Shown here piece after piece: positions 1 to 64,000 of a stretch of DNA of 64,000 nucleotides (position 1 is its first letter; each line of letters starts with the position of its first letter). The DNA is taken from assembly GCA_020724585.1 (NCBI GenBank), contig DYGS01000001.1, positions 486,002 through 550,001 of the forward strand, given 5' to 3'. The translations under genes and the position numbers were made by a program. The stretch comes from Candidatus Microgenomatus sp. (lineage in GTDB: Bacteria; Patescibacteriota; Microgenomatia; UBA8517). The notes beneath the pieces were generated by a model, which worked only from the letters and a program-made list of their open reading frames with translations, ran no database searches and had not been told where the DNA came from.

Positions 1-298
1 ACTAAATTGTCCCGCACCCCATGCGCAAGCGGTTCCAGTTGATTGCGATGGATCATAAGGACAGCCAGCAATTTGACCCGAAACAGAATCTGGATATCGA
101 CCATAATCGGCATAAAATAGTTCTAAAGAATGGGCAATCTGCTTCAAATCGGATTTTCTTTGCGCGTCGCGGCCCCTAACTTGAGCATTTCTAAAACTGC
201 CAACTGCTAGAGCAGCTAAAACACCGATGATCGACATCACAACAAGTAGTTCAATCAGAGTAAACCCTTTTTTATTTCTTAATTTTTCTTTCTTCATT
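1..298 (-). CDS. Type IV pilin (prepilin-type N-terminal cleavage/methylation domain); 5' partial at window edge
   Basis: Reverse-complement translation starts at the ATG at 298: MKKEKLRNKKGFTLIELLVVMSIIGVLAALAVGSFRNAQ... It has the canonical G/FTLIEL class III signal followed by a hydrophobic helix. It runs off the window start. It is absent from the ORF track because it is truncated. Confidence 0.7.
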
Positions 299-299
299 C

Positions 300-812
300 T
301 TAATTAACTCCTCTTCCATAATTACATATTTGGTTGCCACATTGCAAGTTTTGGCTTTCTGTTTCTTTATTGTACTCAGCTTCGGTTTTCCCTTCCAATG
401 AAACATAAATTTGATAATTTTCACCATCTGAAATATATAAGTAGCTTCGACCATCTTTATATGATGGATCGCGCGGAAGTGTTGGCATATTTTCAAAATT
501 TGACTGCCCCCACTCACAAGCGTTGGCATTTACTGGGCGATTTGAATAAGGATCTAGAATCGGATCTTGGCCGTTAAAGCAACCCACTATTTTGCCATCT
601 TCACTTGATAGGGGATAGGTACCGTATTTTGCTAAATACGATTCGAGGCCTTTCTGAAGAGCCGATAGATCATCTTTTCTGGTTGCATCTCTGCCTTTTC
701 TCATAGATATACTTAAATTAAAGCCAAAGACCAAAGTCAAAAATAAAAAAATTATAATTATTATTTTTGTTTCAGTCTTTGTAAATTTTTCTAATTGTTC
801 CATGGCTGACAT
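300..812 (-). CDS. Pilin-like/pseudopilin-like protein with non-canonical N-terminus
   Basis: It has an N-terminal hydrophobic helix (IIIIIFLFLTLVFGF). This is followed by RKGRDATRKDDLSALQKGLESYLAKYG. That segment resembles the post-helix region of the neighbouring pilins (NAQVRGRDAQRKSDLKQIA...). It lacks the GFTLIE motif. Confidence 0.45.
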   Translation of the reverse strand: MSAMEQLEKFTKTETKIIIIIFLFLTLVFGFNLSISMRKGRDATRKDDLSALQKGLESYLAKYGTYPLSSEDGKIVGCFNGQDPILDPYSNRPVNANACEWGQSNFENMPTLPRDPSYKDGRSYLYISDGENYQIYVSLEGKTEAEYNKETESQNLQCGNQICNYGRGVN

Positions 813-1447
813 TCATTATTTGGATTAGAACACTGGCCATAACATGTCGGATTTTGGAAATTAGGGTCACAAATCGGCCCAGGGCGATTCGGATCCCATT
901 GTATAAGCGTACAAACACCGCTAAAGCATCCATAAAAATCGGTTTGAGGTTCACCTCCACCACCTGGTGGAGGTGTTGTCTGCGATTCTGCCTCAACAAC
1001 AAGAGGAGCATTAGAACTTGCATATACAAAATTAAAAGCGGAGTTTGGCCCGATACCATTTAGATAGTCAGGATCTGCTTCGTTATCCAGCTTTGTGTAA
1101 ATCCTATACCATTTAGGACACGCCGCATCTTCGTGTTCATAAAAATAGGAGGCGCCAGTTACAGGGTCACAGGGAATTTTGTCGATGTAGGGCGTCAAGC
1201 CATTTCCAGGAGAACAGATAACTAAATTTGGCAAGGGATAACAATTTTTATCTTTTTCATACTCTTCAACGGCTTGACCAATTCGTTTAGCTTCAGCTTT
1301 TCTCCTCGCATCGTAGCTTTTTAATATTTGAGAGCGCAGATAAGTAGTTATTAAAATTGCCAGAAAAGCAATGAGACCAATAACAATTAAGATCTCGGTT
1401 AATGTCAGACCTCTGCCCGTGCTAGCAGGCTTTTTTAAGTATTTCAT
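791..1447 (-). CDS. Type IV pilin (prepilin), Cys-rich with Gly/Pro-rich C-terminus
   Basis: The N-terminus is ...GRGLTLTEILIVIGLIAFLAIL, a class III signal plus hydrophobic helix. It also contains a PPPGGGGEP tract and many Cys residues. Confidence 0.65.
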   Translation of the reverse strand: MKYLKKPASTGRGLTLTEILIVIGLIAFLAILITTYLRSQILKSYDARRKAEAKRIGQAVEEYEKDKNCYPLPNLVICSPGNGLTPYIDKIPCDPVTGASYFYEHEDAACPKWYRIYTKLDNEADPDYLNGIGPNSAFNFVYASSNAPLVVEAESQTTPPPGGGGEPQTDFYGCFSGVCTLIQWDPNRPGPICDPNFQNPTCYGQCSNPNNECQPWNN

Positions 1448-2154
1448 CTAAATAAGGTTATCAACCAAAAAGCTATAATTATAAACGGTCCAAAAGCAAT
1501 TTTTGTTTTTAATTTAGCTCTTTTTAATATTAGCATAATAGCAGAAACTATTCCTCCAATAATAAAAGATAAAGATACAAAATATATTAATTTATTTAGC
1601 CCAACTAACATTCCTAAGGGGATAACCAATTTTACATCTCCCAAACCCATACCACGGCCTTTGGTTACAAAATAAAGTGCAAGTAAGAATAATGAAAAAA
1701 CAAAACCACTGAACAAATAGCTATATGGTGTAAGCTCTAAGCCATATGGTGCATATGGCATATAGCATAAAGCATATAACATTGTTAGCCAAACTAATTC
1801 ATCAGGAATAAATTGATGTTCCAGATCTATAACAAGAATAATTAAGGTAATAGTATATAGTATGTAGTATATCGGGGAAAAACTAAAATAAAACAAAAAC
1901 GAAAAACCAATGGCAGTTGCGAGTTCAATTAGGGGATAACGAATAGAAATTTTTTGATTACAACACCTACTTTTTCCTCCATACAAAATATACGAGAGTA
2001 AAGGAATGTTGTCATACCACAAAAGCTTTACTTTACAGACATCACAAAACGATCTGCCTTTAATAAAATCCATTTTCCTGGGAAGTCTGTAGGTAAAAGC
2101 TCCTAAAAAAGAGCCTACCAACAGACTAATCAGGAATACAAACATAACATCCAT
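1444..2154 (-). CDS. pilD: Prepilin peptidase (A24 family)
   Basis: N-terminal Zn-binding CxxC...CC motifs (CDVCKVK...RCCNQ). Polytopic membrane protein. Contains the GMGLGDVKL motif. Confidence 0.85.
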   Translation of the reverse strand: MDVMFVFLISLLVGSFLGAFTYRLPRKMDFIKGRSFCDVCKVKLLWYDNIPLLSYILYGGKSRCCNQKISIRYPLIELATAIGFSFLFYFSFSPIYYILYTITLIILVIDLEHQFIPDELVWLTMLYALCYMPYAPYGLELTPYSYLFSGFVFSLFLLALYFVTKGRGMGLGDVKLVIPLGMLVGLNKLIYFVSLSFIIGGIVSAIMLILKRAKLKTKIAFGPFIIIAFWLITLFR

Positions 2155-2728
2155 TTGTTGTCCAGTTTACACCAGATCCATCGCCATTTGCACCATCACA
2201 TGTCGTAACGGGGCTTCCCCTTTCGCCAGTTGTTGTATTTGGCTGATAAACCTTACCATCTCTGACTGCTGTCTGTTTAGTAGAATTGGCAAGTGGTATA
2301 AAACATGCATAAACCGAAGCTGAAGACCCTGTTTCTTTACCTATTAAAATCTGCTTGTCTATTCCAGTTGCGCTTTTTTGAATAAAGTCTCGGCTTCTAA
2401 ATTCGGTTTTCATTTCATTTGTTGTGATCAAAACGCCGTCTGCCGCACATGTTGCGCCGCAAACACCTGCCTCTTGATCCGCTGCGGTCACAAATCCAAA
2501 CGGATCCTCTGTATCGTAACTCGAATTAACCGTCATCCAAGGAAATTCGGAATTGGCTGCAAAATATCTGTCTATTGCAGATATTAATTGGCCTCCATCA
2601 GATTTAAATCTTGTGTCTCTTGCACGATTGGCCTGTTCAATAGGGTTTATTGCCGCAATAACAATTAGTGCAATTGCCCCAAGAAGGCCTATGACAATCA
2701 AAAGTTCAACAAGAGTAAAACCGCGCAA
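2126..2728 (-). CDS. Type IV pilin (candidate major pilin)
   Basis: N-terminus MRGFTLVELLIVIGLLGAIALIVIA..., a canonical prepilin-type methylation motif. Confidence 0.8.
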   Translation of the reverse strand: MRGFTLVELLIVIGLLGAIALIVIAAINPIEQANRARDTRFKSDGGQLISAIDRYFAANSEFPWMTVNSSYDTEDPFGFVTAADQEAGVCGATCAADGVLITTNEMKTEFRSRDFIQKSATGIDKQILIGKETGSSASVYACFIPLANSTKQTAVRDGKVYQPNTTTGERGSPVTTCDGANGDGSGVNWTTNGCYVCIPD

Positions 2729-2793
2729 GTTATTAATTTTTAATTTATATTTATTAATTGTTGTTCACCTCCTTCATATTTAAGTATCAATCT

Positions 2794-3999
2794 TTAAAAT
2801 TGAGATGTCAAGTTATATATTGGCAAAATGATGGCAATTACCAAAAATCCTACACCCAGGCCAAGTATAACCATAACAATTGGCTCAATGGCTGAAGTCA
2901 ATGTTTTAACTTTTTGGTCTGATTCAACCGCAAAAACATGACTGACTTTTGACAAAACTTCCTCCATTTTTCCCGTTTCCTCTCCGACTGCAACCATCTG
3001 CGAGAGGATAAAAGGAAACGCTTCCGGATGTTTTGCAAAAGCGAAAGAGACAGGGAAACCTTTTTCAACCTGTCTTGAAACATCTTTCAGGGCATTTGAT
3101 ATAACTGCGTTGCCCACAACTTCTGATGTAATATTTAAGCCCTCTAAGATTGAAACTCCCGCACCAGTCATCAAAGAAAGGGTGCTTGTAAGCTCAGTTA
3201 ATACTACTTGTTTTTGAAGCTCGCCTATAACCGGAATTTTAAAAAGCAACTCGTCAGTTTTTAATTTTCCCTCGGGAGTCTTTCTATACGCTAAAAATGC
3301 ATATATAGCAAAAACAACCAGTGATAAAGTAACCGGCCAAAATTTAATCACAGCGTTTGAAATTCCTATTAAAATTTTCGTAGGAAGGGGAAGTTCTGTG
3401 TTAAATTCAGAATAAAGCGAAGTCAGCCGAGGAATAACAAATATCATCATTATGAAAGCTACGACAATCATACCGATAATTATTATTGCGGGGTAAATTA
3501 AAGCTCCTTTTACTTTACCTTTAAATTCTTGTTGCTTTTCCAAGTCATCAGCCAGTTTAACTAAAACTGTGTCCAAAACTCCACCGACCTCTCCCGATTT
3601 TACAAGAGCAATATAAGTTGGAGTAAAAACATTAGGATGCTTGGTTATGGCCTTTGAAAGTGACTCTCCACCCTCCACATCAGCCAATATCTGTGAAACA
3701 ACTTTGCCCATTGAGCCTTTTGCTTGAGAACGAAGAATTAGAAGTGCTTCTGTAATAGGAAGCCCAGCATTAACCATTGTTGCAAACTGCCGAGTAAAAG
3801 TTGCTATATCAGATGGCGTTATCCTGTCTTTGATCCTTTTAACAAAAGCTAAGGGACCCTCAAAAACTGGCTTGACTGATAAAACCAATAACCCCTTGCC
3901 GCGAACAAGTTTGGCCGCATTTGATTCGTTCACAGCTTCAACCTCACCGGTTATTATCTTACCTTCTTTGTTTTTTGCTTTGTAAATAAATCTTTTCAT
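2794..3999 (-). CDS. pilC: Type IV pilus inner-membrane platform protein (GspF/PilC family)
   Basis: 401 aa. Two GspF-like repeats with TM segments. Located between pilT and the pilin/pilD genes. Confidence 0.85.
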   Translation of the reverse strand: MKRFIYKAKNKEGKIITGEVEAVNESNAAKLVRGKGLLVLSVKPVFEGPLAFVKRIKDRITPSDIATFTRQFATMVNAGLPITEALLILRSQAKGSMGKVVSQILADVEGGESLSKAITKHPNVFTPTYIALVKSGEVGGVLDTVLVKLADDLEKQQEFKGKVKGALIYPAIIIIGMIVVAFIMMIFVIPRLTSLYSEFNTELPLPTKILIGISNAVIKFWPVTLSLVVFAIYAFLAYRKTPEGKLKTDELLFKIPVIGELQKQVVLTELTSTLSLMTGAGVSILEGLNITSEVVGNAVISNALKDVSRQVEKGFPVSFAFAKHPEAFPFILSQMVAVGEETGKMEEVLSKVSHVFAVESDQKVKTLTSAIEPIVMVILGLGVGFLVIAIILPIYNLTSQF

Positions 4000-4009
4000 G
4001 AAAAATAAC

Positions 4010-5074
4010 CTATAAGGAGCCTTTGACTAAACGATTTAGCTCTTCCGGCCGAAGCGACCATTCTTTGGCAATTTCCAATGTAATTTTTCCCGATTTAACC
4101 AATTGAGCAAGAGAGTGCTCGAGAGTTGCCATGCCCGTCTCAAGAGAGGTTTGTATTATTGAATCAATTTGATGAGTTTTTCCATCTCTTATCGCCGTTT
4201 TTATGGCAGTCGTACCAAGCATTACTTCATGGGCAACAACCCTACCACCGCCAACAGCAGAAATTAAGCGCTGAGAAAAAACGGCTTCCAAAATTGATGA
4301 CAGCTGCAGTCTAACTTGTGATTGCTGATCCTCGGGAAAGACATCTACAATTCTATCAACTGTTTGAGCAGCTGAATTTGTATGAAGCGTTGCAAAAACC
4401 AAATGACCAGTCTCAGCAATCGTCATGGCCGACTGTATAGTTTCAAAGTCGCGCATCTCGCCGACTAAAACAACATCGGGATCTTCGCGAAGAACCGACC
4501 TTAATGCAACTTGCCATGAATGTGTATCTGAACGCATTTCCCTTTGGGAAATAATTGACTTTATTGGTTTAAAGACAAACTCAACAGGATCTTCAATTGT
4601 AACAATATGGGTTGATCTGGTTTTGTTTATCTCATTTATTATCCCTGCTAATGTGGTTGATTTACCGTGCCCCGTGGGGCCTGTTACCAATACAAGCCCT
4701 TGGCGGAGAGTTGTAAAACTTGTTGCAACTTTTGGAAGTCCGAGTGTTGCAAGTTCAGGAATTTCAAGCGGAATCCGTCTGAAGGCAGCTGCCATTGAAC
4801 CTTTTTGGGTATAGGCATTTACTCTAAATCTTGCCTTGTCAGAAAATGAAAGTGAAAAATCAATTTCTTTATTAACCGTTAATCTTTCAAACTGCTCTCC
4901 GGTTAAGATCCCTTTTAGCCCTTCGGAAATTAGATCGGGAGTTAAAATACCGGAGTCGGGGAGTGACTTTAATTCGCCGTCAATTCTAACAGTTGGAGGA
5001 ACACCAGAAACCAAATGCAAATCTGATGCTTTTAAATCAATTGTCTGCTGCAACAAATGTTTTACATCAATCAT
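4010..5074 (-). CDS. pilT: Twitching-motility retraction ATPase PilT
   Basis: 354 aa. Walker A GPTGHGKSTT. PilT-like N-terminus MIDVKHLLQQTIDLKASDLHL. Lacks the GspE N-domain. Confidence 0.85.
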   Translation of the reverse strand: MIDVKHLLQQTIDLKASDLHLVSGVPPTVRIDGELKSLPDSGILTPDLISEGLKGILTGEQFERLTVNKEIDFSLSFSDKARFRVNAYTQKGSMAAAFRRIPLEIPELATLGLPKVATSFTTLRQGLVLVTGPTGHGKSTTLAGIINEINKTRSTHIVTIEDPVEFVFKPIKSIISQREMRSDTHSWQVALRSVLREDPDVVLVGEMRDFETIQSAMTIAETGHLVFATLHTNSAAQTVDRIVDVFPEDQQSQVRLQLSSILEAVFSQRLISAVGGGRVVAHEVMLGTTAIKTAIRDGKTHQIDSIIQTSLETGMATLEHSLAQLVKSGKITLEIAKEWSLRPEELNRLVKGSL

Positions 5075-5090
5075 ATAAATTAACTATATA

Positions 5091-6800
5091 CTACTCTTGG
5101 GCAACCCTCAATATCTCCTCAATTGATGTTTCCCCGGCCAAAACCTTTAAAAATCCATCCTGCTTCAAAGTAATCATGCCTTCTTCCCGGGCTTTCTTTT
5201 CAATAGCTGACGCCGGCGCCCGCTCCAAAATTAATTTGCCTATAGAGTCGGTAACAGGTAGCACTTCAAAAATTCCAACTCTGCCGTAATAACCGGTCAT
5301 ACCGCATTCTTGACAGCCTTTACCTCTATAAAACTTCACCTCTTTATCACTGGGAAAGTAAGATCCTAAGACAGCTTTCATTTCTTCTAAAACTTTAGGA
5401 TCGGGGGCAAAACTTTCTTTGCAAGCATCATGAACCTTTCTGGCAACTCTTTGAGCCACAATTGCAGTCATCGAAGATGTTAAAAGATAAGGCTCGGCTC
5501 CCATATCCAAAAGACGGGGGAGTGCACCAGATGAATTATTTGTATGCAGTGTTGAAAAAACCAAATGACCGGTTAAAGATGCTTGGATTGCCAGGTCGGC
5601 GGTTTCCTGATCTCTGATTTCTCCAACTAAAATAATATTGGGATCCTGTCTTAAAAATGCACGCAGTCCCGATGCAAAAGTCAGCCCAACCTGAGGATTT
5701 ATTTGTACCTGATTAACGCCTGCAATCTTGTATTCAATCGGGTCTTCCAAAGTCACGATATTTACCTTGGGAGTATTTACTTTTGAAATTATTGAATAAA
5801 GCGTTGTTGTTTTACCTGAACCCGTTGGGCCGCAAATTATAATTATTCCGTGCGGTCTTAAAATTGCCTCCTGCAAATTTGCCAAGGCTTTGCCGCGAAG
5901 GCCCAGAGTTTGAAGCTCAGGCACGCCCCCGGTTTTTTTAAGAAGTCTCATCACAATTTTTTCACCCCAGGTAGTCGGCAGGGTGGACACACGAAGATCA
6001 GTATCCGTATCATTGGCTTTAAAATTAAATCTACCGTCTTGAGGAATTCTTTTCTCGTCAATTTTTAATCCCGACAGTATTTTGATTCTTGAAACCAGTG
6101 AATCGTGAAGTTCTTTTGGAATTGTCAGCTTTTCATACAAAATTCCATCAATCCTATATCTGACTCTTGTTGCCCGTTCTTCGGGTTCAATATGAATATC
6201 CGAGGATCTTGATTTGACCGCAAATTCCAAAATATGGTTTACGATCTCCGATATTTTTTCCTCCCTTATAAATCCAACCTTCAAGTTTTGTAAAGGACTT
6301 ACCTTTTTCTCGGGAGCAACTTCTTTTAAAGCCTCTGTTACCTCTTGGGACAAAGAGGTTGCATATCTGGTTGAAATAATATCATTGAGTTTATCAGGCT
6401 CAACAGCTGCAGGTTTAACACGGAGACCAGTTTTTCTTTCAACAAATTCAATGGCAGTTAAATCCATTGGATCTGCCATAGCCAGAGTTATGGTTCTGCC
6501 TACCTTGTCAACTGAAAGCGGAAAAACATTGAATTTCAAAGAAACCTCTTGAGACAAAATCGACATTGCCTCAGGAGAAGCGGGGGAGGTGGCCAGATCA
6601 ACAAAAGGAATGTTATAAAGAGTTGCCTTGGCCTTGACTATATCGACTGAATTTACTAAATTTTGTTTTCTTAAGATTTCTTCCTGAGTCGTACCATATT
6701 GAACCTCGGCTAATTTTACCTGCTCAGCACGAGTTTTGTCCAACACACCCATTGAAACTAGGATATCGGCAAGATTTGTCCCCTGGGCAGTGTTTGACAT
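5091..6800 (-). CDS. pilB: Type IV pilus assembly ATPase PilB/GspE
   Basis: 569 aa. N-terminal GspII_E N-domain. Walker A GPTGSGKTTT. C-terminal tetracysteine Zn motif (CQECGMTGY...). Confidence 0.9.
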   Translation of the reverse strand: MSNTAQGTNLADILVSMGVLDKTRAEQVKLAEVQYGTTQEEILRKQNLVNSVDIVKAKATLYNIPFVDLATSPASPEAMSILSQEVSLKFNVFPLSVDKVGRTITLAMADPMDLTAIEFVERKTGLRVKPAAVEPDKLNDIISTRYATSLSQEVTEALKEVAPEKKVSPLQNLKVGFIREEKISEIVNHILEFAVKSRSSDIHIEPEERATRVRYRIDGILYEKLTIPKELHDSLVSRIKILSGLKIDEKRIPQDGRFNFKANDTDTDLRVSTLPTTWGEKIVMRLLKKTGGVPELQTLGLRGKALANLQEAILRPHGIIIICGPTGSGKTTTLYSIISKVNTPKVNIVTLEDPIEYKIAGVNQVQINPQVGLTFASGLRAFLRQDPNIILVGEIRDQETADLAIQASLTGHLVFSTLHTNNSSGALPRLLDMGAEPYLLTSSMTAIVAQRVARKVHDACKESFAPDPKVLEEMKAVLGSYFPSDKEVKFYRGKGCQECGMTGYYGRVGIFEVLPVTDSIGKLILERAPASAIEKKAREEGMITLKQDGFLKVLAGETSIEEILRVAQE

Positions 6801-7071
6801 AACATCATTATGAACTATTTTTTGGAGAAATGGTATACCTTTAATTAATCAGTCAGATTTTTTGCAGAAACAAATTCAAATTCAATACTATGTCACCTAA
6901 AATATCATCTATGGCGTGAAAGATGAAGGATGTTAATCGATTAAAAGAAATTCTTTGGATATCTAAAATCTAAATTTAATATTTCCAAGATATTTTTTGA
7001 CAATTCTAGAAAAATTTAGATTTGCATTCAGAGAACCTTTGTTCTCCCATAGTTTGGGAAATAGTAAATTT

Positions 7072-7082
7072 TGGTATATAAT
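7072..7082 (+). promoter_or_regulatory. Candidate extended -10 promoter element (TGgTATATAAT) for the glycan operon
   Basis: Sequence TGGTATATAAT lies ~12 nt upstream of the ATG at 7094. No convincing -35 was found. Confidence 0.35.
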
Positions 7083-7093
7083 TCGCTTAATTT

Positions 7094-7888
7094 ATGGCTG
7101 AAAGAGTAACTTCTATTCTCTATAGAACTTATAGCGGTGAAAACAAAGCTCCTCGCCCTGATTGGTACTCCAAAGAACTATGTCTTAAAAGTATGTTAGT
7201 TTCGTATGACCTTTTGAAACAGCAACTTCCTGCAAATTTTACACTTATGTTTGACGGTGAGCTGAACCCTCACGATGAGTGGGCAAAAACATTAAAAAGA
7301 ATGGTGGAACCACGAGGGCTTATAGTGGAAAAAACGCACCAGGGAAATTGCGAGACAACTATGAATGCTATATATCAAGCCTCAGAGTACCCTGATAATC
7401 AAGTGGTAGTAATAGCGGAAGATGATTATCTATGGCTAGCACCTTCGTTGATCGGGCTTTATCATTCTCTCACTGAATTGCCAGCTCATTATTCCACTCC
7501 ATATGATCACCCAGTAAGATATCAACCTGATTACCCTTTAGGGGCAGATTATCCACATTGGCACAATACCATTTATGTCACATCAGAAAGGCATTGGAGA
7601 ACTCAAGAGTCAACCTGCATGACTTTTGCATCAATCTCAGGAACTTTGCGAGATGATCTGGAATATTTTGAAAAATACAAAGATAACGGTAAAGGAAAAC
7701 CAGAAGACAGGGAGTTGTTCAGAGAAATGCAAGGCCTAGAGGCTTATCAATATAAGCATCCTGATACACCCCGAATTCTTGTTGGACCGATGCCTTCATT
7801 GGCAACACACGCACACCTGCCATGGCTTGCACCACTTATAGATTGGGAAACAGAAGCAAGAAGAGTTAATGATATAAAGTTAGAATAA
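7094..7888 (+). CDS. Hypothetical protein, first gene of the glycan-modification operon
   Basis: 264-aa ORF with tight downstream coupling (4-bp gap to the next gene). No motif recognised. Confidence 0.5.
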   Translation: MAERVTSILYRTYSGENKAPRPDWYSKELCLKSMLVSYDLLKQQLPANFTLMFDGELNPHDEWAKTLKRMVEPRGLIVEKTHQGNCETTMNAIYQASEYPDNQVVVIAEDDYLWLAPSLIGLYHSLTELPAHYSTPYDHPVRYQPDYPLGADYPHWHNTIYVTSERHWRTQESTCMTFASISGTLRDDLEYFEKYKDNGKGKPEDRELFREMQGLEAYQYKHPDTPRILVGPMPSLATHAHLPWLAPLIDWETEARRVNDIKLE

Positions 7889-7891
7889 AAT

Positions 7892-9055
7892 ATGAATGTA
7901 AAAATTGCTGTTATTGGAGGAGGAATCGCTGGCTTATCAATTGCTCGTGATTTGGCTTTGAGAGGTTTTGATATTACTCTTTTTGATAAACAAAAAATAG
8001 GTAATGGAACAACCACTCAGTGCGCGGGAATGCTCCACTCAGGTGCAAGGTACGCAACTAAAAATTTAAGGACAGCAAAGCTCTGTTTGCAAGAAAACAG
8101 AATAGTACAAAAAATTGTTCCTCATGCGGTTGGTAAACAGAAAGCTTATTTCGTAAGATACACAGATGATGAGCCTGAATATGAAAAGAACTTCGTTGAA
8201 AGCTGCAAAAAGGTTGGAATTCCGATTAAGAAAATATCTGGTGATTACGCAAAACAAAATGAACCAATGTTAGGGCCACAGATAAGTCATGCGTTTGAGA
8301 CACCTGACAAAGTAATCGATACTTTCACTCTCGTATTCTCTTATTTTTATGACTTAAAGAAACGAAGTAATGTAAAAATATACGAAAATACAGAAATTAA
8401 GTCTGCGAAATTTGACAAAGACAAATGGGAGATGAAAACAAATAAGGCCACTTTTAGTTTCGACTTTGTAATCAATTCCTCTGGAGACGGTTTAACTCAA
8501 GTTAGTAAGTTATTTGGACGGAATATCGAGCTTTCTTACATCTACGGCTCAATGGCCCTATTTAGTGGCAGATTAAGCTCACGGATAATTACAAGGTGTG
8601 CTCCAAATGCCACGGGAGATGTTATAGTTCCTGCACACAAATATACACTTATTGGATCAACCTGGCACGAGAGAGACAAAAGAAGCGTGGTTAAAATCAA
8701 CAAGGAAGACGAAAAAGAGATAAGAGAAATCGCAGGGAATATGATTCCAAAAGCGAGAGACTCAAAACTGTTGTCTAGCTTAACCAGCGTACGGACTCAT
8801 TTAAGAGATGATTCTTACTCCGATTCTTTTGGTAATAAAAGAGACTTCCTTATACTTGAGCATCAAGACAACGGTAAATATATTAATCTCCTGAGCGTAT
8901 TACCTGGAAAAATGACTATAGCAAGATATGTAGCTGAGCAAGTTGGGGATATTGTATGTAAGAGACTAAATATCAAGAAGAAATCAAAAACGGCAATTAC
9001 ACCAATAAAAAAGCCAATAAATATTTCAAGAAGGTTCAAATTTTATATTAGTTAA
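7892..9055 (+). CDS. FAD-dependent oxidoreductase, glycerol-3-phosphate dehydrogenase/oxidase-like
   Basis: N-terminus KIAVIGGGIAGLSIARDLALRGFDITLFDK...GTTTQCAGMLHSGARY matches the GlpA/GlpD/GlpO dinucleotide-binding and GxxSxxxKLxHGGxRY region. Confidence 0.7.
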   Translation: MNVKIAVIGGGIAGLSIARDLALRGFDITLFDKQKIGNGTTTQCAGMLHSGARYATKNLRTAKLCLQENRIVQKIVPHAVGKQKAYFVRYTDDEPEYEKNFVESCKKVGIPIKKISGDYAKQNEPMLGPQISHAFETPDKVIDTFTLVFSYFYDLKKRSNVKIYENTEIKSAKFDKDKWEMKTNKATFSFDFVINSSGDGLTQVSKLFGRNIELSYIYGSMALFSGRLSSRIITRCAPNATGDVIVPAHKYTLIGSTWHERDKRSVVKINKEDEKEIREIAGNMIPKARDSKLLSSLTSVRTHLRDDSYSDSFGNKRDFLILEHQDNGKYINLLSVLPGKMTIARYVAEQVGDIVCKRLNIKKKSKTAITPIKKPINISRRFKFYIS

Positions 9056-9063
9056 ATCCATAT

Positions 9064-10170
9064 ATGAATAAAAAGAATGCTTGGCAAATTTTATTTACAC
9101 CAGGTCCTGTTGGAGTTAAAAAAAGTGTATTAAAAGAGCTTTCAAAACCAATTCTATTTCATAGAACCAAACCCTTTGAGCAGGTTTACGCGCAAGTAAG
9201 CACTAAACTTAATAGAGTGTTTGATGCTAATGACAAATACTGCACATTAATAATGTCAGGCTCGGGAACTATGGCTAACGAGTCTGTTGTTATTAGTTTA
9301 ATAAACACTGATCAAAAGCTATTAATTGTTTCTAATGGACAATTTGGAGAAAGACTTGCCACAATAGCAAGTGTTCACAATACTAAGCACAAAGTGCTAA
9401 ATTTTGGTTGGGCAAATCCTATCAATATTTCAGAGCTAGAGAAAAAAATAAAAGTGTACAAACCAAACTGGCTTTTTGTGACTCTTCTTGAAACTAGTAC
9501 TGGTATGGCTAACCCCATAAATGAGATTGGAATGTTATGTAAAAAATATCACATAGATCTTTTCGTTGACGCTGTAAGCGGACTTGGAGCCGAACGACTC
9601 TCCATGATTAAAGACAACATAAGTGTGTGTACTTCAGTCCCAAATAAAGCATTAGAGGCACCATCGGGACTAAGTTTTATATGTGTGAGGAGAAACTTGT
9701 TGGATGAAATACATGAGACAAAAAGCTATTATCTTGATCTTAAACGGTATTATGTATCATCACTTAAAAATCAAACACCAACTACCCCTGCACTACCAAA
9801 TTTCGTATCACTTAATAAAGCACTCGATCTCTTACTAAAAGAGGGTGTAAACGGTCGCAGAAAAAGATATCTTAGACTTTCTAGCAAAGTTATGAAATTA
9901 TGCAAATCCTTAAATATTCCAATATTAATAACTACCAAAAAGTATAAAGCGAGTGCCATAACAACTTTAGTATTACCTAGTCACGAGGTGGCTGAAAAAT
10001 TATCCCTTTATTTATTAAAGAAAGGGATGACTGTATGGCACCACGACTATAAACAGGAAGATCCCCGCATGAATAGCCTTATGCAAATCTCCATTATGGG
10101 AGATATTAACTCGTTAGATATAGATAGATTATTTACGGAGATTAAGAACTTCAATATTTATGGCAAGTAA
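9064..10170 (+). CDS. Class V (PLP) aminotransferase, PhnW/AGXT-like
   Basis: 368 aa. N-terminal TPGP...LFHRTKPF pattern is typical of AEP-transaminase and serine-pyruvate aminotransferase. Confidence 0.7.
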   Translation: MNKKNAWQILFTPGPVGVKKSVLKELSKPILFHRTKPFEQVYAQVSTKLNRVFDANDKYCTLIMSGSGTMANESVVISLINTDQKLLIVSNGQFGERLATIASVHNTKHKVLNFGWANPINISELEKKIKVYKPNWLFVTLLETSTGMANPINEIGMLCKKYHIDLFVDAVSGLGAERLSMIKDNISVCTSVPNKALEAPSGLSFICVRRNLLDEIHETKSYYLDLKRYYVSSLKNQTPTTPALPNFVSLNKALDLLLKEGVNGRRKRYLRLSSKVMKLCKSLNIPILITTKKYKASAITTLVLPSHEVAEKLSLYLLKKGMTVWHHDYKQEDPRMNSLMQISIMGDINSLDIDRLFTEIKNFNIYGK

Positions 10171-10942
10171 TGACTTCACTCTTATAATCCTCGCAGGTGG
10201 TGATGGCACAAGAATGAGGCCAGCTAGTTTAATCACTCCTAAACCTCTTCTGGCTACTTACGACGAACCCCTTTTGATACGTCAAGCACGCCAAGCCAAT
10301 GAGGCTGGAATATCAAAAATATTAATCTCTACTAATCCGAAAGACTATACATACTTAAAACAGACACTAAGTCTCTATGGTGTCAAAGCGAAAGTGTTGG
10401 AAAACGAAAAGCATAAAGAAGGATCGTTACCCGCTCTCAATTTTGCTATTGAAAAAGCATTAACTCCAAAGATTCTCATGTCCTTTGCCGATATTTATTT
10501 TTTTAATAATCCATTTCCCAAATTTATGAGCATCAATAAACACTCACTTGGCATATCAAAAGCTTTTGACAAGAGAGAGCTATCTTTTGGTGGAATAGTT
10601 TTTGTAGAAGAAAGTGTAATTCAAAAAATTGTCGAGATGCCAATCAAAAATAATACCAAGGGATATAGATGGAATGGCCTAGCTTTTTTTGACCAGATTG
10701 ATCGCAGTGTCCTCAAAGAGTTTCTTAAAGACAATAGATTAGACTCTCCTGAAGAAGACTTTTTTGAGTATCTACGCACAAAGAAAAAGATAGATTTTTC
10801 AGGTATAGAATGCTCTGATTTTATTAATGTTAACAGAGCAGACAGTTTGTTGGTCGCTGCTATTTACAGGTTATCTGAAGTAAAAAAAGATAAACGACTT
10901 TTAACTCTTGCGAATCAGACACGAATTCGCTTATTAAAATAA
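10160..10942 (+). CDS. Nucleotidyltransferase (LicC/PntC/RmlA-like sugar- or alcohol-phosphate cytidylyl/nucleotidyl-transferase)
   Basis: N-terminus LIILAGGDGTRMRP...PKPLL, the signature of this NTP-transferase family. 260 aa. Confidence 0.7.
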   Translation: MASNDFTLIILAGGDGTRMRPASLITPKPLLATYDEPLLIRQARQANEAGISKILISTNPKDYTYLKQTLSLYGVKAKVLENEKHKEGSLPALNFAIEKALTPKILMSFADIYFFNNPFPKFMSINKHSLGISKAFDKRELSFGGIVFVEESVIQKIVEMPIKNNTKGYRWNGLAFFDQIDRSVLKEFLKDNRLDSPEEDFFEYLRTKKKIDFSGIECSDFINVNRADSLLVAAIYRLSEVKKDKRLLTLANQTRIRLLK

Positions 10943-10950
10943 CCTTAAAT

Positions 10951-12129
10951 ATGAAATTTAAAAGATGCTTTATACTAGAACCTAATTTAAAAAAGTCATA
11001 TGGGCATGTAATAGAATTTCCTTTTACCCTGCAAGAGCATTTAGAAAAGGTAGGCATAGAGGCATTTGTTGTATGCAACAGACAAATCGATAAAGAGTTA
11101 CTAAGCTCTCTAAAAAATACTTATCCCTACATATCCGAAGGTTGTTTTGACGATCTTGGCGACAAAGGAGAAATGTATATTAAAGATTTATTTGATTTAA
11201 ATTCAAAGTTCCAATTTGCAGATGATGACCTAGTAATAAACTTAACAAGTTACACAAATCAGATATATGGAATATCAAAATTTATTAACCAAAACACAAG
11301 GAACAAAACTACCTTTTGTCTTTGGTTCCACCAGCTTTATCCTCCAACCAAGGTGTTTGCTGAAACTCTGTTACCTAGCTTTAAGAAAAATATAGCACAA
11401 AGTTTATCGAGAGCTTTTAAAGAAATAAGAAATTTTGATAATATTCACATATTTACAACTTTGTCTGATACTTTGCGAGATGAGTTTGAGAAACTTTCCC
11501 AGATGGGAGTATACCAATTACCATTGCCATATTCTCGTAGATCAGCAAAAAACAAACCTAAAAAAGATAATAATAAAACTTTTGGTTTTTTGGGTGATGG
11601 TCGTTTTGAAAAGGGTGCACTGCTGGTGCTTGAATTAATCGCCAAAGACATCAACCCAAACAATAATTACATATTTGAGAATATTTACCCACGAGGATAT
11701 TCAGAAACCGACTTAAACAAACTCAATAACCTAAAAAAGGAGCTCTCTGTAAAAACAAATATAAAATTTATTGACGAGCCTCTAAACAACAAAGAATATA
11801 AAGAAACTTTATCCAAAATCGATGTGTTTTTGATGCCTTATCATCCCAATAGTTATGATAAAAGGGTATCAGGCATATTTATCGAAGCAACCATGGCAGA
11901 CATACCAGTTGTAGCTACAAATCACACTTGGATGGCAAAAGAAGTTAATCAATACAAAAATGGAGTTGTTTTTGATTATCAATCAGGAGCTAACGGCCTA
12001 AAAAAAGCTATGCAAAATATAATCTCAGGCTATGATAGCTTCCAAAATAATGCAATATTAGCTAGTCAGAAATATAATCAGATACATTCGCCAGAAAATT
12101 TTATCAGTATGTTGTTAAAATCACTTTAG
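10951..12129 (+). CDS. Glycosyltransferase, GT-B (family 1/4-like)
   Basis: 392 aa. C-terminal region ...EATMADIPVVATNHTWMAKEV..NGVVFDY resembles the GT1 donor-binding domain. Confidence 0.5.
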   Translation: MKFKRCFILEPNLKKSYGHVIEFPFTLQEHLEKVGIEAFVVCNRQIDKELLSSLKNTYPYISEGCFDDLGDKGEMYIKDLFDLNSKFQFADDDLVINLTSYTNQIYGISKFINQNTRNKTTFCLWFHQLYPPTKVFAETLLPSFKKNIAQSLSRAFKEIRNFDNIHIFTTLSDTLRDEFEKLSQMGVYQLPLPYSRRSAKNKPKKDNNKTFGFLGDGRFEKGALLVLELIAKDINPNNNYIFENIYPRGYSETDLNKLNNLKKELSVKTNIKFIDEPLNNKEYKETLSKIDVFLMPYHPNSYDKRVSGIFIEATMADIPVVATNHTWMAKEVNQYKNGVVFDYQSGANGLKKAMQNIISGYDSFQNNAILASQKYNQIHSPENFISMLLKSL

Positions 12130-12134
12130 TTGAT

Positions 12135-12980
12135 ATGTCAGAAGTTACAATCGCCATTCCAACTTACAACAGGGCCTCATTACTGAAAGAGGCTATTCAG
12201 AGTGTGCTGAACCAGACATACAAAGACTTCGAACTACTTGTATGCGATAACGATTCTACTGATAACACTGGGGAGGTTGTATATACATTTTCGGATCCAA
12301 GAATAAAATATCACAAAAATAAAAACAATATTGGTATGATGAATAATTGGAATAAATGTATAGAACTATCTCAAGGAAAATATCTAATGATATTGGGAGA
12401 TGATGACGAATTGTATCCCGAATTTCTAGAAACTTCTCTCGAGGTTCACAAAGATAACCCCGAAATTGGGTTCTCTTTTTCCCACTGTAATAAAGTTGAC
12501 TTAGAGGGTAAGTATTTAACAAGGTGGGGCTATCAGTTTACTCCACACGGAAGACTTAATGAATTTGATTATCTTTACTATACTATTAAGTATGGAGCGT
12601 GTCTTACTAATTCTTCTACGATTTTAATTAATAAATCTGTATTCTCAAAAGTTGGTCTATTTGAGGCACCATATGGAGCAAACACTTTTGATTTCAACAT
12701 GTGGATCAAGATCGGATTAAAATATCCTATTTATTTTATAGATAAAGTGCTGTGTGATTATCGTATCCACAAAAAGCAGGTTAGTGAACTTCATTGGAGG
12801 AGAAAAGAAAAACCGACAGGCAAGATTGGTACTTATTTAGAAATAATCGGTGTTATTGCAAAACTGTTGGATAATAAAAAATTAAAAGACCCCAAGACGA
12901 AAACATTCTTCGTTAAGAGATTGTCAGAGGTTGATAGTGAACTTGCCAATCTACTAAAACAAGTAGTTCCAGAGTTGTAA
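12135..12980 (+). CDS. Glycosyltransferase family 2
   Basis: N-terminus VTIAIPTYNRASLLKEAIQSVLNQTYKDFELLVCDNDSTD, a canonical GT2 signature. Confidence 0.8.
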   Translation: MSEVTIAIPTYNRASLLKEAIQSVLNQTYKDFELLVCDNDSTDNTGEVVYTFSDPRIKYHKNKNNIGMMNNWNKCIELSQGKYLMILGDDDELYPEFLETSLEVHKDNPEIGFSFSHCNKVDLEGKYLTRWGYQFTPHGRLNEFDYLYYTIKYGACLTNSSTILINKSVFSKVGLFEAPYGANTFDFNMWIKIGLKYPIYFIDKVLCDYRIHKKQVSELHWRRKEKPTGKIGTYLEIIGVIAKLLDNKKLKDPKTKTFFVKRLSEVDSELANLLKQVVPEL

Positions 12981-12981
12981 A

Positions 12982-14745
12982 CTAAAGCGCACCAAGGAGT
13001 TCCTCCTTAAAATGTTCTCCTTCCGAAGGAGTTGCCATCAATTTCGAAAGTCTTTTGTTGGAAATTACATAAGACTTATCTACACCAATATTTCTTAAGA
13101 AACTAATATCATGTGATACAACTAAAACTGCTCCTTGGAATTCCTGTAAAACTGCTTCTATCTGCTCAATCGATTCAATATCCAAGTTGTTTGTGGGTTC
13201 ATCTAAAATCAATAAATCCACAGGCTGAATGGCCATCATTGCGAGTGCTAACCTTGCTGTTTCACCACCACTCAGCACTGAGGCCCTTTTGTTTACTTCC
13301 AGAGTTTCTCTAAAAAGGAACCGTGCCAGATGTTGTCGTAATCCACCAGACGGAATAGATGCAGCAACCCTTTGAGCATTTTCCAAGACAGATTGACCAC
13401 GATCAACTATCGCATACCGCTGGTCAAGAAGTTGGACATTAATATTCTGTGCTAGTTGTATATCGCCAGTTGTTACTACATCATTTATACCCAGAACTCC
13501 TTTGATCCAAGTTGATTTTCCAGACCCATTGTTCCCAAATAAGGCTATTCGATCTCCAAAGCTAATATCCATACTCCCGTCTTCAATTACTACCGTATCG
13601 CCATAAGAACAGGAAACTTCGCGAGCTGAAATTAGTCGCTTGCCCTTATGAGCATCAGACTCTACTAAATTAGGTGTAATCTTTGCAGGCGCCCTTCTTT
13701 TAACTGCCTCTAGCTCCTCAATAGTTTCGTCTCTTTTATCCTCAGAAACACGCTTTTTCCTCCCAGCGGTTTTTGTAGCCCTTTCTTTGAAATAATGTGC
13801 ACGAACCCTATCTAGATCATCAGGTTTTCTTGTTAAATCCTTCCTTGCACTATGAGCTGCTCTTTGTTTTTCTTTTTCTATCTGCTTCTTAGCTTTTCTG
13901 ACTTCACCACTCAAACGAACGACCTCCCTTTCTCTAGCAGCTTCTTGTAGGCCTTTTTGTTCTTTGTAAAACTCATAATTTCCACCATAAGGCTGTACCG
14001 AACCATTAGCAAGTTCCCATGTACTTGTAGTAATTTCATTTAAGAAGTCACGATCGTGCGACACAACTAATAGCCCTCCTTGCCATTCAGATATAAATTC
14101 TCTCAACCACAAATTCGCGTGCAAGTCTAGGTGATTTGTAGGCTCGTCTAATATAAGTATGTCTGGTTTTGATATTAAGATCCTTGCCAAAGCAAGCCTC
14201 ATAGTTTGTCCGCCGCTGAGTGTGGACACTTTGGCATCTATTTCTCTACCTACACCAAGATGTTTTAGTATAGTCTGAATATCTGCTTGCAAGTTAAACG
14301 CATTATTATCTTGTAATAAATTTAACAATTGATCATATTTAGACACGAAATTTGGATCATCCGCTTTGTAATCTGAAGACATTGCTTCAAACTCCTCCGA
14401 TACTTTTACAAGATGTGCAATACCTTCAGTCGCCACTTCATAAACCGTCTTTTCTTCATCCATAGTGAAATCTTGAGCTAAATAACCGATTGTTATTCCT
14501 TCTCTTGACACGCTTCCTCTATCTGGTTGTTCAACTCCCGTTAATATTCTAAGTAATGTCGTTTTTCCTGCTCCATTTGACCCAACTAATCCAATCCTGT
14601 CTCCGGGATTAACAGAAACACTCACTCTATCCAAAACCACGCGTTCGCCATACTCCTTGTGAATATCTGTAGCAATAAGAGGTTTCGGGTTTAAAAATTC
14701 TTTAGATCCAATTCGACTTAGCATCTCTTTATTATATCCGCTCAT
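12982..14745 (-). CDS. ABC-F family ATPase (tandem ABC domains, no TMD)
   Basis: 587 aa. Two Walker A motifs (GSNGAGKTT, GNNGSGKST). Two ABC signatures (LSGGQTMRLALA, LSGGETARLALA). A charged inter-domain linker. Confidence 0.85.
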   Translation of the reverse strand: MSGYNKEMLSRIGSKEFLNPKPLIATDIHKEYGERVVLDRVSVSVNPGDRIGLVGSNGAGKTTLLRILTGVEQPDRGSVSREGITIGYLAQDFTMDEEKTVYEVATEGIAHLVKVSEEFEAMSSDYKADDPNFVSKYDQLLNLLQDNNAFNLQADIQTILKHLGVGREIDAKVSTLSGGQTMRLALARILISKPDILILDEPTNHLDLHANLWLREFISEWQGGLLVVSHDRDFLNEITTSTWELANGSVQPYGGNYEFYKEQKGLQEAAREREVVRLSGEVRKAKKQIEKEKQRAAHSARKDLTRKPDDLDRVRAHYFKERATKTAGRKKRVSEDKRDETIEELEAVKRRAPAKITPNLVESDAHKGKRLISAREVSCSYGDTVVIEDGSMDISFGDRIALFGNNGSGKSTWIKGVLGINDVVTTGDIQLAQNINVQLLDQRYAIVDRGQSVLENAQRVAASIPSGGLRQHLARFLFRETLEVNKRASVLSGGETARLALAMMAIQPVDLLILDEPTNNLDIESIEQIEAVLQEFQGAVLVVSHDISFLRNIGVDKSYVISNKRLSKLMATPSEGEHFKEELLGAL

Positions 14746-14923
14746 TGATTATCATTGCCGCTTTGGGTAAAGTCAAATCCTGCAATTTAATACCATTTAT
14801 CACTTCTTTACTGAATTTGATCATAGCCACTCCTTTACGATCAAAATTACAAATAAATTGATGTTATTTGTCAATATTTCGCCTCTTTAAGTTTCAACAA
14901 AAATCAGTTTAAATGTAGTCTAT

Positions 14924-17674
<2,751 letters not shown>

Positions 17675-17723
17675 ACATTAAATATATTCTTGATTTAATA
17701 GTAGGTCAATATATAATAATTGT

Positions 17724-18260
17724 ATGAACTTACTTCATGACATAGCTTTTGGAAAAGTTGATGAATTTGTAAATTCGTTTATTGAAATCCCCAAAGGATC
17801 GATGAATAAAATTGAATATAGATATGAAGAAAATATTTTTGTTCTTGATAGAGTAGAACCAGAGATATTTGCAAAACCTGTAAATTATGGTTTTATTCCA
17901 CAAACATGGGATGAAGATAACGATCCACTTGACACCTTAGTAATTACTTCAGAACCGTTATCAACTGGTCTAATGGTTAAAGCAAAAGTAGTTGGAGTTT
18001 TAAATTTTGTTGACGACGGAGAGCCGGATCATAAGATAATCTGCGTTCCAGAAGATGACCGAAATGAAGGAAATACAATAAATGATTTGACTGATCTTCC
18101 AAAAAGATTAATTGAAAAATTAGAACACCACTTCACGCACTACAAAGATCTTAAAAAACCAGGTTCAACAGTCGTTGAAGGTTGGGGAAATAAAGATGAG
18201 GCATGGAAATTAATAATGGACTGCAACAAAAGATATTCCTCAAAATTCTCTAAATCCTAA
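17724..18260 (+). CDS. ppa: Inorganic pyrophosphatase (family I)
   Basis: 178 aa. Contains EIPKGS.NKIEY and [20 protein letters not shown] signature motifs. Confidence 0.9.
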
Positions 18261-18293
18261 AGCAAGGCAAGCAAGGCCGAAAGATTGGCAGTG

Positions 18294-18322
18294 TTGACAT
18301 GAGAGTGCTAAGTTATTATAAT
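18294..18322 (+). promoter_or_regulatory. Consensus sigma70-type promoter (TTGACA-17 bp-TATAAT) upstream of clpB
   Basis: TTGACA at 18294..18299. 17-nt spacer. TATAAT at 18317..18322. The predicted TSS (~18329) is essentially at the ATG at 18331, so the transcript would be leaderless. Confidence 0.5.
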
Positions 18323-18330
18323 CTTTGTAT

Positions 18331-20436
18331 ATGGATAGTGACTTAGCCAATCTTTTTAAAGCTCCTGATCCAAAAGAAGCTCTTGGCAAATATACGCTAA
18401 ATTTGACCGAACAAGCCAAACTTGGGAAACTTGATCCCGTTATCGGCCGCGACAGGGAAATAAGAAGGGTTATGCAGATATTATCCCGAAGAACTAAAAA
18501 TAATCCCGTTTTAATAGGCGACCCTGGAGTCGGTAAAACTGCCATAGTAGAAGGACTTGCTCAAATGATAGTTTCGGGCGATGTCCCTTCAACACTTGAG
18601 GGAAGGGAACTTTTATCCCTTGATTTTGCACTGCTTCTAGCGGGAACAAAATTTAGAGGAGAGTTTGAAGAGAGGCTAAAGGCGGTAATCAAAGGCTTAG
18701 AAGAAGGTGAGGGAAAGTATATTGTCTTCATCGATGAACTTCATACAATCGTAGGAGGCGGAAACAGCGAAGGTGCAGTCGATGCGGCCAACATGTTAAA
18801 ACCAGCCCTTGCAAGAGGCACGCTTCGCATGATAGGCGCAACAACGGTTGTAGAGTATAGAAAGTATATAGAAAAAGATGCAGCTCTTGCCCGTAGATTT
18901 CAATCTGTTTTAGTTGAAGAGCCAACCATTGAAGATACTGTTTCCATTTTGCGCGGAATTAAAGATAAATACCAACTTCATCATGGCATTCGAATCACTG
19001 ATCAGGCAATCATAGCCGCAACAAAACTTTCGAGCCGCTATATTACCAATAGATTTCTGCCCGATAAAGCAATTGATTTGATTGATGAGGCGGCAAGCGC
19101 AATAAAAATTGAAATTGAAAGCAAGCCTTACGAACTTGATAGTTTAAAAAGGAAGCTTACAGGCTATGAAATTGAGGTTACTGCATTAAAAAAGGAGAAA
19201 ACAGACATCGCCAAAACAAGGATAAATAAACTTTATATGCTTATTGCAGAAATCAAAAAGGAAATAGAAAAACTTGAAAAAGCTTGGGTGTTTCAAAAAG
19301 GAATTATAGAGAAAATACAAAAAACCAGAACGGAAATTGATAACCAGCGCATAAATCTTGAAAAAGCCGAAAAAGAAGTTGACTTAAACAGCGCAGCAGA
19401 GATTAAATACGGTAAACTTCCCAAACTTGAGGAGGAGCTAAAAAATCTTGAAAACGAATGGGGGGAAATTCCTGAAGAAGAAAAAGTATTAAGGCTTGAA
19501 GTTACAGAAACAGATATTGCAAAGGTCGTTTCAGCCTCAACAGGCATAGCGGTTGGGAGACTTGTCTCAACAGAAACAGAAAAAATACTCCATTTAGAGA
19601 AAGAACTTAAAAAATATGTCATTGGCCAGGACGATGCAATAAATAAAATATCTGCAAGCATTAAAAGAGGTAGGGCGGGGTTAAAAGATGAAAATAGACC
19701 AATTGGTTCGTTTTTATTTATGGGGCCAACTGGAGTTGGGAAAACTGAAACAGCAAAAGCTCTCTCAAGAATTCTTTTTGACGATGAAAAGGCTTTAATT
19801 AGAATTGATATGAGTGAATATAGTGAAAGCCACTCGGTAGCAAGATTAATTGGGGCGCCCCCAGGATACATCGGTTTTGAAGAAGGGGGACAATTGACAG
19901 AAGCCGTTAGAAGAAAGCCTTATAGTGTTGTTCTCTTTGACGAAATTGAAAAAGCCAATCCCCAAATTTTTAATGTCTTTTTACAAATTATGGATGATGG
20001 GAGGTTAACCGACGGCAAAGGCGTAACTGTTGACTTTAAAAATACGATAATTATCATGACATCAAATATAAAACCTGACTTAGTTGATAAGACTTTTAAA
20101 CCGGAATTTATCAACAGACTGGACGGACTTGTTGAATTTAAAAACCTAGGTCAAGATGTAATGCAGGATATTGTCAAACTTGCTCTTGAAAAGGCAGTTG
20201 ACAAACTTCAAGAGCAGGAAATTGATCTTGAATATCATGATGATGTAATTAAATATTTCGCGGTTAAAGGCTATGACTCTGACTTTGGAGCAAGACCTTT
20301 AAGACGATTAATAGAATCAGAACTGCTGGATGTAATTGCTGTAAAAATTTTGGATGGTGACTTAAAGCCAAAAGATAAAGTAATATTAAAAATTAAAGAG
20401 GGCAAGTTATATTTTGACGAAAAATTGCAAAACTAA
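18331..20436 (+). CDS. clpB: ClpB-type AAA+ disaggregase lacking the N-terminal domain
   Basis: Two AAA+ modules ([15 protein letters not shown] and [14 protein letters not shown]). A long middle coiled-coil. The ORF track starts at a TTG at 18325; ATG 18331 (MDSDLANL...) is the more likely start. Roughly 150 aa shorter than canonical ClpB. Confidence 0.85.
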
Positions 20437-21044
20437 AAAAGCGCTGTCTGTAAATCCTGCTTTTCTTCCATTTTGGGATAACTAAAATCAACATCAATCA
20501 CCCGAACGGAGTTCCAGAAATCTTTAAACTTAAGTTTTTTATTTTTAATGGCAAAATCATAAATTTCTTTGGTAATTAAGACATCTTCTTCGCAATAATA
20601 TTTTAATTTATTAAGCGAAGCCTCGTCTTTCTTTTGCCAGTAAATAATGGCATTACCGCCCGTATCAACTTTTTGTCTGCCAATTGTTTCTCTAGAAACT
20701 GCATTCAAAGATACCCTTTTACCATTTATCTCTTTTATCTGTTCCAAAATATCAAAATGGGGAAGTTTTAAAAATTCAGGCGGTAAGTAAGGCTTTAAAA
20801 CAGGAATATCAAATTTTTTGGAATTAAAGCCAATAACCCTATCAGCCTTGGAAAAATGTTCCCAAGACTTTTTGACATCCGGTTCAAAAAAAGAAAACAT
20901 TTCTCCTTTAATTTCGGATAAATTTTCATCGACGATTCTTGCATAAAGTGAAAGTATTGAGACGCCAAAAAGCTCAGGGTCTGAAACTTCATCATAAAAT
21001 CGCTGGGTTTCAATATCAAAAATGACCTCATTATATATTTTCAT
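20433..21044 (-). CDS. DEDDh-family 3'-5' exonuclease
   Basis: Exo I motif FDIETQ at the N-terminus. 203 aa. Exo III-like Y....D region present. Confidence 0.65.
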   Translation of the reverse strand: MKIYNEVIFDIETQRFYDEVSDPELFGVSILSLYARIVDENLSEIKGEMFSFFEPDVKKSWEHFSKADRVIGFNSKKFDIPVLKPYLPPEFLKLPHFDILEQIKEINGKRVSLNAVSRETIGRQKVDTGGNAIIYWQKKDEASLNKLKYYCEEDVLITKEIYDFAIKNKKLKFKDFWNSVRVIDVDFSYPKMEEKQDLQTALF

Positions 21045-21098
21045 GAAAACATAGTATATGTCATTGACACACTACTTTTCAAAGAATAGTATTTATAT

Positions 21099-21356
21099 AT
21101 GCTGAAGCCATCAAAAAATAAATATGCAACTGAAGAATTTGTATACAAAGTAACAAATGATCTGGAAAAAAGAATAAATGAAAGGTTTGATGAAGCAGAA
21201 GTCAAAGCTGAAGAAAGATATAGTAAAGTAATTGACCATCTTGATTCTTTAGCTGGTCAATTTAAAAAATTTGATGAAGAAAGAGAAATGATGGCAGACA
21301 AAATTGCCACACATAGCGATCAAATCGAAGAGTTTCAAAAAATTGCCTTCGCTTAA
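21099..21356 (+). CDS. Small coiled-coil protein of the '...AFA' family (copy 2)
   Basis: 85 aa, ending ...DQIEEFQKIAFA. Confidence 0.5.
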   Translation: MLKPSKNKYATEEFVYKVTNDLEKRINERFDEAEVKAEERYSKVIDHLDSLAGQFKKFDEEREMMADKIATHSDQIEEFQKIAFA

Positions 21357-21392
21357 AACAGGGTAATTGTCATTTTACCAAATTTTTGGTGG

Positions 21393-21695
21393 TTGAAAAT
21401 AGTTAAAAAAATTTATTATTTTAACTATGTTTTGGGTATAGAAACTGATGAAATACTACAAAGGATCTTAGCAGAAGAAGCTGAAAAAAAAGCTAAGATT
21501 GCTAGTACTCTGGCAAAAGTACATGATCAGAATGCAGCCGCAGCAAAAGCAGCCGGAATGACACTTGATGAATGGCATGAAGAAATGTCTAGGATTGGAA
21601 ACAAGTCAAATGTTGATGTTGAACCTGAAAAAGTAATGACATCTGCAGAATATGTTTTGGGCTATCTATTTCCAACAGCCAAAAAAAGTAAATAG
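21393..21695 (+). CDS. Hypothetical protein
   Basis: 100-aa ORF with an Ala/Lys-rich helix. No motif recognised. Confidence 0.3.
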   Translation: MKIVKKIYYFNYVLGIETDEILQRILAEEAEKKAKIASTLAKVHDQNAAAAKAAGMTLDEWHEEMSRIGNKSNVDVEPEKVMTSAEYVLGYLFPTAKKSK

Positions 21696-21777
21696 TTCTA
21701 CTTTCCCCTTGCTTCATGAGTATTTTATGGATACAATGTTGCTGGGCTTAGTTTTAGCCTATTTTTGTTCTTAAAAT

Positions 21778-24399
21778 ATGGAAATTGGCAAGATTCAAAC
21801 AACTGAAATAACCTCAGAACTTTCTAAATCATATGTTGATTATGCAATGAGCGTTATCGTAGCTCGCGCTCTCCCCGATGTTAGAGATGGTTTAAAACCG
21901 GTCCATAGAAGAATTCTTTACGCCATGGCTCAAATGGGTCTTAAAAGTTCGGGAAGTTTTACAAAATCGGCAAAAGTTGTAGGTGAAGTGTTGGGAAAAT
22001 ATCATCCCCATGGAGATCAAGCAGTCTACGATACTTTAGTCCGCCTTGCTCAATCATTCTCAATGCGCTACCCACTGATTAAAGGTCAGGGAAATTTCGG
22101 ATCTGTTGATGGCGATTCAGCAGCTGCTATGAGGTATACCGAAGCTAAACTTTCAAGTATTTCTGAATTCATGCTTTTGGACATTGAAAAAGATACCGTT
22201 GATTTTGTCGACAATTTTGACGCCACACTTAAAGAACCTGAATATCTACCCGCTCTTCTTCCAAACTTACTTTTGATGGGTAGTGAGGGAATCGCGGTTG
22301 GGATGGCGACAAAAATTCCCCCGCACAATTTAAGCGAGGTCATTTCAGCTATTAATTTGATTATTAAAAAGGGTAGGGTAGTCGTCCTCTCGGACGAAGA
22401 GCAAAAAAAAGAAACCGATTTTGTCATTAATAAAATTAATTTGGTTGCCGCAGGTGAGGCCAAGCAATTATCAGAAACTGATGTCAACCCTAAAACTATT
22501 TCATTTGAAAGCGATGCCGAAATTGATGAGATTATTAAAGTTTTACCAGGACCGGATTTCCCAACCGGCGGGGCAATTTATGATGCGGAAAGTTTAAGAG
22601 AAGTTTATGCAACAGGAAGGGGTAGGATTATTATCAGGGGAATTGCTGGCATTGAGGAAAGTAAAAGTGGCAAAACTCAAATAATAATTACAGAAATACC
22701 ATACCAGGTTAACAAAGCCGAAATGGTTGCAAAAATTGCAGAGCTTGTAAAAGATAAAAAGATTGTTGGGATTTCCGATTTGAGAGATGAGTCTGATAAA
22801 GAAGGTTTGAGAGTTGTAATTGATTTAAAAAGAGACGCCAAGCCAAAATCAGTTTTGAACAATATTTTCAAACACACAAGGCTTCAGACAACTTTCCCCG
22901 CAAATTTTGTGGCCCTTGTTGACGGCACTCCGCACACATTAAATTTAAAACAAATTTTAGTTGAGTATGTAAAACATAGACAAAAAGTAGTTGTTAGAAG
23001 AACAATATTTGAATTAACTGAAGCCAAAAAAAGAGCTCATATATTAGAAGGCCTTAAAATTGCACTTGATAATTTGGATGCAGTTATAAAAACAATCAGA
23101 GAAAGTAAAACCCAGGAAGACGCCAAAAATAATTTAATAACTCGATTTAAATTGTCAGAAATTCAGGCAACAGCGATTCTTGATATGCAGCTTAGACGGT
23201 TGGCCGCCCTGGAAAGAGAAAAAATTGAAAAAGAGTACGAAGAAATCAAGAAACTTATTGACCAACTAATTGCCATTCTTAGAGATCCTTCAAAAATTTT
23301 AACGATAATAACAGAAGAACTTTCTGATTTAAATCAAAAATTTGGAGATGGCAGAAAGACTAAAATCTACAAAAGCAAAGTCGGGGAGTTTAGCGAAGAA
23401 GATTTGGTTGCCAAGGAAGATGTTTTAATAACAGTTACAAAAACCGGCTATATCAAAAGAGTTTCAAAAAATGCCTACAAAGCTCAGAGAAGAGGAGGTA
23501 AAGGGGTAATTGGGATGACAACTAAAGAAGAGGATGAGATCGACCATCTTGTTTCTGCCTCAACTCACGATCAAGTGCTCTTCTTCACCAATAAAGGCCG
23601 TGTTTTTGGAACAAAAGCTCATGAGATCCCTGAAAGCAGCCGCCAAGCAAAGGGACAAGCGCTGGTTAATTTCCTAAATCTTGAACAGGGGGAAGAAATT
23701 AAATCTGTACTCCCAATGAACAAAGAAAAAGCTCCTAAATATTTAGTTATGGCAACATCTAGCGGGGTAGTTAAAAAGACTGACTTGAAGCAATTTGAAA
23801 ATTTGAGAGCCAATGGACTGATTGCAATAAAGTTGCAAGGCGGAGATAGTTTGGTCTCTGTTCATCCATCCTTCGGAGTTGACAATATCATGCTTTTGAC
23901 CAAAAAGGGGATTGCTATAAGATTTCCGGAGGGAAATGTTAGGCCAATGGGGAGAGCAACAACGGGTGTTACAGGCATAAAACTTGACAGCGGCGATAGC
24001 GTTATTGGAATGGAGGTCTTGCCTGAAAAACTTAATATACCCGAGGACAAACGCAAAAAAGTTTTCATGGATATTTTGACTCTTTCGGTCAATGGTCTTG
24101 GAAAAAGAACAAGTTATAATAACTTTCCAACACAAAAAAGGGCAGGGAGGGGGGTTAAGGCTTGTATAATTGGTAGTAAAACAGGGGACTTAGCATGTGC
24201 AGTCAAAGTTACTGAAAATTCTGATCAATTAGTCATAACATCTAAAAAGGGACAAGTAATTAAACTGCCTATCAAAAATATTCCACAACTAGGTAGAGCT
24301 ACACAAGGAGTAATAGTTATGAGATTCGCAGAAAAAAGTGACTCCGTTGCAGCCGCAACAGTAATTGACAAAAGTGGGGATGATGAGGGTGAAGAATAA
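21778..24399 (+). CDS. gyrA: DNA gyrase subunit A
   Basis: 873 aa. Has the [23 protein letters not shown] and YHPHGD motifs with catalytic Tyr. Has the GPDFPTGG box. C-terminal beta-pinwheel repeats. An insertion lies N-terminal to the GPDFPTGG box. Confidence 0.95.
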
Positions 24400-24406
24400 A
24401 TACTGA

Positions 24407-24673
24407 TTAGGCAAAAGCTGGATGAGAATTGTGGGGATGGATTTTTTCTAATTCTTCTATCCTATCTGTATTATCATAAGTTCTTCCACTAACCATTTTC
24501 ATTTGGTCTTCAATGTCATCTAACCTTTTAAGTATTTTTAAATTTTCCTCAAAAAAAGTATCTTTATCAGGTAAGTATTTCAAGTCTTCTTTTGTGGTTA
24601 TATCCATTTCATCCAAAGCTACTTTTACAGCTTCTTTTATAACCTTAAAAATATTTTCATCTCCCTTTGTCAT
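24407..24673 (-). CDS. Small coiled-coil protein of the '...AFA' family (copy 3)
   Basis: 88 aa, ending ...DRIEELEKIHPHNSHPAFA. Convergent with gyrA. Confidence 0.5.
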   Translation of the reverse strand: MTKGDENIFKVIKEAVKVALDEMDITTKEDLKYLPDKDTFFEENLKILKRLDDIEDQMKMVSGRTYDNTDRIEELEKIHPHNSHPAFA

Positions 24674-24727
24674 ATGTTCATTAAATCACTAATTGAAATT
24701 GGTGTCAATTAAATGTTATATTAAATT

Positions 24728-25477
24728 ATGGAGAGAAGAGTGGAATTTGTAGGCAGTATTATTATCTTTTTTGTGCTTCTTTTTGTATATTCCAAATGGG
24801 GGCCGGCAATTCCTTTTTCAACTACAACACAATCAAAAGGAGAGCCTATGATTGTTAGTGGTGAAGGAAAAGTTAAAGTAACTCCTGATACTGCAGTTGT
24901 TAACTTTGGCATTGAAGATCAAGGCCAAAATTTAAAAGCTCTTCAAGATAGGGTAAATAAAAAATCACAAGATTTGATTAAAGAAATACAAAAATTAGGG
25001 ATTGAGGATAAAAATATCAAAACAACATCATATAATATTTATCCCGAAAATGACTACGGTGATGGACAAGCTAGAATTGTAGGCTACAGAGTTAGTATAA
25101 ATTATGAAGTCAGAATAGAAGATTTTGATAAAATAAACGATACAATATCTACTATTACACAAAATGGGGCCAATGTAGTAAGCGGAATTAGCTTTGAATT
25201 AAGTGAAGAATTAAAAACGGAAAAACTAAATGAGGCAAGAGAGATTGCAGCCAAAGAGGCTAAAAATAAAGCAGAAGGGCTTGCAAAAGCGGCAGGGATT
25301 ACACTGGGTAAAATAATTAATGTTTCTGAAAATCAGGCAGGTGGTTATCCAGCTCCAATGTACGAAAAAATGGCCGTGGGTATGGGTGGATCTGACACAA
25401 CCAATATCGCTCCTGAAATAAAAATGGGTCAAACAGAAATATCAGTTATGGTTAATCTCTCGTACGAAGTTCGCTAA
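24728..25477 (+). CDS. SIMPL-domain (DUF541) protein, membrane-anchored
   Basis: N-terminal TM helix, then ...VSGEGKVKVTPDTAVVNFGIE..., the SIMPL/26-kDa periplasmic immunogenic protein pattern. Confidence 0.7.
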   Translation: MERRVEFVGSIIIFFVLLFVYSKWGPAIPFSTTTQSKGEPMIVSGEGKVKVTPDTAVVNFGIEDQGQNLKALQDRVNKKSQDLIKEIQKLGIEDKNIKTTSYNIYPENDYGDGQARIVGYRVSINYEVRIEDFDKINDTISTITQNGANVVSGISFELSEELKTEKLNEAREIAAKEAKNKAEGLAKAAGITLGKIINVSENQAGGYPAPMYEKMAVGMGGSDTTNIAPEIKMGQTEISVMVNLSYEVR

Positions 25478-25480
25478 AGT

Positions 25481-25553
25481 GTCATTGCGAATACAATAAA
25501 GCAATCCGTCTCAGATCGCCACCCGCCACGCTTCGCTTGCGGTCGCGATGACA
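25481..25553. repeat. GC-rich hairpin-closed repeat element (copy 1), REP/MITE-like
   Basis: GTCATTGCGA...cagatcgccacccgccacgcttcgcttgcggTCGCGATGAC. The two ends form a 10-bp stem. Shares a ~45-bp core with 29401..29483. Lies exactly between the stop codons of convergent genes. Confidence 0.6.
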
Positions 25554-26564
25554 TTATATATTATTCTTAATATACTTTTTTATTTCTTCAAATTTTCCTT
25601 CACCATTTCTTGGAACTAAAATATAGGCTCCTTCTTTACTTTTACTCGATACTAATACATTTTCTTCAGTTAGTTGAATTGAAGAAACTGAATAATCAAG
25701 AGGATTGCCAATACTAGCAAGTATTTCTTTTACACGATTTTCATTTAAATCAGTTTTAACAAAACTAAACACTTCAGCGACTTTATTTACATCTGCTTTT
25801 TGTAATATTGCTTTTAAAACTTCAAACTGATGCTGGCTTCTCACAAAATCACTTCCTCCATGCCTACTTCTAACATACTTTAGGGCGTTTGAGCCATCCA
25901 TCTGATTTAAACCAACAGCATATGATATAGTCTCATATCTACATGTAAATTGCTTTTCAAGTTCAAAACCAGAATATTTTTGATGAAGTTCAGAAACTTT
26001 TTGAGAATCAAAACCACAAAGTTCATTTTCAAGACCTTTTACTGGATAAAAATTATCTGTATATGCCTTTTTAACATCAACACTAATCCCTCCTAGACTA
26101 TCTATAAATTTAATAAAGCTATTAAAATCAACAGATATAGTGTTAGAGATAGCAAGCCCTGTTATGGCATTTAGTGCATCTTTGATTGAGGGATCATTAT
26201 TTATTTTGTGGCCAGAAAAATATAAATCGCGAGGAATTGAAATAAGTGTTGCCTTTTTATCTGTTGTATTAATAGAAACAACTATTATAGAATCCGCCAG
26301 TGTACCGCCGGGGTGCCCTGCACCGCCAAAACCCAATAGTAAAATATTAAACCTATTGGCATCTTTACTAGTTTCTCTTTTTTCCTCAAGAATTGTAGGT
26401 AGGGGAGAGGCATAGGTTTTTGCGAGAGTATTACTGCTTTGTTTTTTATTTAAAAAATATGTTTTATACCCAAAGGATCCTAAAAACATTCCTAATATAA
26501 ATATAAAACCAATAAATAAAGATAATTTGTAAGGATAGGATAGATTTTTAAAAAATTCTTTCAC
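25554..26564 (-). CDS. LytR-CpsA-Psr (LCP) family protein
   Basis: N-terminal TM, then NILLLGFGGAGHPGGTLADSIIVVSIN...ISIPRD, the LCP signature. Confidence 0.8.
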   Translation of the reverse strand: MKEFFKNLSYPYKLSLFIGFIFILGMFLGSFGYKTYFLNKKQSSNTLAKTYASPLPTILEEKRETSKDANRFNILLLGFGGAGHPGGTLADSIIVVSINTTDKKATLISIPRDLYFSGHKINNDPSIKDALNAITGLAISNTISVDFNSFIKFIDSLGGISVDVKKAYTDNFYPVKGLENELCGFDSQKVSELHQKYSGFELEKQFTCRYETISYAVGLNQMDGSNALKYVRSRHGGSDFVRSQHQFEVLKAILQKADVNKVAEVFSFVKTDLNENRVKEILASIGNPLDYSVSSIQLTEENVLVSSKSKEGAYILVPRNGEGKFEEIKKYIKNNI

Positions 26565-26583
26565 AAATTTAAGTATATCAAAA

Positions 26584-26799
26584 TTAACTATTTTTTAATT
26601 TGCCTTCATCTTTTTCATGAATCTGACTCCAGTGAGGTTTAACAACACCCTTATTTTTAGAAAAATACTCAAAGATCTGCGCTTTGTTCATTCCATGATT
26701 AAGCATTATCTCAACAATTCCAAGTTGCTCTGGGCTTAAAAATTTTTTAAACATTCCTCTCAACTTTGGAGTTTTTTCAGTACTTTCTATTTTTGTCAT
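26584..26799 (-). CDS. Small hypothetical protein, possible HTH
   Basis: 71 aa. 4-bp overlap with the upstream recombinase gene. No recognised motif. Confidence 0.3.
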   Translation of the reverse strand: MTKIESTEKTPKLRGMFKKFLSPEQLGIVEIMLNHGMNKAQIFEYFSKNKGVVKPHWSQIHEKDEGKLKNS

Positions 26800-27725
26800 T
26801 TACCCCTCCCGTGGAATGTTTCGTGGATATCTTTTAATTGTTTATTTGTAACATGTGTATATATTTGTGTCGTTGATATATTTTTATGCCCTAACATCTC
26901 TTGCACAGATCTGATATCAGCACCTGCTATTAATAGATCAGTTGCATATGAATGTCTCATGGTATGTGGTGTTGCGTCAATTGGAAGTTTTACTTTTTTA
27001 ACATATTTTTTAATAAGTCTCTCAACTGATCGGGGAGTGAGCCTCATTTTTTCATCACTTGTAGTTGGATCAATTTTACCCTTATGCCTAATGAATAATG
27101 GCTTGAAGTGGTCTTTTCTATTATCCAAATATTTTTTTAAATACTCAGAGGCGCGGCTTGATAAAAAAACAACTCTTGCTCTGCCCCCTTTACCGGTTAT
27201 TCCAAATTCTCTTCTATTAAAATCAATTTTATCTCTATTTAAACTTGTTAGTTCAGATACTCGAAGTCCTGTTGAAAATAATACTTCTAAAATTGCCTTG
27301 TCTCTTATTCCTTGAATATCAGAAAGTGTCGGAGCATTTAAAAGTCTGTCTACCTGCTCACCAGTTAAAAATTTAACTTGTCTATCTGGAACTTTAGGAA
27401 GATCAATTTTAGTAGGTTCCATAACATCAATATCATTTTTAAGTAGCCACTTTAAAAATGAACGAAGAGCAATAGCATGATAGCCTTGTGTCTTTCTACC
27501 CAAACCCAGTTTAGTTAAATGAAGTCGAAAATCATGAACGATATCTTGATTTATATCTTTTAATTTAGCGTTTTCTTTTTTAGTATTTAACCAAATTAAA
27601 AGTCTAGTAAGATAATGTCTATAATTTCTAATTGTTAGGGGAGAGGAGCCGCGCTCAACAGCCAAGTAATCTAAAAAGTCATCTATTTTCTTAACAATTT
27701 CTGATGAATTATTTTGACTGGGCAT
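26796..27725 (-). CDS. xerD: Tyrosine site-specific recombinase, XerC/XerD-like
   Basis: 309 aa. N-terminal SAM-like domain (LDYLAVERGSSPLTIRNY). C-terminal R..HxxR..Y catalytic region (HTMRHSYATDLL...GHKNISTTQIYTHV). Confidence 0.8.
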   Translation of the reverse strand: MPSQNNSSEIVKKIDDFLDYLAVERGSSPLTIRNYRHYLTRLLIWLNTKKENAKLKDINQDIVHDFRLHLTKLGLGRKTQGYHAIALRSFLKWLLKNDIDVMEPTKIDLPKVPDRQVKFLTGEQVDRLLNAPTLSDIQGIRDKAILEVLFSTGLRVSELTSLNRDKIDFNRREFGITGKGGRARVVFLSSRASEYLKKYLDNRKDHFKPLFIRHKGKIDPTTSDEKMRLTPRSVERLIKKYVKKVKLPIDATPHTMRHSYATDLLIAGADIRSVQEMLGHKNISTTQIYTHVTNKQLKDIHETFHGRGK

Positions 27726-27808
27726 CGTCTAATAAAAAGTTTACTCTGAGCTTGTCGAAGAGTCAATAACATTGTACGACATAGATATTTTTCTATGAAT
27801 TTATCTCA

Positions 27809-28810
27809 TTATTCCAATGATTCCCACTTAAAATCCCGCAATAACCAATAAGCTGTGCTTTTGATATCATCTTGCGGAGACCTTCTAAGGATTGAAAGTA
27901 ATGACTCATGAACCCATTGTCTAAAGAGACTCGGATTGCTTGCAACATTTTGTCCATCGAACCTCTCATGATATTGATCAATAAATGAAAAACCTCCTGG
28001 CTCCACTTTCAACTTTCTAAAAAGTCTACAACAACTAATCTCTCTCGTGTTAGATGTCGGACCTGAAAAAAAGGGGCTAGACTCTGGTTTAAAAAACGGG
28101 ATTGGAAAATTATAACTTGCTTTAGTGGTTGTTTGATAAATAATTTCAAGCAATGAAATGTTATTTCGTATTGAATATTGACATATAGCTCCAAATACTA
28201 ATGACCATCTGGAAATAACAGATTGTTGGTAATCACACCATTCTCTTGAGTTCCTATCTAAAGTCCAAGGAGCTTCGTCGCCTGACATTGCACCTAAAAG
28301 CTCAATATTATCTCCTCCAATGTTTTCTTTATACCATTTAACAACTGAGGGGATCGATGATTTTTGAAAGATAGAGTTGACTACCCTTGAGTACAAAGGT
28401 AGCTTAGATTTTAGACAATCAGAAAGTATGTCTTCATTAAGGTACATTACAACATCGTCAGCCAAAATCCCTGCCCCGTTAGCAAAATGTAGTAAAAGGA
28501 AAAGAACATCTCCTAGCTCGCCATATTTTTCAGATGGATTAGCTTTTGCAAACTCGTAACCCTCCTCAACGGCTTGCCTAAGATAGTTGAAATTTACACC
28601 AAAATCCATTTTATAACCATGTTTCTCAGATCTTTTGTATAATCCTTGTTTAATAGCATTCATAACTGATCCCATTGTTGGTCTTTCATCAATCCAAATC
28701 TGGACAGTTTGTAACATCCATGGAAGCTCGGTAAATGCTATTTCTTGAACTGGATCTTCAATATCTCTAGGCACAAAGGGTATTTCTTTTAACATGTTTG
28801 CAATATACAA
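27809..28810 (-). CDS. Protein with MazG-like NTP-pyrophosphohydrolase motif fused to an uncharacterised C-terminal domain
   Basis: ...EKYGELGDVLFLLLHFANGAGI resembles the MazG EExGDLLF helix. The rest has no recognised motif. Confidence 0.4.
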   Translation of the reverse strand: MYIANMLKEIPFVPRDIEDPVQEIAFTELPWMLQTVQIWIDERPTMGSVMNAIKQGLYKRSEKHGYKMDFGVNFNYLRQAVEEGYEFAKANPSEKYGELGDVLFLLLHFANGAGILADDVVMYLNEDILSDCLKSKLPLYSRVVNSIFQKSSIPSVVKWYKENIGGDNIELLGAMSGDEAPWTLDRNSREWCDYQQSVISRWSLVFGAICQYSIRNNISLLEIIYQTTTKASYNFPIPFFKPESSPFFSGPTSNTREISCCRLFRKLKVEPGGFSFIDQYHERFDGQNVASNPSLFRQWVHESLLSILRRSPQDDIKSTAYWLLRDFKWESLE

Positions 28811-29400
28811 GAAATAATTAAATTGTCAAAGTTTTCATGATTTTCACGGACAGAGAGAAAATGGGGGAGAGGGACTACCCTATTTCATAGGGCAAATTTT
28901 TAATTTTAAATTTTTAATTTTTAATAAATTTCTAAAAAAATTATTTAATAAATAATAATTAATAATTTTGATTAATAATTAGTAACTAAGAATTAGAAAT
29001 AGCCTGATAAAATCAGGTTTATAAGTGGCCTCACCAAATCGATTTTAAGGCCTGTCTGGAGAAAAAGACGACTACTAGGTCGTCTAAATATTATGTCGTA
29101 TTTTCGATATAATGTAGCACTTCTCTGAAAAATAGTATATAGGGGATAGTATTTAGTATATTGGAAGCTAGAACCAAAAAGTTTATAGTCAGGATAAATA
29201 TAGAGCAAAATAGTAAAAAAAACTTAATAGAACATTAATGTTATTGTCATAATTAATTTATAATTAGTAATTTTTAATTAAAAACAACACACCTCCCCCT
29301 GACCTAAAATTTATATAGCGTCGTAAAAGTATTATTGTGCGACTACAAATTGTATTAAGTAATGTGTCGTATACTATAAAGAGAATAGTACTATACAAAT

Positions 29401-29483
29401 GTCATTGCGATCCCGCATTGCGGGAGAAGTAATCTAAAAACCCAGATCGCCACCCGCCACGCTTCACTCGCGGTCGCGATGAC
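29401..29483. repeat. GC-rich hairpin-closed repeat element (copy 2), with internal 19-bp hairpin insertion
   Basis: GTCATTGCGA tcccgcattgcgggagaag ...cagatcgccacccgccacgcttcactcgcggTCGCGATGAC. Confidence 0.6.
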
Positions 29484-29619
29484 ACGAAGTTATCCACATG
29501 ATAGTATCAAACTATATCATCCGTGAAAACTATAGGTAATACTCGTGAAAACACACATCCTATAATAATTTCCTCTTTTAACTTCCCTTCCCCCACTCCC
29601 CGGTTTGTATCCGGTAAAT

Positions 29620-30390
29620 TTATCCACCCCAACGAGTTGCAAAAAACATTCCAATTAAGACCAAAAAACCGACTGTTAAATACTCTCTAACAACTGTTGG
29701 GAAAAGCCTGTCTTCAAGTTTAGCCTGCCCAAGTCCTAAAAGAAGGTAGAGGCCGCTAGTTAAAAAAAGCGATCCAACAACAACCGTCACAGGCCAGAAA
29801 AATAAAATCAAAGAAAGCTCGGCGATAATAAGCGAAGACACGAAACTCATAACCAATATTTTTCTATCAAATTTTGACTCCAAATCAATTGACCAAAATC
29901 CTTGATAAAATAACAAAAACGAAATTGTAAATATAAGCGGAACAAGCCATAAGAGACCGCCTCTAACCGAAATAACTGCATCGTAGAGTAAAAAACCAAC
30001 TACAAGAGTCATAACAAATCCAACTCCCCGAGCCGCTCTTAAAAGTGCAATTGTTTTACTGGCTGAAACTGTATAAATATTCATTGTTGATAAAAGAACA
30101 TATATGCCAACCGCATAAAACAAAACTGATGGAATCCTGGTGAAAATATTAACAGGCAACAGAAACCAAAATACGCCAACCCCAAGCGTAAACATTGTAG
30201 GAAGAACCAACGATAAAAGTGTCATGTTTTTGCCCAAACCCTCATAAAAAGACCAAAAAGAGAAAATCGAGGTTAGTATTGTCAAAAAAGCAATTGCCAC
30301 AAATCTTAATTGATTATCCAAGAATTGCATTCCCACAAAACCCAAAGTTAGTATGGCGGAAGAGATTAAAAACCTTATTCTTTTAGGCAT
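29620..30390 (-). CDS. Polytopic integral membrane protein (hypothetical)
   Basis: 256 aa with ~7 hydrophobic helices. No motif recognised. Confidence 0.45.
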   Translation of the reverse strand: MPKRIRFLISSAILTLGFVGMQFLDNQLRFVAIAFLTILTSIFSFWSFYEGLGKNMTLLSLVLPTMFTLGVGVFWFLLPVNIFTRIPSVLFYAVGIYVLLSTMNIYTVSASKTIALLRAARGVGFVMTLVVGFLLYDAVISVRGGLLWLVPLIFTISFLLFYQGFWSIDLESKFDRKILVMSFVSSLIIAELSLILFFWPVTVVVGSLFLTSGLYLLLGLGQAKLEDRLFPTVVREYLTVGFLVLIGMFFATRWGG

Positions 30391-30403
30391 AAAATTGGTT
30401 TAT

Positions 30404-31114
30404 TTAAAAATTGGTAAAGACTCTTTGGACATCATCGTGCTCCTCAAAGGCTTCTATGGCTTTCTCAAGCTTGGCGATTTTTTCCGGATCGTTTATCTCC
30501 ATATAATTTTTAGGCTTGAAGATAATTTCTTGTCTTTTTATCTCAAAACCTTTTTTCGTTATCTCGTCGCTAATAGCCTTAAATTTGTCTACTGGCAAAT
30601 AAACTTCAATACCATCTTCAACAATCTCAAAATCCTCCACTCCCAAGTCGATTAAAGAAAGCGTTTGGGAATCAGGATCATCATTTTTTGCAACCAATAT
30701 AAAACCTTTGTTTTCAAAATTATAGAGAACCGAATTTGGCCCTCCCAATGCTCCCCCATTTTTCTCAAAAATATTTTTCATATCCTGAGCTGTCCTGTTT
30801 TTATTATCGGTTGCAGTTTCAACCACGAAGGCTACTCCAAATGGTCCAAAACCTTCATAAGTAATTTCTTCCAAAGAATCAGCCTTGTTTTCGGCGTTTT
30901 TTAGGATTCTGTCAATATTTTCTTTAGGCATGTTTTCCTGCTTCGCCTTATCAATTGCCACCCTAAGTTTAAAATTCATATCCGGATTTGCACTTCCCCC
31001 CGATTTTATGGCAATAGAAATCATTTTAGACAGCTTTCCAAAAAGATTGCCCTTCTTGGCATCTTTGCTCATCTTTTGTCTTTTGATAGTCGCAAAATGT
31101 GAATGACCAGACAT
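30404..31114 (-). CDS. yebC: YebC/PmpR family transcriptional regulator
   Basis: MSGHSHFATIKRQK...GNLFGKL matches the YebC N-terminus (MAGHSKWANIKH...). Start chosen at the internal Met at 31114, not the ORF-track start. Confidence 0.85.
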   Translation of the reverse strand: MSGHSHFATIKRQKMSKDAKKGNLFGKLSKMISIAIKSGGSANPDMNFKLRVAIDKAKQENMPKENIDRILKNAENKADSLEEITYEGFGPFGVAFVVETATDNKNRTAQDMKNIFEKNGGALGGPNSVLYNFENKGFILVAKNDDPDSQTLSLIDLGVEDFEIVEDGIEVYLPVDKFKAISDEITKKGFEIKRQEIIFKPKNYMEINDPEKIAKLEKAIEAFEEHDDVQRVFTNF

Positions 31115-31241
31115 AATTTGTTCTATTATAGCGAGCACAAAACAAAATGTCACTTTTTTGTGCGAGATATATAGTCATTTTTGTTTTAAAATGATTATAT
31201 ATCATTGACAGCAAAGATCTCACCACTATAATTATTCTGAT

Positions 31242-31841
31242 ATGTCGCCTGATAATTTAGACGAATTAGCCGTTAGCCTTGCACTTCAGTGCGAATGGAA
31301 GAAAGCAATAGAAATTAATAACAAAATTTTATCCATTGATCCAGAAAATATAGATGCCTTAAATAGATTAGCGAGGGCTTATTTTGAAACAGGCAATACA
31401 AAAAGGGCAATTGAAATCTCCAAAAAAGTACTATCAATTGAATCTACTAATACAATTGCAACAAGAGCCATACAAAAATATAAAACTGCAAAAACCAATT
31501 CACTCAAAAATCAGTCAATAAACGCATCTGACTTTATCGAGGAGCCGGGCAAAACTAAAACAGTACTGCTTATAAATCCAGGCCGTGAATCAATAATTTC
31601 TTGCCTTGACAGTGGAGATGAGTTAATGATTCAATCGCACTCTCACAAAGTTAATGTTACAACCATGGATGGAAAATATATAGGAAGATTTCCAGATGAT
31701 ATCTCCGCCGTTGTCAGAAGACTTATAAAAGACGGAGCAATTTTTAAAGTTTTAATTAAATCAGTTGATAACCATGATGTCCGTGTTTTTGTTAAATGCT
31801 CAAAACCTCTGGCTAAACTGAAGTCCCAGGATGACTTCTAA
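31242..31841 (+). CDS. TPR-repeat protein (hypothetical)
   Basis: N-terminal TPR-like repeats (...ALNRLARAYFETGNTKRAIEISKKVL...). Confidence 0.45.
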   Translation: MSPDNLDELAVSLALQCEWKKAIEINNKILSIDPENIDALNRLARAYFETGNTKRAIEISKKVLSIESTNTIATRAIQKYKTAKTNSLKNQSINASDFIEEPGKTKTVLLINPGRESIISCLDSGDELMIQSHSHKVNVTTMDGKYIGRFPDDISAVVRRLIKDGAIFKVLIKSVDNHDVRVFVKCSKPLAKLKSQDDF

Positions 31842-32609
31842 ATCGCTACCCACTTCGTTTGTCTCCTCTACCTCGCATCCCAATGATTTAGCAAGAGAAA
31901 TGATTTCATCTGTTTTCATTTTAAATTTAAAAATACATCCTTTGTCTACGACCTCTTTTCTTTTATAACTGCCTACTTTTAATCCCGCAGATTTAATAAT
32001 TTCCGAAAAATTTTCTGCCCCATCAATACTTCCAGTCGAATCTACTACTTCTATTGATTTATAGTTTTCTGCTAATTCAACATCATAAAAATTAACCAAT
32101 ATCTCGTTTGGCTGACGGCCAACTTTTTTGATATTTAATTCAACGATCTCCGATCTTATTATCCCCTTTTCAAATGAGGTTACAAAAATATTCATTAGTT
32201 TAGGTAAATTTGTCCTATTTTCGCTCTTATAATAATGTATTGGTAGGTAAAAATTTTTAATGATCGTATCAGTCAAAAGACCGCCTTTTAACTTCTCATT
32301 TTGATCAAGCAGCCAAACATTTCCAAGTTTGTATTCACCGTAATTTCTGGCAGAATCAACAGTCAAATTGCTATCGATGCTTATTTTTATGAATTTATTA
32401 TTTTTATTATCAACAATGTTTATGTATATTGGCTCACCGCTCCTCCCCACTTTTACATATATTATGCTATCAATTTTTTTAAGCATCAAAAAAACAGCTG
32501 CAGCCACGGACGAAATGGCAATTAACATTGCCAAGATTAAAAAACTAATATAAAATTTTATCCTTTTTCTTTTTTCTTTCTGGTGTTTAATTTTTTTAAG
32601 TCTTCGCAT
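31800..32609 (-). CDS. Membrane-anchored hypothetical protein
   Basis: Basic N-terminus plus one TM helix. 269 aa. Confidence 0.35.
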   Translation of the reverse strand: MRRLKKIKHQKEKRKRIKFYISFLILAMLIAISSVAAAVFLMLKKIDSIIYVKVGRSGEPIYINIVDNKNNKFIKISIDSNLTVDSARNYGEYKLGNVWLLDQNEKLKGGLLTDTIIKNFYLPIHYYKSENRTNLPKLMNIFVTSFEKGIIRSEIVELNIKKVGRQPNEILVNFYDVELAENYKSIEVVDSTGSIDGAENFSEIIKSAGLKVGSYKRKEVVDKGCIFKFKMKTDEIISLAKSLGCEVEETNEVGSDLEVILGLQFSQRF

Positions 32610-34284
32610 GGGTTTTAATATACATCAATCGGTTAAAATTACTCCTTCCCATCTTGGTTATTCTTTTGCGGCTTAAGCCATGGGTTAAAAATATATGTCT
32701 CAAAAATTCACCCGCAACAATATCAGGATTTAGCACATAATCTGCTCCTGCTTCATAAAGTCTTAAAGACGACTCTCTATCTTCACTGCTCCCTATAAAA
32801 ATCGGCCTTGGAGAATGATTTTTAATTGATGACAAAACTGACAGATTTTCTTCCAAATTTGGAACTGTGCAGATAATCATTTTTGAGTCGGCGAGCTTTA
32901 CTTTTTCCTGAATTTCAGTATCTAATATATCACCCAAGATAGTATTTATATTTTCGCTCGTGAGGCTTATAAAAACTGATGGGTTAAAGTCAACTACAAC
33001 AATGGGAATTTCTCTTTTTAAAAAATAGGGAAGTAAAAGTCTTCCAATTTTGTCGGCGCCTATTAAAACAACATGGTTTTTAATATCTATCTCTTTTTCA
33101 AAAACCGATTCATTTGTTGTTCTTCTTTCAAAAATCTTGAGTAAGTTTTTTAAATATTTATAAATCCTTTCAGATTCCATAATAAGATATGTTGACGCTG
33201 TCATAGTTATAGCTCCAACCAATATGATTAAGGTTAAGGCGCTATCGTCTAAATGCCCCAAGGACCTGCCCATTGCCATTAAAATAAATGAAAATTCCGA
33301 GATCTGAGCAACCGTCACCGAAGCCAGAAAAGAAGTTCTGCTTTTATGCCCCAATAGTCCCATTATCGTCATGACAATTAAAGGGTTTCCTATCAATACA
33401 AAAAGTGACAGTAAAATTGCTTTAGGAAGAAGGTTAAAAGCATCCCAAACAACTAGTTGACTTCCCAAGGAAACAAAAAACAGAGTTAGGAAAAAATCTC
33501 GAAGCGACCTTGTTTTTGAGGCTATGCCAAAATGTTGGGGCAAATTTGAAAGAGCAAGACCTGCCAAAAAACCTCCTATTTCAAAACTAAATCCAAGCGG
33601 TCCCTCAACAAATGAGGCCATTCCCAGTGCCCAAGCTATGCTGATAATAAACAAAAGCTCTTGCGACTGCCCCACAATCTTTGCAAAAATTGTTGGCAAT
33701 ATTTTTTTTGACAACTGCCAAATTACAAAAATCAAGAGACACGATTTTAATAAAGTTAAAAGGACGGAAAAGTAACTTAAATTATTATCTTTAAGTCCCG
33801 CCAGAATAACCAAAAGAAGGACAGCAACAAAATCCTGAACTAACAAAAATCCAACAGAAATTTTACCGTATAAACTTCCTAAATCTTTTTTTTCCGATAA
33901 AAGTTTCACTATTATAATGGTTGAGGAAAAAGTCAAAGCTATGGCGATATAAATCGCGGGTAGTGTATTAAACCCGAGTGCAGATGCGATCAAAAAACCA
34001 AAAGCGGCTGTAAAAATGATCTGTCCCAATCCCGTTGATAATGCCGCCTTCCCCACCCCTGCAATATCCCGAGCATTCATTTCAATACCAACCAAAAACA
34101 AAAGTAGAGCAACTCCTATCTTGCCAAGCATTTCAAAAGATTTGTGATCCGAAAGCATGCCCGTTGAAGCTAAAAACATGCCCGCAAACAAAAAACCTAT
34201 CAAAATTGGCTGTTTAAAAAATCTTGCAAAAATGCCAAAGACTGCAGATACACCCAAAAGCAGCGACAAACTATTAAGTTCCAT
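32596..34284 (-). CDS. Monovalent cation:proton antiporter (CPA2/Kef-type) with C-terminal RCK/TrkA-N domain
   Basis: 562 aa. ~12 TM helices. A Rossmann-like VVLIGADKIG domain follows. Confidence 0.8.
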   Translation of the reverse strand: MELNSLSLLLGVSAVFGIFARFFKQPILIGFLFAGMFLASTGMLSDHKSFEMLGKIGVALLLFLVGIEMNARDIAGVGKAALSTGLGQIIFTAAFGFLIASALGFNTLPAIYIAIALTFSSTIIIVKLLSEKKDLGSLYGKISVGFLLVQDFVAVLLLVILAGLKDNNLSYFSVLLTLLKSCLLIFVIWQLSKKILPTIFAKIVGQSQELLFIISIAWALGMASFVEGPLGFSFEIGGFLAGLALSNLPQHFGIASKTRSLRDFFLTLFFVSLGSQLVVWDAFNLLPKAILLSLFVLIGNPLIVMTIMGLLGHKSRTSFLASVTVAQISEFSFILMAMGRSLGHLDDSALTLIILVGAITMTASTYLIMESERIYKYLKNLLKIFERRTTNESVFEKEIDIKNHVVLIGADKIGRLLLPYFLKREIPIVVVDFNPSVFISLTSENINTILGDILDTEIQEKVKLADSKMIICTVPNLEENLSVLSSIKNHSPRPIFIGSSEDRESSLRLYEAGADYVLNPDIVAGEFLRHIFLTHGLSRKRITKMGRSNFNRLMYIKTHAKT

Positions 34285-34302
34285 AAATCTTATCTTTTAA
34301 GC

Positions 34303-35004
34303 TTAGCTCAATTTTTGCAATATGTCATTAAGATCTTGGGGCAAATCGGAATTGATCTCTAAAACATTCAAAGTTTTCGGGTGAACAAATTTAATATAGC
34401 CTGCATGCAAAAATAATCTCCCACACCATTTTCTGTCTTGCCGAGCAGTTTTCCTGCCAGCGTAAAATTCATCTCCTACAATGGGATGCCCAATGTGTTT
34501 TAAATGGATTCTGATTTGATGAGTACGACCGGTTTTTGGCTTCAGTTCAAGTAATGTAAATTTTTCATTCTTAATATCTATATATTTAATCACCTTATAT
34601 CCGGTTGTTGCTTCCCGACCATTAGGCAACACCCCAAATCTATCTCTCCTCCAAGGAAGTCTTCCCACCGAAGCATCAATAAGACCAAAGCTTTGCTTTA
34701 GCCGTCCATGCACCAACGCCATATATCTCTTTTCTATAATTCTCTCTTTAAACTGCCTCTGCAAATTTTCAAATGACTCCTTTGTTTTTGCAATCAAAAG
34801 TAGCCCCGAGGTTTCCTTATCCAGTCGGTGGACTATGCCGTGTCTGAATTCTTGAAAGTTGAAAATTGGCAATTGGTAATTTTTGGCAATCCAATCCTCA
34901 ACCACAGGCTGGGAGCCGGTGGTGTTTGCCCAGTTAGTTATCCAACCTGACGGTTTATCAATTACCAAAATCTCACTGTCTTGGTAAATTACTTTTGGAG
35001 TCAT
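34303..35004 (-). CDS. RluA-family pseudouridine synthase
   Basis: HRLDKETSGLLLIAKT catalytic-Asp motif. 233 aa. Confidence 0.85.
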   Translation of the reverse strand: MTPKVIYQDSEILVIDKPSGWITNWANTTGSQPVVEDWIAKNYQLPIFNFQEFRHGIVHRLDKETSGLLLIAKTKESFENLQRQFKERIIEKRYMALVHGRLKQSFGLIDASVGRLPWRRDRFGVLPNGREATTGYKVIKYIDIKNEKFTLLELKPKTGRTHQIRIHLKHIGHPIVGDEFYAGRKTARQDRKWCGRLFLHAGYIKFVHPKTLNVLEINSDLPQDLNDILQKLS

Positions 35005-35390
35005 TTCGCCTTTTTCTCTGCCTTTTTCTCACAACTTACACATTTTGTGGCTTCAGGAGTAATTGCTAGTCTATCCGTATCAATCATTTTGCCGCAGACC
35101 TCGCAAGTTCCATATTTGCCCTGTTTTATGCGTCCAAGAGCTTTTTTAATCTGTTCTGATTTATTACTTAATTCTTTTTTAATAGCTAAAACCCTGGCAT
35201 GACCAAATTGTTCCTCTGCTTCAGTATCTGTCGCGGCATTATCAAGCGTCCGAGCTTTATCGTTAAATGGATCCTCTGACGATATTTTCTTCCTATTTAT
35301 TTTGAGCTTCGCAAGCTGAGCCTTCAAGAAATTGGCAACAGGCAATAAAATTTGGGATGGGAATCTAATCTTTTGCATATGACAGAACAA
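35001..35390 (-). CDS. DksA/TraR-family C4 zinc-finger protein
   Basis: C-terminal CEVCG...CVSCE four-Cys finger after a coiled-coil. Confidence 0.7.
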   Translation of the reverse strand: MFCHMQKIRFPSQILLPVANFLKAQLAKLKINRKKISSEDPFNDKARTLDNAATDTEAEEQFGHARVLAIKKELSNKSEQIKKALGRIKQGKYGTCEVCGKMIDTDRLAITPEATKCVSCEKKAEKKAK

Positions 35391-35928
35391 ATAATAGCAC
35401 TAAACTTGAAAAAACTAAAGCAAGAGAAAAATAAAGTTCAATTCCTGTTGAAACAAAAGATTTTACCAAAAACGCTAAAAACAAAGTTACTACCCCCGAA
35501 AATCCTATTCTGCCCGATTTATACCATGTAAATTTTTTATAATTGGCATTCAAGAAGAAGTAAATAAAAATTAAAACAAGGCAAACCCAAAAAGCCAAAA
35601 AGTTATATAAGCTTCTTTCCTTTACAGCATCAGTTAAAAATAAAAGCGATATCCAAGGAAGATAAGAGACAGTAATTGCATCTAGACTCTCAAAAAAGTT
35701 AATTTTCATCCTATAAATGCCGGCTAAATAGAAAATAAACCCGGATGCAAAAGAGACCCAAAATTGATAGTTTACTGCAAAATAAACTGAAACTATTTTT
35801 CCTATTAAAACCCCCGCCAAAACAAGAACTGCCAAGTTAAAAACTTTTTCAGGAGCGTAATCCTCTTTAAGCCGCTTCCAAAAAAGATAGAGGTAAAGTG
35901 TTATACCCAAAAAATTTGCAATTAACAT
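35365..35928 (-). CDS. Integral membrane protein (hypothetical)
   Basis: 187 aa. 5-6 TM helices. Confidence 0.4.
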   Translation of the reverse strand: MLIANFLGITLYLYLFWKRLKEDYAPEKVFNLAVLVLAGVLIGKIVSVYFAVNYQFWVSFASGFIFYLAGIYRMKINFFESLDAITVSYLPWISLLFLTDAVKERSLYNFLAFWVCLVLIFIYFFLNANYKKFTWYKSGRIGFSGVVTLFLAFLVKSFVSTGIELYFSLALVFSSLVLLFVLSYAKD

Positions 35929-35955
35929 TTAAGATATATTATCATAATAAGCACG

Positions 35956-36417
35956 ATGCTTGAAACTCCGCATGTAGCCTTGGGTATTGCAGTTGCCAAA
36001 ACAGTTCCGAATCCTTTAATTTCTATACCTCTTTCGTTTGCGGGGCATTTTTTGCTTGATATGATCCCCCATTGGAATCCCCACTTAAACACAGAGATTA
36101 AAAAATTTGGAAAACTAACAAATAATACATTGTTTATCATTGGACTAGACGCACTAAGCGCTATTTTATTTGTTTACTTTAGCTATAACTTCTTTTCCCA
36201 TGATCCGCTTCTTTCATCTTCTATTCTTTTCTCTTCTTTTGCATCGGTTCTTCCTGACGCTATTGAAGCCCCGTATTATTTAATGGGTATCAAAAATAAA
36301 TTTTTGAACTATTGGATTAAATTCCAGAAATCAATTCAGGCGGATGCTAACCTATTTTGGGGAATTGTCACACAAGTTGCAGTTTTAGCTCTTAGCGCGT
36401 TCTATATATTCTCCTGA
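35956..36417 (+). CDS. Integral membrane protein (hypothetical; possibly metal-dependent membrane hydrolase-like)
   Basis: 153 aa. Hydrophobic. His-rich segment HFLLDMIPHWNPH. Confidence 0.35.
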   Translation: MLETPHVALGIAVAKTVPNPLISIPLSFAGHFLLDMIPHWNPHLNTEIKKFGKLTNNTLFIIGLDALSAILFVYFSYNFFSHDPLLSSSILFSSFASVLPDAIEAPYYLMGIKNKFLNYWIKFQKSIQADANLFWGIVTQVAVLALSAFYIFS

Positions 36418-36972
36418 TCTTGTATCGACAATTATTTTCTCGCCTTGTTTTATAAACAAAGGTACTTTTGTTTCCAATCCGTTAGAAAGTTTTGCTGATT
36501 TGTATAAATTGCTAACAGAATTGCCTTTGACTCCAGGATCACACTCAACAACCTCAAGGGTAATTTTTGGAGGAAGATCAACTGACATTGGTCGGCTTCC
36601 TGCATGAGACGGCAAGTCCCAAAACACTATATCCGCATTTTCACCTTCTTTAAGATAGTAAACATCGTCACCTAAAACAGCAAGAGGAACCTCTATTTGA
36701 TCAAAGGTTGCAGGATCCATAAAATAAGCATTTTTATCGTCTTTATATAAATACTGAAGTTTGCGTTTAGATAAACTCACCTCTTCAAAAGACAAATTTG
36801 AAGAAAATGCATGTTCAACATTGGACCCGTTTTCAAGATTAACGCACGAAACTCTAACAGTTGCGCCGCCTCTGCCCATTTTAATCAGGGAGTACTTTTT
36901 GACCTTAAAGGGCTTCCCTTCATATAAAAAGGCCAGACCAGCTCTTAAATCCGTAGCATTTACGCTTGCCAT
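36385..36972 (-). CDS. efp: Elongation factor P
   Basis: 195 aa with the three-domain EF-P pattern. The modification loop reads KMGRGGATVRV, with Arg at the tip position instead of Lys. Confidence 0.85.
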   Translation of the reverse strand: MASVNATDLRAGLAFLYEGKPFKVKKYSLIKMGRGGATVRVSCVNLENGSNVEHAFSSNLSFEEVSLSKRKLQYLYKDDKNAYFMDPATFDQIEVPLAVLGDDVYYLKEGENADIVFWDLPSHAGSRPMSVDLPPKITLEVVECDPGVKGNSVSNLYKSAKLSNGLETKVPLFIKQGEKIIVDTRSGEYIERAKS

Positions 36973-37018
36973 AATTTTTGACTATTGTACCTAAAAAAAT
37001 AGTATAATACCAGATATT

Positions 37019-37102
37019 GGTGCGGTGCTGGAATTGGTATACAGGTTAGTCTCAAAAACTAATGGTGGCAACACCACGAGGGTTCGAATCCCTCTCGCAC
37101 CA
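37019..37102 (+). tRNA. tRNA-Leu (anticodon CAA), class II with long variable arm
   Basis: Acceptor GGTGCGG/TCGCACC. D-arm CTG-AATTGGTATA-CAG. Anticodon stem TTAGT/ACTAA with loop CTCAAAA, giving anticodon CAA. Variable arm GGTGGCAACACC. T-arm GAGGG-TTCGAAT-CCCTC. Discriminator A. No encoded CCA. Confidence 0.8.
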
Positions 37103-38615
37103 CAAGACAGCGACCTGTCGGGTCGGCGCAAAGCGCCGACCAAGCGTTTCTCCCATCCCCTCGGACAGTTTTGTTTTCTAAAAAGAGGTCTGAGCCGAAG
37201 ATTTTTGCGGCGAAGACCTTTTTAAGTTGCAAGTCCGCAGACTTGGCAACTTGTTCTACTTCTGTAGCCTCAGAAATCCAGTTTTTGAAAGGTTCGATCC
37301 AACTCCCTTGATGTTTTTTGTTGTTAATAATTTGTTCTTCAAAAGTTTTCTTTTGAGATACAAGTTGGAGCTTACTTTCTTGAAATGTTTCTTTATCTAT
37401 AATTTGATCTAAGTAACTATCTAGGAGTAACTTTAGTTTAATATCAATTGCTTCAACTTGTTGTCTTTTCAAATTATTAACCTCAAGGGAGGACTTGGCT
37501 AAATCAGATTCTTCTTTTTTAAGTCTTAATAACATCTGATTAGCCCAAGTCTTTTTCAAAGAATACTTTTTGAGAATATTGGTTAATTGTTGATCAAGAT
37601 CATCTTCTGTGATGTGAGGTTGAGAACAGGAGATTAGCTTATTTTTCTTGGTACAGTGATAATAATGATAAGTTACTTCTCTATTAGTACCTTTGTAGAA
37701 TTTAGTTTTATAATCTCCTGTTATCATCATTCCACACTCACCACACCTTAAAATGCCGTTATATGGCTTAATTGGGTGATCTTGATCTGCTTTTACCCAA
37801 GGGCCATTTCTAATCTTTATAACTTCTTGGACTTTATCAAAAAGTTTCTTTGAAATAATTGGATCGTATCTGCCCTCATATACTTCACCTCCATATTTAA
37901 AAACTCCGTAGTAAAATGAATTTGTAAGTAACTTTTTAGTTTTATCTATCCTTAAATTTTTATTCTTAGAGGTAATAATACCTTTTGATGCTAAAAAGCT
38001 AGAAACTTTCTTTATTTGTATATCTCCTTTGGAATACATTTCAAAAGCCTTAATAATATGTGGTGCAACTTTTTTATTAATAACTATTGATTTATCTCTA
38101 CTGTCATTTAAATATCCAAGAGGAGATCTCCCTGGCATGAAACCGTTTCTAGCTTTTTGCCTTAACCCACGACGAGTGTTTTCACTTAAACTGTCAACAT
38201 AATACTTGCTTTGGCTAAACGAAATTGAAAGCATGAACTTCCCTTGAGGAGTGGGTTCAAACCAAAAGGTATTAAACTTGAGGGCAGATATTTTTCCTGT
38301 ATCTATTAAATAAATAATTCTTCCTCCATCTACTGAGTTTCTTGCCAAACGATCTGGATGCCATGAAATTATTCCAGAAGCACGACCTTTTTCAATACTG
38401 TCTAACATTTTATTAAAAATAGGACGTCCAGGAATCTTGGCAGATTGTTTCTCCACTAATTCTTCTACGATTGTTAGTCCCTCACGTTTGGCAAGTAAAC
38501 GAAGTTCATCAAGTTGACCTTCTATTGATTGTACTTGCATATCCTCAACATCTGTTGATTTACGAGCATACAGGAAAAATTTTTGTGCTATTGGATTATT
38601 TACAATTGTAGCCAT
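37059..38615 (-). CDS. Large serine recombinase (resolvase/invertase catalytic domain + recombinase domain + Zn-ribbon + coiled-coil)
   Basis: N-terminus ...FLYARKSTDVEDMQVQSIEGQ... has the serine-recombinase YxRxST catalytic motif. Also a recombinase domain, a Cys cluster (CGECGMM...HYYHC) and a C-terminal coiled-coil. Start chosen at MATIV (38615), preceded by TATAAAT. The ORF reads through the left repeat into the tRNA, so the true 3' end is uncertain. Confidence 0.8.
   Translation of the reverse strand: MATIVNNPIAQKFFLYARKSTDVEDMQVQSIEGQLDELRLLAKREGLTIVEELVEKQSAKIPGRPIFNKMLDSIEKGRASGIISWHPDRLARNSVDGGRIIYLIDTGKISALKFNTFWFEPTPQGKFMLSISFSQSKYYVDSLSENTRRGLRQKARNGFMPGRSPLGYLNDSRDKSIVINKKVAPHIIKAFEMYSKGDIQIKKVSSFLASKGIITSKNKNLRIDKTKKLLTNSFYYGVFKYGGEVYEGRYDPIISKKLFDKVQEVIKIRNGPWVKADQDHPIKPYNGILRCGECGMMITGDYKTKFYKGTNREVTYHYYHCTKKNKLISCSQPHITEDDLDQQLTNILKKYSLKKTWANQMLLRLKKEESDLAKSSLEVNNLKRQQVEAIDIKLKLLLDSYLDQIIDKETFQESKLQLVSQKKTFEEQIINNKKHQGSWIEPFKNWISEATEVEQVAKSADLQLKKVFAAKIFGSDLFLENKTVRGDGRNAWSALCADPTGRCLVVREGFEPSWCCHH
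37101..37166. repeat. Left copy of a perfect 66-bp inverted repeat flanking the serine recombinase gene
   Basis: 37101..37166 is the exact reverse complement of 38701..38766. Begins at the last 2 nt of tRNA-Leu. GC-rich. Confidence 0.9.
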
Positions 38616-38700
38616 GCTACAATTATTTATACGCCCGTAAATAATCCAAATCAATATATCAAAATATCGCAATATTTTGACTCCTTAATTTGTAGTTTTT

Positions 38701-38766
38701 GTCCGAGGGGATGGGAGAAACGCTTGGTCGGCGCTTTGCGCCGACCCGACAGGTCGCTGTCTTGTG
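38701..38766. repeat. Right copy of the 66-bp inverted repeat
   Basis: Exact reverse complement of 37101..37166. Confidence 0.9.
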
Positions 38767-39030
38767 CCTTTGTATGAAAAGGCACGAACTTATTTTATTC
38801 AAAATTTCTAAAGTACAAAGCATATTTTATCACGAAAGTGACAAACTTGTTTACCACAAAATTTTGATGTGTGAGCGGAGCAACAAGGGAGGGGTTAAAG
38901 GGGAAGGAATTGTTGCGGAGCATCGGGTTCCCGCTCAGCTCCGCTTCGCGGAGCTTCGCTAACCCATATCGTGTGTGCGCTCCAGGCCTCCACTCGCTTC
39001 GCTCGTTTCGGCCTTCCGCTTACCCACTGT
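38763..39030. repeat. 267-bp GC-rich repeat, copy 1 (inverted partner at 59512..59778)
   Basis: ~99% identical in reverse complement to 59512..59778 (one mismatch seen). Abuts the 66-bp repeat with no spacer. The ORFs at 38699..38962 and 59574..59774 are the same sequence read within the two copies. Confidence 0.9.
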
Positions 39031-39129
39031 GTTTTGTTGTTATGCCCAGCCCACGCTTACTGTTAACATAAAATACTCGTTTAACCTTATGAATACTTAT
39101 TTTATACAACTATGCCTGATGTAGCTTTG

Positions 39130-39645
39130 CTATTTCTTCCAAATTCCTATTTTATTTTGTTTTGCTTCTTCTTGTGCTTCTAATAATTGAACTTGATGAA
39201 TAAATGGCTTTCTTTTTTGATATATAACTAATTCAGCCATACCTTTTCGCACAAGTTCAATGGAGATGTTCTTTCCATCAATGATTGGATATGCAAGAAT
39301 TCTTCCAAATTTGTCTGAAGTATAATTGTCATATTCAAGTTTTATTTCTTTACCTTCAACTAAATTTCTATTTGCTTCAGTAGATTCTTTTTCAAAAGGT
39401 TCTCCAGTTTCAGGAGCTGTCATACCAACATATCGTAATACTGTACTGTTAAATAACTCCACAGTGTCTCCATCTATTACTCTTTTAACAACTGCAGTTT
39501 TGGGAAGTTTTGTAATATCATGGCTCTCAATTGCTTCTCTAGAATCTAAAACTTTTCTTATATCATCTTCATATTCTGTACCCTTTGCTAAATCCTTTAA
39601 ATTTTTAAGAAGATCAACTGGAACTAATACGAATTTATTATTCAT
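39130..39645 (-). CDS. Staphylococcal-nuclease (SNase/thermonuclease) family protein
   Basis: ...VIDGDTVELFNS...RYVGMTAPET...KFGRILAY... matches the SNase OB-fold catalytic pattern. Confidence 0.7.
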   Translation of the reverse strand: MNNKFVLVPVDLLKNLKDLAKGTEYEDDIRKVLDSREAIESHDITKLPKTAVVKRVIDGDTVELFNSTVLRYVGMTAPETGEPFEKESTEANRNLVEGKEIKLEYDNYTSDKFGRILAYPIIDGKNISIELVRKGMAELVIYQKRKPFIHQVQLLEAQEEAKQNKIGIWKK

Positions 39646-39674
39646 AATTTAATAATACTACCTTTTAATTATCC

Positions 39675-40955
39675 TTAAAACCAATCCCATTCTGGATTAT
39701 CTACTTCCTCAATTTTACTTTTGTTCATCTTGAACATGTTATCCTCTAAAACTGTTTCCCATGTCCCTTGGTAATAATGTGTTTCAAGTTCTCCATCTAC
39801 CCAGTTTTGAGTTGAAAATTTTACATACACAGTATCTTTAGAATTTTCATACTTTTCTGTATTTATGACTTCAACGTCTAAAATATCTGTAAATCTATTC
39901 GTCCATTCAGTAAAGTTTGTTTTTTCTAAATATTTTGAACTTAACAATTCAAATCCTTTTTCCATTTGTCGTGCTTTTAGATATGTGTAAAAAGCAAAAA
40001 CAGCGTCTTCAGGAGATTTTGTAGGATCGACTTCAATCTTTGTGATTTCTTGATCAGTTAAGTTGTGTAAATTGTTTTTAACATCAAAAGCTGTGATAAA
40101 AAATGATATACCTGCCAAACTTTGTGTATTTACACCGACAAGATTACCACATTGATCAACCAATGGACCACCACTCATTCCTTTAACCAAACTAATATTT
40201 GTTTGAATATATCCTACAAAATCTCTCCTACTTCTTCTGAAATCAATAAAATTACCCTTAACAATTGTTGGATTACCTGTTATCTCAGACCCCAATGGGT
40301 AACCAGCAGAGAGTAATATTTCGTCGTCATGCAAATCATACAAATCTCGAAGCTCATATACTTTCTCGGGATAATTTCCTGCAAGTGTTAAAACTGCAAT
40401 ATCCATATTTTTGTCTCCAACTATCTTTATTGGGGTTTCAAAATGTCCATCAGAAAAAACAACTTTTGGGCTAGGTTCATCTGCGATTACATGGAAATTT
40501 GTTACAACTTCAGTTGGAGTTATAAAAAATCCTGATCCTTCGCCATATCCACCTATAATTCTAGCAACAGATGATTGAAGTTTTGTTTTTACTCCAACAT
40601 CGCACCACAATTTACTGATATCACCATATTGTCTAGTAATGTAATCAGCAATAACTAAAAGTGAAAAGCAAATATATATAGTTAACCCGAACCAAACAAT
40701 AGTTTTTATAAAATTAGTAAATTTCAAAAATGGCCACTTAATCAAGAACCAAAGTAATTTAAATAGCTTAATTAAAAATACTATTAAGAATTTAACAAAA
40801 TAATAAGTTGAATAAGTTAAAAGTTTGATTGGAAATAGATATAAAGGGAAAAGAAGCCGTTTTATATATTTTTTAAACTTATCAAGGAATATAGTAGCTT
40901 TACCATGAAGTATGTTTGAAATTTTATCAATATTTTTGTTTATAATATTTTTCAC
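39675..40955 (-). CDS. Trypsin-like (S1/HtrA-type) serine protease with N-terminal membrane region
   Basis: TNFHVI (His), ...DIAVL (Asp) and GMSGGPLV (Ser) catalytic-triad motifs. N-terminal TM helices. Confidence 0.7.
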   Translation of the reverse strand: MKNIINKNIDKISNILHGKATIFLDKFKKYIKRLLFPLYLFPIKLLTYSTYYFVKFLIVFLIKLFKLLWFLIKWPFLKFTNFIKTIVWFGLTIYICFSLLVIADYITRQYGDISKLWCDVGVKTKLQSSVARIIGGYGEGSGFFITPTEVVTNFHVIADEPSPKVVFSDGHFETPIKIVGDKNMDIAVLTLAGNYPEKVYELRDLYDLHDDEILLSAGYPLGSEITGNPTIVKGNFIDFRRSRRDFVGYIQTNISLVKGMSGGPLVDQCGNLVGVNTQSLAGISFFITAFDVKNNLHNLTDQEITKIEVDPTKSPEDAVFAFYTYLKARQMEKGFELLSSKYLEKTNFTEWTNRFTDILDVEVINTEKYENSKDTVYVKFSTQNWVDGELETHYYQGTWETVLEDNMFKMNKSKIEEVDNPEWDWF

Positions 40956-40960
40956 TTCTC

Positions 40961-43900
40961 TTAATCAACATCATTCGTAGCAATATTAAAGAATCTTTCA
41001 AAGAATCTTGTTAGTTTATCAAGTACATTCTCACGTTTTTTGCTACGTTCGCCCGTTGGAGAAAAACGACCACCAGCAGGTAGTATTTTAGTGATCTCTG
41101 TACCTGTTGTTGCAACATTTCCGTTACGAAAAGCATTTTTAATAAATCGATATGTTGCTTCATGATCAAGATTTTCACTTGTAATAATTTGTTCAAGTTC
41201 TTCTACCTTTTTACCCTCAACAAATTTTTGCCAATCCTCCTCCACTACTGAATGTATATCAAGCGAAGATATAAACTGATTAATAAGATCTTTTTTGTTC
41301 CTAAGTTCGACGCTTGAATCTATAGCCTTATTTATATCAAGCAGTAATTCTTTATTTTTAGTATGATCCTCATGATATTTTTTAATTAAACCTAAGATAT
41401 AATCAATATTGATATCTATTTGTTTGATAAGCTCCATCTCAAAAACAATATCATCATTGACATTTTCCTTATCTACCTCGATATCTTTACGAAATTCGTT
41501 ATAAATATCGATGTAAGCACTGTGATAATCTTGAATATCTCGATCAGTCAAAATCTCGTTTCCTAAAAATTCATCAAAAGTAGCAAGTATATTTCGTACA
41601 CGTAAAATAGCACCATACAATTTAATAAAGTCTTTTTGATTCTGCTCGCCAACAATTCTTTCTCCAACAGGAAACTTTTCAAGTAGTTCTCTAACTAGAC
41701 TTTCATATCCACGTACATCCTTACCATCATCTTTATATCCGAAGTAATAATCATTATAAGCTTTTAAAAGAACGATTCCGCTAGCTTCTTTGTCACCAAA
41801 AAGAGCAATAGATTCATTTGTAGCTTTTTCAAGATTACGAAAACAAATAATATTACCAAAAGTTTTTATGCTATTTAAAATACGATTAGTCCTAGAAAAC
41901 GCTTGTAATAATCCATGCAATCTTAAATTCTTATCCACCCATAAAGTGTTTAGCGTTGTGGCATCAAATCCTGTCAAAAACATATTAACCACAATTAAAA
42001 TATCAATCTCACGATTTTTCATTCTTTCGCTTACATCTTTGTAATAGTTTTGAAATTTGTCGGATGAAGTATCATATGAAGTTCCAAACATCTGATTATA
42101 ATCACCAATAGCTTTTTCTAAGAAGTCTCTTGAGCTAACATCAAGTCCTGTTGTATCTTCTGAGTTTTCATCAATCATGCCATCCAAATCATCATCGTTT
42201 ACACCAAAACTATAAATTGTTGCAATTTTAAGTTGCTTATCGCTTGGAAGCCCTTCTAATTGTTTCTTAAATTCAGCGTAATATTTTTTAGCCACATCAA
42301 TTGTGGAAACAGCAAATATTGAGTTAAATCCTGCAAGTCTTCGATCCTTTAGTTTATAAAAAGTATTGCGCTTTGTTTTTTGATCAAAATGCTCTCTTAT
42401 ATACGTAACAATATTTGAAAGTCTCTCGGGAGCAGCTAAAATTGCCTCACGGTCTATATCACTTACTTTCTTATCTTCAATATTCTCGGCCTCACGAACT
42501 GTAGAAACGTAATCTACTTTAAACGGTAAAACGTTTTTATCAGATATAGCATCAACAATTGTATAAGTGTGTAATTTATCTCCAAACGCCTGTTCTGTTG
42601 TCTTTAAATTTGGTGTACCACCAGACGATGAATTCATGGCAAATATCGGTGTACCCGTAAATCCAAATATATGATAATTTTTAAATGCCTTAGTAATTGC
42701 TGTGTGCATATCACCAAATTGAGAGCGATGGCACTCGTCAAATATTAAAACAATATGATCTTCAAAAATTGTATGACCTGTATTTTTATTTATAAAACGA
42801 TCTAATTTTTGAATTGTGGTAATAATTATTTTCGCTTCTGGGTCACCCAATTGACGTTTCAAAATAGATGTACTTTTGTTACTATTGGCAGCACCTTTTT
42901 CAAATTTGTCATATTCCTTCATTGTTTGGTAATCTAAATCTTTACGATCAACAACAAAAACTACCTTTTTAATGTAAGGTAATTTACTAACAAGTTGCGC
43001 AGTCTTAAAACTTGTTAGTGTCTTTCCAGATCCGGTAGTGTGCCAAACATATCCACCTGCCTCGATTGTGCCTAACTTTTTATAATTTGTACTTATCTCA
43101 ATTCTTTTTAAAATTTTCTCAGTAGCAACTATTTGGTATGGTCGCATCACTAAAAGTAGTCGATCTGTTGTAAACACACAGTATTTAGTAAGGATATTCA
43201 GGAGCGTATGCTTAGCAAAGAATGTTTTAGCAAAATCAACTAAGTCAGTAATAGGACGGTTTGTTGCATCAGCCCACCAACTTGTAAATTCAAAACTATT
43301 ACTTGTTCTCTTTCCATTTTTAACAGAATTTCCGCCATTTTCTTTGACATACTGAAATCTAGTTGTATTACTATAATATTTTGTGTGTGTACCATTTGAA
43401 ATAATAAAAATTTGTATATACTCAAAAAGACCTGATTGAGCCCAAAAACTTTCTCTGTTATACCGATTAATTTGATTAAAAGCCTCTTGGATTGCCACGC
43501 CACGACGTTTAAGTTCGATATGTATAAGTGGCAGTCCATTAACTAGAACCGTAACATCGTATCGATTAGCGCGTTCTCCCTCGTCTGTTGCGTATTGATT
43601 AATAACTTGCAAACTATTGTCATGAATCGAATCTTTTTTAATAAGATAAATATTTTTAATAGCCCCATCATCACAAGTTAAATTTTTAATATAATCTTCT
43701 TGAATTGTAGTTGTTTTCTCAATAATGCTCTGATTTGGATTAGCAATTTCATTTTTGAAAAATCTTTCCCACTCTAAATCAGTAAAATTATATGAATTTA
43801 GTTTTTCAAGTTGTTTACGTAAATTTACAACCAAATCATTTTCAGATTTAATAGAAATATATTCGTATGCCTGTGATACAAGCTGTTTAATAAATTCTTT

Positions 43901-44023
43901 TTCCAGTTCAGCTTCACTTTGATACGTAGATTCACGTAGGTTGTTAGCAATCTCTGAGTAGTCAGCTACAACAGTACTTTCATTATTTTGTGAAACAATA
44001 TTATAATTTTGACTATTCGACAT
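40961..44023 (-). CDS. hsdR: Type I restriction enzyme R subunit
   Basis: 1020 aa. N-terminal PD-(D/E)xK region. SF2 helicase motifs (TGSGKT, DECH). Confidence 0.9.
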   Translation of the reverse strand: MSNSQNYNIVSQNNESTVVADYSEIANNLRESTYQSEAELEKEFIKQLVSQAYEYISIKSENDLVVNLRKQLEKLNSYNFTDLEWERFFKNEIANPNQSIIEKTTTIQEDYIKNLTCDDGAIKNIYLIKKDSIHDNSLQVINQYATDEGERANRYDVTVLVNGLPLIHIELKRRGVAIQEAFNQINRYNRESFWAQSGLFEYIQIFIISNGTHTKYYSNTTRFQYVKENGGNSVKNGKRTSNSFEFTSWWADATNRPITDLVDFAKTFFAKHTLLNILTKYCVFTTDRLLLVMRPYQIVATEKILKRIEISTNYKKLGTIEAGGYVWHTTGSGKTLTSFKTAQLVSKLPYIKKVVFVVDRKDLDYQTMKEYDKFEKGAANSNKSTSILKRQLGDPEAKIIITTIQKLDRFINKNTGHTIFEDHIVLIFDECHRSQFGDMHTAITKAFKNYHIFGFTGTPIFAMNSSSGGTPNLKTTEQAFGDKLHTYTIVDAISDKNVLPFKVDYVSTVREAENIEDKKVSDIDREAILAAPERLSNIVTYIREHFDQKTKRNTFYKLKDRRLAGFNSIFAVSTIDVAKKYYAEFKKQLEGLPSDKQLKIATIYSFGVNDDDLDGMIDENSEDTTGLDVSSRDFLEKAIGDYNQMFGTSYDTSSDKFQNYYKDVSERMKNREIDILIVVNMFLTGFDATTLNTLWVDKNLRLHGLLQAFSRTNRILNSIKTFGNIICFRNLEKATNESIALFGDKEASGIVLLKAYNDYYFGYKDDGKDVRGYESLVRELLEKFPVGERIVGEQNQKDFIKLYGAILRVRNILATFDEFLGNEILTDRDIQDYHSAYIDIYNEFRKDIEVDKENVNDDIVFEMELIKQIDINIDYILGLIKKYHEDHTKNKELLLDINKAIDSSVELRNKKDLINQFISSLDIHSVVEEDWQKFVEGKKVEELEQIITSENLDHEATYRFIKNAFRNGNVATTGTEITKILPAGGRFSPTGERSKKRENVLDKLTRFFERFFNIATNDVD

Positions 44024-45257
44024 ATTCTTTAAATGTTAGCAGTTTATTCCGATAGTATTCATATTGCAATCTACGGGCTTCAAGTTCAGCAGGTAAACCA
44101 ACTGAAATATCATTTACTAACGCGTCAAATTTATCCAAAATCGATACGATTCGATTTTGTTCGGATAAGGATGGAACAGGTACCTTAATTTTAGCAAGAT
44201 CCTTTGCAGAAACATCAATAACTTTAGTACCTTTTGCTAATTTTTTCTTTTCATCGAAAAAATATTTTGTTTGAGTGTAATAACTTAGATATTTTGGATT
44301 TTCCTTGTGTTTGAAAATTGAGGCATGTCCACCAGTAACAATCTCTTCATTTCCAAGCCAGGCGACGGTTTTACAAACGTCTTCAATATTCTCACTAGTA
44401 TTGGTTATTATCAAATCATTCTTTTGTACCCTTTGTAGTCTTTTGGCAGTTTCTCGAGATACAAAAGACTTAGTTTTATCGGCATAAGTACCGTAGTGTG
44501 TGTATATTTGACCATAGTGAATACATCCAACTCCATTTTCTGTAAAATCACTTTTAGGCAAGCCATTACCTCTCACAAATACACCAATATCTCCTAGTGC
44601 CTTTTGTTCTACTTTATCATCAAAAGTCATTAATTTATCTTTGTAATATCTATATTGTTTATTCCTTGCTTCTAATTCTGCTTCTAATTCTGCTTCTAAT
44701 TCTGCTTCTAATTCTGTAAAACTATTAAGAATTTTGACAATCTCATTTTGAATTGTAAGTGGTGGAACGGGAATTTTAAATTTTGTAAATTCCTCTTTTG
44801 TAATTGTTTTGATAGTACTACCACGAGCAATTTGCCTTTCAATATTAAATTTACTTTGTAGTTGATATGCAAAATATTTTTTATTTATCTCAATCTTATA
44901 ACTTTCGAAAATTGCCAGTGTACGATCTACATAACAATCATATTGGGTAATTGCAACTCGGCCTATGCTACCCTGCAAAGTCACAAGTACTGTATCCATT
45001 GGTACAAAAACGCTCATTTTTTGTGCTAACTTTGAGATTTTACGTTTTGTATTGTTAACTAACCGCATATCCTTAGCAACATCTGCAACCTGCACAAAAG
45101 GCTTCGCGTCTTCACCGTCGTACCAATTCTTATCACCATATGGTTGAGGAAATGAACCACGTCGATATGCCGCTATTTCACCTAGCTCCATATATTTCAC
45201 ACCATTAGGACATAACTCTAAAATCAGCTGATCAAATTTGCTTTGGTGCTTTGTCAT
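44013..45257 (-). CDS. hsdS: Type I R-M specificity subunit
   Basis: 414 aa. Two target-recognition domains separated by a central coiled-coil containing (ELEA)x4. Overlaps hsdR by 11 bp. Confidence 0.85.
   Translation of the reverse strand: MTKHQSKFDQLILELCPNGVKYMELGEIAAYRRGSFPQPYGDKNWYDGEDAKPFVQVADVAKDMRLVNNTKRKISKLAQKMSVFVPMDTVLVTLQGSIGRVAITQYDCYVDRTLAIFESYKIEINKKYFAYQLQSKFNIERQIARGSTIKTITKEEFTKFKIPVPPLTIQNEIVKILNSFTELEAELEAELEAELEARNKQYRYYKDKLMTFDDKVEQKALGDIGVFVRGNGLPKSDFTENGVGCIHYGQIYTHYGTYADKTKSFVSRETAKRLQRVQKNDLIITNTSENIEDVCKTVAWLGNEEIVTGGHASIFKHKENPKYLSYYTQTKYFFDEKKKLAKGTKVIDVSAKDLAKIKVPVPSLSEQNRIVSILDKFDALVNDISVGLPAELEARRLQYEYYRNKLLTFKEYVE
44668..44715. repeat. Perfect 12-bp x4 tandem repeat (gcttctaattct) inside the hsdS central conserved region
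   Basis: Four identical head-to-tail units, in frame, encoding ELEAELEAELEAELEA. Confidence 0.9.
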
Positions 45258-45272
45258 AAAAAATATTTATAT

Positions 45273-46598
45273 TTACTCTTCTTTATTTACTCCCAATGTA
45301 ACATCAAGATAACTAACATAGTTTTCTAGATTTCGAATCAATTCATCAAAGAGAACTATATCGATATTATTGAATGTAGTTTTTAGTTTTTTTATTTCCT
45401 TCTCTAATCGTGCTGTTAATTCGTCATTGACACTTTCAGACGTAATATGATCCCTAGAAGAAATTATTAAAATACCTCTTGGCCTATATATTTTATCGTT
45501 TTCAATTAGGGATTTTGTATATTTGTTTTCAATCTGAGTTGTATCTATGTTTTCAGTTCGCAGATCCATGTACTTGTTTAATTGAAAAATAGATTTGTTT
45601 AGATCATGAGAAGGATAATATGAATCCCTTCCTTTCTCTTTTCTAAATAAAATCGTCCGATGTGTTTTAATTTCGATAATATCTATGTTGTTGTAAATAT
45701 CTACAGCTAAAAAATCTGGTCTGGTTTCTTTTTCATAACCATCCATTTCCTTAAATACTATCTGAGAATAAAACTCCTTATAGTTCATTAAAAGAATTCT
45801 TAAGTATCGATCAAAATATAATTGCCAACACGATTCTAAACTTTTTCGCTCTTCGCCAAAGACTTTTTTTGAAAATGATTTGAGTTTAGTTTTATTGCCA
45901 GTGAGTGTCAAAAGTTCAGTACCAACTTTAATAATTTCTCTTATGCTTTCCTTATACAAAGGAAGGGTTTCTTTCATAGTAATCTTGTAAGCTCCATCTT
46001 TAATTTGTTCATCCATGAAATTCTTTATAAATGTTCTATCGCCCTTACTTAGAGCAATATATTTACCTTCAAATCCTTTAACCACATATCCAACATTTGC
46101 AAAAATAGCTGATGTATCAACTTGCGCACTGTCCCTCATGTTAAACTTATCTCTAACTATTTTTGATGTTTTCGTCTTAATCATCGTCACTTTGCTTAAA
46201 TGATCAAGGTAGTTATCAAATTTTCTAACATCAATTATTACAACATCATTGACGTCATATTCAGATGGAATATCACGCATAAAACTTAAGTATTTCTTTT
46301 GAATGTCCTGTAGGCTAGCAAACTCTTTAAGTTCTTTTTTAATCGTAAAGTTTTCAAAAGAAAAGTACTTATCTGTTATCTCTAATGAATTTTTATCCAA
46401 AATTACAGCACAAAAAAAATCATCTCTTTGTTTAACTTCGTCGATAGTATTTCTTTCACCGTCTTGATATACACTATCTTTTCTGTGCACGTTATAAAGC
46501 TTAAGAGTTATATAATTTTCATTTTGTGAAATAACAGGGTCTTCTTTACGATTCTGTTTGAAGCTATCAATTTTTATGTTTAGCGCATTTATATCCAT
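45273..46598 (-). CDS. PD-(D/E)xK nuclease-fold protein inserted between hsdM and hsdS (Shedu/DUF4263-like?)
   Basis: 441 aa. The C-terminal region ...RPDFLAVDIYNNIDIIEIKTH... fits the PD-x(n)-ExK restriction-endonuclease-fold motif. The N-terminal region is unrecognised. Confidence 0.4.
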   Translation of the reverse strand: MDINALNIKIDSFKQNRKEDPVISQNENYITLKLYNVHRKDSVYQDGERNTIDEVKQRDDFFCAVILDKNSLEITDKYFSFENFTIKKELKEFASLQDIQKKYLSFMRDIPSEYDVNDVVIIDVRKFDNYLDHLSKVTMIKTKTSKIVRDKFNMRDSAQVDTSAIFANVGYVVKGFEGKYIALSKGDRTFIKNFMDEQIKDGAYKITMKETLPLYKESIREIIKVGTELLTLTGNKTKLKSFSKKVFGEERKSLESCWQLYFDRYLRILLMNYKEFYSQIVFKEMDGYEKETRPDFLAVDIYNNIDIIEIKTHRTILFRKEKGRDSYYPSHDLNKSIFQLNKYMDLRTENIDTTQIENKYTKSLIENDKIYRPRGILIISSRDHITSESVNDELTARLEKEIKKLKTTFNNIDIVLFDELIRNLENYVSYLDVTLGVNKEE

Positions 46599-46601
46599 AC
46601 A

Positions 46602-48155
46602 TCAACCTTCTATATCTTCGACGATTTTGTCAATTTCAATTCTTAATTCATTTTGTCTTGACACAATTTTTGCAATTTTGGCATTTAATTCTGCTATATT
46701 TACTACTTCTCTTTTGTTTTCTGCTACTACATAACCTGATACCCCAATATTGTAATCATTTTCTGCAACTGCCTTGTTATCGACAAGTTTTGAAAAATAT
46801 TCGATATCTGTACGATCTGTAAATGCTTTTAAGATTTTTAATCTATTTGTTTCACTTAATTTGTTTTTGTTTCCATTTCGCACAAATTCTGAAGATGCAT
46901 CAATGAAAAGTGTTTTGTTATCACTTTTACTTTTCTTTAAGACAATAATACAAGTTGCAATTGTTGTTCCAAAGAATAAATCTGGTGGTAACTGAATTAC
47001 AGTATCAATGTAATTATTATCGATTAAATATTTTCTAATTTTTTGTTCAGCTCCACTACGATATAGAACTCCTGGAAATTCAACAATTGCAGCCGTTCCA
47101 CTTGTTGAAAGCCAAGATAGCATATGCATAGTAAAGGCAAGGTCAGCCTTACTCTTTGGAGCCAATACTCCTGCAGGAGAAAAACGAGGATCGTTTATCA
47201 AAAGTGGATTAGAATCACCTTCCCATTTAATTGAATATGGAGGATTTGAAACTATTGCATCAAACGGCTCATCATCCCAATGTTTCGGATCCGTTAGTGT
47301 ATCACCAAGTGCAACATTGAAATTATTATAATTAACATCATGTAAAAACATATTAATACGACAAAGGTTATAAGTAGTAATATTAATTTCTTGACCAAAA
47401 AACCCTTGACGAACATTTTCTTTCCCTAGAACCTTAGCAAATTTAAGAAGTAAAGATCCAGAACCACAAGCAGGGTCATAAACTTTATTTACTTCTTTTT
47501 TACCAACTGTTGTAATTTCTGCTAGCAGTTCGCTAACCTCTTGTGGTGTATAGAATTCTCCTCCAGATTTACCAGCGTTAGAAGCATACATGGTCATCAA
47601 AAACTCATAGGCATCACCGAACGCGTCAATTGTATTGTCAGAATAATTACCTAATTTAAGATTTCCTATTGCTTCAACTATTTTTGTAAGTTTTTGATTA
47701 CGTTGTTCGACTGTATTTCCAAGTTTGTTTGAATTGACATCAAGATCTGCGAACAAACCCTTCAAATCATCTTCACTATCTGTGCCTTTTGCTGAATTTT
47801 CAATTTTCTTGAATACTAACGATAGAGTTTCGTTTAGATTATTATCTGCACGAGCTTTTTTGCAAACATTTACAAAAAGTTCACTTGGTAATATATAAAA
47901 CCCTTTTTCCTTTATAGTATCTACTCGTCCAAATTCTGCTTCTTTATCTGAAAGGTTTGTATAATCAAAATCTTTATTACCTCCTCTATGTTCATCAGCA
48001 TTTATATAATTAACTAAGTTTTCACTAATAAAACGATAGAATAGCATTCCTAATACATATTGTTTGAAGTCCCAGCCATCAACACTACCGCGCAAATCGT
48101 TAGCAATTTGCCATATTGTACGATGTAATTCTGCACGTTCTTGTTCTTTATTCAT
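46602..48155 (-). CDS. hsdM: Type I R-M N6-adenine DNA methyltransferase subunit
   Basis: 517 aa. HsdM N-domain. SAM motif (DPACGSGSLL). Catalytic NPPY (VSNPPYS). Confidence 0.9.
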   Translation of the reverse strand: MNKEQERAELHRTIWQIANDLRGSVDGWDFKQYVLGMLFYRFISENLVNYINADEHRGGNKDFDYTNLSDKEAEFGRVDTIKEKGFYILPSELFVNVCKKARADNNLNETLSLVFKKIENSAKGTDSEDDLKGLFADLDVNSNKLGNTVEQRNQKLTKIVEAIGNLKLGNYSDNTIDAFGDAYEFLMTMYASNAGKSGGEFYTPQEVSELLAEITTVGKKEVNKVYDPACGSGSLLLKFAKVLGKENVRQGFFGQEINITTYNLCRINMFLHDVNYNNFNVALGDTLTDPKHWDDEPFDAIVSNPPYSIKWEGDSNPLLINDPRFSPAGVLAPKSKADLAFTMHMLSWLSTSGTAAIVEFPGVLYRSGAEQKIRKYLIDNNYIDTVIQLPPDLFFGTTIATCIIVLKKSKSDNKTLFIDASSEFVRNGNKNKLSETNRLKILKAFTDRTDIEYFSKLVDNKAVAENDYNIGVSGYVVAENKREVVNIAELNAKIAKIVSRQNELRIEIDKIVEDIEG

Positions 48156-48213
48156 AATATGTGCTTAATTTGCCTTGTTTTTATTTTACTACTTTTTAAT
48201 ATAAAATGACTAT

Positions 48214-48606
48214 GTGATTAAAAAAGATATCATTTCAAAATATCTACCTTTGCTTGTCTTTATATTTGGTTTCTCAATAATAGCCTTTTTGATTATTTCT
48301 CTTTCCGTAAACGAAAACCCGTCCGCAAAATATGATTTTGGCGACTATACTAGGAATGAGGTTTCTGATATAAACAAGGATATTAAAATAAGAGTATATG
48401 AATTATGCTCAGATGCTCCTAAATCTGATGAATGTAAATTTGCAATCAAACAGTGTTACGAAAATCAAAGTTGTCAAAATATGGTGTCCACATATCAACT
48501 TGCAAGAAATAAAACACCTGAGTTAGATAATTCAGCATTTATAAACGCATCGAAGGAATACATAAACATGTCACGTGCGAAACTAGGATTGCCAATATTA
48601 AAATAA
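48214..48606 (+). CDS. Small Cys-containing hypothetical protein with N-terminal TM/signal
   Basis: 130 aa. Hydrophobic N-terminus. Six Cys residues. Confidence 0.3.
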   Translation: MIKKDIISKYLPLLVFIFGFSIIAFLIISLSVNENPSAKYDFGDYTRNEVSDINKDIKIRVYELCSDAPKSDECKFAIKQCYENQSCQNMVSTYQLARNKTPELDNSAFINASKEYINMSRAKLGLPILK

Positions 48607-48617
48607 TAATTAGGAAT

Positions 48618-48965
48618 TTAAATTTTCTTCCTTAAAATAACATGTTTAAACCATTTTTCTTGAAATTCTGTTAGTTTTTCAATTTCTGAATCTGAAAAGT
48701 CTTGGCCATCTTGCGTAACAATTAATTTGTCATCGTCATCATCTGTTCTTCTGATTACTGCAACGCAAATTCCTTTAGTTTCTGTAATTGGTTTATCTAC
48801 TCCTAAAATATATGCATCTAGTTCTTCTCCATCTGCAGATTTTGTGTTTGGAATATAGCCATAGTTAACTTCATATGTAAAACCATGTTTTGGATGTTTC
48901 GATCCTAATGGTCTGTCAACTACTACATTTACTTTTTGGCCAATGAAAGTTAATGAGTTTACCAT
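48618..48965 (-). CDS. Mini inorganic-pyrophosphatase-like protein
   Basis: 115 aa. The segment ...VNYGYIPNTKSADGEELDAYILGV... parallels the ppa motif [21 protein letters not shown] found at 17724..18260. Confidence 0.4.
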   Translation of the reverse strand: MVNSLTFIGQKVNVVVDRPLGSKHPKHGFTYEVNYGYIPNTKSADGEELDAYILGVDKPITETKGICVAVIRRTDDDDDKLIVTQDGQDFSDSEIEKLTEFQEKWFKHVILRKKI

Positions 48966-49444
48966 AATTTTGTATTATATTCCTTTAGAACTCCTTCTGT
49001 AATTTCTACTTGGTTTGGAAATCTTAAATAATCTTTGAATTCATTTCTTTTAATCCATTTAATTTTTCTAATTTCAGAAGGATCTGGCTTTATATCTGAC
49101 TTCTTGCCTACAAATTTAACTATATATTGTCTTTGGGATTGACCAAGATATAACTGATGTTTTTTAAAAATTCTTTGGATAATTACTTTTAGTGGCCAGT
49201 TGTATGTAACTAAATTTTTACTTTTGAAAACAATTTCAAATTTGTTTGTTCCTAATTCTTCATGAAGTTCTCTTAATAATCCTTGTTCTTCTGTCTCACC
49301 TTTTTCAATTCCACCACCTGAAAAATTCCAATCATTTTCTCCATAGCTTACTAATTGATCAATCAAAAATTCATCTTTGTCATTAAATATAATTGCAATC
49401 GACTTTTTCCTATACAGATGTTCTATCATCCAGTTTTTAATCAT
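48959..49444 (-). CDS. NUDIX hydrolase
   Basis: Nudix box GGGIEKGETEEQGLLRELHEELG. Confidence 0.8.
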   Translation of the reverse strand: MIKNWMIEHLYRKKSIAIIFNDKDEFLIDQLVSYGENDWNFSGGGIEKGETEEQGLLRELHEELGTNKFEIVFKSKNLVTYNWPLKVIIQRIFKKHQLYLGQSQRQYIVKFVGKKSDIKPDPSEIRKIKWIKRNEFKDYLRFPNQVEITEGVLKEYNTKLW

Positions 49445-49473
49445 TTGTTAAAAGTATTATATAATCAAACTAA

Positions 49474-50469
49474 ATGAATCAAAATAAACAAAAGGATGAA
49501 AACTATCAATCTTTTCTTGAAAATCTGCATGGTAAATTAAATGCTTCTGATAATGTTCTTGAAGCTATTGTCAAAAGTTCTGTTGGATTTAGAGTTAAGG
49601 AAAAAAGAAAAGTTGTAGAGGGCGAAGTAAATGAAGTATATGATATTACACCCACACATGGTGAGAATATAATAGTTAGGATTTCAAGAGAGAAACACAA
49701 TCGTTTTGAAGCCGAAAAATGGGCATTGGATAAATGCAGGGATACTGGAGTCCAAGTTCCCGAGATACATTTGATAAGTGAGGTAGAAACAGATAAAGAA
49801 AAACTACATGTTTGTGTAGAATCTAAAATTGAGGGTGTTTCATTACAAACACTTATTAAACAAAATGCATTAAGTCAAAATGAGATTAAAGAAATAACAA
49901 TTAGTGCTGGTGAAATTCTTTCAAAAATTCATAGTATCAAAACAACAGGTTTTGGTGAAATAAACACCTTTGGTGTTGGTGAGTTTGAAACTTGGTCAGA
50001 ATACATGCTCAATCAGGACAAAAAAAGAGATCAGATCTTAGAAGAAGCAAGGAAAATAGGAGTTGATACCAAACTAGTTCAACAAGCCTTTGCTATACTT
50101 GATAAAAATAAAGATATTTATGAACATACAGATTCAAGACTAGCCCATTCGGACTATGGCATAAAACACATGCTTATTCATAAAGATAAAATAAATGGAA
50201 TAATAGATTTTGAAAATTGTAGAGGAGCAGATATTGCATACGACTTCTCTTGGTGGAACTACTTCGGACAAAACAGACCTCCAGTTGAATGGCTTATTGA
50301 AGGATACAAAAAGGATGGAAACTTAGGAGAAAACTTTGAAACAAGAATGCATTTAGTAAAAATAAGGATTGCTCTTGATCTTTTAATGTATTATGGAGAT
50401 ACAGGTCATAGTTTTGCAAAAGATATCACTGTCAGAAATTTAACTGAAGATATTACTTTCTTTAAATAG
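49474..50469 (+). CDS. Aminoglycoside-phosphotransferase (APH)/choline-kinase-family small-molecule kinase
   Basis: 331 aa. Brenner-type catalytic loop HSDYGIKHMLI and IDFENC (DFG-like) of the APH family. Confidence 0.6.
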   Translation: MNQNKQKDENYQSFLENLHGKLNASDNVLEAIVKSSVGFRVKEKRKVVEGEVNEVYDITPTHGENIIVRISREKHNRFEAEKWALDKCRDTGVQVPEIHLISEVETDKEKLHVCVESKIEGVSLQTLIKQNALSQNEIKEITISAGEILSKIHSIKTTGFGEINTFGVGEFETWSEYMLNQDKKRDQILEEARKIGVDTKLVQQAFAILDKNKDIYEHTDSRLAHSDYGIKHMLIHKDKINGIIDFENCRGADIAYDFSWWNYFGQNRPPVEWLIEGYKKDGNLGENFETRMHLVKIRIALDLLMYYGDTGHSFAKDITVRNLTEDITFFK

Positions 50470-50527
50470 GTACCAATCAAAACTTTTTTTCCTGATCAAC
50501 TTAGATAATTTATATTATAATTCCTAC

Positions 50528-51892
50528 ATGGCTAAAAAAATATCGTATGGTATAGATTTTGGTACCACCAACTCAACAATTGCTTATATCAATGAGAGGG
50601 ACGAACCTGTTAAGTTAAAAATTGACCCAAATGCTGATAATCCCTGCGTTATGCGTTCCGTGATCTATGTTAATCAAAAATTAGACATGTTGTTTGGCAA
50701 ACCTGCTGTTGACGCATACATAACAGATGTCGCTCTAAACAAAGAAAGCAAAAAAAGGATAATTGAAACAGGAAGAATGATAAAAGTCGCCCAACCTGCA
50801 AATGCAGGCGGATTTGTACCAGACAAAATTGTACCTGAAATTATTGAAGTTGAAGAGTCTGATGGAGGAAGGCTCTTGCAAGCACTTAAAAGTAATCTAT
50901 CAAGTCAAATTGTTTCTAATATTAATTTGTTTGGAAGCAACAAACCTATTGAATGGGTGGTGGGACAATTTTTAAAAGAAATGAAGCAAAGAGCTGACGA
51001 AATTATCGGAGAATCTATAAATAAAGTAGTTATAGGTAGACCTGTTGAATACGTTGGCGGTAACAATCAATTAGCCATCGACAGAATGAGATCTGCAGCA
51101 AAAATTGCCGGCTTTAAGGAGATAGAATTTGAATATGAGCCCATAGCAGCTGCATATGATTATGGAATTGATATTAAGAATAAACAAATATCACTAATAT
51201 ACGACTTCGGCGGAGGCACATTAGATATTTCAATCGTAAGATTCCCAGAAAAGGAAGTTTTAGCAAACGTAGGATTGCCAATTGGAGGTGATCATTTTAA
51301 TACAAAAATTTTTACTTCTGAACTTTCACAATATTTTGGGAAGGGTTCAAAATATGGACTAAGACAATTAAGTTTACCTGAAAGCATATTTGCTTCAATG
51401 AAAAACTGGTATTTAATATCATTATTAAAAACAGAAAGTTTTGCCAACAGTATCGAACATTTTAAATTTATGAATACCAACCCCAAAGCACTTTTAGCTC
51501 TAAAATCTTTAGTGTTTAATAACCTAGGATTTGGTATATATGAAGAAATTGAAAAAGTTAAAAAAAATCTCTCTTCAAAGGAATTTGAAAAATATAATTT
51601 TATAGCTAAAGATATTGAAATTAACACTACGATTACTAAAAATGTATTTGAGAAGATAATCCAAGATGATTTAGTTAATATAGACAAAACAATTAATAAA
51701 GCACTTAAAGCAGCAAATATAAAAAGTGAGGAAATAGACGCTGTAGCAACAACAGGAGGATCTTCTTTGATTCCCGCAATCTATAAACAGCTTCAAAATA
51801 AATTTGGAGCCAAAAAGATTAAAGAAAGTGATGCCTTTACGTCAGTTGCCGCAGGACTAGCCCACAGAGCTAAGGAAATTTTTAGTCGTTAG
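50528..51892 (+). CDS. Hsp70-family (actin-like ATPase) protein, NBD-only (YegD-like)
   Basis: GIDFGTTNS (phosphate-1), DFGGGTLD (phosphate-2) and TTGGSSLIPAI (adenosine) motifs. 454 aa, so no substrate-binding domain. Confidence 0.65.
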   Translation: MAKKISYGIDFGTTNSTIAYINERDEPVKLKIDPNADNPCVMRSVIYVNQKLDMLFGKPAVDAYITDVALNKESKKRIIETGRMIKVAQPANAGGFVPDKIVPEIIEVEESDGGRLLQALKSNLSSQIVSNINLFGSNKPIEWVVGQFLKEMKQRADEIIGESINKVVIGRPVEYVGGNNQLAIDRMRSAAKIAGFKEIEFEYEPIAAAYDYGIDIKNKQISLIYDFGGGTLDISIVRFPEKEVLANVGLPIGGDHFNTKIFTSELSQYFGKGSKYGLRQLSLPESIFASMKNWYLISLLKTESFANSIEHFKFMNTNPKALLALKSLVFNNLGFGIYEEIEKVKKNLSSKEFEKYNFIAKDIEINTTITKNVFEKIIQDDLVNIDKTINKALKAANIKSEEIDAVATTGGSSLIPAIYKQLQNKFGAKKIKESDAFTSVAAGLAHRAKEIFSR

Positions 51893-51906
51893 GATTATAA
51901 TCAATC

Positions 51907-52674
51907 ATGGCTAATAATTTCTGGGAATATTACGATCTCTTCGATAAAAATCAATATATAGATACTAAGCGTACAGATAATGAAATCAATTTCATCAAAA
52001 AGTATCTACCTTTAAATAAATACAAAAAAATAATTGATGTTGCCTGTGGTACAGGTAGAATAGCAATACCCCTTTCAAAAAGTGGTTATACTTTATTAGG
52101 TATAGACAATAATAAAGATTTTATAAATCAAGCAAAAAAGGAGGCTTTAAATAACTTCACTAATATAAATTTTATTAATTCAGACTATAGAGATTTACCA
52201 GATATCTTAGAATTTGACGCCGCAATTTTTATATATTCCTCGTTTGGTTATTTTAGCGACAGAGAAAACATAAAATTACTTAGAAGTATAAACACGAGAC
52301 TCCGAGACAATGGTCTAATTATTTTAGATAATTTAAATTATTATTGGGCCAAGAATAAACCAGAGGGTTTTTGGAAGGATTTAACTACAAGATTTGAGGA
52401 TAATTTTTTGAAGTTGCACAATTTTTCTCAAATTAAAAGGTTAAGGCTAATAACTGAGGATGACAAATATGAAAAGACTACATATAAAGTTAGATACAAT
52501 AGTGGTAAAATACAAACAGCTAGTTTTAAACAAAGACTTTTTAATAAACAGGATATGGACAATTTCCTTAAAAAGTCAGGTTTTAAAACATTAAATATTT
52601 TCGGCGACTTTGAAATGTCAACTTATACCAAAAAAAGTCCGAGAATAATTGTTATTGCTAAAAAAATAAAATAA
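51907..52674 (+). CDS. Class I SAM-dependent methyltransferase
   Basis: Motif I IIDVACGTGRIAIPL. 255 aa. Confidence 0.75.
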   Translation: MANNFWEYYDLFDKNQYIDTKRTDNEINFIKKYLPLNKYKKIIDVACGTGRIAIPLSKSGYTLLGIDNNKDFINQAKKEALNNFTNINFINSDYRDLPDILEFDAAIFIYSSFGYFSDRENIKLLRSINTRLRDNGLIILDNLNYYWAKNKPEGFWKDLTTRFEDNFLKLHNFSQIKRLRLITEDDKYEKTTYKVRYNSGKIQTASFKQRLFNKQDMDNFLKKSGFKTLNIFGDFEMSTYTKKSPRIIVIAKKIK

Positions 52675-52676
52675 GT

Positions 52677-53450
52677 ATGAAAAAAATAACAGATGTTCAA
52701 GGCCAAGTAGATTTACGTGACCTTGATATCAAAAAGGTCGGTATAACAGGATATGCATATAGAGGTATGTTGTTGCTCGGAAAAGAAATTGTTCCTGCAC
52801 AAGGAACAGCTAATTGTTTCGCCTACCTAGACAAAAGTAAAAAAGGAACACATATGTCACGCATGTCAAGGAATTTGAATCAACTAATTGACAAAACAAT
52901 TTCGCTTGATAATTTTGAACCTGTCTTACAAAAAATATATTCGGATTTAGAAACCCCTCAAATATATGTAGAAATAACAGCCAATTCAATTAGAACAAAA
53001 GAATCACCTGTATCTAAAAATGTTGGATTTGAGGAATTTAAAATTAACCTAGATCTAAAAATAGACAATGGTGACTTCTACGGAACATGTACGCTAGCAT
53101 TTACAGGTACATCTTTGTGCCCCGCATCAAAAACAAATAGCAAGCATGGTGCCCACAATCAAAGGTCAGTAGTTAAAGTCAAGTTTCCATTTGAAGAAAT
53201 CAATAAATTAGGCGACTATTTACACACAGCGGAAGAACAATTAAGCGCAATCGTGTACCCAGTAATTAAGTTAGACGACGAGGCCTATATTACAGAGAAG
53301 GCTTATGAAAATGCTAAATTTGTTGAAGATATTGTACGCGATGTTGTCAGAGGTCTCCAAAAGAACGATTTAAAATTTACATTAGTTTCATGCGAAAACC
53401 TCGAGTCAATACATACGCACAATGCATATGCTGAAATTGTTATTAAATAA
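52677..53450 (+). CDS. GTP cyclohydrolase FolE2/MptA family (DUF198)-like
   Basis: 257 aa. Contains ITDVQGQVDLRDLDIKKVGI..., GTHMSRMS and LCPASK, which parallel the FolE2 conserved DVQ, HMSR and Cys motifs. Confidence 0.55.
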   Translation: MKKITDVQGQVDLRDLDIKKVGITGYAYRGMLLLGKEIVPAQGTANCFAYLDKSKKGTHMSRMSRNLNQLIDKTISLDNFEPVLQKIYSDLETPQIYVEITANSIRTKESPVSKNVGFEEFKINLDLKIDNGDFYGTCTLAFTGTSLCPASKTNSKHGAHNQRSVVKVKFPFEEINKLGDYLHTAEEQLSAIVYPVIKLDDEAYITEKAYENAKFVEDIVRDVVRGLQKNDLKFTLVSCENLESIHTHNAYAEIVIK

Positions 53451-54724
53451 TGAATTATTTTTTGACTGGAAAAAAAATAACAGAAAACTTTGTTAACAAC
53501 TTAACTTCAGTTAATAAAAACATTAGTTTTCTTGTAGCAGGAGGATTGGGTTATGATTCAATAAAATATAAAGGGTCTAATACATACGGCGACTATGACT
53601 TTTTGTGTTTGGTTGAAAAACCTGAAGATATAGAATCAATTATTTTTAATAAAGATCTTCTTAGTAAAATGGGGTTTGACTGTAGTAAATCGAAAGACGT
53701 TTACAAAAAGGATATTCAGCTATTTAATCAAGGAGTGATATCAATTATTGGTTACTCCGGAATTGTAGATAGATACAAAACATCAATAAACTTCAGTACT
53801 TATAGTCGAATATCTTCAATGATTTCAAATCCAAATAAGAAATTCTATAAAATAAGGCACGGCGAATGTTTTAATTTGTTTATTGCTAAAGGAACAAATG
53901 GGGATGATTTAATTGTTTGTAGAATATCACCAGAAGTATCATCATTTTATAATGACAGTAAGCTTCATTTTTTAGTACCAAGCGTGGGATGGCTTACAAA
54001 CGGTGATTCAATACATTTAGGTATTTATACCGATATGATTTCAAAGGGGTACGTAGCCTACGACCAGAACAATAAACTAATAAATATACAAAAAACCATA
54101 TGGCAAAAAATGGTGCAACACGCTTCTCCTGAAATCTCATTAAAAAACGAATGGTATAGAATGTTCGCTAGTTCACATTATTTCTCGAAGAGTTTTATAA
54201 CTAGAATTAACAGATCATTAAAAGCTATTGCCTTGAGCATAAATTGCCCGCCGAGTAAAAACTACTCAACAAAGAAAATTCACAACACTCTAGTCACAAT
54301 ATTTGCTGAGAAAAAGTATTATACGCCAGATAAATTGTCTGATAAATCTGCTAAATTAGATTATTTCATTAGAAACGACAAATATTATTCACTCGCACAG
54401 ATTATAAATGATGATTCTAAAGGTAAATTAGACTTTATGAACCAACTACATTATATTAACGCAGAATCAAATAGACTTAGTAATTTAATTTCATTATCAG
54501 CAAATAAGAATGAGATACTTCCTGTAAAAATGGACTGCAAATCTGTATATGTAAATGCAGACGGTAAATTTTACTATTCAAGCAAGACAAGATCTCGGTT
54601 AAATTTACTTGCTCATCTACTAGATTCGAATAAAAAAGATGAAGAAGTTTATTCAAGCTCTTTTTCTGTACTATTCAAACAAATAAACGAGTTGAGGAAT
54701 CAGGTCACAGATTACATTAAATAA
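53450..54724 (+). CDS. Hypothetical protein with possible pol-beta-type nucleotidyltransferase motif
   Basis: The N-terminal FLVAGGLGYDS...GSNTYGDYDFLCLV fits the hG[GS]...[DE]h[DE]h pattern. 424 aa. The rest is unrecognised. Confidence 0.35.
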   Translation: MNYFLTGKKITENFVNNLTSVNKNISFLVAGGLGYDSIKYKGSNTYGDYDFLCLVEKPEDIESIIFNKDLLSKMGFDCSKSKDVYKKDIQLFNQGVISIIGYSGIVDRYKTSINFSTYSRISSMISNPNKKFYKIRHGECFNLFIAKGTNGDDLIVCRISPEVSSFYNDSKLHFLVPSVGWLTNGDSIHLGIYTDMISKGYVAYDQNNKLINIQKTIWQKMVQHASPEISLKNEWYRMFASSHYFSKSFITRINRSLKAIALSINCPPSKNYSTKKIHNTLVTIFAEKKYYTPDKLSDKSAKLDYFIRNDKYYSLAQIINDDSKGKLDFMNQLHYINAESNRLSNLISLSANKNEILPVKMDCKSVYVNADGKFYYSSKTRSRLNLLAHLLDSNKKDEEVYSSSFSVLFKQINELRNQVTDYIK

Positions 54725-54727
54725 AAT

Positions 54728-55879
54728 GTGCGTATGTCAAGTGATATAACTATAAATACTAAATTATATAAACAAATATTTGAGGAAACTACAAATATAC
54801 ACGATGATACAGTCTCAACCGTTGACCATGTTTTTGGCAGCCCTCCTTTAAGACTCATTGATAGCCACTCAAAAATGATAAAGTTTAATTCCGCGACTCC
54901 AATCTTGTGGGATACAACCAAGCCAAATATTGATAAGTACAGAGTTGAATTAATATTGGATCTTGGATTTTTATCATCTAAAAATAATGAGTATCTACTT
55001 TATAACCCGCGAGAATACTATTGTTTATCTGAAACAAGAGATGTTAATTTTAACAAGCAAAGGGAACAGTTGAAATGTATTATGAAACATCCATTCTTAA
55101 ATACTATTTCATCTAGTGATAAACAAAAATATCTTAATAGAGTTGATAAACTAATTAACATCTATTCTGAGTTGTTGCATAATAAAGCCAATTGTAGTGA
55201 TTTTTATATACAGCTGTTATCAGAAATCTATAAACTATTAGGATTCACAGATTTATCAAGTTTTATTAGCAATAAAATGATTTCACAATATAATTCAGGT
55301 CTTATTGACAAATATATTCCGGAAATGATTACCATAACAAAAAATGATGTCTTTGGGTTTTTGAATCTGCTTGATAAAGGGAGTTTCTTTACACCACCTT
55401 ATTTTAGATCAATAAAACCTAATATATATGGAGTTGATAAATTTGATAAAAATGAGGTTATCAAAAATATTGAGTTAATCATTAAGCTACTTCAGAAGAA
55501 AGTTATTTTACCTCACCATTCAATTTATTTTTGGGCTTGGGGTTTGTCTGGAATCAATCATTTTGGTAACGATTACGGCGACTTTACACAGATTGAAGAT
55601 ACACTGTTAAATTTAAATATCAAAAATAACATTTCAAAATTACAATTAACATTACCAAAACAGGATGGTTTGAATTTTGCATTTTTTAAAAATACATGCA
55701 CTTTTTCATCAAAAAAAGCATTGAGCACAACTAAATTTAATGTTAGTAATACAAAACCATCAAGGGCTAGTAATATTTGTTCAATCTATTTAAATTCAGG
55801 GGATCATTTTATTGAATATTGGAATGATTATAAAAATTACAAAAAAATATCTGAGCTAGATATGAAAAATATTGTTTAG
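54728..55879 (+). CDS. Hypothetical protein
   Basis: 383-aa ORF, tightly coupled to the upstream gene (4-bp gap). Confidence 0.35.
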   Translation: MRMSSDITINTKLYKQIFEETTNIHDDTVSTVDHVFGSPPLRLIDSHSKMIKFNSATPILWDTTKPNIDKYRVELILDLGFLSSKNNEYLLYNPREYYCLSETRDVNFNKQREQLKCIMKHPFLNTISSSDKQKYLNRVDKLINIYSELLHNKANCSDFYIQLLSEIYKLLGFTDLSSFISNKMISQYNSGLIDKYIPEMITITKNDVFGFLNLLDKGSFFTPPYFRSIKPNIYGVDKFDKNEVIKNIELIIKLLQKKVILPHHSIYFWAWGLSGINHFGNDYGDFTQIEDTLLNLNIKNNISKLQLTLPKQDGLNFAFFKNTCTFSSKKALSTTKFNVSNTKPSRASNICSIYLNSGDHFIEYWNDYKNYKKISELDMKNIV

Positions 55880-56547
55880 AGCATTCTCAATCTATTAAGT
55901 AACTCTTGATTATTATCTTCTGAAATGGATTTTGCATATCTGGTTACTGTATACGCACGTTTGTATTCGTCCATCTTATCTTGTTCGTTTAATCTAAGCG
56001 CAAGCAATAACCTTATTTTTTCTCTAGGATGAATTTCTTGGTACTCTGTAACTAATACATTCTTGCCTGCTTTCAAAGATTCCAATGCATTTTCTCGGCT
56101 ACTTTTAAATAGTCGGATCGAATAAAAGGTTAGAACATTACCAATTTTAAAATATCTATCTAATGCCTCTTCGTGACCATAATCAAACTCCTCATCTAGT
56201 AATCTACTATCTCTAACTGGCAATGGATAAAAATCAACAAACTCAATTTTATTTTGTCCTAAAAAATTAGCTGGATTTGAATCAATGCCATATCGATCAA
56301 ATTTGAGTTTTGTTAATGCCTGAACAATTTCAGAAATGTTTCTAGACTCTTTGGAAGCTATCACGTCTTGTTCAAAAACTAAAGAATTATCAACAAATCT
56401 TACATTTGTTGTGGGTGAACTTATCCCTACATCCCCCAACCAATCTCTATACCCCTGTAATTCATTTTTAATTACTTCATATGCATATTCTGTTGCTGGA
56501 ACTCTTTTATATATAGTCTGATTGTCTATATGAATTTCAGCCCTCAT
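55876..56547 (-). CDS. Hypothetical protein
   Basis: 223 aa. Overlaps the upstream P-loop gene by 11 bp. Confidence 0.35.
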   Translation of the reverse strand: MRAEIHIDNQTIYKRVPATEYAYEVIKNELQGYRDWLGDVGISSPTTNVRFVDNSLVFEQDVIASKESRNISEIVQALTKLKFDRYGIDSNPANFLGQNKIEFVDFYPLPVRDSRLLDEEFDYGHEEALDRYFKIGNVLTFYSIRLFKSSRENALESLKAGKNVLVTEYQEIHPREKIRLLLALRLNEQDKMDEYKRAYTVTRYAKSISEDNNQELLNRLRML

Positions 56548-57118
56548 AGTATTTTAGTTTGTCATCCAGTAAATTTTCTAGATGAGCCTCTGTTTTTAAG
56601 AGGGTCTCTTGAAAATTACCATTGTTTTGAATTAATTTGAATTTTTTATTCTGATGATATTTTACGTTCTTGATGCCGTGTTCCTTAATTGATCGTTTAA
56701 AATGTGTGTTAGGATATTCACCACGAACATATATTATCTCCTCTTCTACATCTAATATTACACCGCCAATAACTTTTTCATTCGAGGTTAAATACTGGGT
56801 GTCTGTTTGAACTCCGTCAAATATAGCGTTAACTCCAGTTGAATCGTATGAATCAATCATAAAATCAATAGCTTTATTGAAAATAATATTAGCTTCATTG
56901 TGTTCAAAATTCTCTAATTGATTAACAGGTATGTCTGGCCTAAAAAAACGTAGCAGTTTGCTAATAATGCCTAAGTTAACTGACTGATAAAAATCATATT
57001 TCTTAATAATCTCTTTTGTTAAGGCTGTCTTGCCCGTTGAATTATTCCCAGTTATAAAAAAGATAACAGGTGCACCTTTTTGATTGAGTTTTTTTATTTT
57101 ATCGTTTATTTCGCTCAT
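56537..57118 (-). CDS. P-loop NTPase/kinase-like protein
   Basis: Walker A FFITGNNSTGKTAL. 193 aa, the size of small nucleoside/nucleotide kinases or zeta-toxin-like kinases. Confidence 0.45.
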   Translation of the reverse strand: MSEINDKIKKLNQKGAPVIFFITGNNSTGKTALTKEIIKKYDFYQSVNLGIISKLLRFFRPDIPVNQLENFEHNEANIIFNKAIDFMIDSYDSTGVNAIFDGVQTDTQYLTSNEKVIGGVILDVEEEIIYVRGEYPNTHFKRSIKEHGIKNVKYHQNKKFKLIQNNGNFQETLLKTEAHLENLLDDKLKYYEG

Positions 57119-57164
57119 AATTTAAATTATACAGTAATAATTACGTTTGTGATAAAATCTAAAT

Positions 57165-57797
57165 ATGAATTTATATTTAGTTAGACATGGCAAAACTGAT
57201 GCAAAAGAAAATAACAAAAAACAAGATCCTACAACACCTTTAAGTGTCGAGGGCATAAAACAAGCTGAGGCTGTAGCCGATAGACTTTTAAAAGAGCAAG
57301 TAGACGTACTTATTTCAAGCAAATGGGACAGGGCATACCAAACTGCAGAATTTATATCTAAAAAACTTAGTCTTGATTTAACTACCACTGAAGGGATACA
57401 AGAAAAAGAACACAATCCAATTATCTATGGCGTAGATCGAAATAGTGAAGTATTTAAGAAGTTTAATGAAGAATCTGAAACTTTAGGTAACAACCTAGAT
57501 TGGAAATTTGAAGGCAAGGGTGAATCTGTTAGAGATTTGATTAACAGAGCGATTAAATTTCAAAAGTATCTAATTGATAATTATTCAGATAAAAATGTAT
57601 TAGTTGTAAGTCATGGACAATTTATTCGAGCCTTTACGATTATTTCTCTATTAGGTTTAGACTACAACGATGAAACATTTTATAAATTATATACAAGCAT
57701 ATCTCCAAGCAATACAGGAATAACACATTTTGAATATGATACAGAAAGAGACCATTGGGAACTTGTTTATTTTAATGACCATCTTCATATTAGATAA
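57165..57797 (+). CDS. Histidine phosphatase (phosphoglycerate-mutase-like) family protein
   Basis: LYLVRHGKT (RHG catalytic motif). 210 aa. Confidence 0.75.
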   Translation: MNLYLVRHGKTDAKENNKKQDPTTPLSVEGIKQAEAVADRLLKEQVDVLISSKWDRAYQTAEFISKKLSLDLTTTEGIQEKEHNPIIYGVDRNSEVFKKFNEESETLGNNLDWKFEGKGESVRDLINRAIKFQKYLIDNYSDKNVLVVSHGQFIRAFTIISLLGLDYNDETFYKLYTSISPSNTGITHFEYDTERDHWELVYFNDHLHIR

Positions 57798-57800
57798 ATC

Positions 57801-58541
57801 CTAAATTGTAGTTGTTGGAGCAGGGGTTGGTTCCATGGTTGAAACAACTGTAGGAATAGGAGTGGATGTTTCAGTTGGCTTTGGTGTTGGAGTAACTGTA
57901 GGAATTGGTACTGGTGTTGTTGATAATACTTCAAGATCTTGTATATCTTCAACTTCAAGTACTTTGTTTTTTGAATCATATGTACCTACTGCAAGTATTC
58001 TTTTTCCAACAAGAGAATTTAAATTAAAACCAATTGGTATTTCAAGAGTTACCGCTTCTGTAGAAGTAGTAATTAAATAGAATTTAACAGGATTAGTATT
58101 TGTTTTTGTTAATGTTCCTTTTAATGCAGTATCTTTTAGTAACTCAGGTTGTGGAGTTGGGGTTTTATTAGTGACAATTGCACTGTTAAATTTAAGGTTA
58201 GGAAAGAACATTGGAAAAACAACTCCTCCTAACCCAAATACTCCTGAAAATATAATTAAGGCTAGACCAAAAATTGTTAGTGGTTTAACCTTAATTTTCA
58301 TCTCTAACCCTTCATTTGCAAGTATTCTTTTCCACCAGTATTTAATATATACAAGTGGATTAGTTACTTTTAAATTAACAAGATCAGGTGGATTAGTAGT
58401 GTTTACACTTGTTGGGTTGTTTGTAGTTATTGTAATTGGTGGTAGTTTAGTTACATCTTCTTTTGGAACAAACTTTCCGTCAGCATCACGTTTCTGATTC
58501 TTTGCAATATTACTTCTAATTGGATCAACTGTTTCATCCAT
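57801..58541 (-). CDS. Secreted/membrane-anchored hypothetical protein with Thr/Pro-rich C-terminal tail
   Basis: One TM helix. C-terminus ...PVPIPTVTPTPKPTETSTPIPTVVSTMEPTPAPTTTI. Confidence 0.35.
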   Translation of the reverse strand: MDETVDPIRSNIAKNQKRDADGKFVPKEDVTKLPPITITTNNPTSVNTTNPPDLVNLKVTNPLVYIKYWWKRILANEGLEMKIKVKPLTIFGLALIIFSGVFGLGGVVFPMFFPNLKFNSAIVTNKTPTPQPELLKDTALKGTLTKTNTNPVKFYLITTSTEAVTLEIPIGFNLNSLVGKRILAVGTYDSKNKVLEVEDIQDLEVLSTTPVPIPTVTPTPKPTETSTPIPTVVSTMEPTPAPTTTI

Positions 58542-58619
58542 ACAATATAAATATATTCCTGTAGAAATTAAGAAGCAATGGCAATTTAAAAAGGTATATA
58601 ATAAATTTATTCATAGACA

Positions 58620-59117
58620 ATGAAACTAAACAAAATACATATATTCTTATTGATATCCTTTGCTTTTATTGCCATTTTATTTTCAACCTCAAATGTTTCT
58701 GCAGGTGGTGGTCCACAATTTGTTTGTAAAGAAATGGCTCAAAAACAAGGATGGTTAATTGATGACACAAAGTTTGATGAAGATTTATCTAGTAATGCTT
58801 GTATTTCAAGAAACCCAACAACTGAAGAAAAAGATAAAATTTTTGAATTTTGTAAGGCAGAACCAAAAGGAGAATTTAGGATTGATTGTTTAGATAAATG
58901 TAGAAAGTATTATTCTGACACTACATTTCGTGAATGTAGTAAAAATGAAATTAGCTCAATAAAATCTGCGATGTTTACATCTAAGGCTAAGAGTATTTTT
59001 AATAGACAATTAACATTAACAGAAACAATTGTTGTTGCTTTTGTGGTTGTTTTAATCTTCTACTTAATTGTTTCCTTATTTAAAAGTAAAAAATCTTCAA
59101 ATAAACAAAGTGTCTAA
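58620..59117 (+). CDS. Hypothetical secreted protein with C-terminal membrane anchor
   Basis: Signal peptide. Cys-rich. C-terminal TM helix. Confidence 0.35.
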   Translation: MKLNKIHIFLLISFAFIAILFSTSNVSAGGGPQFVCKEMAQKQGWLIDDTKFDEDLSSNACISRNPTTEEKDKIFEFCKAEPKGEFRIDCLDKCRKYYSDTTFRECSKNEISSIKSAMFTSKAKSIFNRQLTLTETIVVAFVVVLIFYLIVSLFKSKKSSNKQSV

Positions 59118-59511
59118 TAACTGTTCCGTCCTGCCCTATACATTGGCCAAAGGCCAACCACACCTGTAAGCTCTGGAGTGTTTTTGTGTTGGGCAGGATT
59201 CCCTGTTAAGGGAATATTTCAGGAGCAATGATTTTGTTGTTCTGCCTTCTAACCAAGTGCTGTGCCAAAGGCACTTTGTAGCTGTTTTCTAGCACTTGGT
59301 TTAGTTGCCCTAAATGGGCAAATTGCGACTGAAATTGTTCTAGTTTTAGGTACTTTAACGGTAACGGTAGCCGTTACCGTCAGCCGTCAACCGTCATACG
59401 GTAGTTTGGCCGAAAATACGGCTATTTGACGGATTCTGTAAAGTACCTGACGGGTATCCGTCAAGCCCTTCATAAGGGCTAACTACAAATAATCCCCTTT
59501 TCCTTAAAGTG
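59118..59511. ncRNA. Candidate structured non-coding RNA, identity undetermined, contiguous with repeat copy 2
   Basis: ~400 bp with no ORF. GC-rich relative to the flanks. It contains many perfect local stems: cctgccc/gggcagg, accaagtgct/agcacttggt, gtgcc-aaa-ggcac, and ggtaacggtagccgttacc. It is contiguous with the duplicated GC-rich 267-bp segment at 59512..59778. Confidence 0.35.
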
Positions 59512-59778
59512 GGTAAGCGGAAGGCCGGAACGAGCGAAGCGAGTGGAGGCCTGGAGCGCACACACGATATGGGTTAGCGAAGCTCCGCGAAGCGGAGCTG
59601 AGCGGGAACCCGATGCTCCGCAACAATTCCTTCCCCTTTAACCCCTCCCTTGTTGCTCCGCTCACACATCAAAATTTTGTGGTAAACAAGTTTGTCACTT
59701 TCGTGATAAAATATGCTTTGTACTTTAGAAATTTTGAATAAAATAAGTTCGTGCCTTTTCATACAAAGGCACAAAAAC
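59512..59778. repeat. 267-bp GC-rich repeat, copy 2 (inverted relative to 38763..39030)
   Basis: Reverse complement of copy 1. Contains mutually exclusive helices GCTCCGC-gaa-GCGGAGC and GCGGAGC-n16-GCTCCGC. Confidence 0.9.
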
Positions 59779-62363
59779 TAATGTTTGGTGTCTCTTGAGA
59801 AAAATCTAATTCTGTCGCCTTTGAAGTAAAGCGGAATTGAAGCCAGCGGGCCGTTTCTGTGTTTGGCAATATCCAAAACCACATTTTCCAAATTCTCATC
59901 ATCTTCGCGCCACAAAAACATAACCACATCTGCATCCTGTTCGATGCTATTGTGAACTATGATATTATTCGCTACAAAATTAGAATTTTTTGGCACGGTT
60001 GCGTCATATACTTTTCTAACTCCTACATATTCAATTTCTTTGACTTCGTCCCAATATATGTCAGAATTCGCTAATAACTTTAACTTCTCATTTTTTATTT
60101 TTGAATAAATCTGCATAAGTCTTCTCCTACTTATTCCATTCCCAAATCTTTGTGTTCCGCTGTAAGCCCACCCCATAAGCTTATGAAATTCTCTATGTGT
60201 CATATTCTTCTCTTTAACTACCATTTTAATTAAGCTCCAAACCTCTTTTGGAATAACATCATTATTAGGATTTTCTATTATATTTCGTAAAAATTTAATT
60301 GCTTCTTTTACTTTTTCATTTTTTTTACCAACACAACCTATTTCGTTTAAAAATTTCAATTGACTTTCTTTTCCATAAATATTGATATTAAACACATCTT
60401 TGTGTCCCTTATTAATAGATTTTGATATCTTGGAGATAATTCCTAGCCGAGTTAATAAGTATTGAATTTGAGAGACAAGAGTATAACTATTTGAAGCGTA
60501 GTAGACTGTAACTTTAGATTTTTTCTTACCAACTTGTGTATGGATACAACCATCTGTTGCCCATAAATGCTTTAAAAATAATTTAATTTTAGTGTTATCC
60601 AAATTCATAACTTCATCGGGTATTAACTTTTGGTATGAATGATGACCATATATTTTTAGGTCTCTAAACCACCTAACGATTGGATTATGTCTACCTCTTG
60701 CCAATTTTCCTTTTGAAGATAAATAAAGGTGATACCAACTTTTTTGTTTAATCACCCTTGGGTTAATTTCAAACTCATCTAATGCTGCTTTTTTAAGAAT
60801 ATTAATTAAACTCATATCTGAATTTGTATAATGTAAAGGTTGACCTTCTACATAACAACCATCACCAATCATGTGAGCTAAAACAATTAGATTGCTGTCT
60901 GAAATGTTTCCCGTACCCTTAACATTAATTACTCGAGGAACGGCTATACGATCACCTATCTCCAACTTATCTAATCTTTGCCATTGTTCAAATTTCAAAA
61001 ATTTGTGATTTCCAGAGGCCACAATTTCTCTTCCACTTTTTAGTTTTAGTTTATATACCTTTTTTCTGCCACTATTAAAAACTTTAGTGACTTTTGATGG
61101 TACTAATTTCATATCTTCATTTAAGGATATAATTTCAAAGTTATCCTTACCCACAAGCTCGTCAATTCTTATTTGTTTACCTGTTGGATAAATTGTTACA
61201 AGACTATCTCCTAATAGGCATCCGCTCTCGCGAAGGTCAGAAAGTTGTGGTTTTTTAATATTTCTTGATTCCACTCCTCGAGACAGCTGTGACAATGCCA
61301 AAACAGGAACCTTAAGTTCTCTGGCTAAGTTTTTTAAACCCTGTGAAATTTCTGATACTTCTTGAACCCTATTTTCCAAATTCCTGCTTCGAGCAAGCTG
61401 GAGATAATCAACCACAATTAAATCAACTCCATGCTCTACCTGCAATCTCCTTGCCTTTGTTCTCATTTCAAGAATTGACAGAGCGGGAGTATCGTCTATA
61501 AAAAGCGGTGCTTCGGCCAAAACCCCCATGGCTGTTGAGAGTTTGGCAAAATCATCTTCCGACAGTTTACCTGTTTTTAACTTCCAAGCATCAATATCTG
61601 CCTGACTCACCAATAATCTATCAACCAATTCCTCCCTGCTCATTTCAAGTGAGAAAAAGCCAACAGGTCTTTTGGTCAAAACCGAAACATTTTGAGCAAT
61701 TGAAAGAGCCATTGTGGTTTTTCCAACACCTGGCCGTGCTGCCAGAATTATTAAATTACTTTTCTGCATTCCCGCAAGAGCACTATCCAGATCGGCAAAA
61801 CCAGTCGCGACCCCTCTTAAACCCTCCCCTTGCTTCTGCAGTTCATCAAGTCTATCAAAACTTTCTGCTAGAGTGTCTCTAACTGATGTAAATGCGCTTT
61901 TGATGGTCTTTTGCGAAAGAGAAAAAATTTCGCTTTCTGCTTTGTCTAATAATTCTTCAGATGAAACCCCAACATCAGTTGACATGCCTACAAGTTTTGT
62001 TGCCGACTTCAATAAGCTTCTCTTTATTGCAGTATCTTTAACAATTCTGCCGTAATGCTCAACATGAGCGCTGGTTGGAACTTTATTAACTATGTCCGTC
62101 AAATACGAAGCGCCGCCTATTATTTTTAAATCTTTTCTTTTTTTAAGCCTTTCAGTAACTGTCAAAACATCAACAGGCACTCTCTCTTCATACAAAGAAA
62201 GCATTGCCTCAAATATTTTTTTGTGGCGGTCATCATAAAAATCATCCGGCGACAAAAATTCAGAAACAGCAATTACTGCATCTTTATCCAAAAGAAGTGC
62301 TCCCAAAACACTTTGTTCAGCATCTACACTGTGGGGTGAGGTCTTAATATCAATATCAGCCAT
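59778..62363 (-). CDS. dnaB: Replicative DNA helicase DnaB containing a 424-aa intein
   Basis: DnaB N-domain and Walker A (ARPGVGKTTMALS). The host motif SDLRESG is interrupted by CLLGDSLV...IIVHN, then resumes SIEQDADVVMFL. The extein totals 437 aa. Confidence 0.95.
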   Translation of the reverse strand: MADIDIKTSPHSVDAEQSVLGALLLDKDAVIAVSEFLSPDDFYDDRHKKIFEAMLSLYEERVPVDVLTVTERLKKRKDLKIIGGASYLTDIVNKVPTSAHVEHYGRIVKDTAIKRSLLKSATKLVGMSTDVGVSSEELLDKAESEIFSLSQKTIKSAFTSVRDTLAESFDRLDELQKQGEGLRGVATGFADLDSALAGMQKSNLIILAARPGVGKTTMALSIAQNVSVLTKRPVGFFSLEMSREELVDRLLVSQADIDAWKLKTGKLSEDDFAKLSTAMGVLAEAPLFIDDTPALSILEMRTKARRLQVEHGVDLIVVDYLQLARSRNLENRVQEVSEISQGLKNLARELKVPVLALSQLSRGVESRNIKKPQLSDLRESGCLLGDSLVTIYPTGKQIRIDELVGKDNFEIISLNEDMKLVPSKVTKVFNSGRKKVYKLKLKSGREIVASGNHKFLKFEQWQRLDKLEIGDRIAVPRVINVKGTGNISDSNLIVLAHMIGDGCYVEGQPLHYTNSDMSLINILKKAALDEFEINPRVIKQKSWYHLYLSSKGKLARGRHNPIVRWFRDLKIYGHHSYQKLIPDEVMNLDNTKIKLFLKHLWATDGCIHTQVGKKKSKVTVYYASNSYTLVSQIQYLLTRLGIISKISKSINKGHKDVFNINIYGKESQLKFLNEIGCVGKKNEKVKEAIKFLRNIIENPNNDVIPKEVWSLIKMVVKEKNMTHREFHKLMGWAYSGTQRFGNGISRRRLMQIYSKIKNEKLKLLANSDIYWDEVKEIEYVGVRKVYDATVPKNSNFVANNIIVHNSIEQDADVVMFLWREDDENLENVVLDIAKHRNGPLASIPLYFKGDRIRFFSRDTKH
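59949..61220 (-). mobile_element. Intein (Cys1 ... His-Asn, +1 Ser) with LAGLIDADG homing-endonuclease domain inside dnaB
   Basis: Splice junctions ESG|C and HN|S. Internal LAGLIDADG-type motifs (LIVLAHMIGDGCYVEG; LKHLWATDGCIHTQ). Coordinates come from codon counting: Cys382 at 61220..61218 and Asn805 at 59951..59949. Confidence 0.85.
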
Positions 62364-62414
62364 AAAATTATTTAAAAATGGGGCAGGACAAAAATGGAAT
62401 CTAGCAAATAAAAG

Positions 62415-62918
62415 CTAGAATTCTAAAACAACAATTTGAGTTGGCATATCCTCAATTATTTCTTCCTTCTTAAGGCTAAATTTGGGCATTTGGTTAACTA
62501 CTAAGCCGCTTTCTTTTAAAAATTTGTCAAGGGAATCAGTGTTCCCATTAATGACTATTGGCAAAACAAAATAAGGTTCAATCTGCTGCATTATTTCAAT
62601 TGATTTGCTATGGGTTCCAAGAAGCAATACATCAATGTCGCCAAGCTGTTGAAGCTTATTCTCATTAAGTTTCTCAGAAATTGCCGTTAAATTGGCAATT
62701 CTTAAGTTATCAACCTCATAAACAAAAGCTGTCCCTTCCCCATCAGTTACTCCAATAACCGAGATTCCCGAAACTTCGTACTCCCCTGCGCCCCCGAAGC
62801 GCTTGGCATTATCTTCGCCTAGAGAAGATATTTCAAAGCCGTCTTTTCCAAGAATGGCTTGTAAAATCCCTGTCTTTCCCTTTATACGAATAGCACCATT
62901 TTTAATGACAATTTCCAT
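62415..62918 (-). CDS. Hypothetical protein
   Basis: 167-aa ORF upstream of dnaB. No motif confidently recognised. Confidence 0.35.
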   Translation of the reverse strand: MEIVIKNGAIRIKGKTGILQAILGKDGFEISSLGEDNAKRFGGAGEYEVSGISVIGVTDGEGTAFVYEVDNLRIANLTAISEKLNENKLQQLGDIDVLLLGTHSKSIEIMQQIEPYFVLPIVINGNTDSLDKFLKESGLVVNQMPKFSLKKEEIIEDMPTQIVVLEF

Positions 62919-62956
62919 ACATCTACTTTATATCCTATATCCCCTTCCTTGACAAG

Positions 62957-63862
62957 ATGGTTTTCTTAAGGTTAAATACCCCAAGACCCATGAAAAAAGA
63001 GGTTGCCTTTGCAATTTTAGCCGGTGTTTTCTTCGGCCTTGTTTTTGCCTTCGGCGTCTGGAGATTAGCTTTAAAATTTAGGGGTGGCAATAACATTGTC
63101 TATCGACAAACTACTCCAAAACCGGTTCTTAATTCACCACTTACAATTTCAAATTTGAATGATTTTGATGTTGTAACTCAAAGCGGAATAAAAATAATAG
63201 GCAAATCAAAACCGGAAAGTTTTATTACGGCCTCCACCCTTTTGGAAGATTATTTTACAAAAACCAATCCCGATGGGGAATTCGAAATTGAAATCAAAGC
63301 GCCTTCAAATCTTTTTGAAGTAAAATTAACAACCATAGACGGCAATAACTTGGTCGCAGAGAAAAAAATAAATCTTGTTTCAAGCGAAAAAATCGAGGAT
63401 GCAAATTTATCCGCCTTTGTCGGTACAATAACTGATATCACCAACGAAACCATTCAAATCAAGACAAAAAATGGCGAGATTTTGCAGGGAGCGATCACTT
63501 CAGATACTAACTATCAAAATCTTTTAAATAAACCCCAAACAGTTAAATTGACTGACATTGCAATCGGTGATTTTGCCGTATTAATCGGAGTTGTTAATGG
63601 AAACAAAGTCTTAAAAACAGGACAGGTTTTGATCACAAAGGATATCGAGGAGGTTAAAACAGAGGTTGTAGCAGGCAAGCTGTTATCCAAAACTAAATCA
63701 CAAATAGTCGTCGAGACGGCAGAAAGCCAGGAAAAAATCACACTCCCCAAATCATGGAAAGGACCTGAAATAAAAGAGATGAACACAGGTGACTTGATAA
63801 TCTTAGTTGGAACCAAAACTACAGACAAATTTGACCTCAGAAGCATATATGTAATAAGATAA
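62957..63862 (+). CDS. Membrane-anchored hypothetical protein
   Basis: N-terminal TM helix. 301 aa. Beta-rich composition. Confidence 0.35.
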   Translation: MVFLRLNTPRPMKKEVAFAILAGVFFGLVFAFGVWRLALKFRGGNNIVYRQTTPKPVLNSPLTISNLNDFDVVTQSGIKIIGKSKPESFITASTLLEDYFTKTNPDGEFEIEIKAPSNLFEVKLTTIDGNNLVAEKKINLVSSEKIEDANLSAFVGTITDITNETIQIKTKNGEILQGAITSDTNYQNLLNKPQTVKLTDIAIGDFAVLIGVVNGNKVLKTGQVLITKDIEEVKTEVVAGKLLSKTKSQIVVETAESQEKITLPKSWKGPEIKEMNTGDLIILVGTKTTDKFDLRSIYVIR

Positions 63863-63866
63863 CACT

Positions 63867-64000
63867 GTGAAAAAAGGGCCGCCGACACCAAAAGGTTTTA
63901 AGGATATAATGCCAAAAGAGGCTAGGCTTAGGCGTGAATATTTTAATAAACTGGCTGAAGTTTTAGAAAAATATGGTTTCTCCCCTCTTGAAACGCCTGT
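63867..64000 (+). CDS. hisS: Histidyl-tRNA synthetase, N-terminal fragment (3' partial at window edge; GTG start)
   Basis: VKKGPPTPKGFKDIMPKEARLRREYFNKLAEVLEKYGFSPLETP matches the HisS N-terminal G(F/M)xDxLP...YG(F/Y)..I.TP pattern. Confidence 0.65.
   Translation, partial: MKKGPPTPKGFKDIMPKEARLRREYFNKLAEVLEKYGFSPLETP

Follow-up and report, generated by a model that had tools for sequence, protein, structure and literature searches.

Two described systems serve as points of comparison for the locus reported here, the prokaryotic viperins, which make ddhNTPs, and the Dpd 7-deazaguanine system; the first would be its counterpart if the product were a nucleotide poison, and the second if the product were destined for DNA or RNA. 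PADLOC and literature searches returned no described defence system or pathway with the same combination of genes, in agreement with a first-pass annotation of the sequence. The locus lies within a 64,000 nt stretch of Candidatus Microgenomatus sp. DNA (the window), and it links a predicted GTP-ring-opening enzyme with a methyltransferase, kinases, phosphatases and orphan proteins that are seen almost nowhere else. Judging from sequence comparisons, we put at about even the chance that this is a mobile, accessory cassette that converts GTP to a modified nucleotide or pteridine-like small molecule.

Organization and conservation of the cassette

All of the ORFs were confirmed at the coordinates and spacing first annotated, including the tight coupling and the convergent pair. 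Six genes on the plus strand code for an APH kinase (49474-50469; 331 aa), a YegD-like, Hsp70-NBD-only ATPase (50528-51892; 454 aa), a class I SAM methyltransferase (MTase; 51907-52674; 255 aa), a FolE2-type GTP cyclohydrolase of the GCYH-IB fold (52677-53450; 257 aa), the orphan pol-beta-superfamily nucleotidyltransferase NT424 (53450-54724; 424 aa) and the orphan protein X383 (54728-55879; 383 aa), with successive gaps of 58, 14, 2, -1 and 3 nt. X383 has a GTG start, and gene callers elsewhere pick an ATG 6 nt downstream to give a 381 aa product. The minus-strand gene for the orphan protein K223 (55876-56547; 223 aa) is convergent with X383, which it overlaps by 4 nt, and itself overlaps by 11 nt the gene for the P-loop protein P193 (56537-57118; minus strand; 193 aa); a branch 1 histidine phosphatase gene lies beyond (57165-57797; plus strand; 210 aa). 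To the left, separated from the APH gene by a 29 nt spacer and transcribed away from it, is a NUDIX hydrolase gene (48959-49444; minus strand; 161 aa; PF00293), overlapped by 7 nt by a translationally coupled pyrophosphatase-like ORF (48618-48965; minus strand; 115 aa). Promoter and terminator scans gave nothing exceeding shuffled expectation, and no riboswitch or regulator hinting at a ligand was found.

Comparison of gene neighbourhoods shows that the order MTase-FolE2-NT424-X383, followed by the convergent K223-(MBL)-P193, recurs in L004/L011, L005, L006 and L008, which are independent metagenomic lineages whose cassette proteins are 36-65% identical to those in the window. The relatives have a metallo-beta-lactamase (MBL)-fold gene between K223 and P193 that the window is without. 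Because this synteny is conserved across lineages, the linkage is beyond chance. The unit is not the six-gene operon originally proposed: among the cassette loci the APH gene is present only in the window, the Hsp70 gene is shared with one other lineage (L011/L012), and the NUDIX gene, placed outside the operon, belongs. The window NUDIX protein shares 47-51% identity with the NUDIX part of the L006 and L011 NTPase_I-T+NUDIX fusions and 37% with the L008 NUDIX, and since it is conserved in these related clusters we move the predicted start of the unit to ~48618, upstream of the APH gene. The core is MTase-FolE2-NT424-X383 together with K223/P193 and NUDIX, and the APH and Hsp70 genes are accessory.

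Gene fusions link the cassette parts to one another. NT424 and X383 form a single 803-aa protein in L029, and there are NT424+MTase and NT424+APH-like fusions as well as the combinations ADK+GCH-II+CYTH and ADK+GCH-II. Kinases and phosphate enzymes recur among the partners (NDK, ADK, dTMP-kinase-like, NUDIX, NTPase_I-T, CYTH and His_Phos), along with a GNAT, a DegT aminotransferase and an LPG_synthase_C-like protein, and nucleotides or small-molecule phosphates are the substrates of all recurrent partners.

Core and accessory proteins

Profile searches assigned no Pfam or NCBIfam family to NT424, X383 or K223. X383, presumably a new enzyme and the hub of the system, also lacks matches in PADLOC and among PDB sequences, and its family is extremely rare, with 8-9 clusters in 5.8e9 proteins, one locus in 185,579 species-representative genomes and 11 metagenome loci. 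Eight residues (H278, F279, G280, D282, Q306, T308, D313 and K343) are invariant in 17 sequences, and all full-length members carry the N-terminal motif DH..SPP.R.(I/V)D(S/G)H. In all 12 lineages with a readable flank X383 adjoins a GTP cyclohydrolase, either FolE2 (the window, L004/11, L005, L006, L008 and L014) or the unrelated GTP cyclohydrolase II (L009, L013 and L015-L018), which is often fused to adenylate kinase (ADK) and CYTH. This association with a cyclohydrolase of either fold, and the nucleotide enzymes among the partners, strengthen the modified nucleotide or pterin-like theme suggested in the first-pass annotation.

NT424 is also rare (3 clusters among 5.8e9 proteins; 36 representatives among 1.84e9). 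Its pol-beta motif was recognized earlier, and we are confident that the predicted fold and motif are real: G31, Y35, S37, Y40, D48, D50 and D88 are invariant in 24 members, G30 and G32 are nearly so, and the AF2 model has a pLDDT of 92.1 and a pTM of 0.91. Foldseek matches it to ANT(4'), Tam41, Pol beta and Cid1 with probabilities of 0.97-1.0; these matches are confined to the N-terminal ~125 residues, and each has E>1e-3. CCA-adding enzymes are also among the fold matches, and the nearest structure is ANT(4'), a small-molecule nucleotidyltransferase. NT424 belongs to the FolE2-type core, being confined to FolE2-type loci and found in none of five GCH-II lineages.

The other enzyme family assignments made at the outset (APH, Hsp70-NBD, SAM MTase, FolE2 and histidine phosphatase) held in Pfam and NCBIfam searches. 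FolE2 (PF02649, 2.3e-57) aligns end to end with the solved FolE2 structures 2r5r, 3d2o and 8g6c (E 2.5e-41 to 5e-35), retains the motifs KGTHMSR, TSLCPxSK...GAHNQRS, DE.Y.TE and ESIH.H, and has cassette orthologues of 52-65% identity; it is a core part and presumably the first enzyme of the pathway. The methyltransferase (PF13649, 1.7e-15) is a core part and is predicted to be of the small-molecule type, with small-molecule methyltransferases as its top NCBIfam neighbours. Identity to its orthologues is 38-46% for type A loci and 28-33% for type C loci, and it is homologous along its full length to the methyltransferase domain with which the NT424-MTase fusions end (E 1e-13 to 5e-8).

K223 is a conserved component of type A loci, with orthologues of 43-45% identity at the equivalent position in L004, L005, L006 and L011. 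It has no Pfam match even at E=10 and no PDB match, and we read in it a possible kinase-like catalytic-loop motif. A relationship of K223 to APH was considered, and neither hhalign nor HMM comparison linked it to APH domains. P193, likewise conserved in type A loci (49-51% identity), is probably a small-molecule kinase of the zeta-toxin/CPT class. The earlier P-loop kinase-like assignment stands in that the Walker A motif GNNSxGKT is invariant across the orthologues, but family matches are weak and sub-threshold (Zeta_toxin, CPT and AAA_18, recurring in four orthologues). In L005, P193 is fused to an MBL domain in a 513-aa protein.

Among the accessory proteins, the APH kinase (PF01636, 6.5e-23) is under all NCBIfam resistance-kinase cut-offs and is apparently a small-molecule kinase. 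APH-like kinases are joined to distant relatives of NT424 or lie beside them: P0049, P0050 and P0053 end in weak APH-like domains, and in L025 a separate APH gene adjoins FolE2. The Hsp70 protein matches PF00012 (1e-35) along no more than the first ~240 of the 599 profile positions. PRK11678 (YegD-like; 5e-46) aligns over positions 4-449 of 450, but the score of 157 bits falls short of the 331 cut-off; an L011 orthologue immediately 5' of the methyltransferase is 55% identical to the window protein. The pyrophosphatase-like ORF (PF00719 Pyrophosphatase, 2.8e-09), found among cassette loci only in the window, is a possible accessory part. The histidine phosphatase (PF00300, His_Phos_1, 1.5e-34) has sub-threshold NCBIfam matches, among them PspA and the alpha-ribazole phosphatase CobC; a His_Phos_1 gene is also part of the L006 and L011 cassettes, where it occupies another place in the order and is only 29% identical.

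A proposed route from GTP

Gene content and linkage are observed, and from these we infer each chemical step of the proposed pathway. FolE2 would open the GTP imidazole ring, with C8 leaving as formate. NT424 could then act on or with the triphosphate-bearing product in a transfer that releases pyrophosphate, with the NUDIX and pyrophosphatase-like proteins pulling or trimming the reaction; in the other cassette types GTP cyclohydrolase II would perform the equivalent step alone. The proposed role of NT424 is weakened by L014, a FolE2-type locus in which FolE2 is immediately 5' of X383 with no NT424 between. X383, the sole invariant cyclohydrolase partner, may make the pathway-specific change to the ring-opened or pterin intermediate, and the SAM methyltransferase would methylate the product. 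Phosphates could be added by P193, APH and possibly K223 in the window, and by ADK, NDK or the dTMP-kinase-like protein in relatives, and removed by the histidine phosphatase in the window and by MBL, NTPase_I-T or CYTH in relatives. The pathway would yield a methylated heterocycle that is also phosphorylated or nucleotidylated, perhaps a nucleotide analogue or a cofactor of the dinucleotide type. This product cannot be named, because the canonical downstream enzymes of known GTP-derived pathways (FolB/K/P, QueD/E/C, RibD/H/E, ToxC/D/E and NOS) are absent from all loci.

NUDIX, NTPase_I-T (the ITP/XTP-ase family), NDK and ADK also serve as everyday house-cleaning or salvage enzymes, as do pyrophosphatases and histidine phosphatases, and the locus could be a neighbourhood for nucleotide salvage and pool sanitation in bacteria with small genomes (probably CPR), with FolE2 feeding folate, queuosine or flavin-type cofactors and the orphans as non-orthologous replacements for missing steps. 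In favour of this reading, the window FolE2 is closely homologous along its full length to genuine FolE2 enzymes, the flanks of the window carry chromosomal genes (GyrA/B, ClpB, DnaB and type IV pilus), and several loci have housekeeping genes around them. However, such a function should be widespread, which X383 (one of 185,579 species genomes) and NT424 (36 representatives) are not; the island around the window cassette differs in composition and carries a recombinase; FolB/K/P, QueD/E/C and RibD/H/E are seen at no locus; FolE2 scores 177 bits against NF010200, under the NCBIfam equivalog cut-off of 215; and APH-, ANT-like, zeta/CPT-like and GNAT enzymes typify secondary small-molecule modification. 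We consider this explanation quite doubtful.

Island setting and possible roles in defence or nucleic-acid modification

The island noted in the first-pass annotation, with its restriction-modification (R-M) neighbours, is real: GC content is ~0.30 compared with 0.35-0.40 in the flanks, a serine recombinase gene adjoins tRNA-Leu, and the island also holds an SNase and a type I R-M operon, within which lies a Shedu SduA-like gene. In L006/L007 the neighbours of the cassette are an R-M system unlike that of the window and a T5orf172 gene. These settings, together with a patchy, very rare distribution and modular swapping of analogous enzymes, which are typical of conflict systems, would suit a nucleotide analogue derived from GTP and toxic to viral or competitor polymerases, in the manner of the viperin products. 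NMP kinase, NDK and NTP pyrophosphatases are suited to making and controlling a non-canonical NTP, with kinases giving the triphosphate and the NUDIX, pyrophosphatase and phosphatase proteins shielding the producer, and a protein effector would not be needed. Such a role concerns what the product does and is compatible with the proposed pathway.

However, R-M genes adjoin the cassette in only 2 of ~9 lineages with readable flanks, other loci being among GreA, TsaD, RNase J, Lnt, RNase P RNA and sigma-factor genes, and no effector, sensor or regulator module was found in the cassette loci. PADLOC matched no core protein of the cassette specifically; its two matches, to candidate single-gene entries, are a generic NUDIX-box match to PDC-S07, the sole one for NUDIX, and a generic small-NTase match, and the pyrophosphatase-like ORF had none. 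No homologues were found in viral contigs or phage genomes, and thus there is no sign of counter-defence exchange. The anti-phage role suggested earlier, from location alone, is not supported: the cassette is not a recognisable phage-defence system, and the island setting allows an antiviral-analogue role without demonstrating one. We regard chemical defence as unlikely.

R-M adjacency in two lineages could also be accounted for if, as in the Dpd system, a guanine-derived base or nucleotide were put into DNA or RNA, with X383 or NT424 installing it. We think this improbable: there is no TGT/DpdA-like transglycosylase, QueC/D/E, helicase or nuclease partner, the methyltransferase resembles small-molecule rather than DNA or RNA enzymes, the top structural neighbour of NT424 acts on small molecules, and most loci have no R-M neighbour. 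In its favour, pol-beta nucleotidyltransferases frequently act on nucleic-acid 3' ends, and CCA-adding enzymes and Cid1 are among the NT424 fold matches. There is also an AlkD-like DNA_alkylation gene in L006, three genes past P193 and just beyond two NUDIX genes, and an EVE-domain gene 6 kb away from the L008 cassette.

Gene layout and conserved linkage of the cassette

The layout of open reading frames in the first-pass annotation is reproduced exactly, with six plus-strand genes spanning 49474-55879 and separated by gaps of 58, 14, 2, -1 and 3 nt, and each of its domain calls is upheld by profile searches. The first two genes encode an APH-family kinase (49474-50469; PF01636, 6.5e-23) and an Hsp70 relative (50528-51892) that matches PF00012 over the nucleotide-binding part only. 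The latter aligns end to end (4-449 of 450) with the YegD-like NCBIfam model PRK11678 (5e-46) at 157.4 bits, below the equivalog cut-off of 331 bits, and is a relative of the YegD kind with only a nucleotide-binding domain, and not an orthologue. They are followed by a class I SAM methyltransferase (MTase, 51907-52674), whose nearest NCBIfam neighbours are small-molecule methyltransferases, a homologue of the GTP cyclohydrolase FolE2 (52677-53450), and two orphan proteins of 424 aa (NT424, 53450-54724) and 383 aa (X383, 54728-55879). Next there is a convergent overlapping pair on the minus strand, coding for a 223-aa orphan (K223, 55876-56547) and a 193-aa P-loop protein (P193, 56537-57118), and beyond it a single plus-strand gene for a branch-1 histidine phosphatase (57165-57797). 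Searches of Pfam, NCBIfam, PADLOC and the PDB sequences returned no match for any of the three orphans, and sequence profiles of X383, K223, NT424 and P193 gave only noise against PDB sequences; P193 carries a Walker A motif and repeatedly matches the zeta-toxin, CPT and AAA_18 kinase families, though each time below threshold. As to operon signals, promoter- and terminator-like sites are no more frequent than in shuffles, and a search at Rfam gathering thresholds of the window and 12 loci for a riboswitch or other ligand-pointing RNA returned only tRNAs and one RNase P RNA. Just past the cassette are two family-less genes with hydrophobic stretches, encoding a Pro/Thr-rich 246-aa protein (57801-58541, minus strand) and a 165-aa protein (58620-59117, plus strand); they were seen only in the near-identical contig copies L001 and L002, and were found beside the cassette in no related lineage.

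A check of gene neighbourhoods, as proposed in the first-pass annotation, shows that the arrangement is conserved among relatives and not scattered. The order MTase-FolE2-NT424-X383 recurs in the related loci L004, L005, L006/7, L008 (with an NDK gene inserted into the run) and L011/12, and four of these lineages have convergent K223, metallo-beta-lactamase-fold (MBL) and P193 genes, in that order, after the run; the MBL gene is missing from the window cassette. Identities to the window proteins are highest for FolE2 (52-65%), Hsp70 (55%) and P193 (49-51%), and lower for X383 (40-46%), K223 (43-45%), MTase (38-46%) and NT424 (36-39%). The linkage stands, but not the boundaries initially drawn for the operon. 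L006 and L011 have NTPase_I-T+NUDIX fusions whose NUDIX half shares 47-51% identity with the product of a divergently transcribed window NUDIX gene at 48959-49444, and the L008 NUDIX protein shares 37% with it, so the cassette begins upstream of the APH gene; the pyrophosphatase-like ORF coupled to the NUDIX gene (48618-48965) is probably part of the unit. The APH and Hsp70 genes are accessory parts, with APH found in this arrangement in the window only and Hsp70 in the window and L011 only.

Several of the genes are also fused. Among the NT424-family proteins, five (P0038, P0039, P0042, P0045 and P0048) are NT424-MTase fusions, with whose MTase domain the stand-alone window MTase aligns over its full length (E 1e-13 to 5e-8), and in three others (P0049, P0050 and P0053) NT424 is joined to weak APH-/choline-kinase-like domains. 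In L005 P193 is fused to an MBL domain, and in L029 a single 803-aa protein contains both NT424 (residues 5-420) and X383 (residues 443-802), and a NUDIX gene follows it. Like the tight coupling and the conserved gene order, these fusions argue for a single pathway. We note two further neighbours of the related cassettes. A small NTP_transf_2 nucleotidyltransferase (219-220 aa) with a weak match to the PADLOC candidate PDC-S09 adjoins the cassettes of L006 (5197-6585, beside a family-less 169-aa gene) and L011 (1635-2297), and has no counterpart in the window. In L008 an Ldh_2-family dehydrogenase gene and a PEP-mutase/isocitrate-lyase-family gene (4636-6571) directly precede the MTase gene on the same strand, a possible sign that this form of the pathway draws on an additional donor of carbon units.

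The orphan proteins and the cyclohydrolase

X383 is rare, forming 8-9 clusters among 5.8 billion proteins, to which a broader profile search added one extra fragment and nothing more. It was found at one locus in 185,579 species-representative genomes (L013, from an unclassified MAG) and at 11 metagenome loci, several of them out of 0.1-0.2 µm groundwater filtrates. In all 12 of the 12 lineages with a readable flank X383 adjoins a GTP cyclohydrolase, which is FolE2 in six and GTP cyclohydrolase II (GCH II) in six, and several arrangements can be recognised. Type A is as in the window. In type B (L009/10 and L013), X383 is accompanied by an LPG_synthase_C-like protein, ADK and GCH II (fused to each other in L013), NTPase_I-T, NDK and NUDIX, with a DegT aminotransferase also present in L009. 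In type C (L015-L024) a 640-664-aa ADK+GCH II+CYTH fusion precedes X383, after which comes a homologue of the window MTase, and L014 has FolE2, X383, CYTH, ADK and GNAT. A type D locus without X383 (L025), reached via a distant NT424 relative, encodes APH, FolE2, a 298-aa protein, an NT424-MTase fusion, a dTMP-kinase-like P-loop protein and NUDIX. The adjacency to a cyclohydrolase is the strongest clue to the substrate of X383, and since the coupling extends to two unrelated cyclohydrolase folds, the predicted substrate is a ring-opened GTP product. For K223, a protein-kinase-like identity was considered and is not supported: it has no Pfam match at E<=10, hhalign against the window APH gave a probability of 0.1, and an HMM search against APH-like domains was negative, leaving only the resemblance of a D-x4-N ... 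D motif.

Only two relatives of NT424 came from a word-indexed search of 5.8 billion proteins, and 36 from 1.84 billion representatives searched exhaustively with a profile. In an alignment of 24 sequences G31, Y35, S37, Y40, D48, D50 and D88 are invariant and G30 and G32 nearly so, and the signature hG[GS]x9-13Dh[DE]h is present (VAGGLGYDS...GDYDFLCL); these residues constitute the GG...DxD signature of pol-beta nucleotidyltransferases. An AlphaFold model built from the same alignment has a pLDDT of 92.1 and a pTM of 0.91. Every PDB structure that Foldseek returned has the pol-beta fold (ANT(4'), Tam41, Pol beta, Cid1, CCA-adding enzymes and CD-NTases). Alignments to ANT(4'), Tam41, Pol beta and Cid1 have probabilities of 0.97-1.0 and span ~115-140 residues, but E>1e-3 throughout and superposition is limited to the N-terminal ~125 residues. 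The picture is the same with a library of viral structures, in which one nucleotidyltransferase-like model matched at 4.8e-4. The best fold match is to the aminoglycoside nucleotidyltransferases ANT(4') (PDB 1kny and 6p01), with which NT424 has in common the pol-beta core with GG...DxD, and whose small-molecule substrates and co-occurrence with APH-type kinases resemble the setting of NT424. However, the E-value is ~3e-3, the TM-score 0.22-0.35 and the identity ~10%, all over the N-terminal ~125 residues only, and NT424 differs in its 424-aa length, its large extra C-terminal part and its lack of a Pfam family. NT424 also falls outside the described NTP_transf_2, ANT/KNTase, CD-NTase, CCA-adding and MNT families, as judged by Pfam, NCBIfam, PADLOC and PDB-sequence searches without a match. 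It therefore represents a new family within a known superfamily.

The window FolE2 spans positions 2-260 of the 260-position Pfam profile PF02649 (GCHY-1) with residues 5-252, scoring 194.9 bits against a cut-off of 25 (E 2.3e-57). It falls under the NCBIfam equivalog cut-off (NF010200; 177.2 versus 215 bits) and scores lower still against the MptA model (93.8 bits, cut-off 220), and is a divergent paralogue or orthologue. Its alignment with solved FolE2 structures runs end to end, and against 2r5r and 3d2o the motifs KGTHMSR, TSLCPxSK..GAHNQRS, DE.Y.TE and ESIH.H are retained, including, by our own count, the residues matching C147, H159 and E201 of the Neisseria gonorrhoeae enzyme, which we take to be ligand residues; the second Cys of CPC is replaced by Ala. 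The enzyme is thus apparently intact.

A predicted pathway and its relation to known GTP-derived systems

We read the cassette as encoding a putative GTP-cyclohydrolase-initiated small-molecule pathway built on orphan families. In the scheme that we propose, the cyclohydrolase would open GTP, X383 would transform the ring-opened or pterin-type intermediate, and the SAM methyltransferase would methylate the product. The phosphorylation state of this product would depend on the balance between the P-loop, ADK, NDK and APH kinases and the opposing NUDIX, pyrophosphatase, CYTH, NTPase_I-T, histidine phosphatase and MBL proteins. In the FolE2 branch NT424 may carry out a pyrophosphate-releasing transfer step. 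This step is suggested because NT424 is confined to FolE2-type loci and is found in none of the five GCH II lineages, and because pyrophosphate release is part of the GTP cyclohydrolase II reaction while the triphosphate stays on the product of FolE2. A strict rule that FolE2 is always accompanied by NT424 is weakened by L014, in which FolE2 directly precedes X383, and the proposed transfer step is weakened with it. The initial interpretation, that these genes handle a nucleotide or pterin-like compound, is strengthened by the conserved linkage, the fusions and the constant position of X383 beside a GTP cyclohydrolase. We give roughly even chances to the cassette being a mobile accessory pathway that turns GTP into a modified nucleotide or pteridine-like small molecule. 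Only tentatively do we propose that NT424 and X383, with GTP cyclohydrolase and MTase, build in CPR-type bacteria a new methylated nucleotide that derives from GTP and resembles a purine or pteridine. It would be either an antiviral or antimicrobial agent, viperin-like and encoded on a mobile island, or a dinucleotide-type cofactor of a new kind.

The closest analogues are gene clusters making GTP-derived secondary metabolites. In the 8-azaguanine ptn cluster of Streptomyces, GCH I starts the synthesis of a purine antimetabolite; among the other products of the cluster, all 'related to nucleotide metabolism', are a pyrophosphatase, an N-acetyltransferase domain and a hypothetical protein (PMC7109123). 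The cassettes similarly have a GTP cyclohydrolase that would supply a ring-opened diaminopyrimidine nucleotide, proteins of the NUDIX, pyrophosphatase or CYTH kind, orphan proteins and, in L014, a GNAT. They lack the nitric oxide synthase, nucleosidase and efflux pump of ptn, they possess in addition a methyltransferase, a pol-beta nucleotidyltransferase and several kinases, and their hosts are uncultured small-genome bacteria rather than actinomycetes; as far as could be tested, X383, NT424 and K223 have no sequence relationship to any Ptn protein.

Azapteridine pathways of the toxoflavin type involve ToxB (a GTP cyclohydrolase II), ToxA (a SAM methyltransferase) and ToxC/D/E. The combination of GTP cyclohydrolase II, a class I SAM methyltransferase and proteins of unclear function fits the minimal type C arrangement (ADK-GCH II-CYTH, X383 and MTase), but the RibD-like ToxE is not seen in the cassette loci. 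The kinase/CYTH fusions and the NUDIX and NTPase_I-T partners suggest that a phosphorylated ribosyl part is retained, in contrast to its loss in toxoflavin. Entry into folate and pterin synthesis proceeds through FolE2 (GCYH-IB) and then a NUDIX pyrophosphatase and a phosphatase, and into methanopterin through MptA and then a cyclic phosphodiesterase. The cassette likewise has a FolE2 homologue, NUDIX and a histidine phosphatase, and the MBL-fold phosphodiesterase of the relatives could, by analogy, correspond to MptB. However, aldolase, pyrophosphokinase and dihydropteroate synthase genes are seen in no locus, FolE2 is under its equivalog cut-off, and the methyltransferase, nucleotidyltransferase, kinases and X383 have no place in these pathways.

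Canonical downstream enzymes (FolB/K/P, QueD/E/C and RibD/H/E) are not among the Pfam annotations of ~15 distinct loci, and those for folate, queuosine, flavin, toxoflavin and 8-azaguanine are absent from all loci. The cassette has the first enzyme and general logic of the 8-azaguanine, toxoflavin and pterin-entry systems without their defining downstream enzymes, adds three orphan families, and is a member of none of them. A literature search for this gene combination found nothing relevant.

Hosts, genomic island and the question of defence

All relatives of the cassette are from metagenomes or MAGs with 26-37% GC, apart from L029 (contig logan:SRR32406577_490888), which has 13.9% GC. Its 803-aa fusion gene (63-2474) has 32 in-frame TGA codons, of which 21 are at glycine-dominated columns including invariant glycines, and this alignment indicates that L029 uses genetic code 25 (UGA=Gly), a code known from Gracilibacteria and Absconditabacteria. 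We infer a host range within CPR/Patescibacteria. The window comes from a contig of 744 kb, and GCA_020429545.1 and JBDRFY01 are among the MAGs with the cassette. Known branches of GTP-derived metabolism lead to folate and pterins, flavins, 7-deazapurines, toxoflavin and 8-azaguanine; if our reading is correct, the cassettes define a new branch, in which key steps fall to families without characterised relatives (the orphans X383 and K223, and the orphan pol-beta nucleotidyltransferase NT424). Ultra-small uncultured bacteria are thought to have minimal biosynthesis, and a dedicated nucleotide-analogue or cofactor pathway in such organisms, one of them using code 25, would inform their biology; a bioactive product would be relevant to antiviral or antimetabolite discovery. 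The core is easy to synthesise and test, being only ~4 kb (51907-55879).

The cassette is located within a ~20-kb segment with a GC content near 0.30, compared with 0.35-0.40 in its flanks. The left edge of the segment is at a tRNA-Leu(CAA) gene (37019-37103), directly followed on the minus strand by a large serine recombinase gene (Resolvase + Recombinase + Zn-ribbon) extending to 38672, and the segment runs to about 59 kb; no convincing direct repeat that could represent att sites flanks 37-59 kb. Further minus-strand genes at 39130-40955 encode a staphylococcal-nuclease-like SNase (171 aa) and a trypsin-like peptidase (426 aa), beside a type I R-M operon. In the latter a minus-strand gene for a 441-aa Shedu SduA-like protein (45273-46598), with a C-terminal nuclease domain (Pfam 4.6e-17; PADLOC SduA 1.4e-17), lies between hsdS (44013-45257) and hsdM (46602-48155).

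The island and these R-M neighbours underlay the initial suggestion of an anti-phage role, and in the window both are confirmed. R-M or Shedu genes adjoin the cassette only there and in L006/L007, which also have a T5orf172 gene, and the other loci sit among GreA, TsaD, Lnt, RNase J, sigma-factor and RNase P RNA genes. A known defence system was sought with PADLOC-DB v2 among all window proteins and the accessory proteins of the relatives, with nothing specific for the cassette, in agreement with the earlier statement that no described system has this combination. The sole matches are of an MTase domain to mad2, a weak kinase match, and generic NUDIX and small-NTase matches; NT424, X383, K223, FolE2, MBL and ADK-GCH II-CYTH have none. 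Effector (nuclease, TIR, SIR2 or pore) and sensor domains are absent from the cassette proteins across all loci. A phage or plasmid origin was likewise set aside, with no X383 or NT424 relatives in IMG/VR, none of NT424 in GenBank phages, and none of X383 in PLSDB plasmids. A classical defence system is thus unsupported, given the lack of specific PADLOC matches, effectors, sensors and viral homologues. Prokaryotic viperins, which act in chemical antiviral defence and have adjacent nucleotide kinases, offer a parallel in concept only: an NTP is converted to an analogue, nucleotide kinases are encoded alongside, the location is sometimes a defence island, and there is no protein effector. The cassette has no radical-SAM enzyme and no homology to viperins, and an antiviral activity is purely hypothetical. 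That the product serves in chemical defence is possible but seems unlikely on balance; the conserved unit is real, and the anti-phage suggestion is neither supported nor excluded.

Housekeeping genes lie on both sides of the low-GC segment. Upstream are those for type IV pili, GyrB, ClpB and GyrA, and downstream is the gene for the replicative helicase DnaB (59778-62363, minus strand), interrupted by an intein with a LAGLIDADG homing-endonuclease domain (Intein_splicing 2.3e-31; LAGLIDADG_3 1.9e-22). The ClpB-like ORF (18325-20436, plus strand; 703 aa, starting at TTG) has no match to the ClpB model before position 149, and its N-terminal domain may be missing or separately encoded.

Follow-up and report, generated by a model that had tools for sequence, protein, structure and literature searches.

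What is the stretch of some 660 nt at positions 59118–59783 of the window, the 64,000 nt of Candidatus Microgenomatus sp. DNA analyzed here (GCA_020724585.1 DYGS01000001.1:486002-550001), which lies between a plus strand open reading frame (ORF; 58620–59117) and the stop codon of dnaB? A preliminary description called it a GC-rich, ORF-free and highly structured segment upstream of dnaB, and proposed a large structured noncoding RNA (ncRNA) or a structured recombination site for an adjacent recombinase. Its position has to be corrected because dnaB (59778–62363, 861 aa, with a LAGLIDADG intein) is on the minus strand with its stop codon at 59778–59780, placing the segment 3' (downstream) of the gene; the plus strand ORF is convergent with dnaB. 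The compositional and structural descriptors are borne out. The segment has a GC content of 45.8%, compared with 30.7% for the cargo of the island described below and 36% for host DNA, and it folds to a minimum free energy of –251 kcal/mol as the plus strand (z = –14.2 relative to shuffles) and of –239 kcal/mol as the minus strand (z = –8.1), with perfect hairpins six-fold commoner across its homologs than in shuffled sequences. The longest ORF within it encodes 66 aa and none is conserved; protein coding was rejected for a 17-aa ORF (Shine–Dalgarno-like AGGAG plus ATG), which is frame-shifted or without ATG in homologs, and for a 55-aa ORF called by JGI, which is broken by indels. The motif said to be shared by mutually exclusive hairpins is present (GCGGAGC at 59592, with three GCTCCGC copies at 59582, 59615, and 59655), with no conservation of the alternative pairing among homologs.

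The segment is more than one thing rather than a single RNA gene. We consider it about 80% probable that a large serine recombinase (LSR) inserted a 22.7-kb island whose attR end is this segment, and that the segment includes a conserved folded module. The island occupies 37104–59777, between the 3' end of its integration target, tRNA-Leu(CAA) (37019–37103, plus strand; ARAGORN and Rfam), and the dnaB stop codon. Two island-free relatives (L128 and L130) have the gene order MBL–dnaB–tRNA-Leu(CAA)–EF-P, in synteny with both flanks of the window, and in this empty site dnaB directly abuts the convergent tRNA, with 4–5 nt from dnaB stop to tRNA in L128. The L128 sequence at the position of the attR core is GCACAAAAATTA, and its empty site reads CCGGCACAAAAATTA, as against CTCGCACCACAAAAACTA for the attB predicted from the window junctions. 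The island is thus a discrete insertion relative to the empty site of related genomes, as is characteristic of LSR integrative elements, and all related loci found are in the integrated state.

The recombinase gene (37059–38615, minus strand, 518 aa from its ATG) is not adjacent to the segment as had been described, but 21 kb away at the opposite end of the island. The Pfam domains of its product, Resolvase (PF00239, E = 2.5e-21), Recombinase (PF07508) and Zn_ribbon_recom (PF13408), give the catalytic, recombinase, and zinc-ribbon combination of LSRs, and the ORF continues through the left arm of the island into the antisense of the tRNA. More than 7900 homologs were counted, mostly in CPR/Microgenomates; an exact-sequence lookup of the protein returned no record, and its sequence match to solved structures is limited to the catalytic domain. 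Recombination between attP and attB by this enzyme is predicted from its sequence.

A short core, CACAA, is common to three junctions, namely tRNA/A (attL, 37101–37105, plus strand, overlapping the tRNA CCA end), B*/A (38762–38766, inverted, minus strand), and B*/dnaB (attR, 59770–59774, plus strand, 3 nt from the dnaB stop). At the two outer junctions the copies run in the same direction, which fits attL and attR, and long direct repeats are absent there, the arrangement known from LSR elements. A distant recombinase subfamily has the core TCAC. We rejected an IS-like mini-element, with mobility confined to the recombinase gene and its 67-nt terminal inverted repeats, on the grounds that serine recombinases require an identical, directly oriented central dinucleotide at either end, that CACAAG is without a palindromic dinucleotide, and that the empty site identifies all 22.7 kb as the insertion.

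The duplicated 267 nt at the 3' end of the segment are recombination-site DNA, the P arm of the attR/attP of this LSR element, ending at CACAA. The proposal of a structured recombination site therefore stands for this duplicated part. The AT-rich P arm proper (59680–59769, plus strand) carries promoter-like TG-n-TAAAAT elements and a T-loop mimic, GTTCG, at 59747–59751. The mimic lies 23 nt from the core and the T-loop of the tRNA 19 nt; measured to the junction, the distances are 22–23 and 18–19 nt, and GTTCG is likewise 4 nt further out in the P arm than in the tRNA at 15 scorable loci and in the distant TCAC subfamily. Such placement of one motif at unequal distances in P- and B-type half-sites is a property of LSR sites; in the Listeria integrase structures the offset is 5 bp, against 4 bp here. 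The conserved P-arm motif of the family is TTGATAAAATAGGTTCGAGC. On the host side, the tRNA 3' end forms the B arm of attL and the dnaB stop codon marks the B' side of attR. The P' arm, arm A (37101–37167, plus strand, 67 nt), is antisense to the last ~22 codons of the recombinase, carries the GC hairpin GTCGGCGC-AAA-GCGCCGAC, and has an equivalent in about 40 related loci. LSR attP sites usually show P/P' dyad symmetry; when compared by eye, the P arm and the reverse complement of arm A did not look alike. The 267-nt block probably also contains the recombinase promoter, a call made from sequence and based solely on the extended –10-like TGnTAAAAT motifs because promoter spacing is noncanonical (TTGACA and TATAAT are separated by 21 nt in the L048 P arm).

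The unique ~380 nt of the segment (59128–59507, plus strand; profile match 59187–59471) are a conserved folded element with covariation, here called the SR core, as judged by comparative sequence analysis. Its 5' domain is a three-way junction with the closing helix AGCAAU/AUUGC, and in its 3' domain GGUACUUUA pairs with UAAAGUACC to close a multi-stem junction. The folded element probably extends into the first ~150 nt of the repeat, which are GC-rich; this hairpin domain (59508–59665, plus strand) has GCGAAGC-type loops, is conserved in homologs, and ends in a conserved pyrimidine motif, CAATTCCTTCCCCTTTAACCCCTCCCTTG. Together they make up a module of ~350–520 nt with about 45 homologs in related islands of CPR bacteria. 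When homologous regions were compared, compensatory changes exceeded those in controls, as in structured motifs: the 31 pairs of domain 1 are 95.2% paired, compared with 27–47% when slid, and double changes affect 7 pairs (reached by 4 of 500 shuffles) and 28 cells (by none of 500). The closing helix of the 3' domain has been swapped for unrelated complementary sequences in three subtypes with the topology unchanged. G.U outnumber A.C combinations 52:21, favoring the plus strand. The idea of a large structured ncRNA hence survives for the unique ~380 nt, and probably for the first 150 nt of the repeat, as either RNA or single-stranded DNA (ssDNA), and not for the whole segment.

Within 10-kb flanks, the folded core was found at 5 of 58 recombinase loci. 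The complete element in L040 lacks this core and keeps the GC-rich hairpin domain, and because some related elements are without the folded module it is presumably dispensable for recombination itself. The smallest elements (2.7–4.3 kb) comprise the recombinase, the folded module, and 1–3 small ORFs; these ORFs rule out recombinase and module alone as the minimal element. In the window the cargo (39029–59117) includes an SNase nuclease, a trypsin-like protease, type I restriction–modification genes with an embedded Shedu-like gene, NUDIX, kinase, and HSP70-like proteins, and a methyltransferase, among others. When the cargo ORFs of 17 elements were compared all against all, no universal protein partner for the module emerged; SNase and a 246-aa Pro/Thr-rich protein were shared only sporadically.

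It is possible, at odds we would put clearly below even, that the module works as ssDNA: a single-strand origin, a priming site, or a hairpin array for when the excised element is replicated or passes into a cell in single-stranded form. Among the hairpins of the homologs, 59 of 122 triloops are C[GNA]G, with C[GAA]G the commonest loop, a dominance that suits stable DNA mini-hairpins better than RNA; the C[GAA]G loops are of the extra-stable d(GCGAAGC) mini-hairpin type of single-stranded-phage origins. Nor is the module bracketed by expression signals, as we found no convincing conserved promoter upstream of it in the window or in homologs and no clean plus strand terminator after it. However, cargo annotation revealed no Rep, relaxase, or other single-stranded-DNA machinery in the islands, LSRs act on duplex DNA, and multi-way junctions with long-range closing helices are more usual in RNA. 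Similar DNA was absent from plasmid and phage collections, and a pattern scan of viral_contigs gave 0 matches. Plasmid-associated motifs of this sort, 223–349 nt in length, have been described for which RNA and ssDNA are not distinguishable by comparative analysis (Weinberg et al. 2017, PMC5737381).

The folded module is read here as part of an LSR island whose own architecture includes nested inverted repeats. Positions 59508–59774 recur inverted at 38762–39028 (minus strand) with 266 of 267 nt identical, so the 267-bp inverted duplication reported at 38763–39030 is real with coordinates off by 1–2 nt. Combined with 38700–38766, this inner copy of the P-arm block gives an attP-like unit of 329 nt, which is intact and lies immediately upstream of the recombinase gene. 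The interval 38700–38766 is itself a second copy of arm A (minus strand; 67 nt, 100% identical and inverted relative to 37101–37167), with the promoter-bearing P arm on one side and the start of the recombinase gene on the other, a 5' leader position. The 3' 267 nt are therefore duplicated 20 kb away because the island retains a second, intact, inverted attachment-site unit (267 + 67 nt). To our knowledge, LSR biology offers no reason why an inverted attP copy should be retained intact. Inverted repeats of 55–147 nt, mostly 100% identical, flank the recombinase gene in about 40 related loci, and on their outer side they run into the 3' end of a convergent tRNA, which has one of many identities. 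The double-repeat architecture is also found in L025, L040, L113, L118, and L092; these five and L094 have second repeats analogous to the inner copy, and some elements with a folded module carry no long repeats whatever.

We regard as unlikely the explanation that the repeats are a programmed invertible switch, by which the recombinase flips the 20.5-kb cargo, its own gene, or both, the segment being an inversion site. The (near-)perfect inverted repeats, of 67 nt around the recombinase gene and of 267 nt around the cargo, would suit such a switch, as would the occurrence of both cargo orientations among related elements (the window type versus L094 and L087, which are flipped cargo isomers). 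The repeats are moreover ~100% identical although the proteins of the family have diverged to 35–90% identity, suggesting ongoing exchange between copies. Against this, the recombinase gene segment was not seen flipped, since the gene is convergent with the tRNA at all ~35 loci in which a tRNA was located; its orientation is invariant, and cargo orientations differ between elements only. No alternative junctions were present in the available assemblies of this organism, and the empty site makes the outer junctions insertion junctions. Hin/Gin/Pin systems have a ~190-aa invertase, ~26-bp sites, and both orientations in one population, whereas the enzyme here is a 518-aa integrase-type LSR with 67- and 267-nt repeats. 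Inversion may also be a RecA by-product of the repeats.

On another reading, the whole ~660 nt would be one large structured ncRNA gene of the host, for example a housekeeping RNA such as a divergent RNase P. This we judge improbable, despite the strong folding z-scores, conserved hairpins with compensatory changes, and GC richness within an AT-rich genome that would be expected of such a gene. The resemblance to RNase P motifs noted previously found no support in Rfam, and a search for known families yielded none at gathering or permissive E-values for the segment and two homologous loci. At the gathering threshold the whole window gives tRNA only; at E ≤ 10 the segment gives chance hairpin matches only, the best being eukaryotic miRNA, snoRNA, and Vimentin hairpins at chance level, and the two other representatives give nothing meaningful. 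RNase P, tmRNA, group I and II introns, 6S, OLE, GOLLD, ROOL, HEARO, and T-box were all rejected, with no Rfam 15 match. The sequence is furthermore missing at the same locus in the island-free relatives and occurs several times per genome inside mobile elements, and the last ~100 nt of the segment are AT-rich att/promoter DNA duplicated beside the recombinase.

Least probable is that the 267-nt repeat is a host dnaB 3' untranslated region or terminator copied into the island, or that the duplication is an assembly artefact: a terminator-like hairpin and T-run do follow the dnaB stop (59748–59775, minus strand, the P-arm hairpin bases on the opposite strand) and several contigs end inside repeats, but the host-native origin is ruled out by the 4–5 nt left for it in the empty site and by repeat homologs beside recombinase genes at other tRNAs in other genomes, and the artefact by the one-base difference between copies and by independent assemblies that cross the junctions (a Logan contig covering dnaB, repeat, and unique part, and a JGI contig entering the repeat from the cargo side).

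The LSR island reading suggests a working model, each step of which is tentative and much less certain than the identification of the island. The recombinase would read the T-loop/acceptor end of any tRNA gene as a B half-site and the displaced T-loop mimic as a P half-site. The P arm may hold the promoter/operator of the recombinase gene, in which case the inner copy may keep the gene expressed, perhaps autoregulated, after integration splits the other copy. Paired repeats may also let the cargo flip, both isomers being found among related elements. The folded module may act as a plus strand single-stranded nucleic acid, either a transcript toward the att site or ssDNA, and may serve the element in cis, either by controlling transcription across the junction or by helping the excised circle to replicate or become established.

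Most of this organization is familiar from LSR elements such as phiC31, Bxb1, A118/Listeria LI integrase, TnpX/TndX, and SCCmec Ccr, which share the Resolvase, Recombinase, and zinc-ribbon domains, simple insertion with a short direct core at attL/attR and no long direct repeats, a recombinase gene at one end, and a motif at P- and B-specific distances from the crossover. Unlike them, the island targets 3' ends of tRNA genes of many identities via a T-loop mimic (tRNA targeting being a habit of tyrosine integrases), keeps an intact inverted attP within nested 67- and 267-nt inverted repeats, has a recombinase ORF that crosses attL, and carries a folded module beside the P arm. The module resembles GOLLD, ROOL, HEARO/omega RNA, ARRPOF, GEBRO, and PAGEV in being several hundred nucleotides long and multi-domain with many conserved hairpins, and also in being borne on mobile elements, often beside tRNA genes, without an obvious protein partner. 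It has no sequence or structure match to those Rfam models, and differs in being restricted so far to CPR/Microgenomates LSR islands and in that it is always placed just inside the att-site P arm, oriented toward the crossover.

The bridge (seek) RNAs of IS110/IS1111 are likewise structured noncoding elements beside a recombination junction, upstream of the recombinase gene as the module is in one isomer or in the circle. Those systems have a DEDD rather than a serine recombinase and an RNA whose loops are complementary to target and donor, whereas the element here is 2–3 times longer, is missing from some related elements, and shows no above-chance target or donor complementarity; a guide or bridge RNA was rejected because the longest match between segment and attB, 9 nt in the window element, is within the 7–12 nt of shuffled sequences. 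In yeast 2-micron/plastid-type and Hin/Gin systems, identical inverted repeats with recombinase sites likewise divide a circle (here the excised one) into two arcs, with both relative orientations here found among related elements. The differences are that a serine integrase takes the place of Flp or a small invertase, that the element is integrated via one of its two repeats, and that its orientations are known between elements.

Large serine integrases are valued genome-engineering tools because short DNA sites suffice for them. From sequence comparison, a previously uncharacterized recombinase family of >7900 members appears to pick tRNA gene ends via the universal T-loop sequence, and the 4-bp displacement of that motif appears to separate donor from target. 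Site choice and attP/attB discrimination would then follow a simple rule that can be tested. The folded module, an unclassified motif of several hundred nucleotides with real covariation, is a further candidate for the small set of large structured RNAs (or ssDNA elements) of bacteria. We would give only a small chance to the joint reading that the module is a new class of element-encoded RNA partnering the tRNA-targeting serine integrases of CPR and that the inverted attP belongs to a designed flip-flop cycle; the RNA partner might then set recombination directionality or timing, or control convergent transcription across the att site of the excised circle, and an RNA partner and a 2-micron-like architecture would both be firsts among described LSRs. 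Nested perfect inverted repeats break metagenome assemblies at these loci, so recognizing them helps to close CPR genomes. The hosts of the folded module are organisms so far uncultured.

The segment at 59118–59783, made up of a P arm and a conserved, unclassified folded module, forms the attR end of a serine-integrase island that targets tRNA genes. Because it lies between the end of a plus-strand ORF (58620–59117) and the stop codon of minus-strand dnaB (59778–62363), it is downstream of that gene, not upstream as stated in the preliminary description. The only ORFs in it are short, and none is conserved. The reported richness in GC holds, at 45.8% compared with 30.7% in the adjoining 20 kb and 36% in the flanking host DNA, and folding is far beyond that of shuffled sequences (z = −14.2 on the plus strand, −8.1 on the minus strand). 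The last 267 nt (59508–59774) do recur as an inverted copy at 38762–39028 with one mismatch. The earlier observation was largely right, and its two readings, a noncoding RNA and a recombination site, are each partly right for one half of the segment.

At the other end of the island is a large serine recombinase (LSR) gene (37059–38615, minus strand) encoding Resolvase, Recombinase, and zinc ribbon domains. It is flanked by a perfect 67-nt inverted repeat (37101–37167 and 38700–38766), the outer arm of which, arm A, starts at the CCA end of tRNA-Leu(CAA). The 67-nt repeat and the 267-nt repeat, B*, adjoin with a 5-nt overlap, CACAA, producing the junctions tRNA-CACAA-A at 37101 (plus strand), B*-CACAA-A at 38766 (minus strand), and B*-CACAA-AAACTA, the dnaB stop, at 59770 (plus strand). 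The outer pair has the direct orientation expected of serine integrase attL and attR, and the inner junction resembles an intact, inverted attP.

Whether tRNA-Leu and dnaB were formerly adjacent, as predicted, was checked in L128 and L130, the nearest relatives with long contigs (neighboring MBL protein ~56% identical). Both have the gene order seen on the two sides of the island, dnaB followed by convergent tRNA-Leu(CAA) and EF-P. In L128, TTTT and then the tRNA follow directly after the dnaB stop (4–5 nt gap), and the empty site, …GCACAAAAATTA, differs little from …GCACCACAAAAACTA, the attB that the window predicts. The island therefore spans 37104–59777 (22.7 kb), with the segment as its right end. 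It is an LSR island, a known kind of system, and its AT-rich cargo includes genes for an SNase nuclease and a protease, plus type I restriction-modification genes among which a Shedu-like gene is embedded. In L130 (9879–10118) the dnaB/tRNA-Leu gap is ~240 nt with a 69-aa ORF, as opposed to 4–5 nt in L128, and could be the remnant of an earlier insertion at the same site. The dnaB products of L128 and L130 are 439–440 aa without an intein; in the window, an intein containing LAGLIDADG homing-endonuclease domains (Pfam Intein_splicing, LAGLIDADG_3) brings the product to 861 aa.

The 67- and 267-nt repeats are genuine. Over the stretch from dnaB across the repeat to position 59200 in the unique part, a Logan contig of a separate run matches at 100% identity; a 101-kb JGI contig enters the repeat from the cargo side, and further contigs end within the 67- or 267-nt repeats. 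The two 267-nt copies differ at one base. Logan contigs from two runs (L007 and L008) stop at 59211 and another from the opposite side (L003) at 59200; these ends coincide with the near-palindromic hairpin ATTCCCTGTTAAGGGAAT (59198–59215), possibly a de Bruijn graph break. Many public contigs also start or stop ~50–500 nt from the LSR gene, which suggests that the LSR inverted repeats routinely break assemblies.

Homologues of the LSR number more than 7900, largely from Microgenomates-type CPR bacteria. We fetched 58 genomic loci, ~40 of which had sufficient flanks and a repeat, and in these the gene is bracketed by a 55–147-nt inverted repeat, mostly 100% identical, with one arm 90–400 nt upstream of the start codon and the other formed by the last ~20–30 codons. 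At its outer edge, the 3′ arm shares a few nt with the 3′ end of a tRNA gene (Val, Arg, Tyr, Pro, Ser, Gln, Thr, Leu, Gly, Ile, Glu, Met, Cys, Phe, or Ala), convergent with the LSR gene in all cases, and the LSR ORF therefore crosses attL. The tail is conserved as …IFGSNL…RG…W[AS]AL.A.PT.R, encoded by a GC hairpin with both sides covarying. Because the ORFs (37059–37167, minus strand, in the window; L012–L065 among the fetched loci) continue past attL into tRNA antisense, the C-terminal tails, typically with a T-loop-derived G[FI]EP, vary by target, and protein length ranges from 501 to 614 aa. Single CPR genomes contain four to six diverged copies at different tRNAs, as in CAWASW01 (L013, L016, L019, L025, L043) and CAYSAY01 (L012, L014, L018, L056), in some cases in tandem, at neighboring tRNAs (L019, L025, L124).

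Beyond the upstream arm, the equivalent of the last ~45 nt of the segment is conserved as TTGATAAAATAGGTTCGAGC-N13-15 and holds a GTTCG copy of the tRNA T-loop. The distance from GTTCG to the junction is 22–23 nt in the P arm versus 18–19 nt for the true T-loop, an offset of +4 found in 15 loci; a distant subfamily, with another P arm (CAGTTCGAATTTGTTCGTAACAGATCAC) and TCAC as its core, has the same +4 offset. In Listeria integrase-attP structures, the zinc-ribbon motif of P-type half-sites reportedly lies ~5 bp further out than that of B-type half-sites, and the GTTCG pattern fits this half-site logic. TG-n-TAAAAT elements in the P arm look like extended −10 promoters aimed over the crossover toward arm A and the LSR gene. 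This mimicry of the tRNA T-loop, with its register shifted by 4 bp, seems not to have been described in the literature searched.

In the integrated island attP is split, with arm A at attL and block B* at attR, and an intact inverted copy of B*+A (329 nt) lies directly upstream of the LSR gene. The P arm is duplicated because the element keeps this second inverted attP-promoter unit. Independent elements (L025, L040, L113, L118, L092) also have the nested double repeat, of 108 + 75 nt, both 100% identical, in L113. Two others, L094 and L087, have the opposite cargo orientation, with the folded module and B* directly upstream of the LSR and only B* at the far end; across related elements, both cargo isomers thus occur in nature. 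The split attP, its inverted copy, and the two orientations point to an excised circle in which two inverted attP-promoter units would split the LSR arc from the cargo arc. The inner copy may retain a promoter/operator beside the LSR gene after integration and may permit flipping, incidentally or deliberately, and is not obligatory since L104, L102, and L098 have no long repeats. Nested inverted attP copies also seem new to the literature searched.

The folded module occupies the unique part of the segment (59128–59507) and probably continues into the GC-rich start of B*. Using nhmmer, we found homologues of the segment next to other such elements, and a pattern from the invariant stretch GGCCGNNNNTACGGCNANTTRACGG recovered 58 metagenome loci, 47 of them matching the profile of the region, with no match in viral_contigs. 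We aligned 34 distinct sequences, 46–79% identical to the window over ~59128–59650. In the 5′ domain, an ATTCCC/GGGAAT hairpin precedes a three-way junction that has AGCAAT/ATTGC as its closing helix and contains CCAAGTGCT…AGCACTTGG (inner GTGC/GCAC stem) and TTGCCC/GGGCAA. The 31 pairs of this domain are 95.2% paired, compared with 27–47% when the partner is slid. Both sides change in 7 pairs and 28 cells, values reached by 4/500 and 0/500 shuffles, respectively, so that covariation is real, but modest because most pairs are invariant. The 3′ domain has three subtypes of one topology, with inner helices GGCCG/CGGCC and CCGTCAA/TTGACGG (or CCGTTAA/TTAACGG) within a closing helix of GGUACUUUA/UAAAGUACC, UUUUGUCCG/CGGACAAAA, or GGUUACCG/ACGGUAACC. 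Conservation extends to the neighboring GC-rich 150 nt of the repeat, a stretch that has hairpins with GCGAAGC-type loops, ends in CAATTCCTTCCCCTTTAACCCCTCCCTTG, and is kept even in L040, an element without the core module. The module is always just inside the P arm, pointing toward the crossover, and was present in only 5 of the 58 LSR loci (10-kb flanks searched); it is therefore best seen as an optional part of the backbone that recombination does not need.

The preliminary description had proposed a comparison with Rfam, in which no family matched the module, and nothing similar was found in plasmid and phage collections. Complementarity between the window element and the target did not exceed chance, and we found no protein common to all carriers and neither a convincing conserved promoter before the module nor a clean terminator after it. 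Wobble pairs point toward the plus strand (52 G.U vs 21 A.C), and we favor a role as a plus-strand single-stranded nucleic acid. C[GNA]G triloops dominate the loops (59 of 122 triloops; C[GAA]G commonest), and there are 508 perfect hairpins versus 81 in shuffles, a pattern characteristic of highly stable DNA mini-hairpins. RNA and single-stranded DNA are inseparable by comparative analysis (Weinberg et al., PMC5737381). We consider the odds of the two roughly equal. The module appears to be undescribed in the literature searched.

An SNase-family nuclease (39130–39645) and a 246-aa Pro/Thr-rich membrane-anchored protein (57801–58541) recur in the cargo of several module-carrying elements (L025, L083, L086), in differing order. 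The 441-aa gene product with a Shedu SduA C-terminal nuclease domain (45273–46598, minus strand) is encoded between hsdS (44013–45257) and hsdM (46602–48155) of the island type I restriction-modification operon, giving a compact two-system defense cluster. Elsewhere in the window, two GC-rich intergenic units (25480–25553 and 29400–29484) have a 42-nt direct repeat in common (95% identical), and each has inverted ends, TGTCATTGCGA…TCGCGATGACA. By appearance they are a small repeat of the hairpin type (MITE/REP-like, or a small RNA) with no connection to the island.
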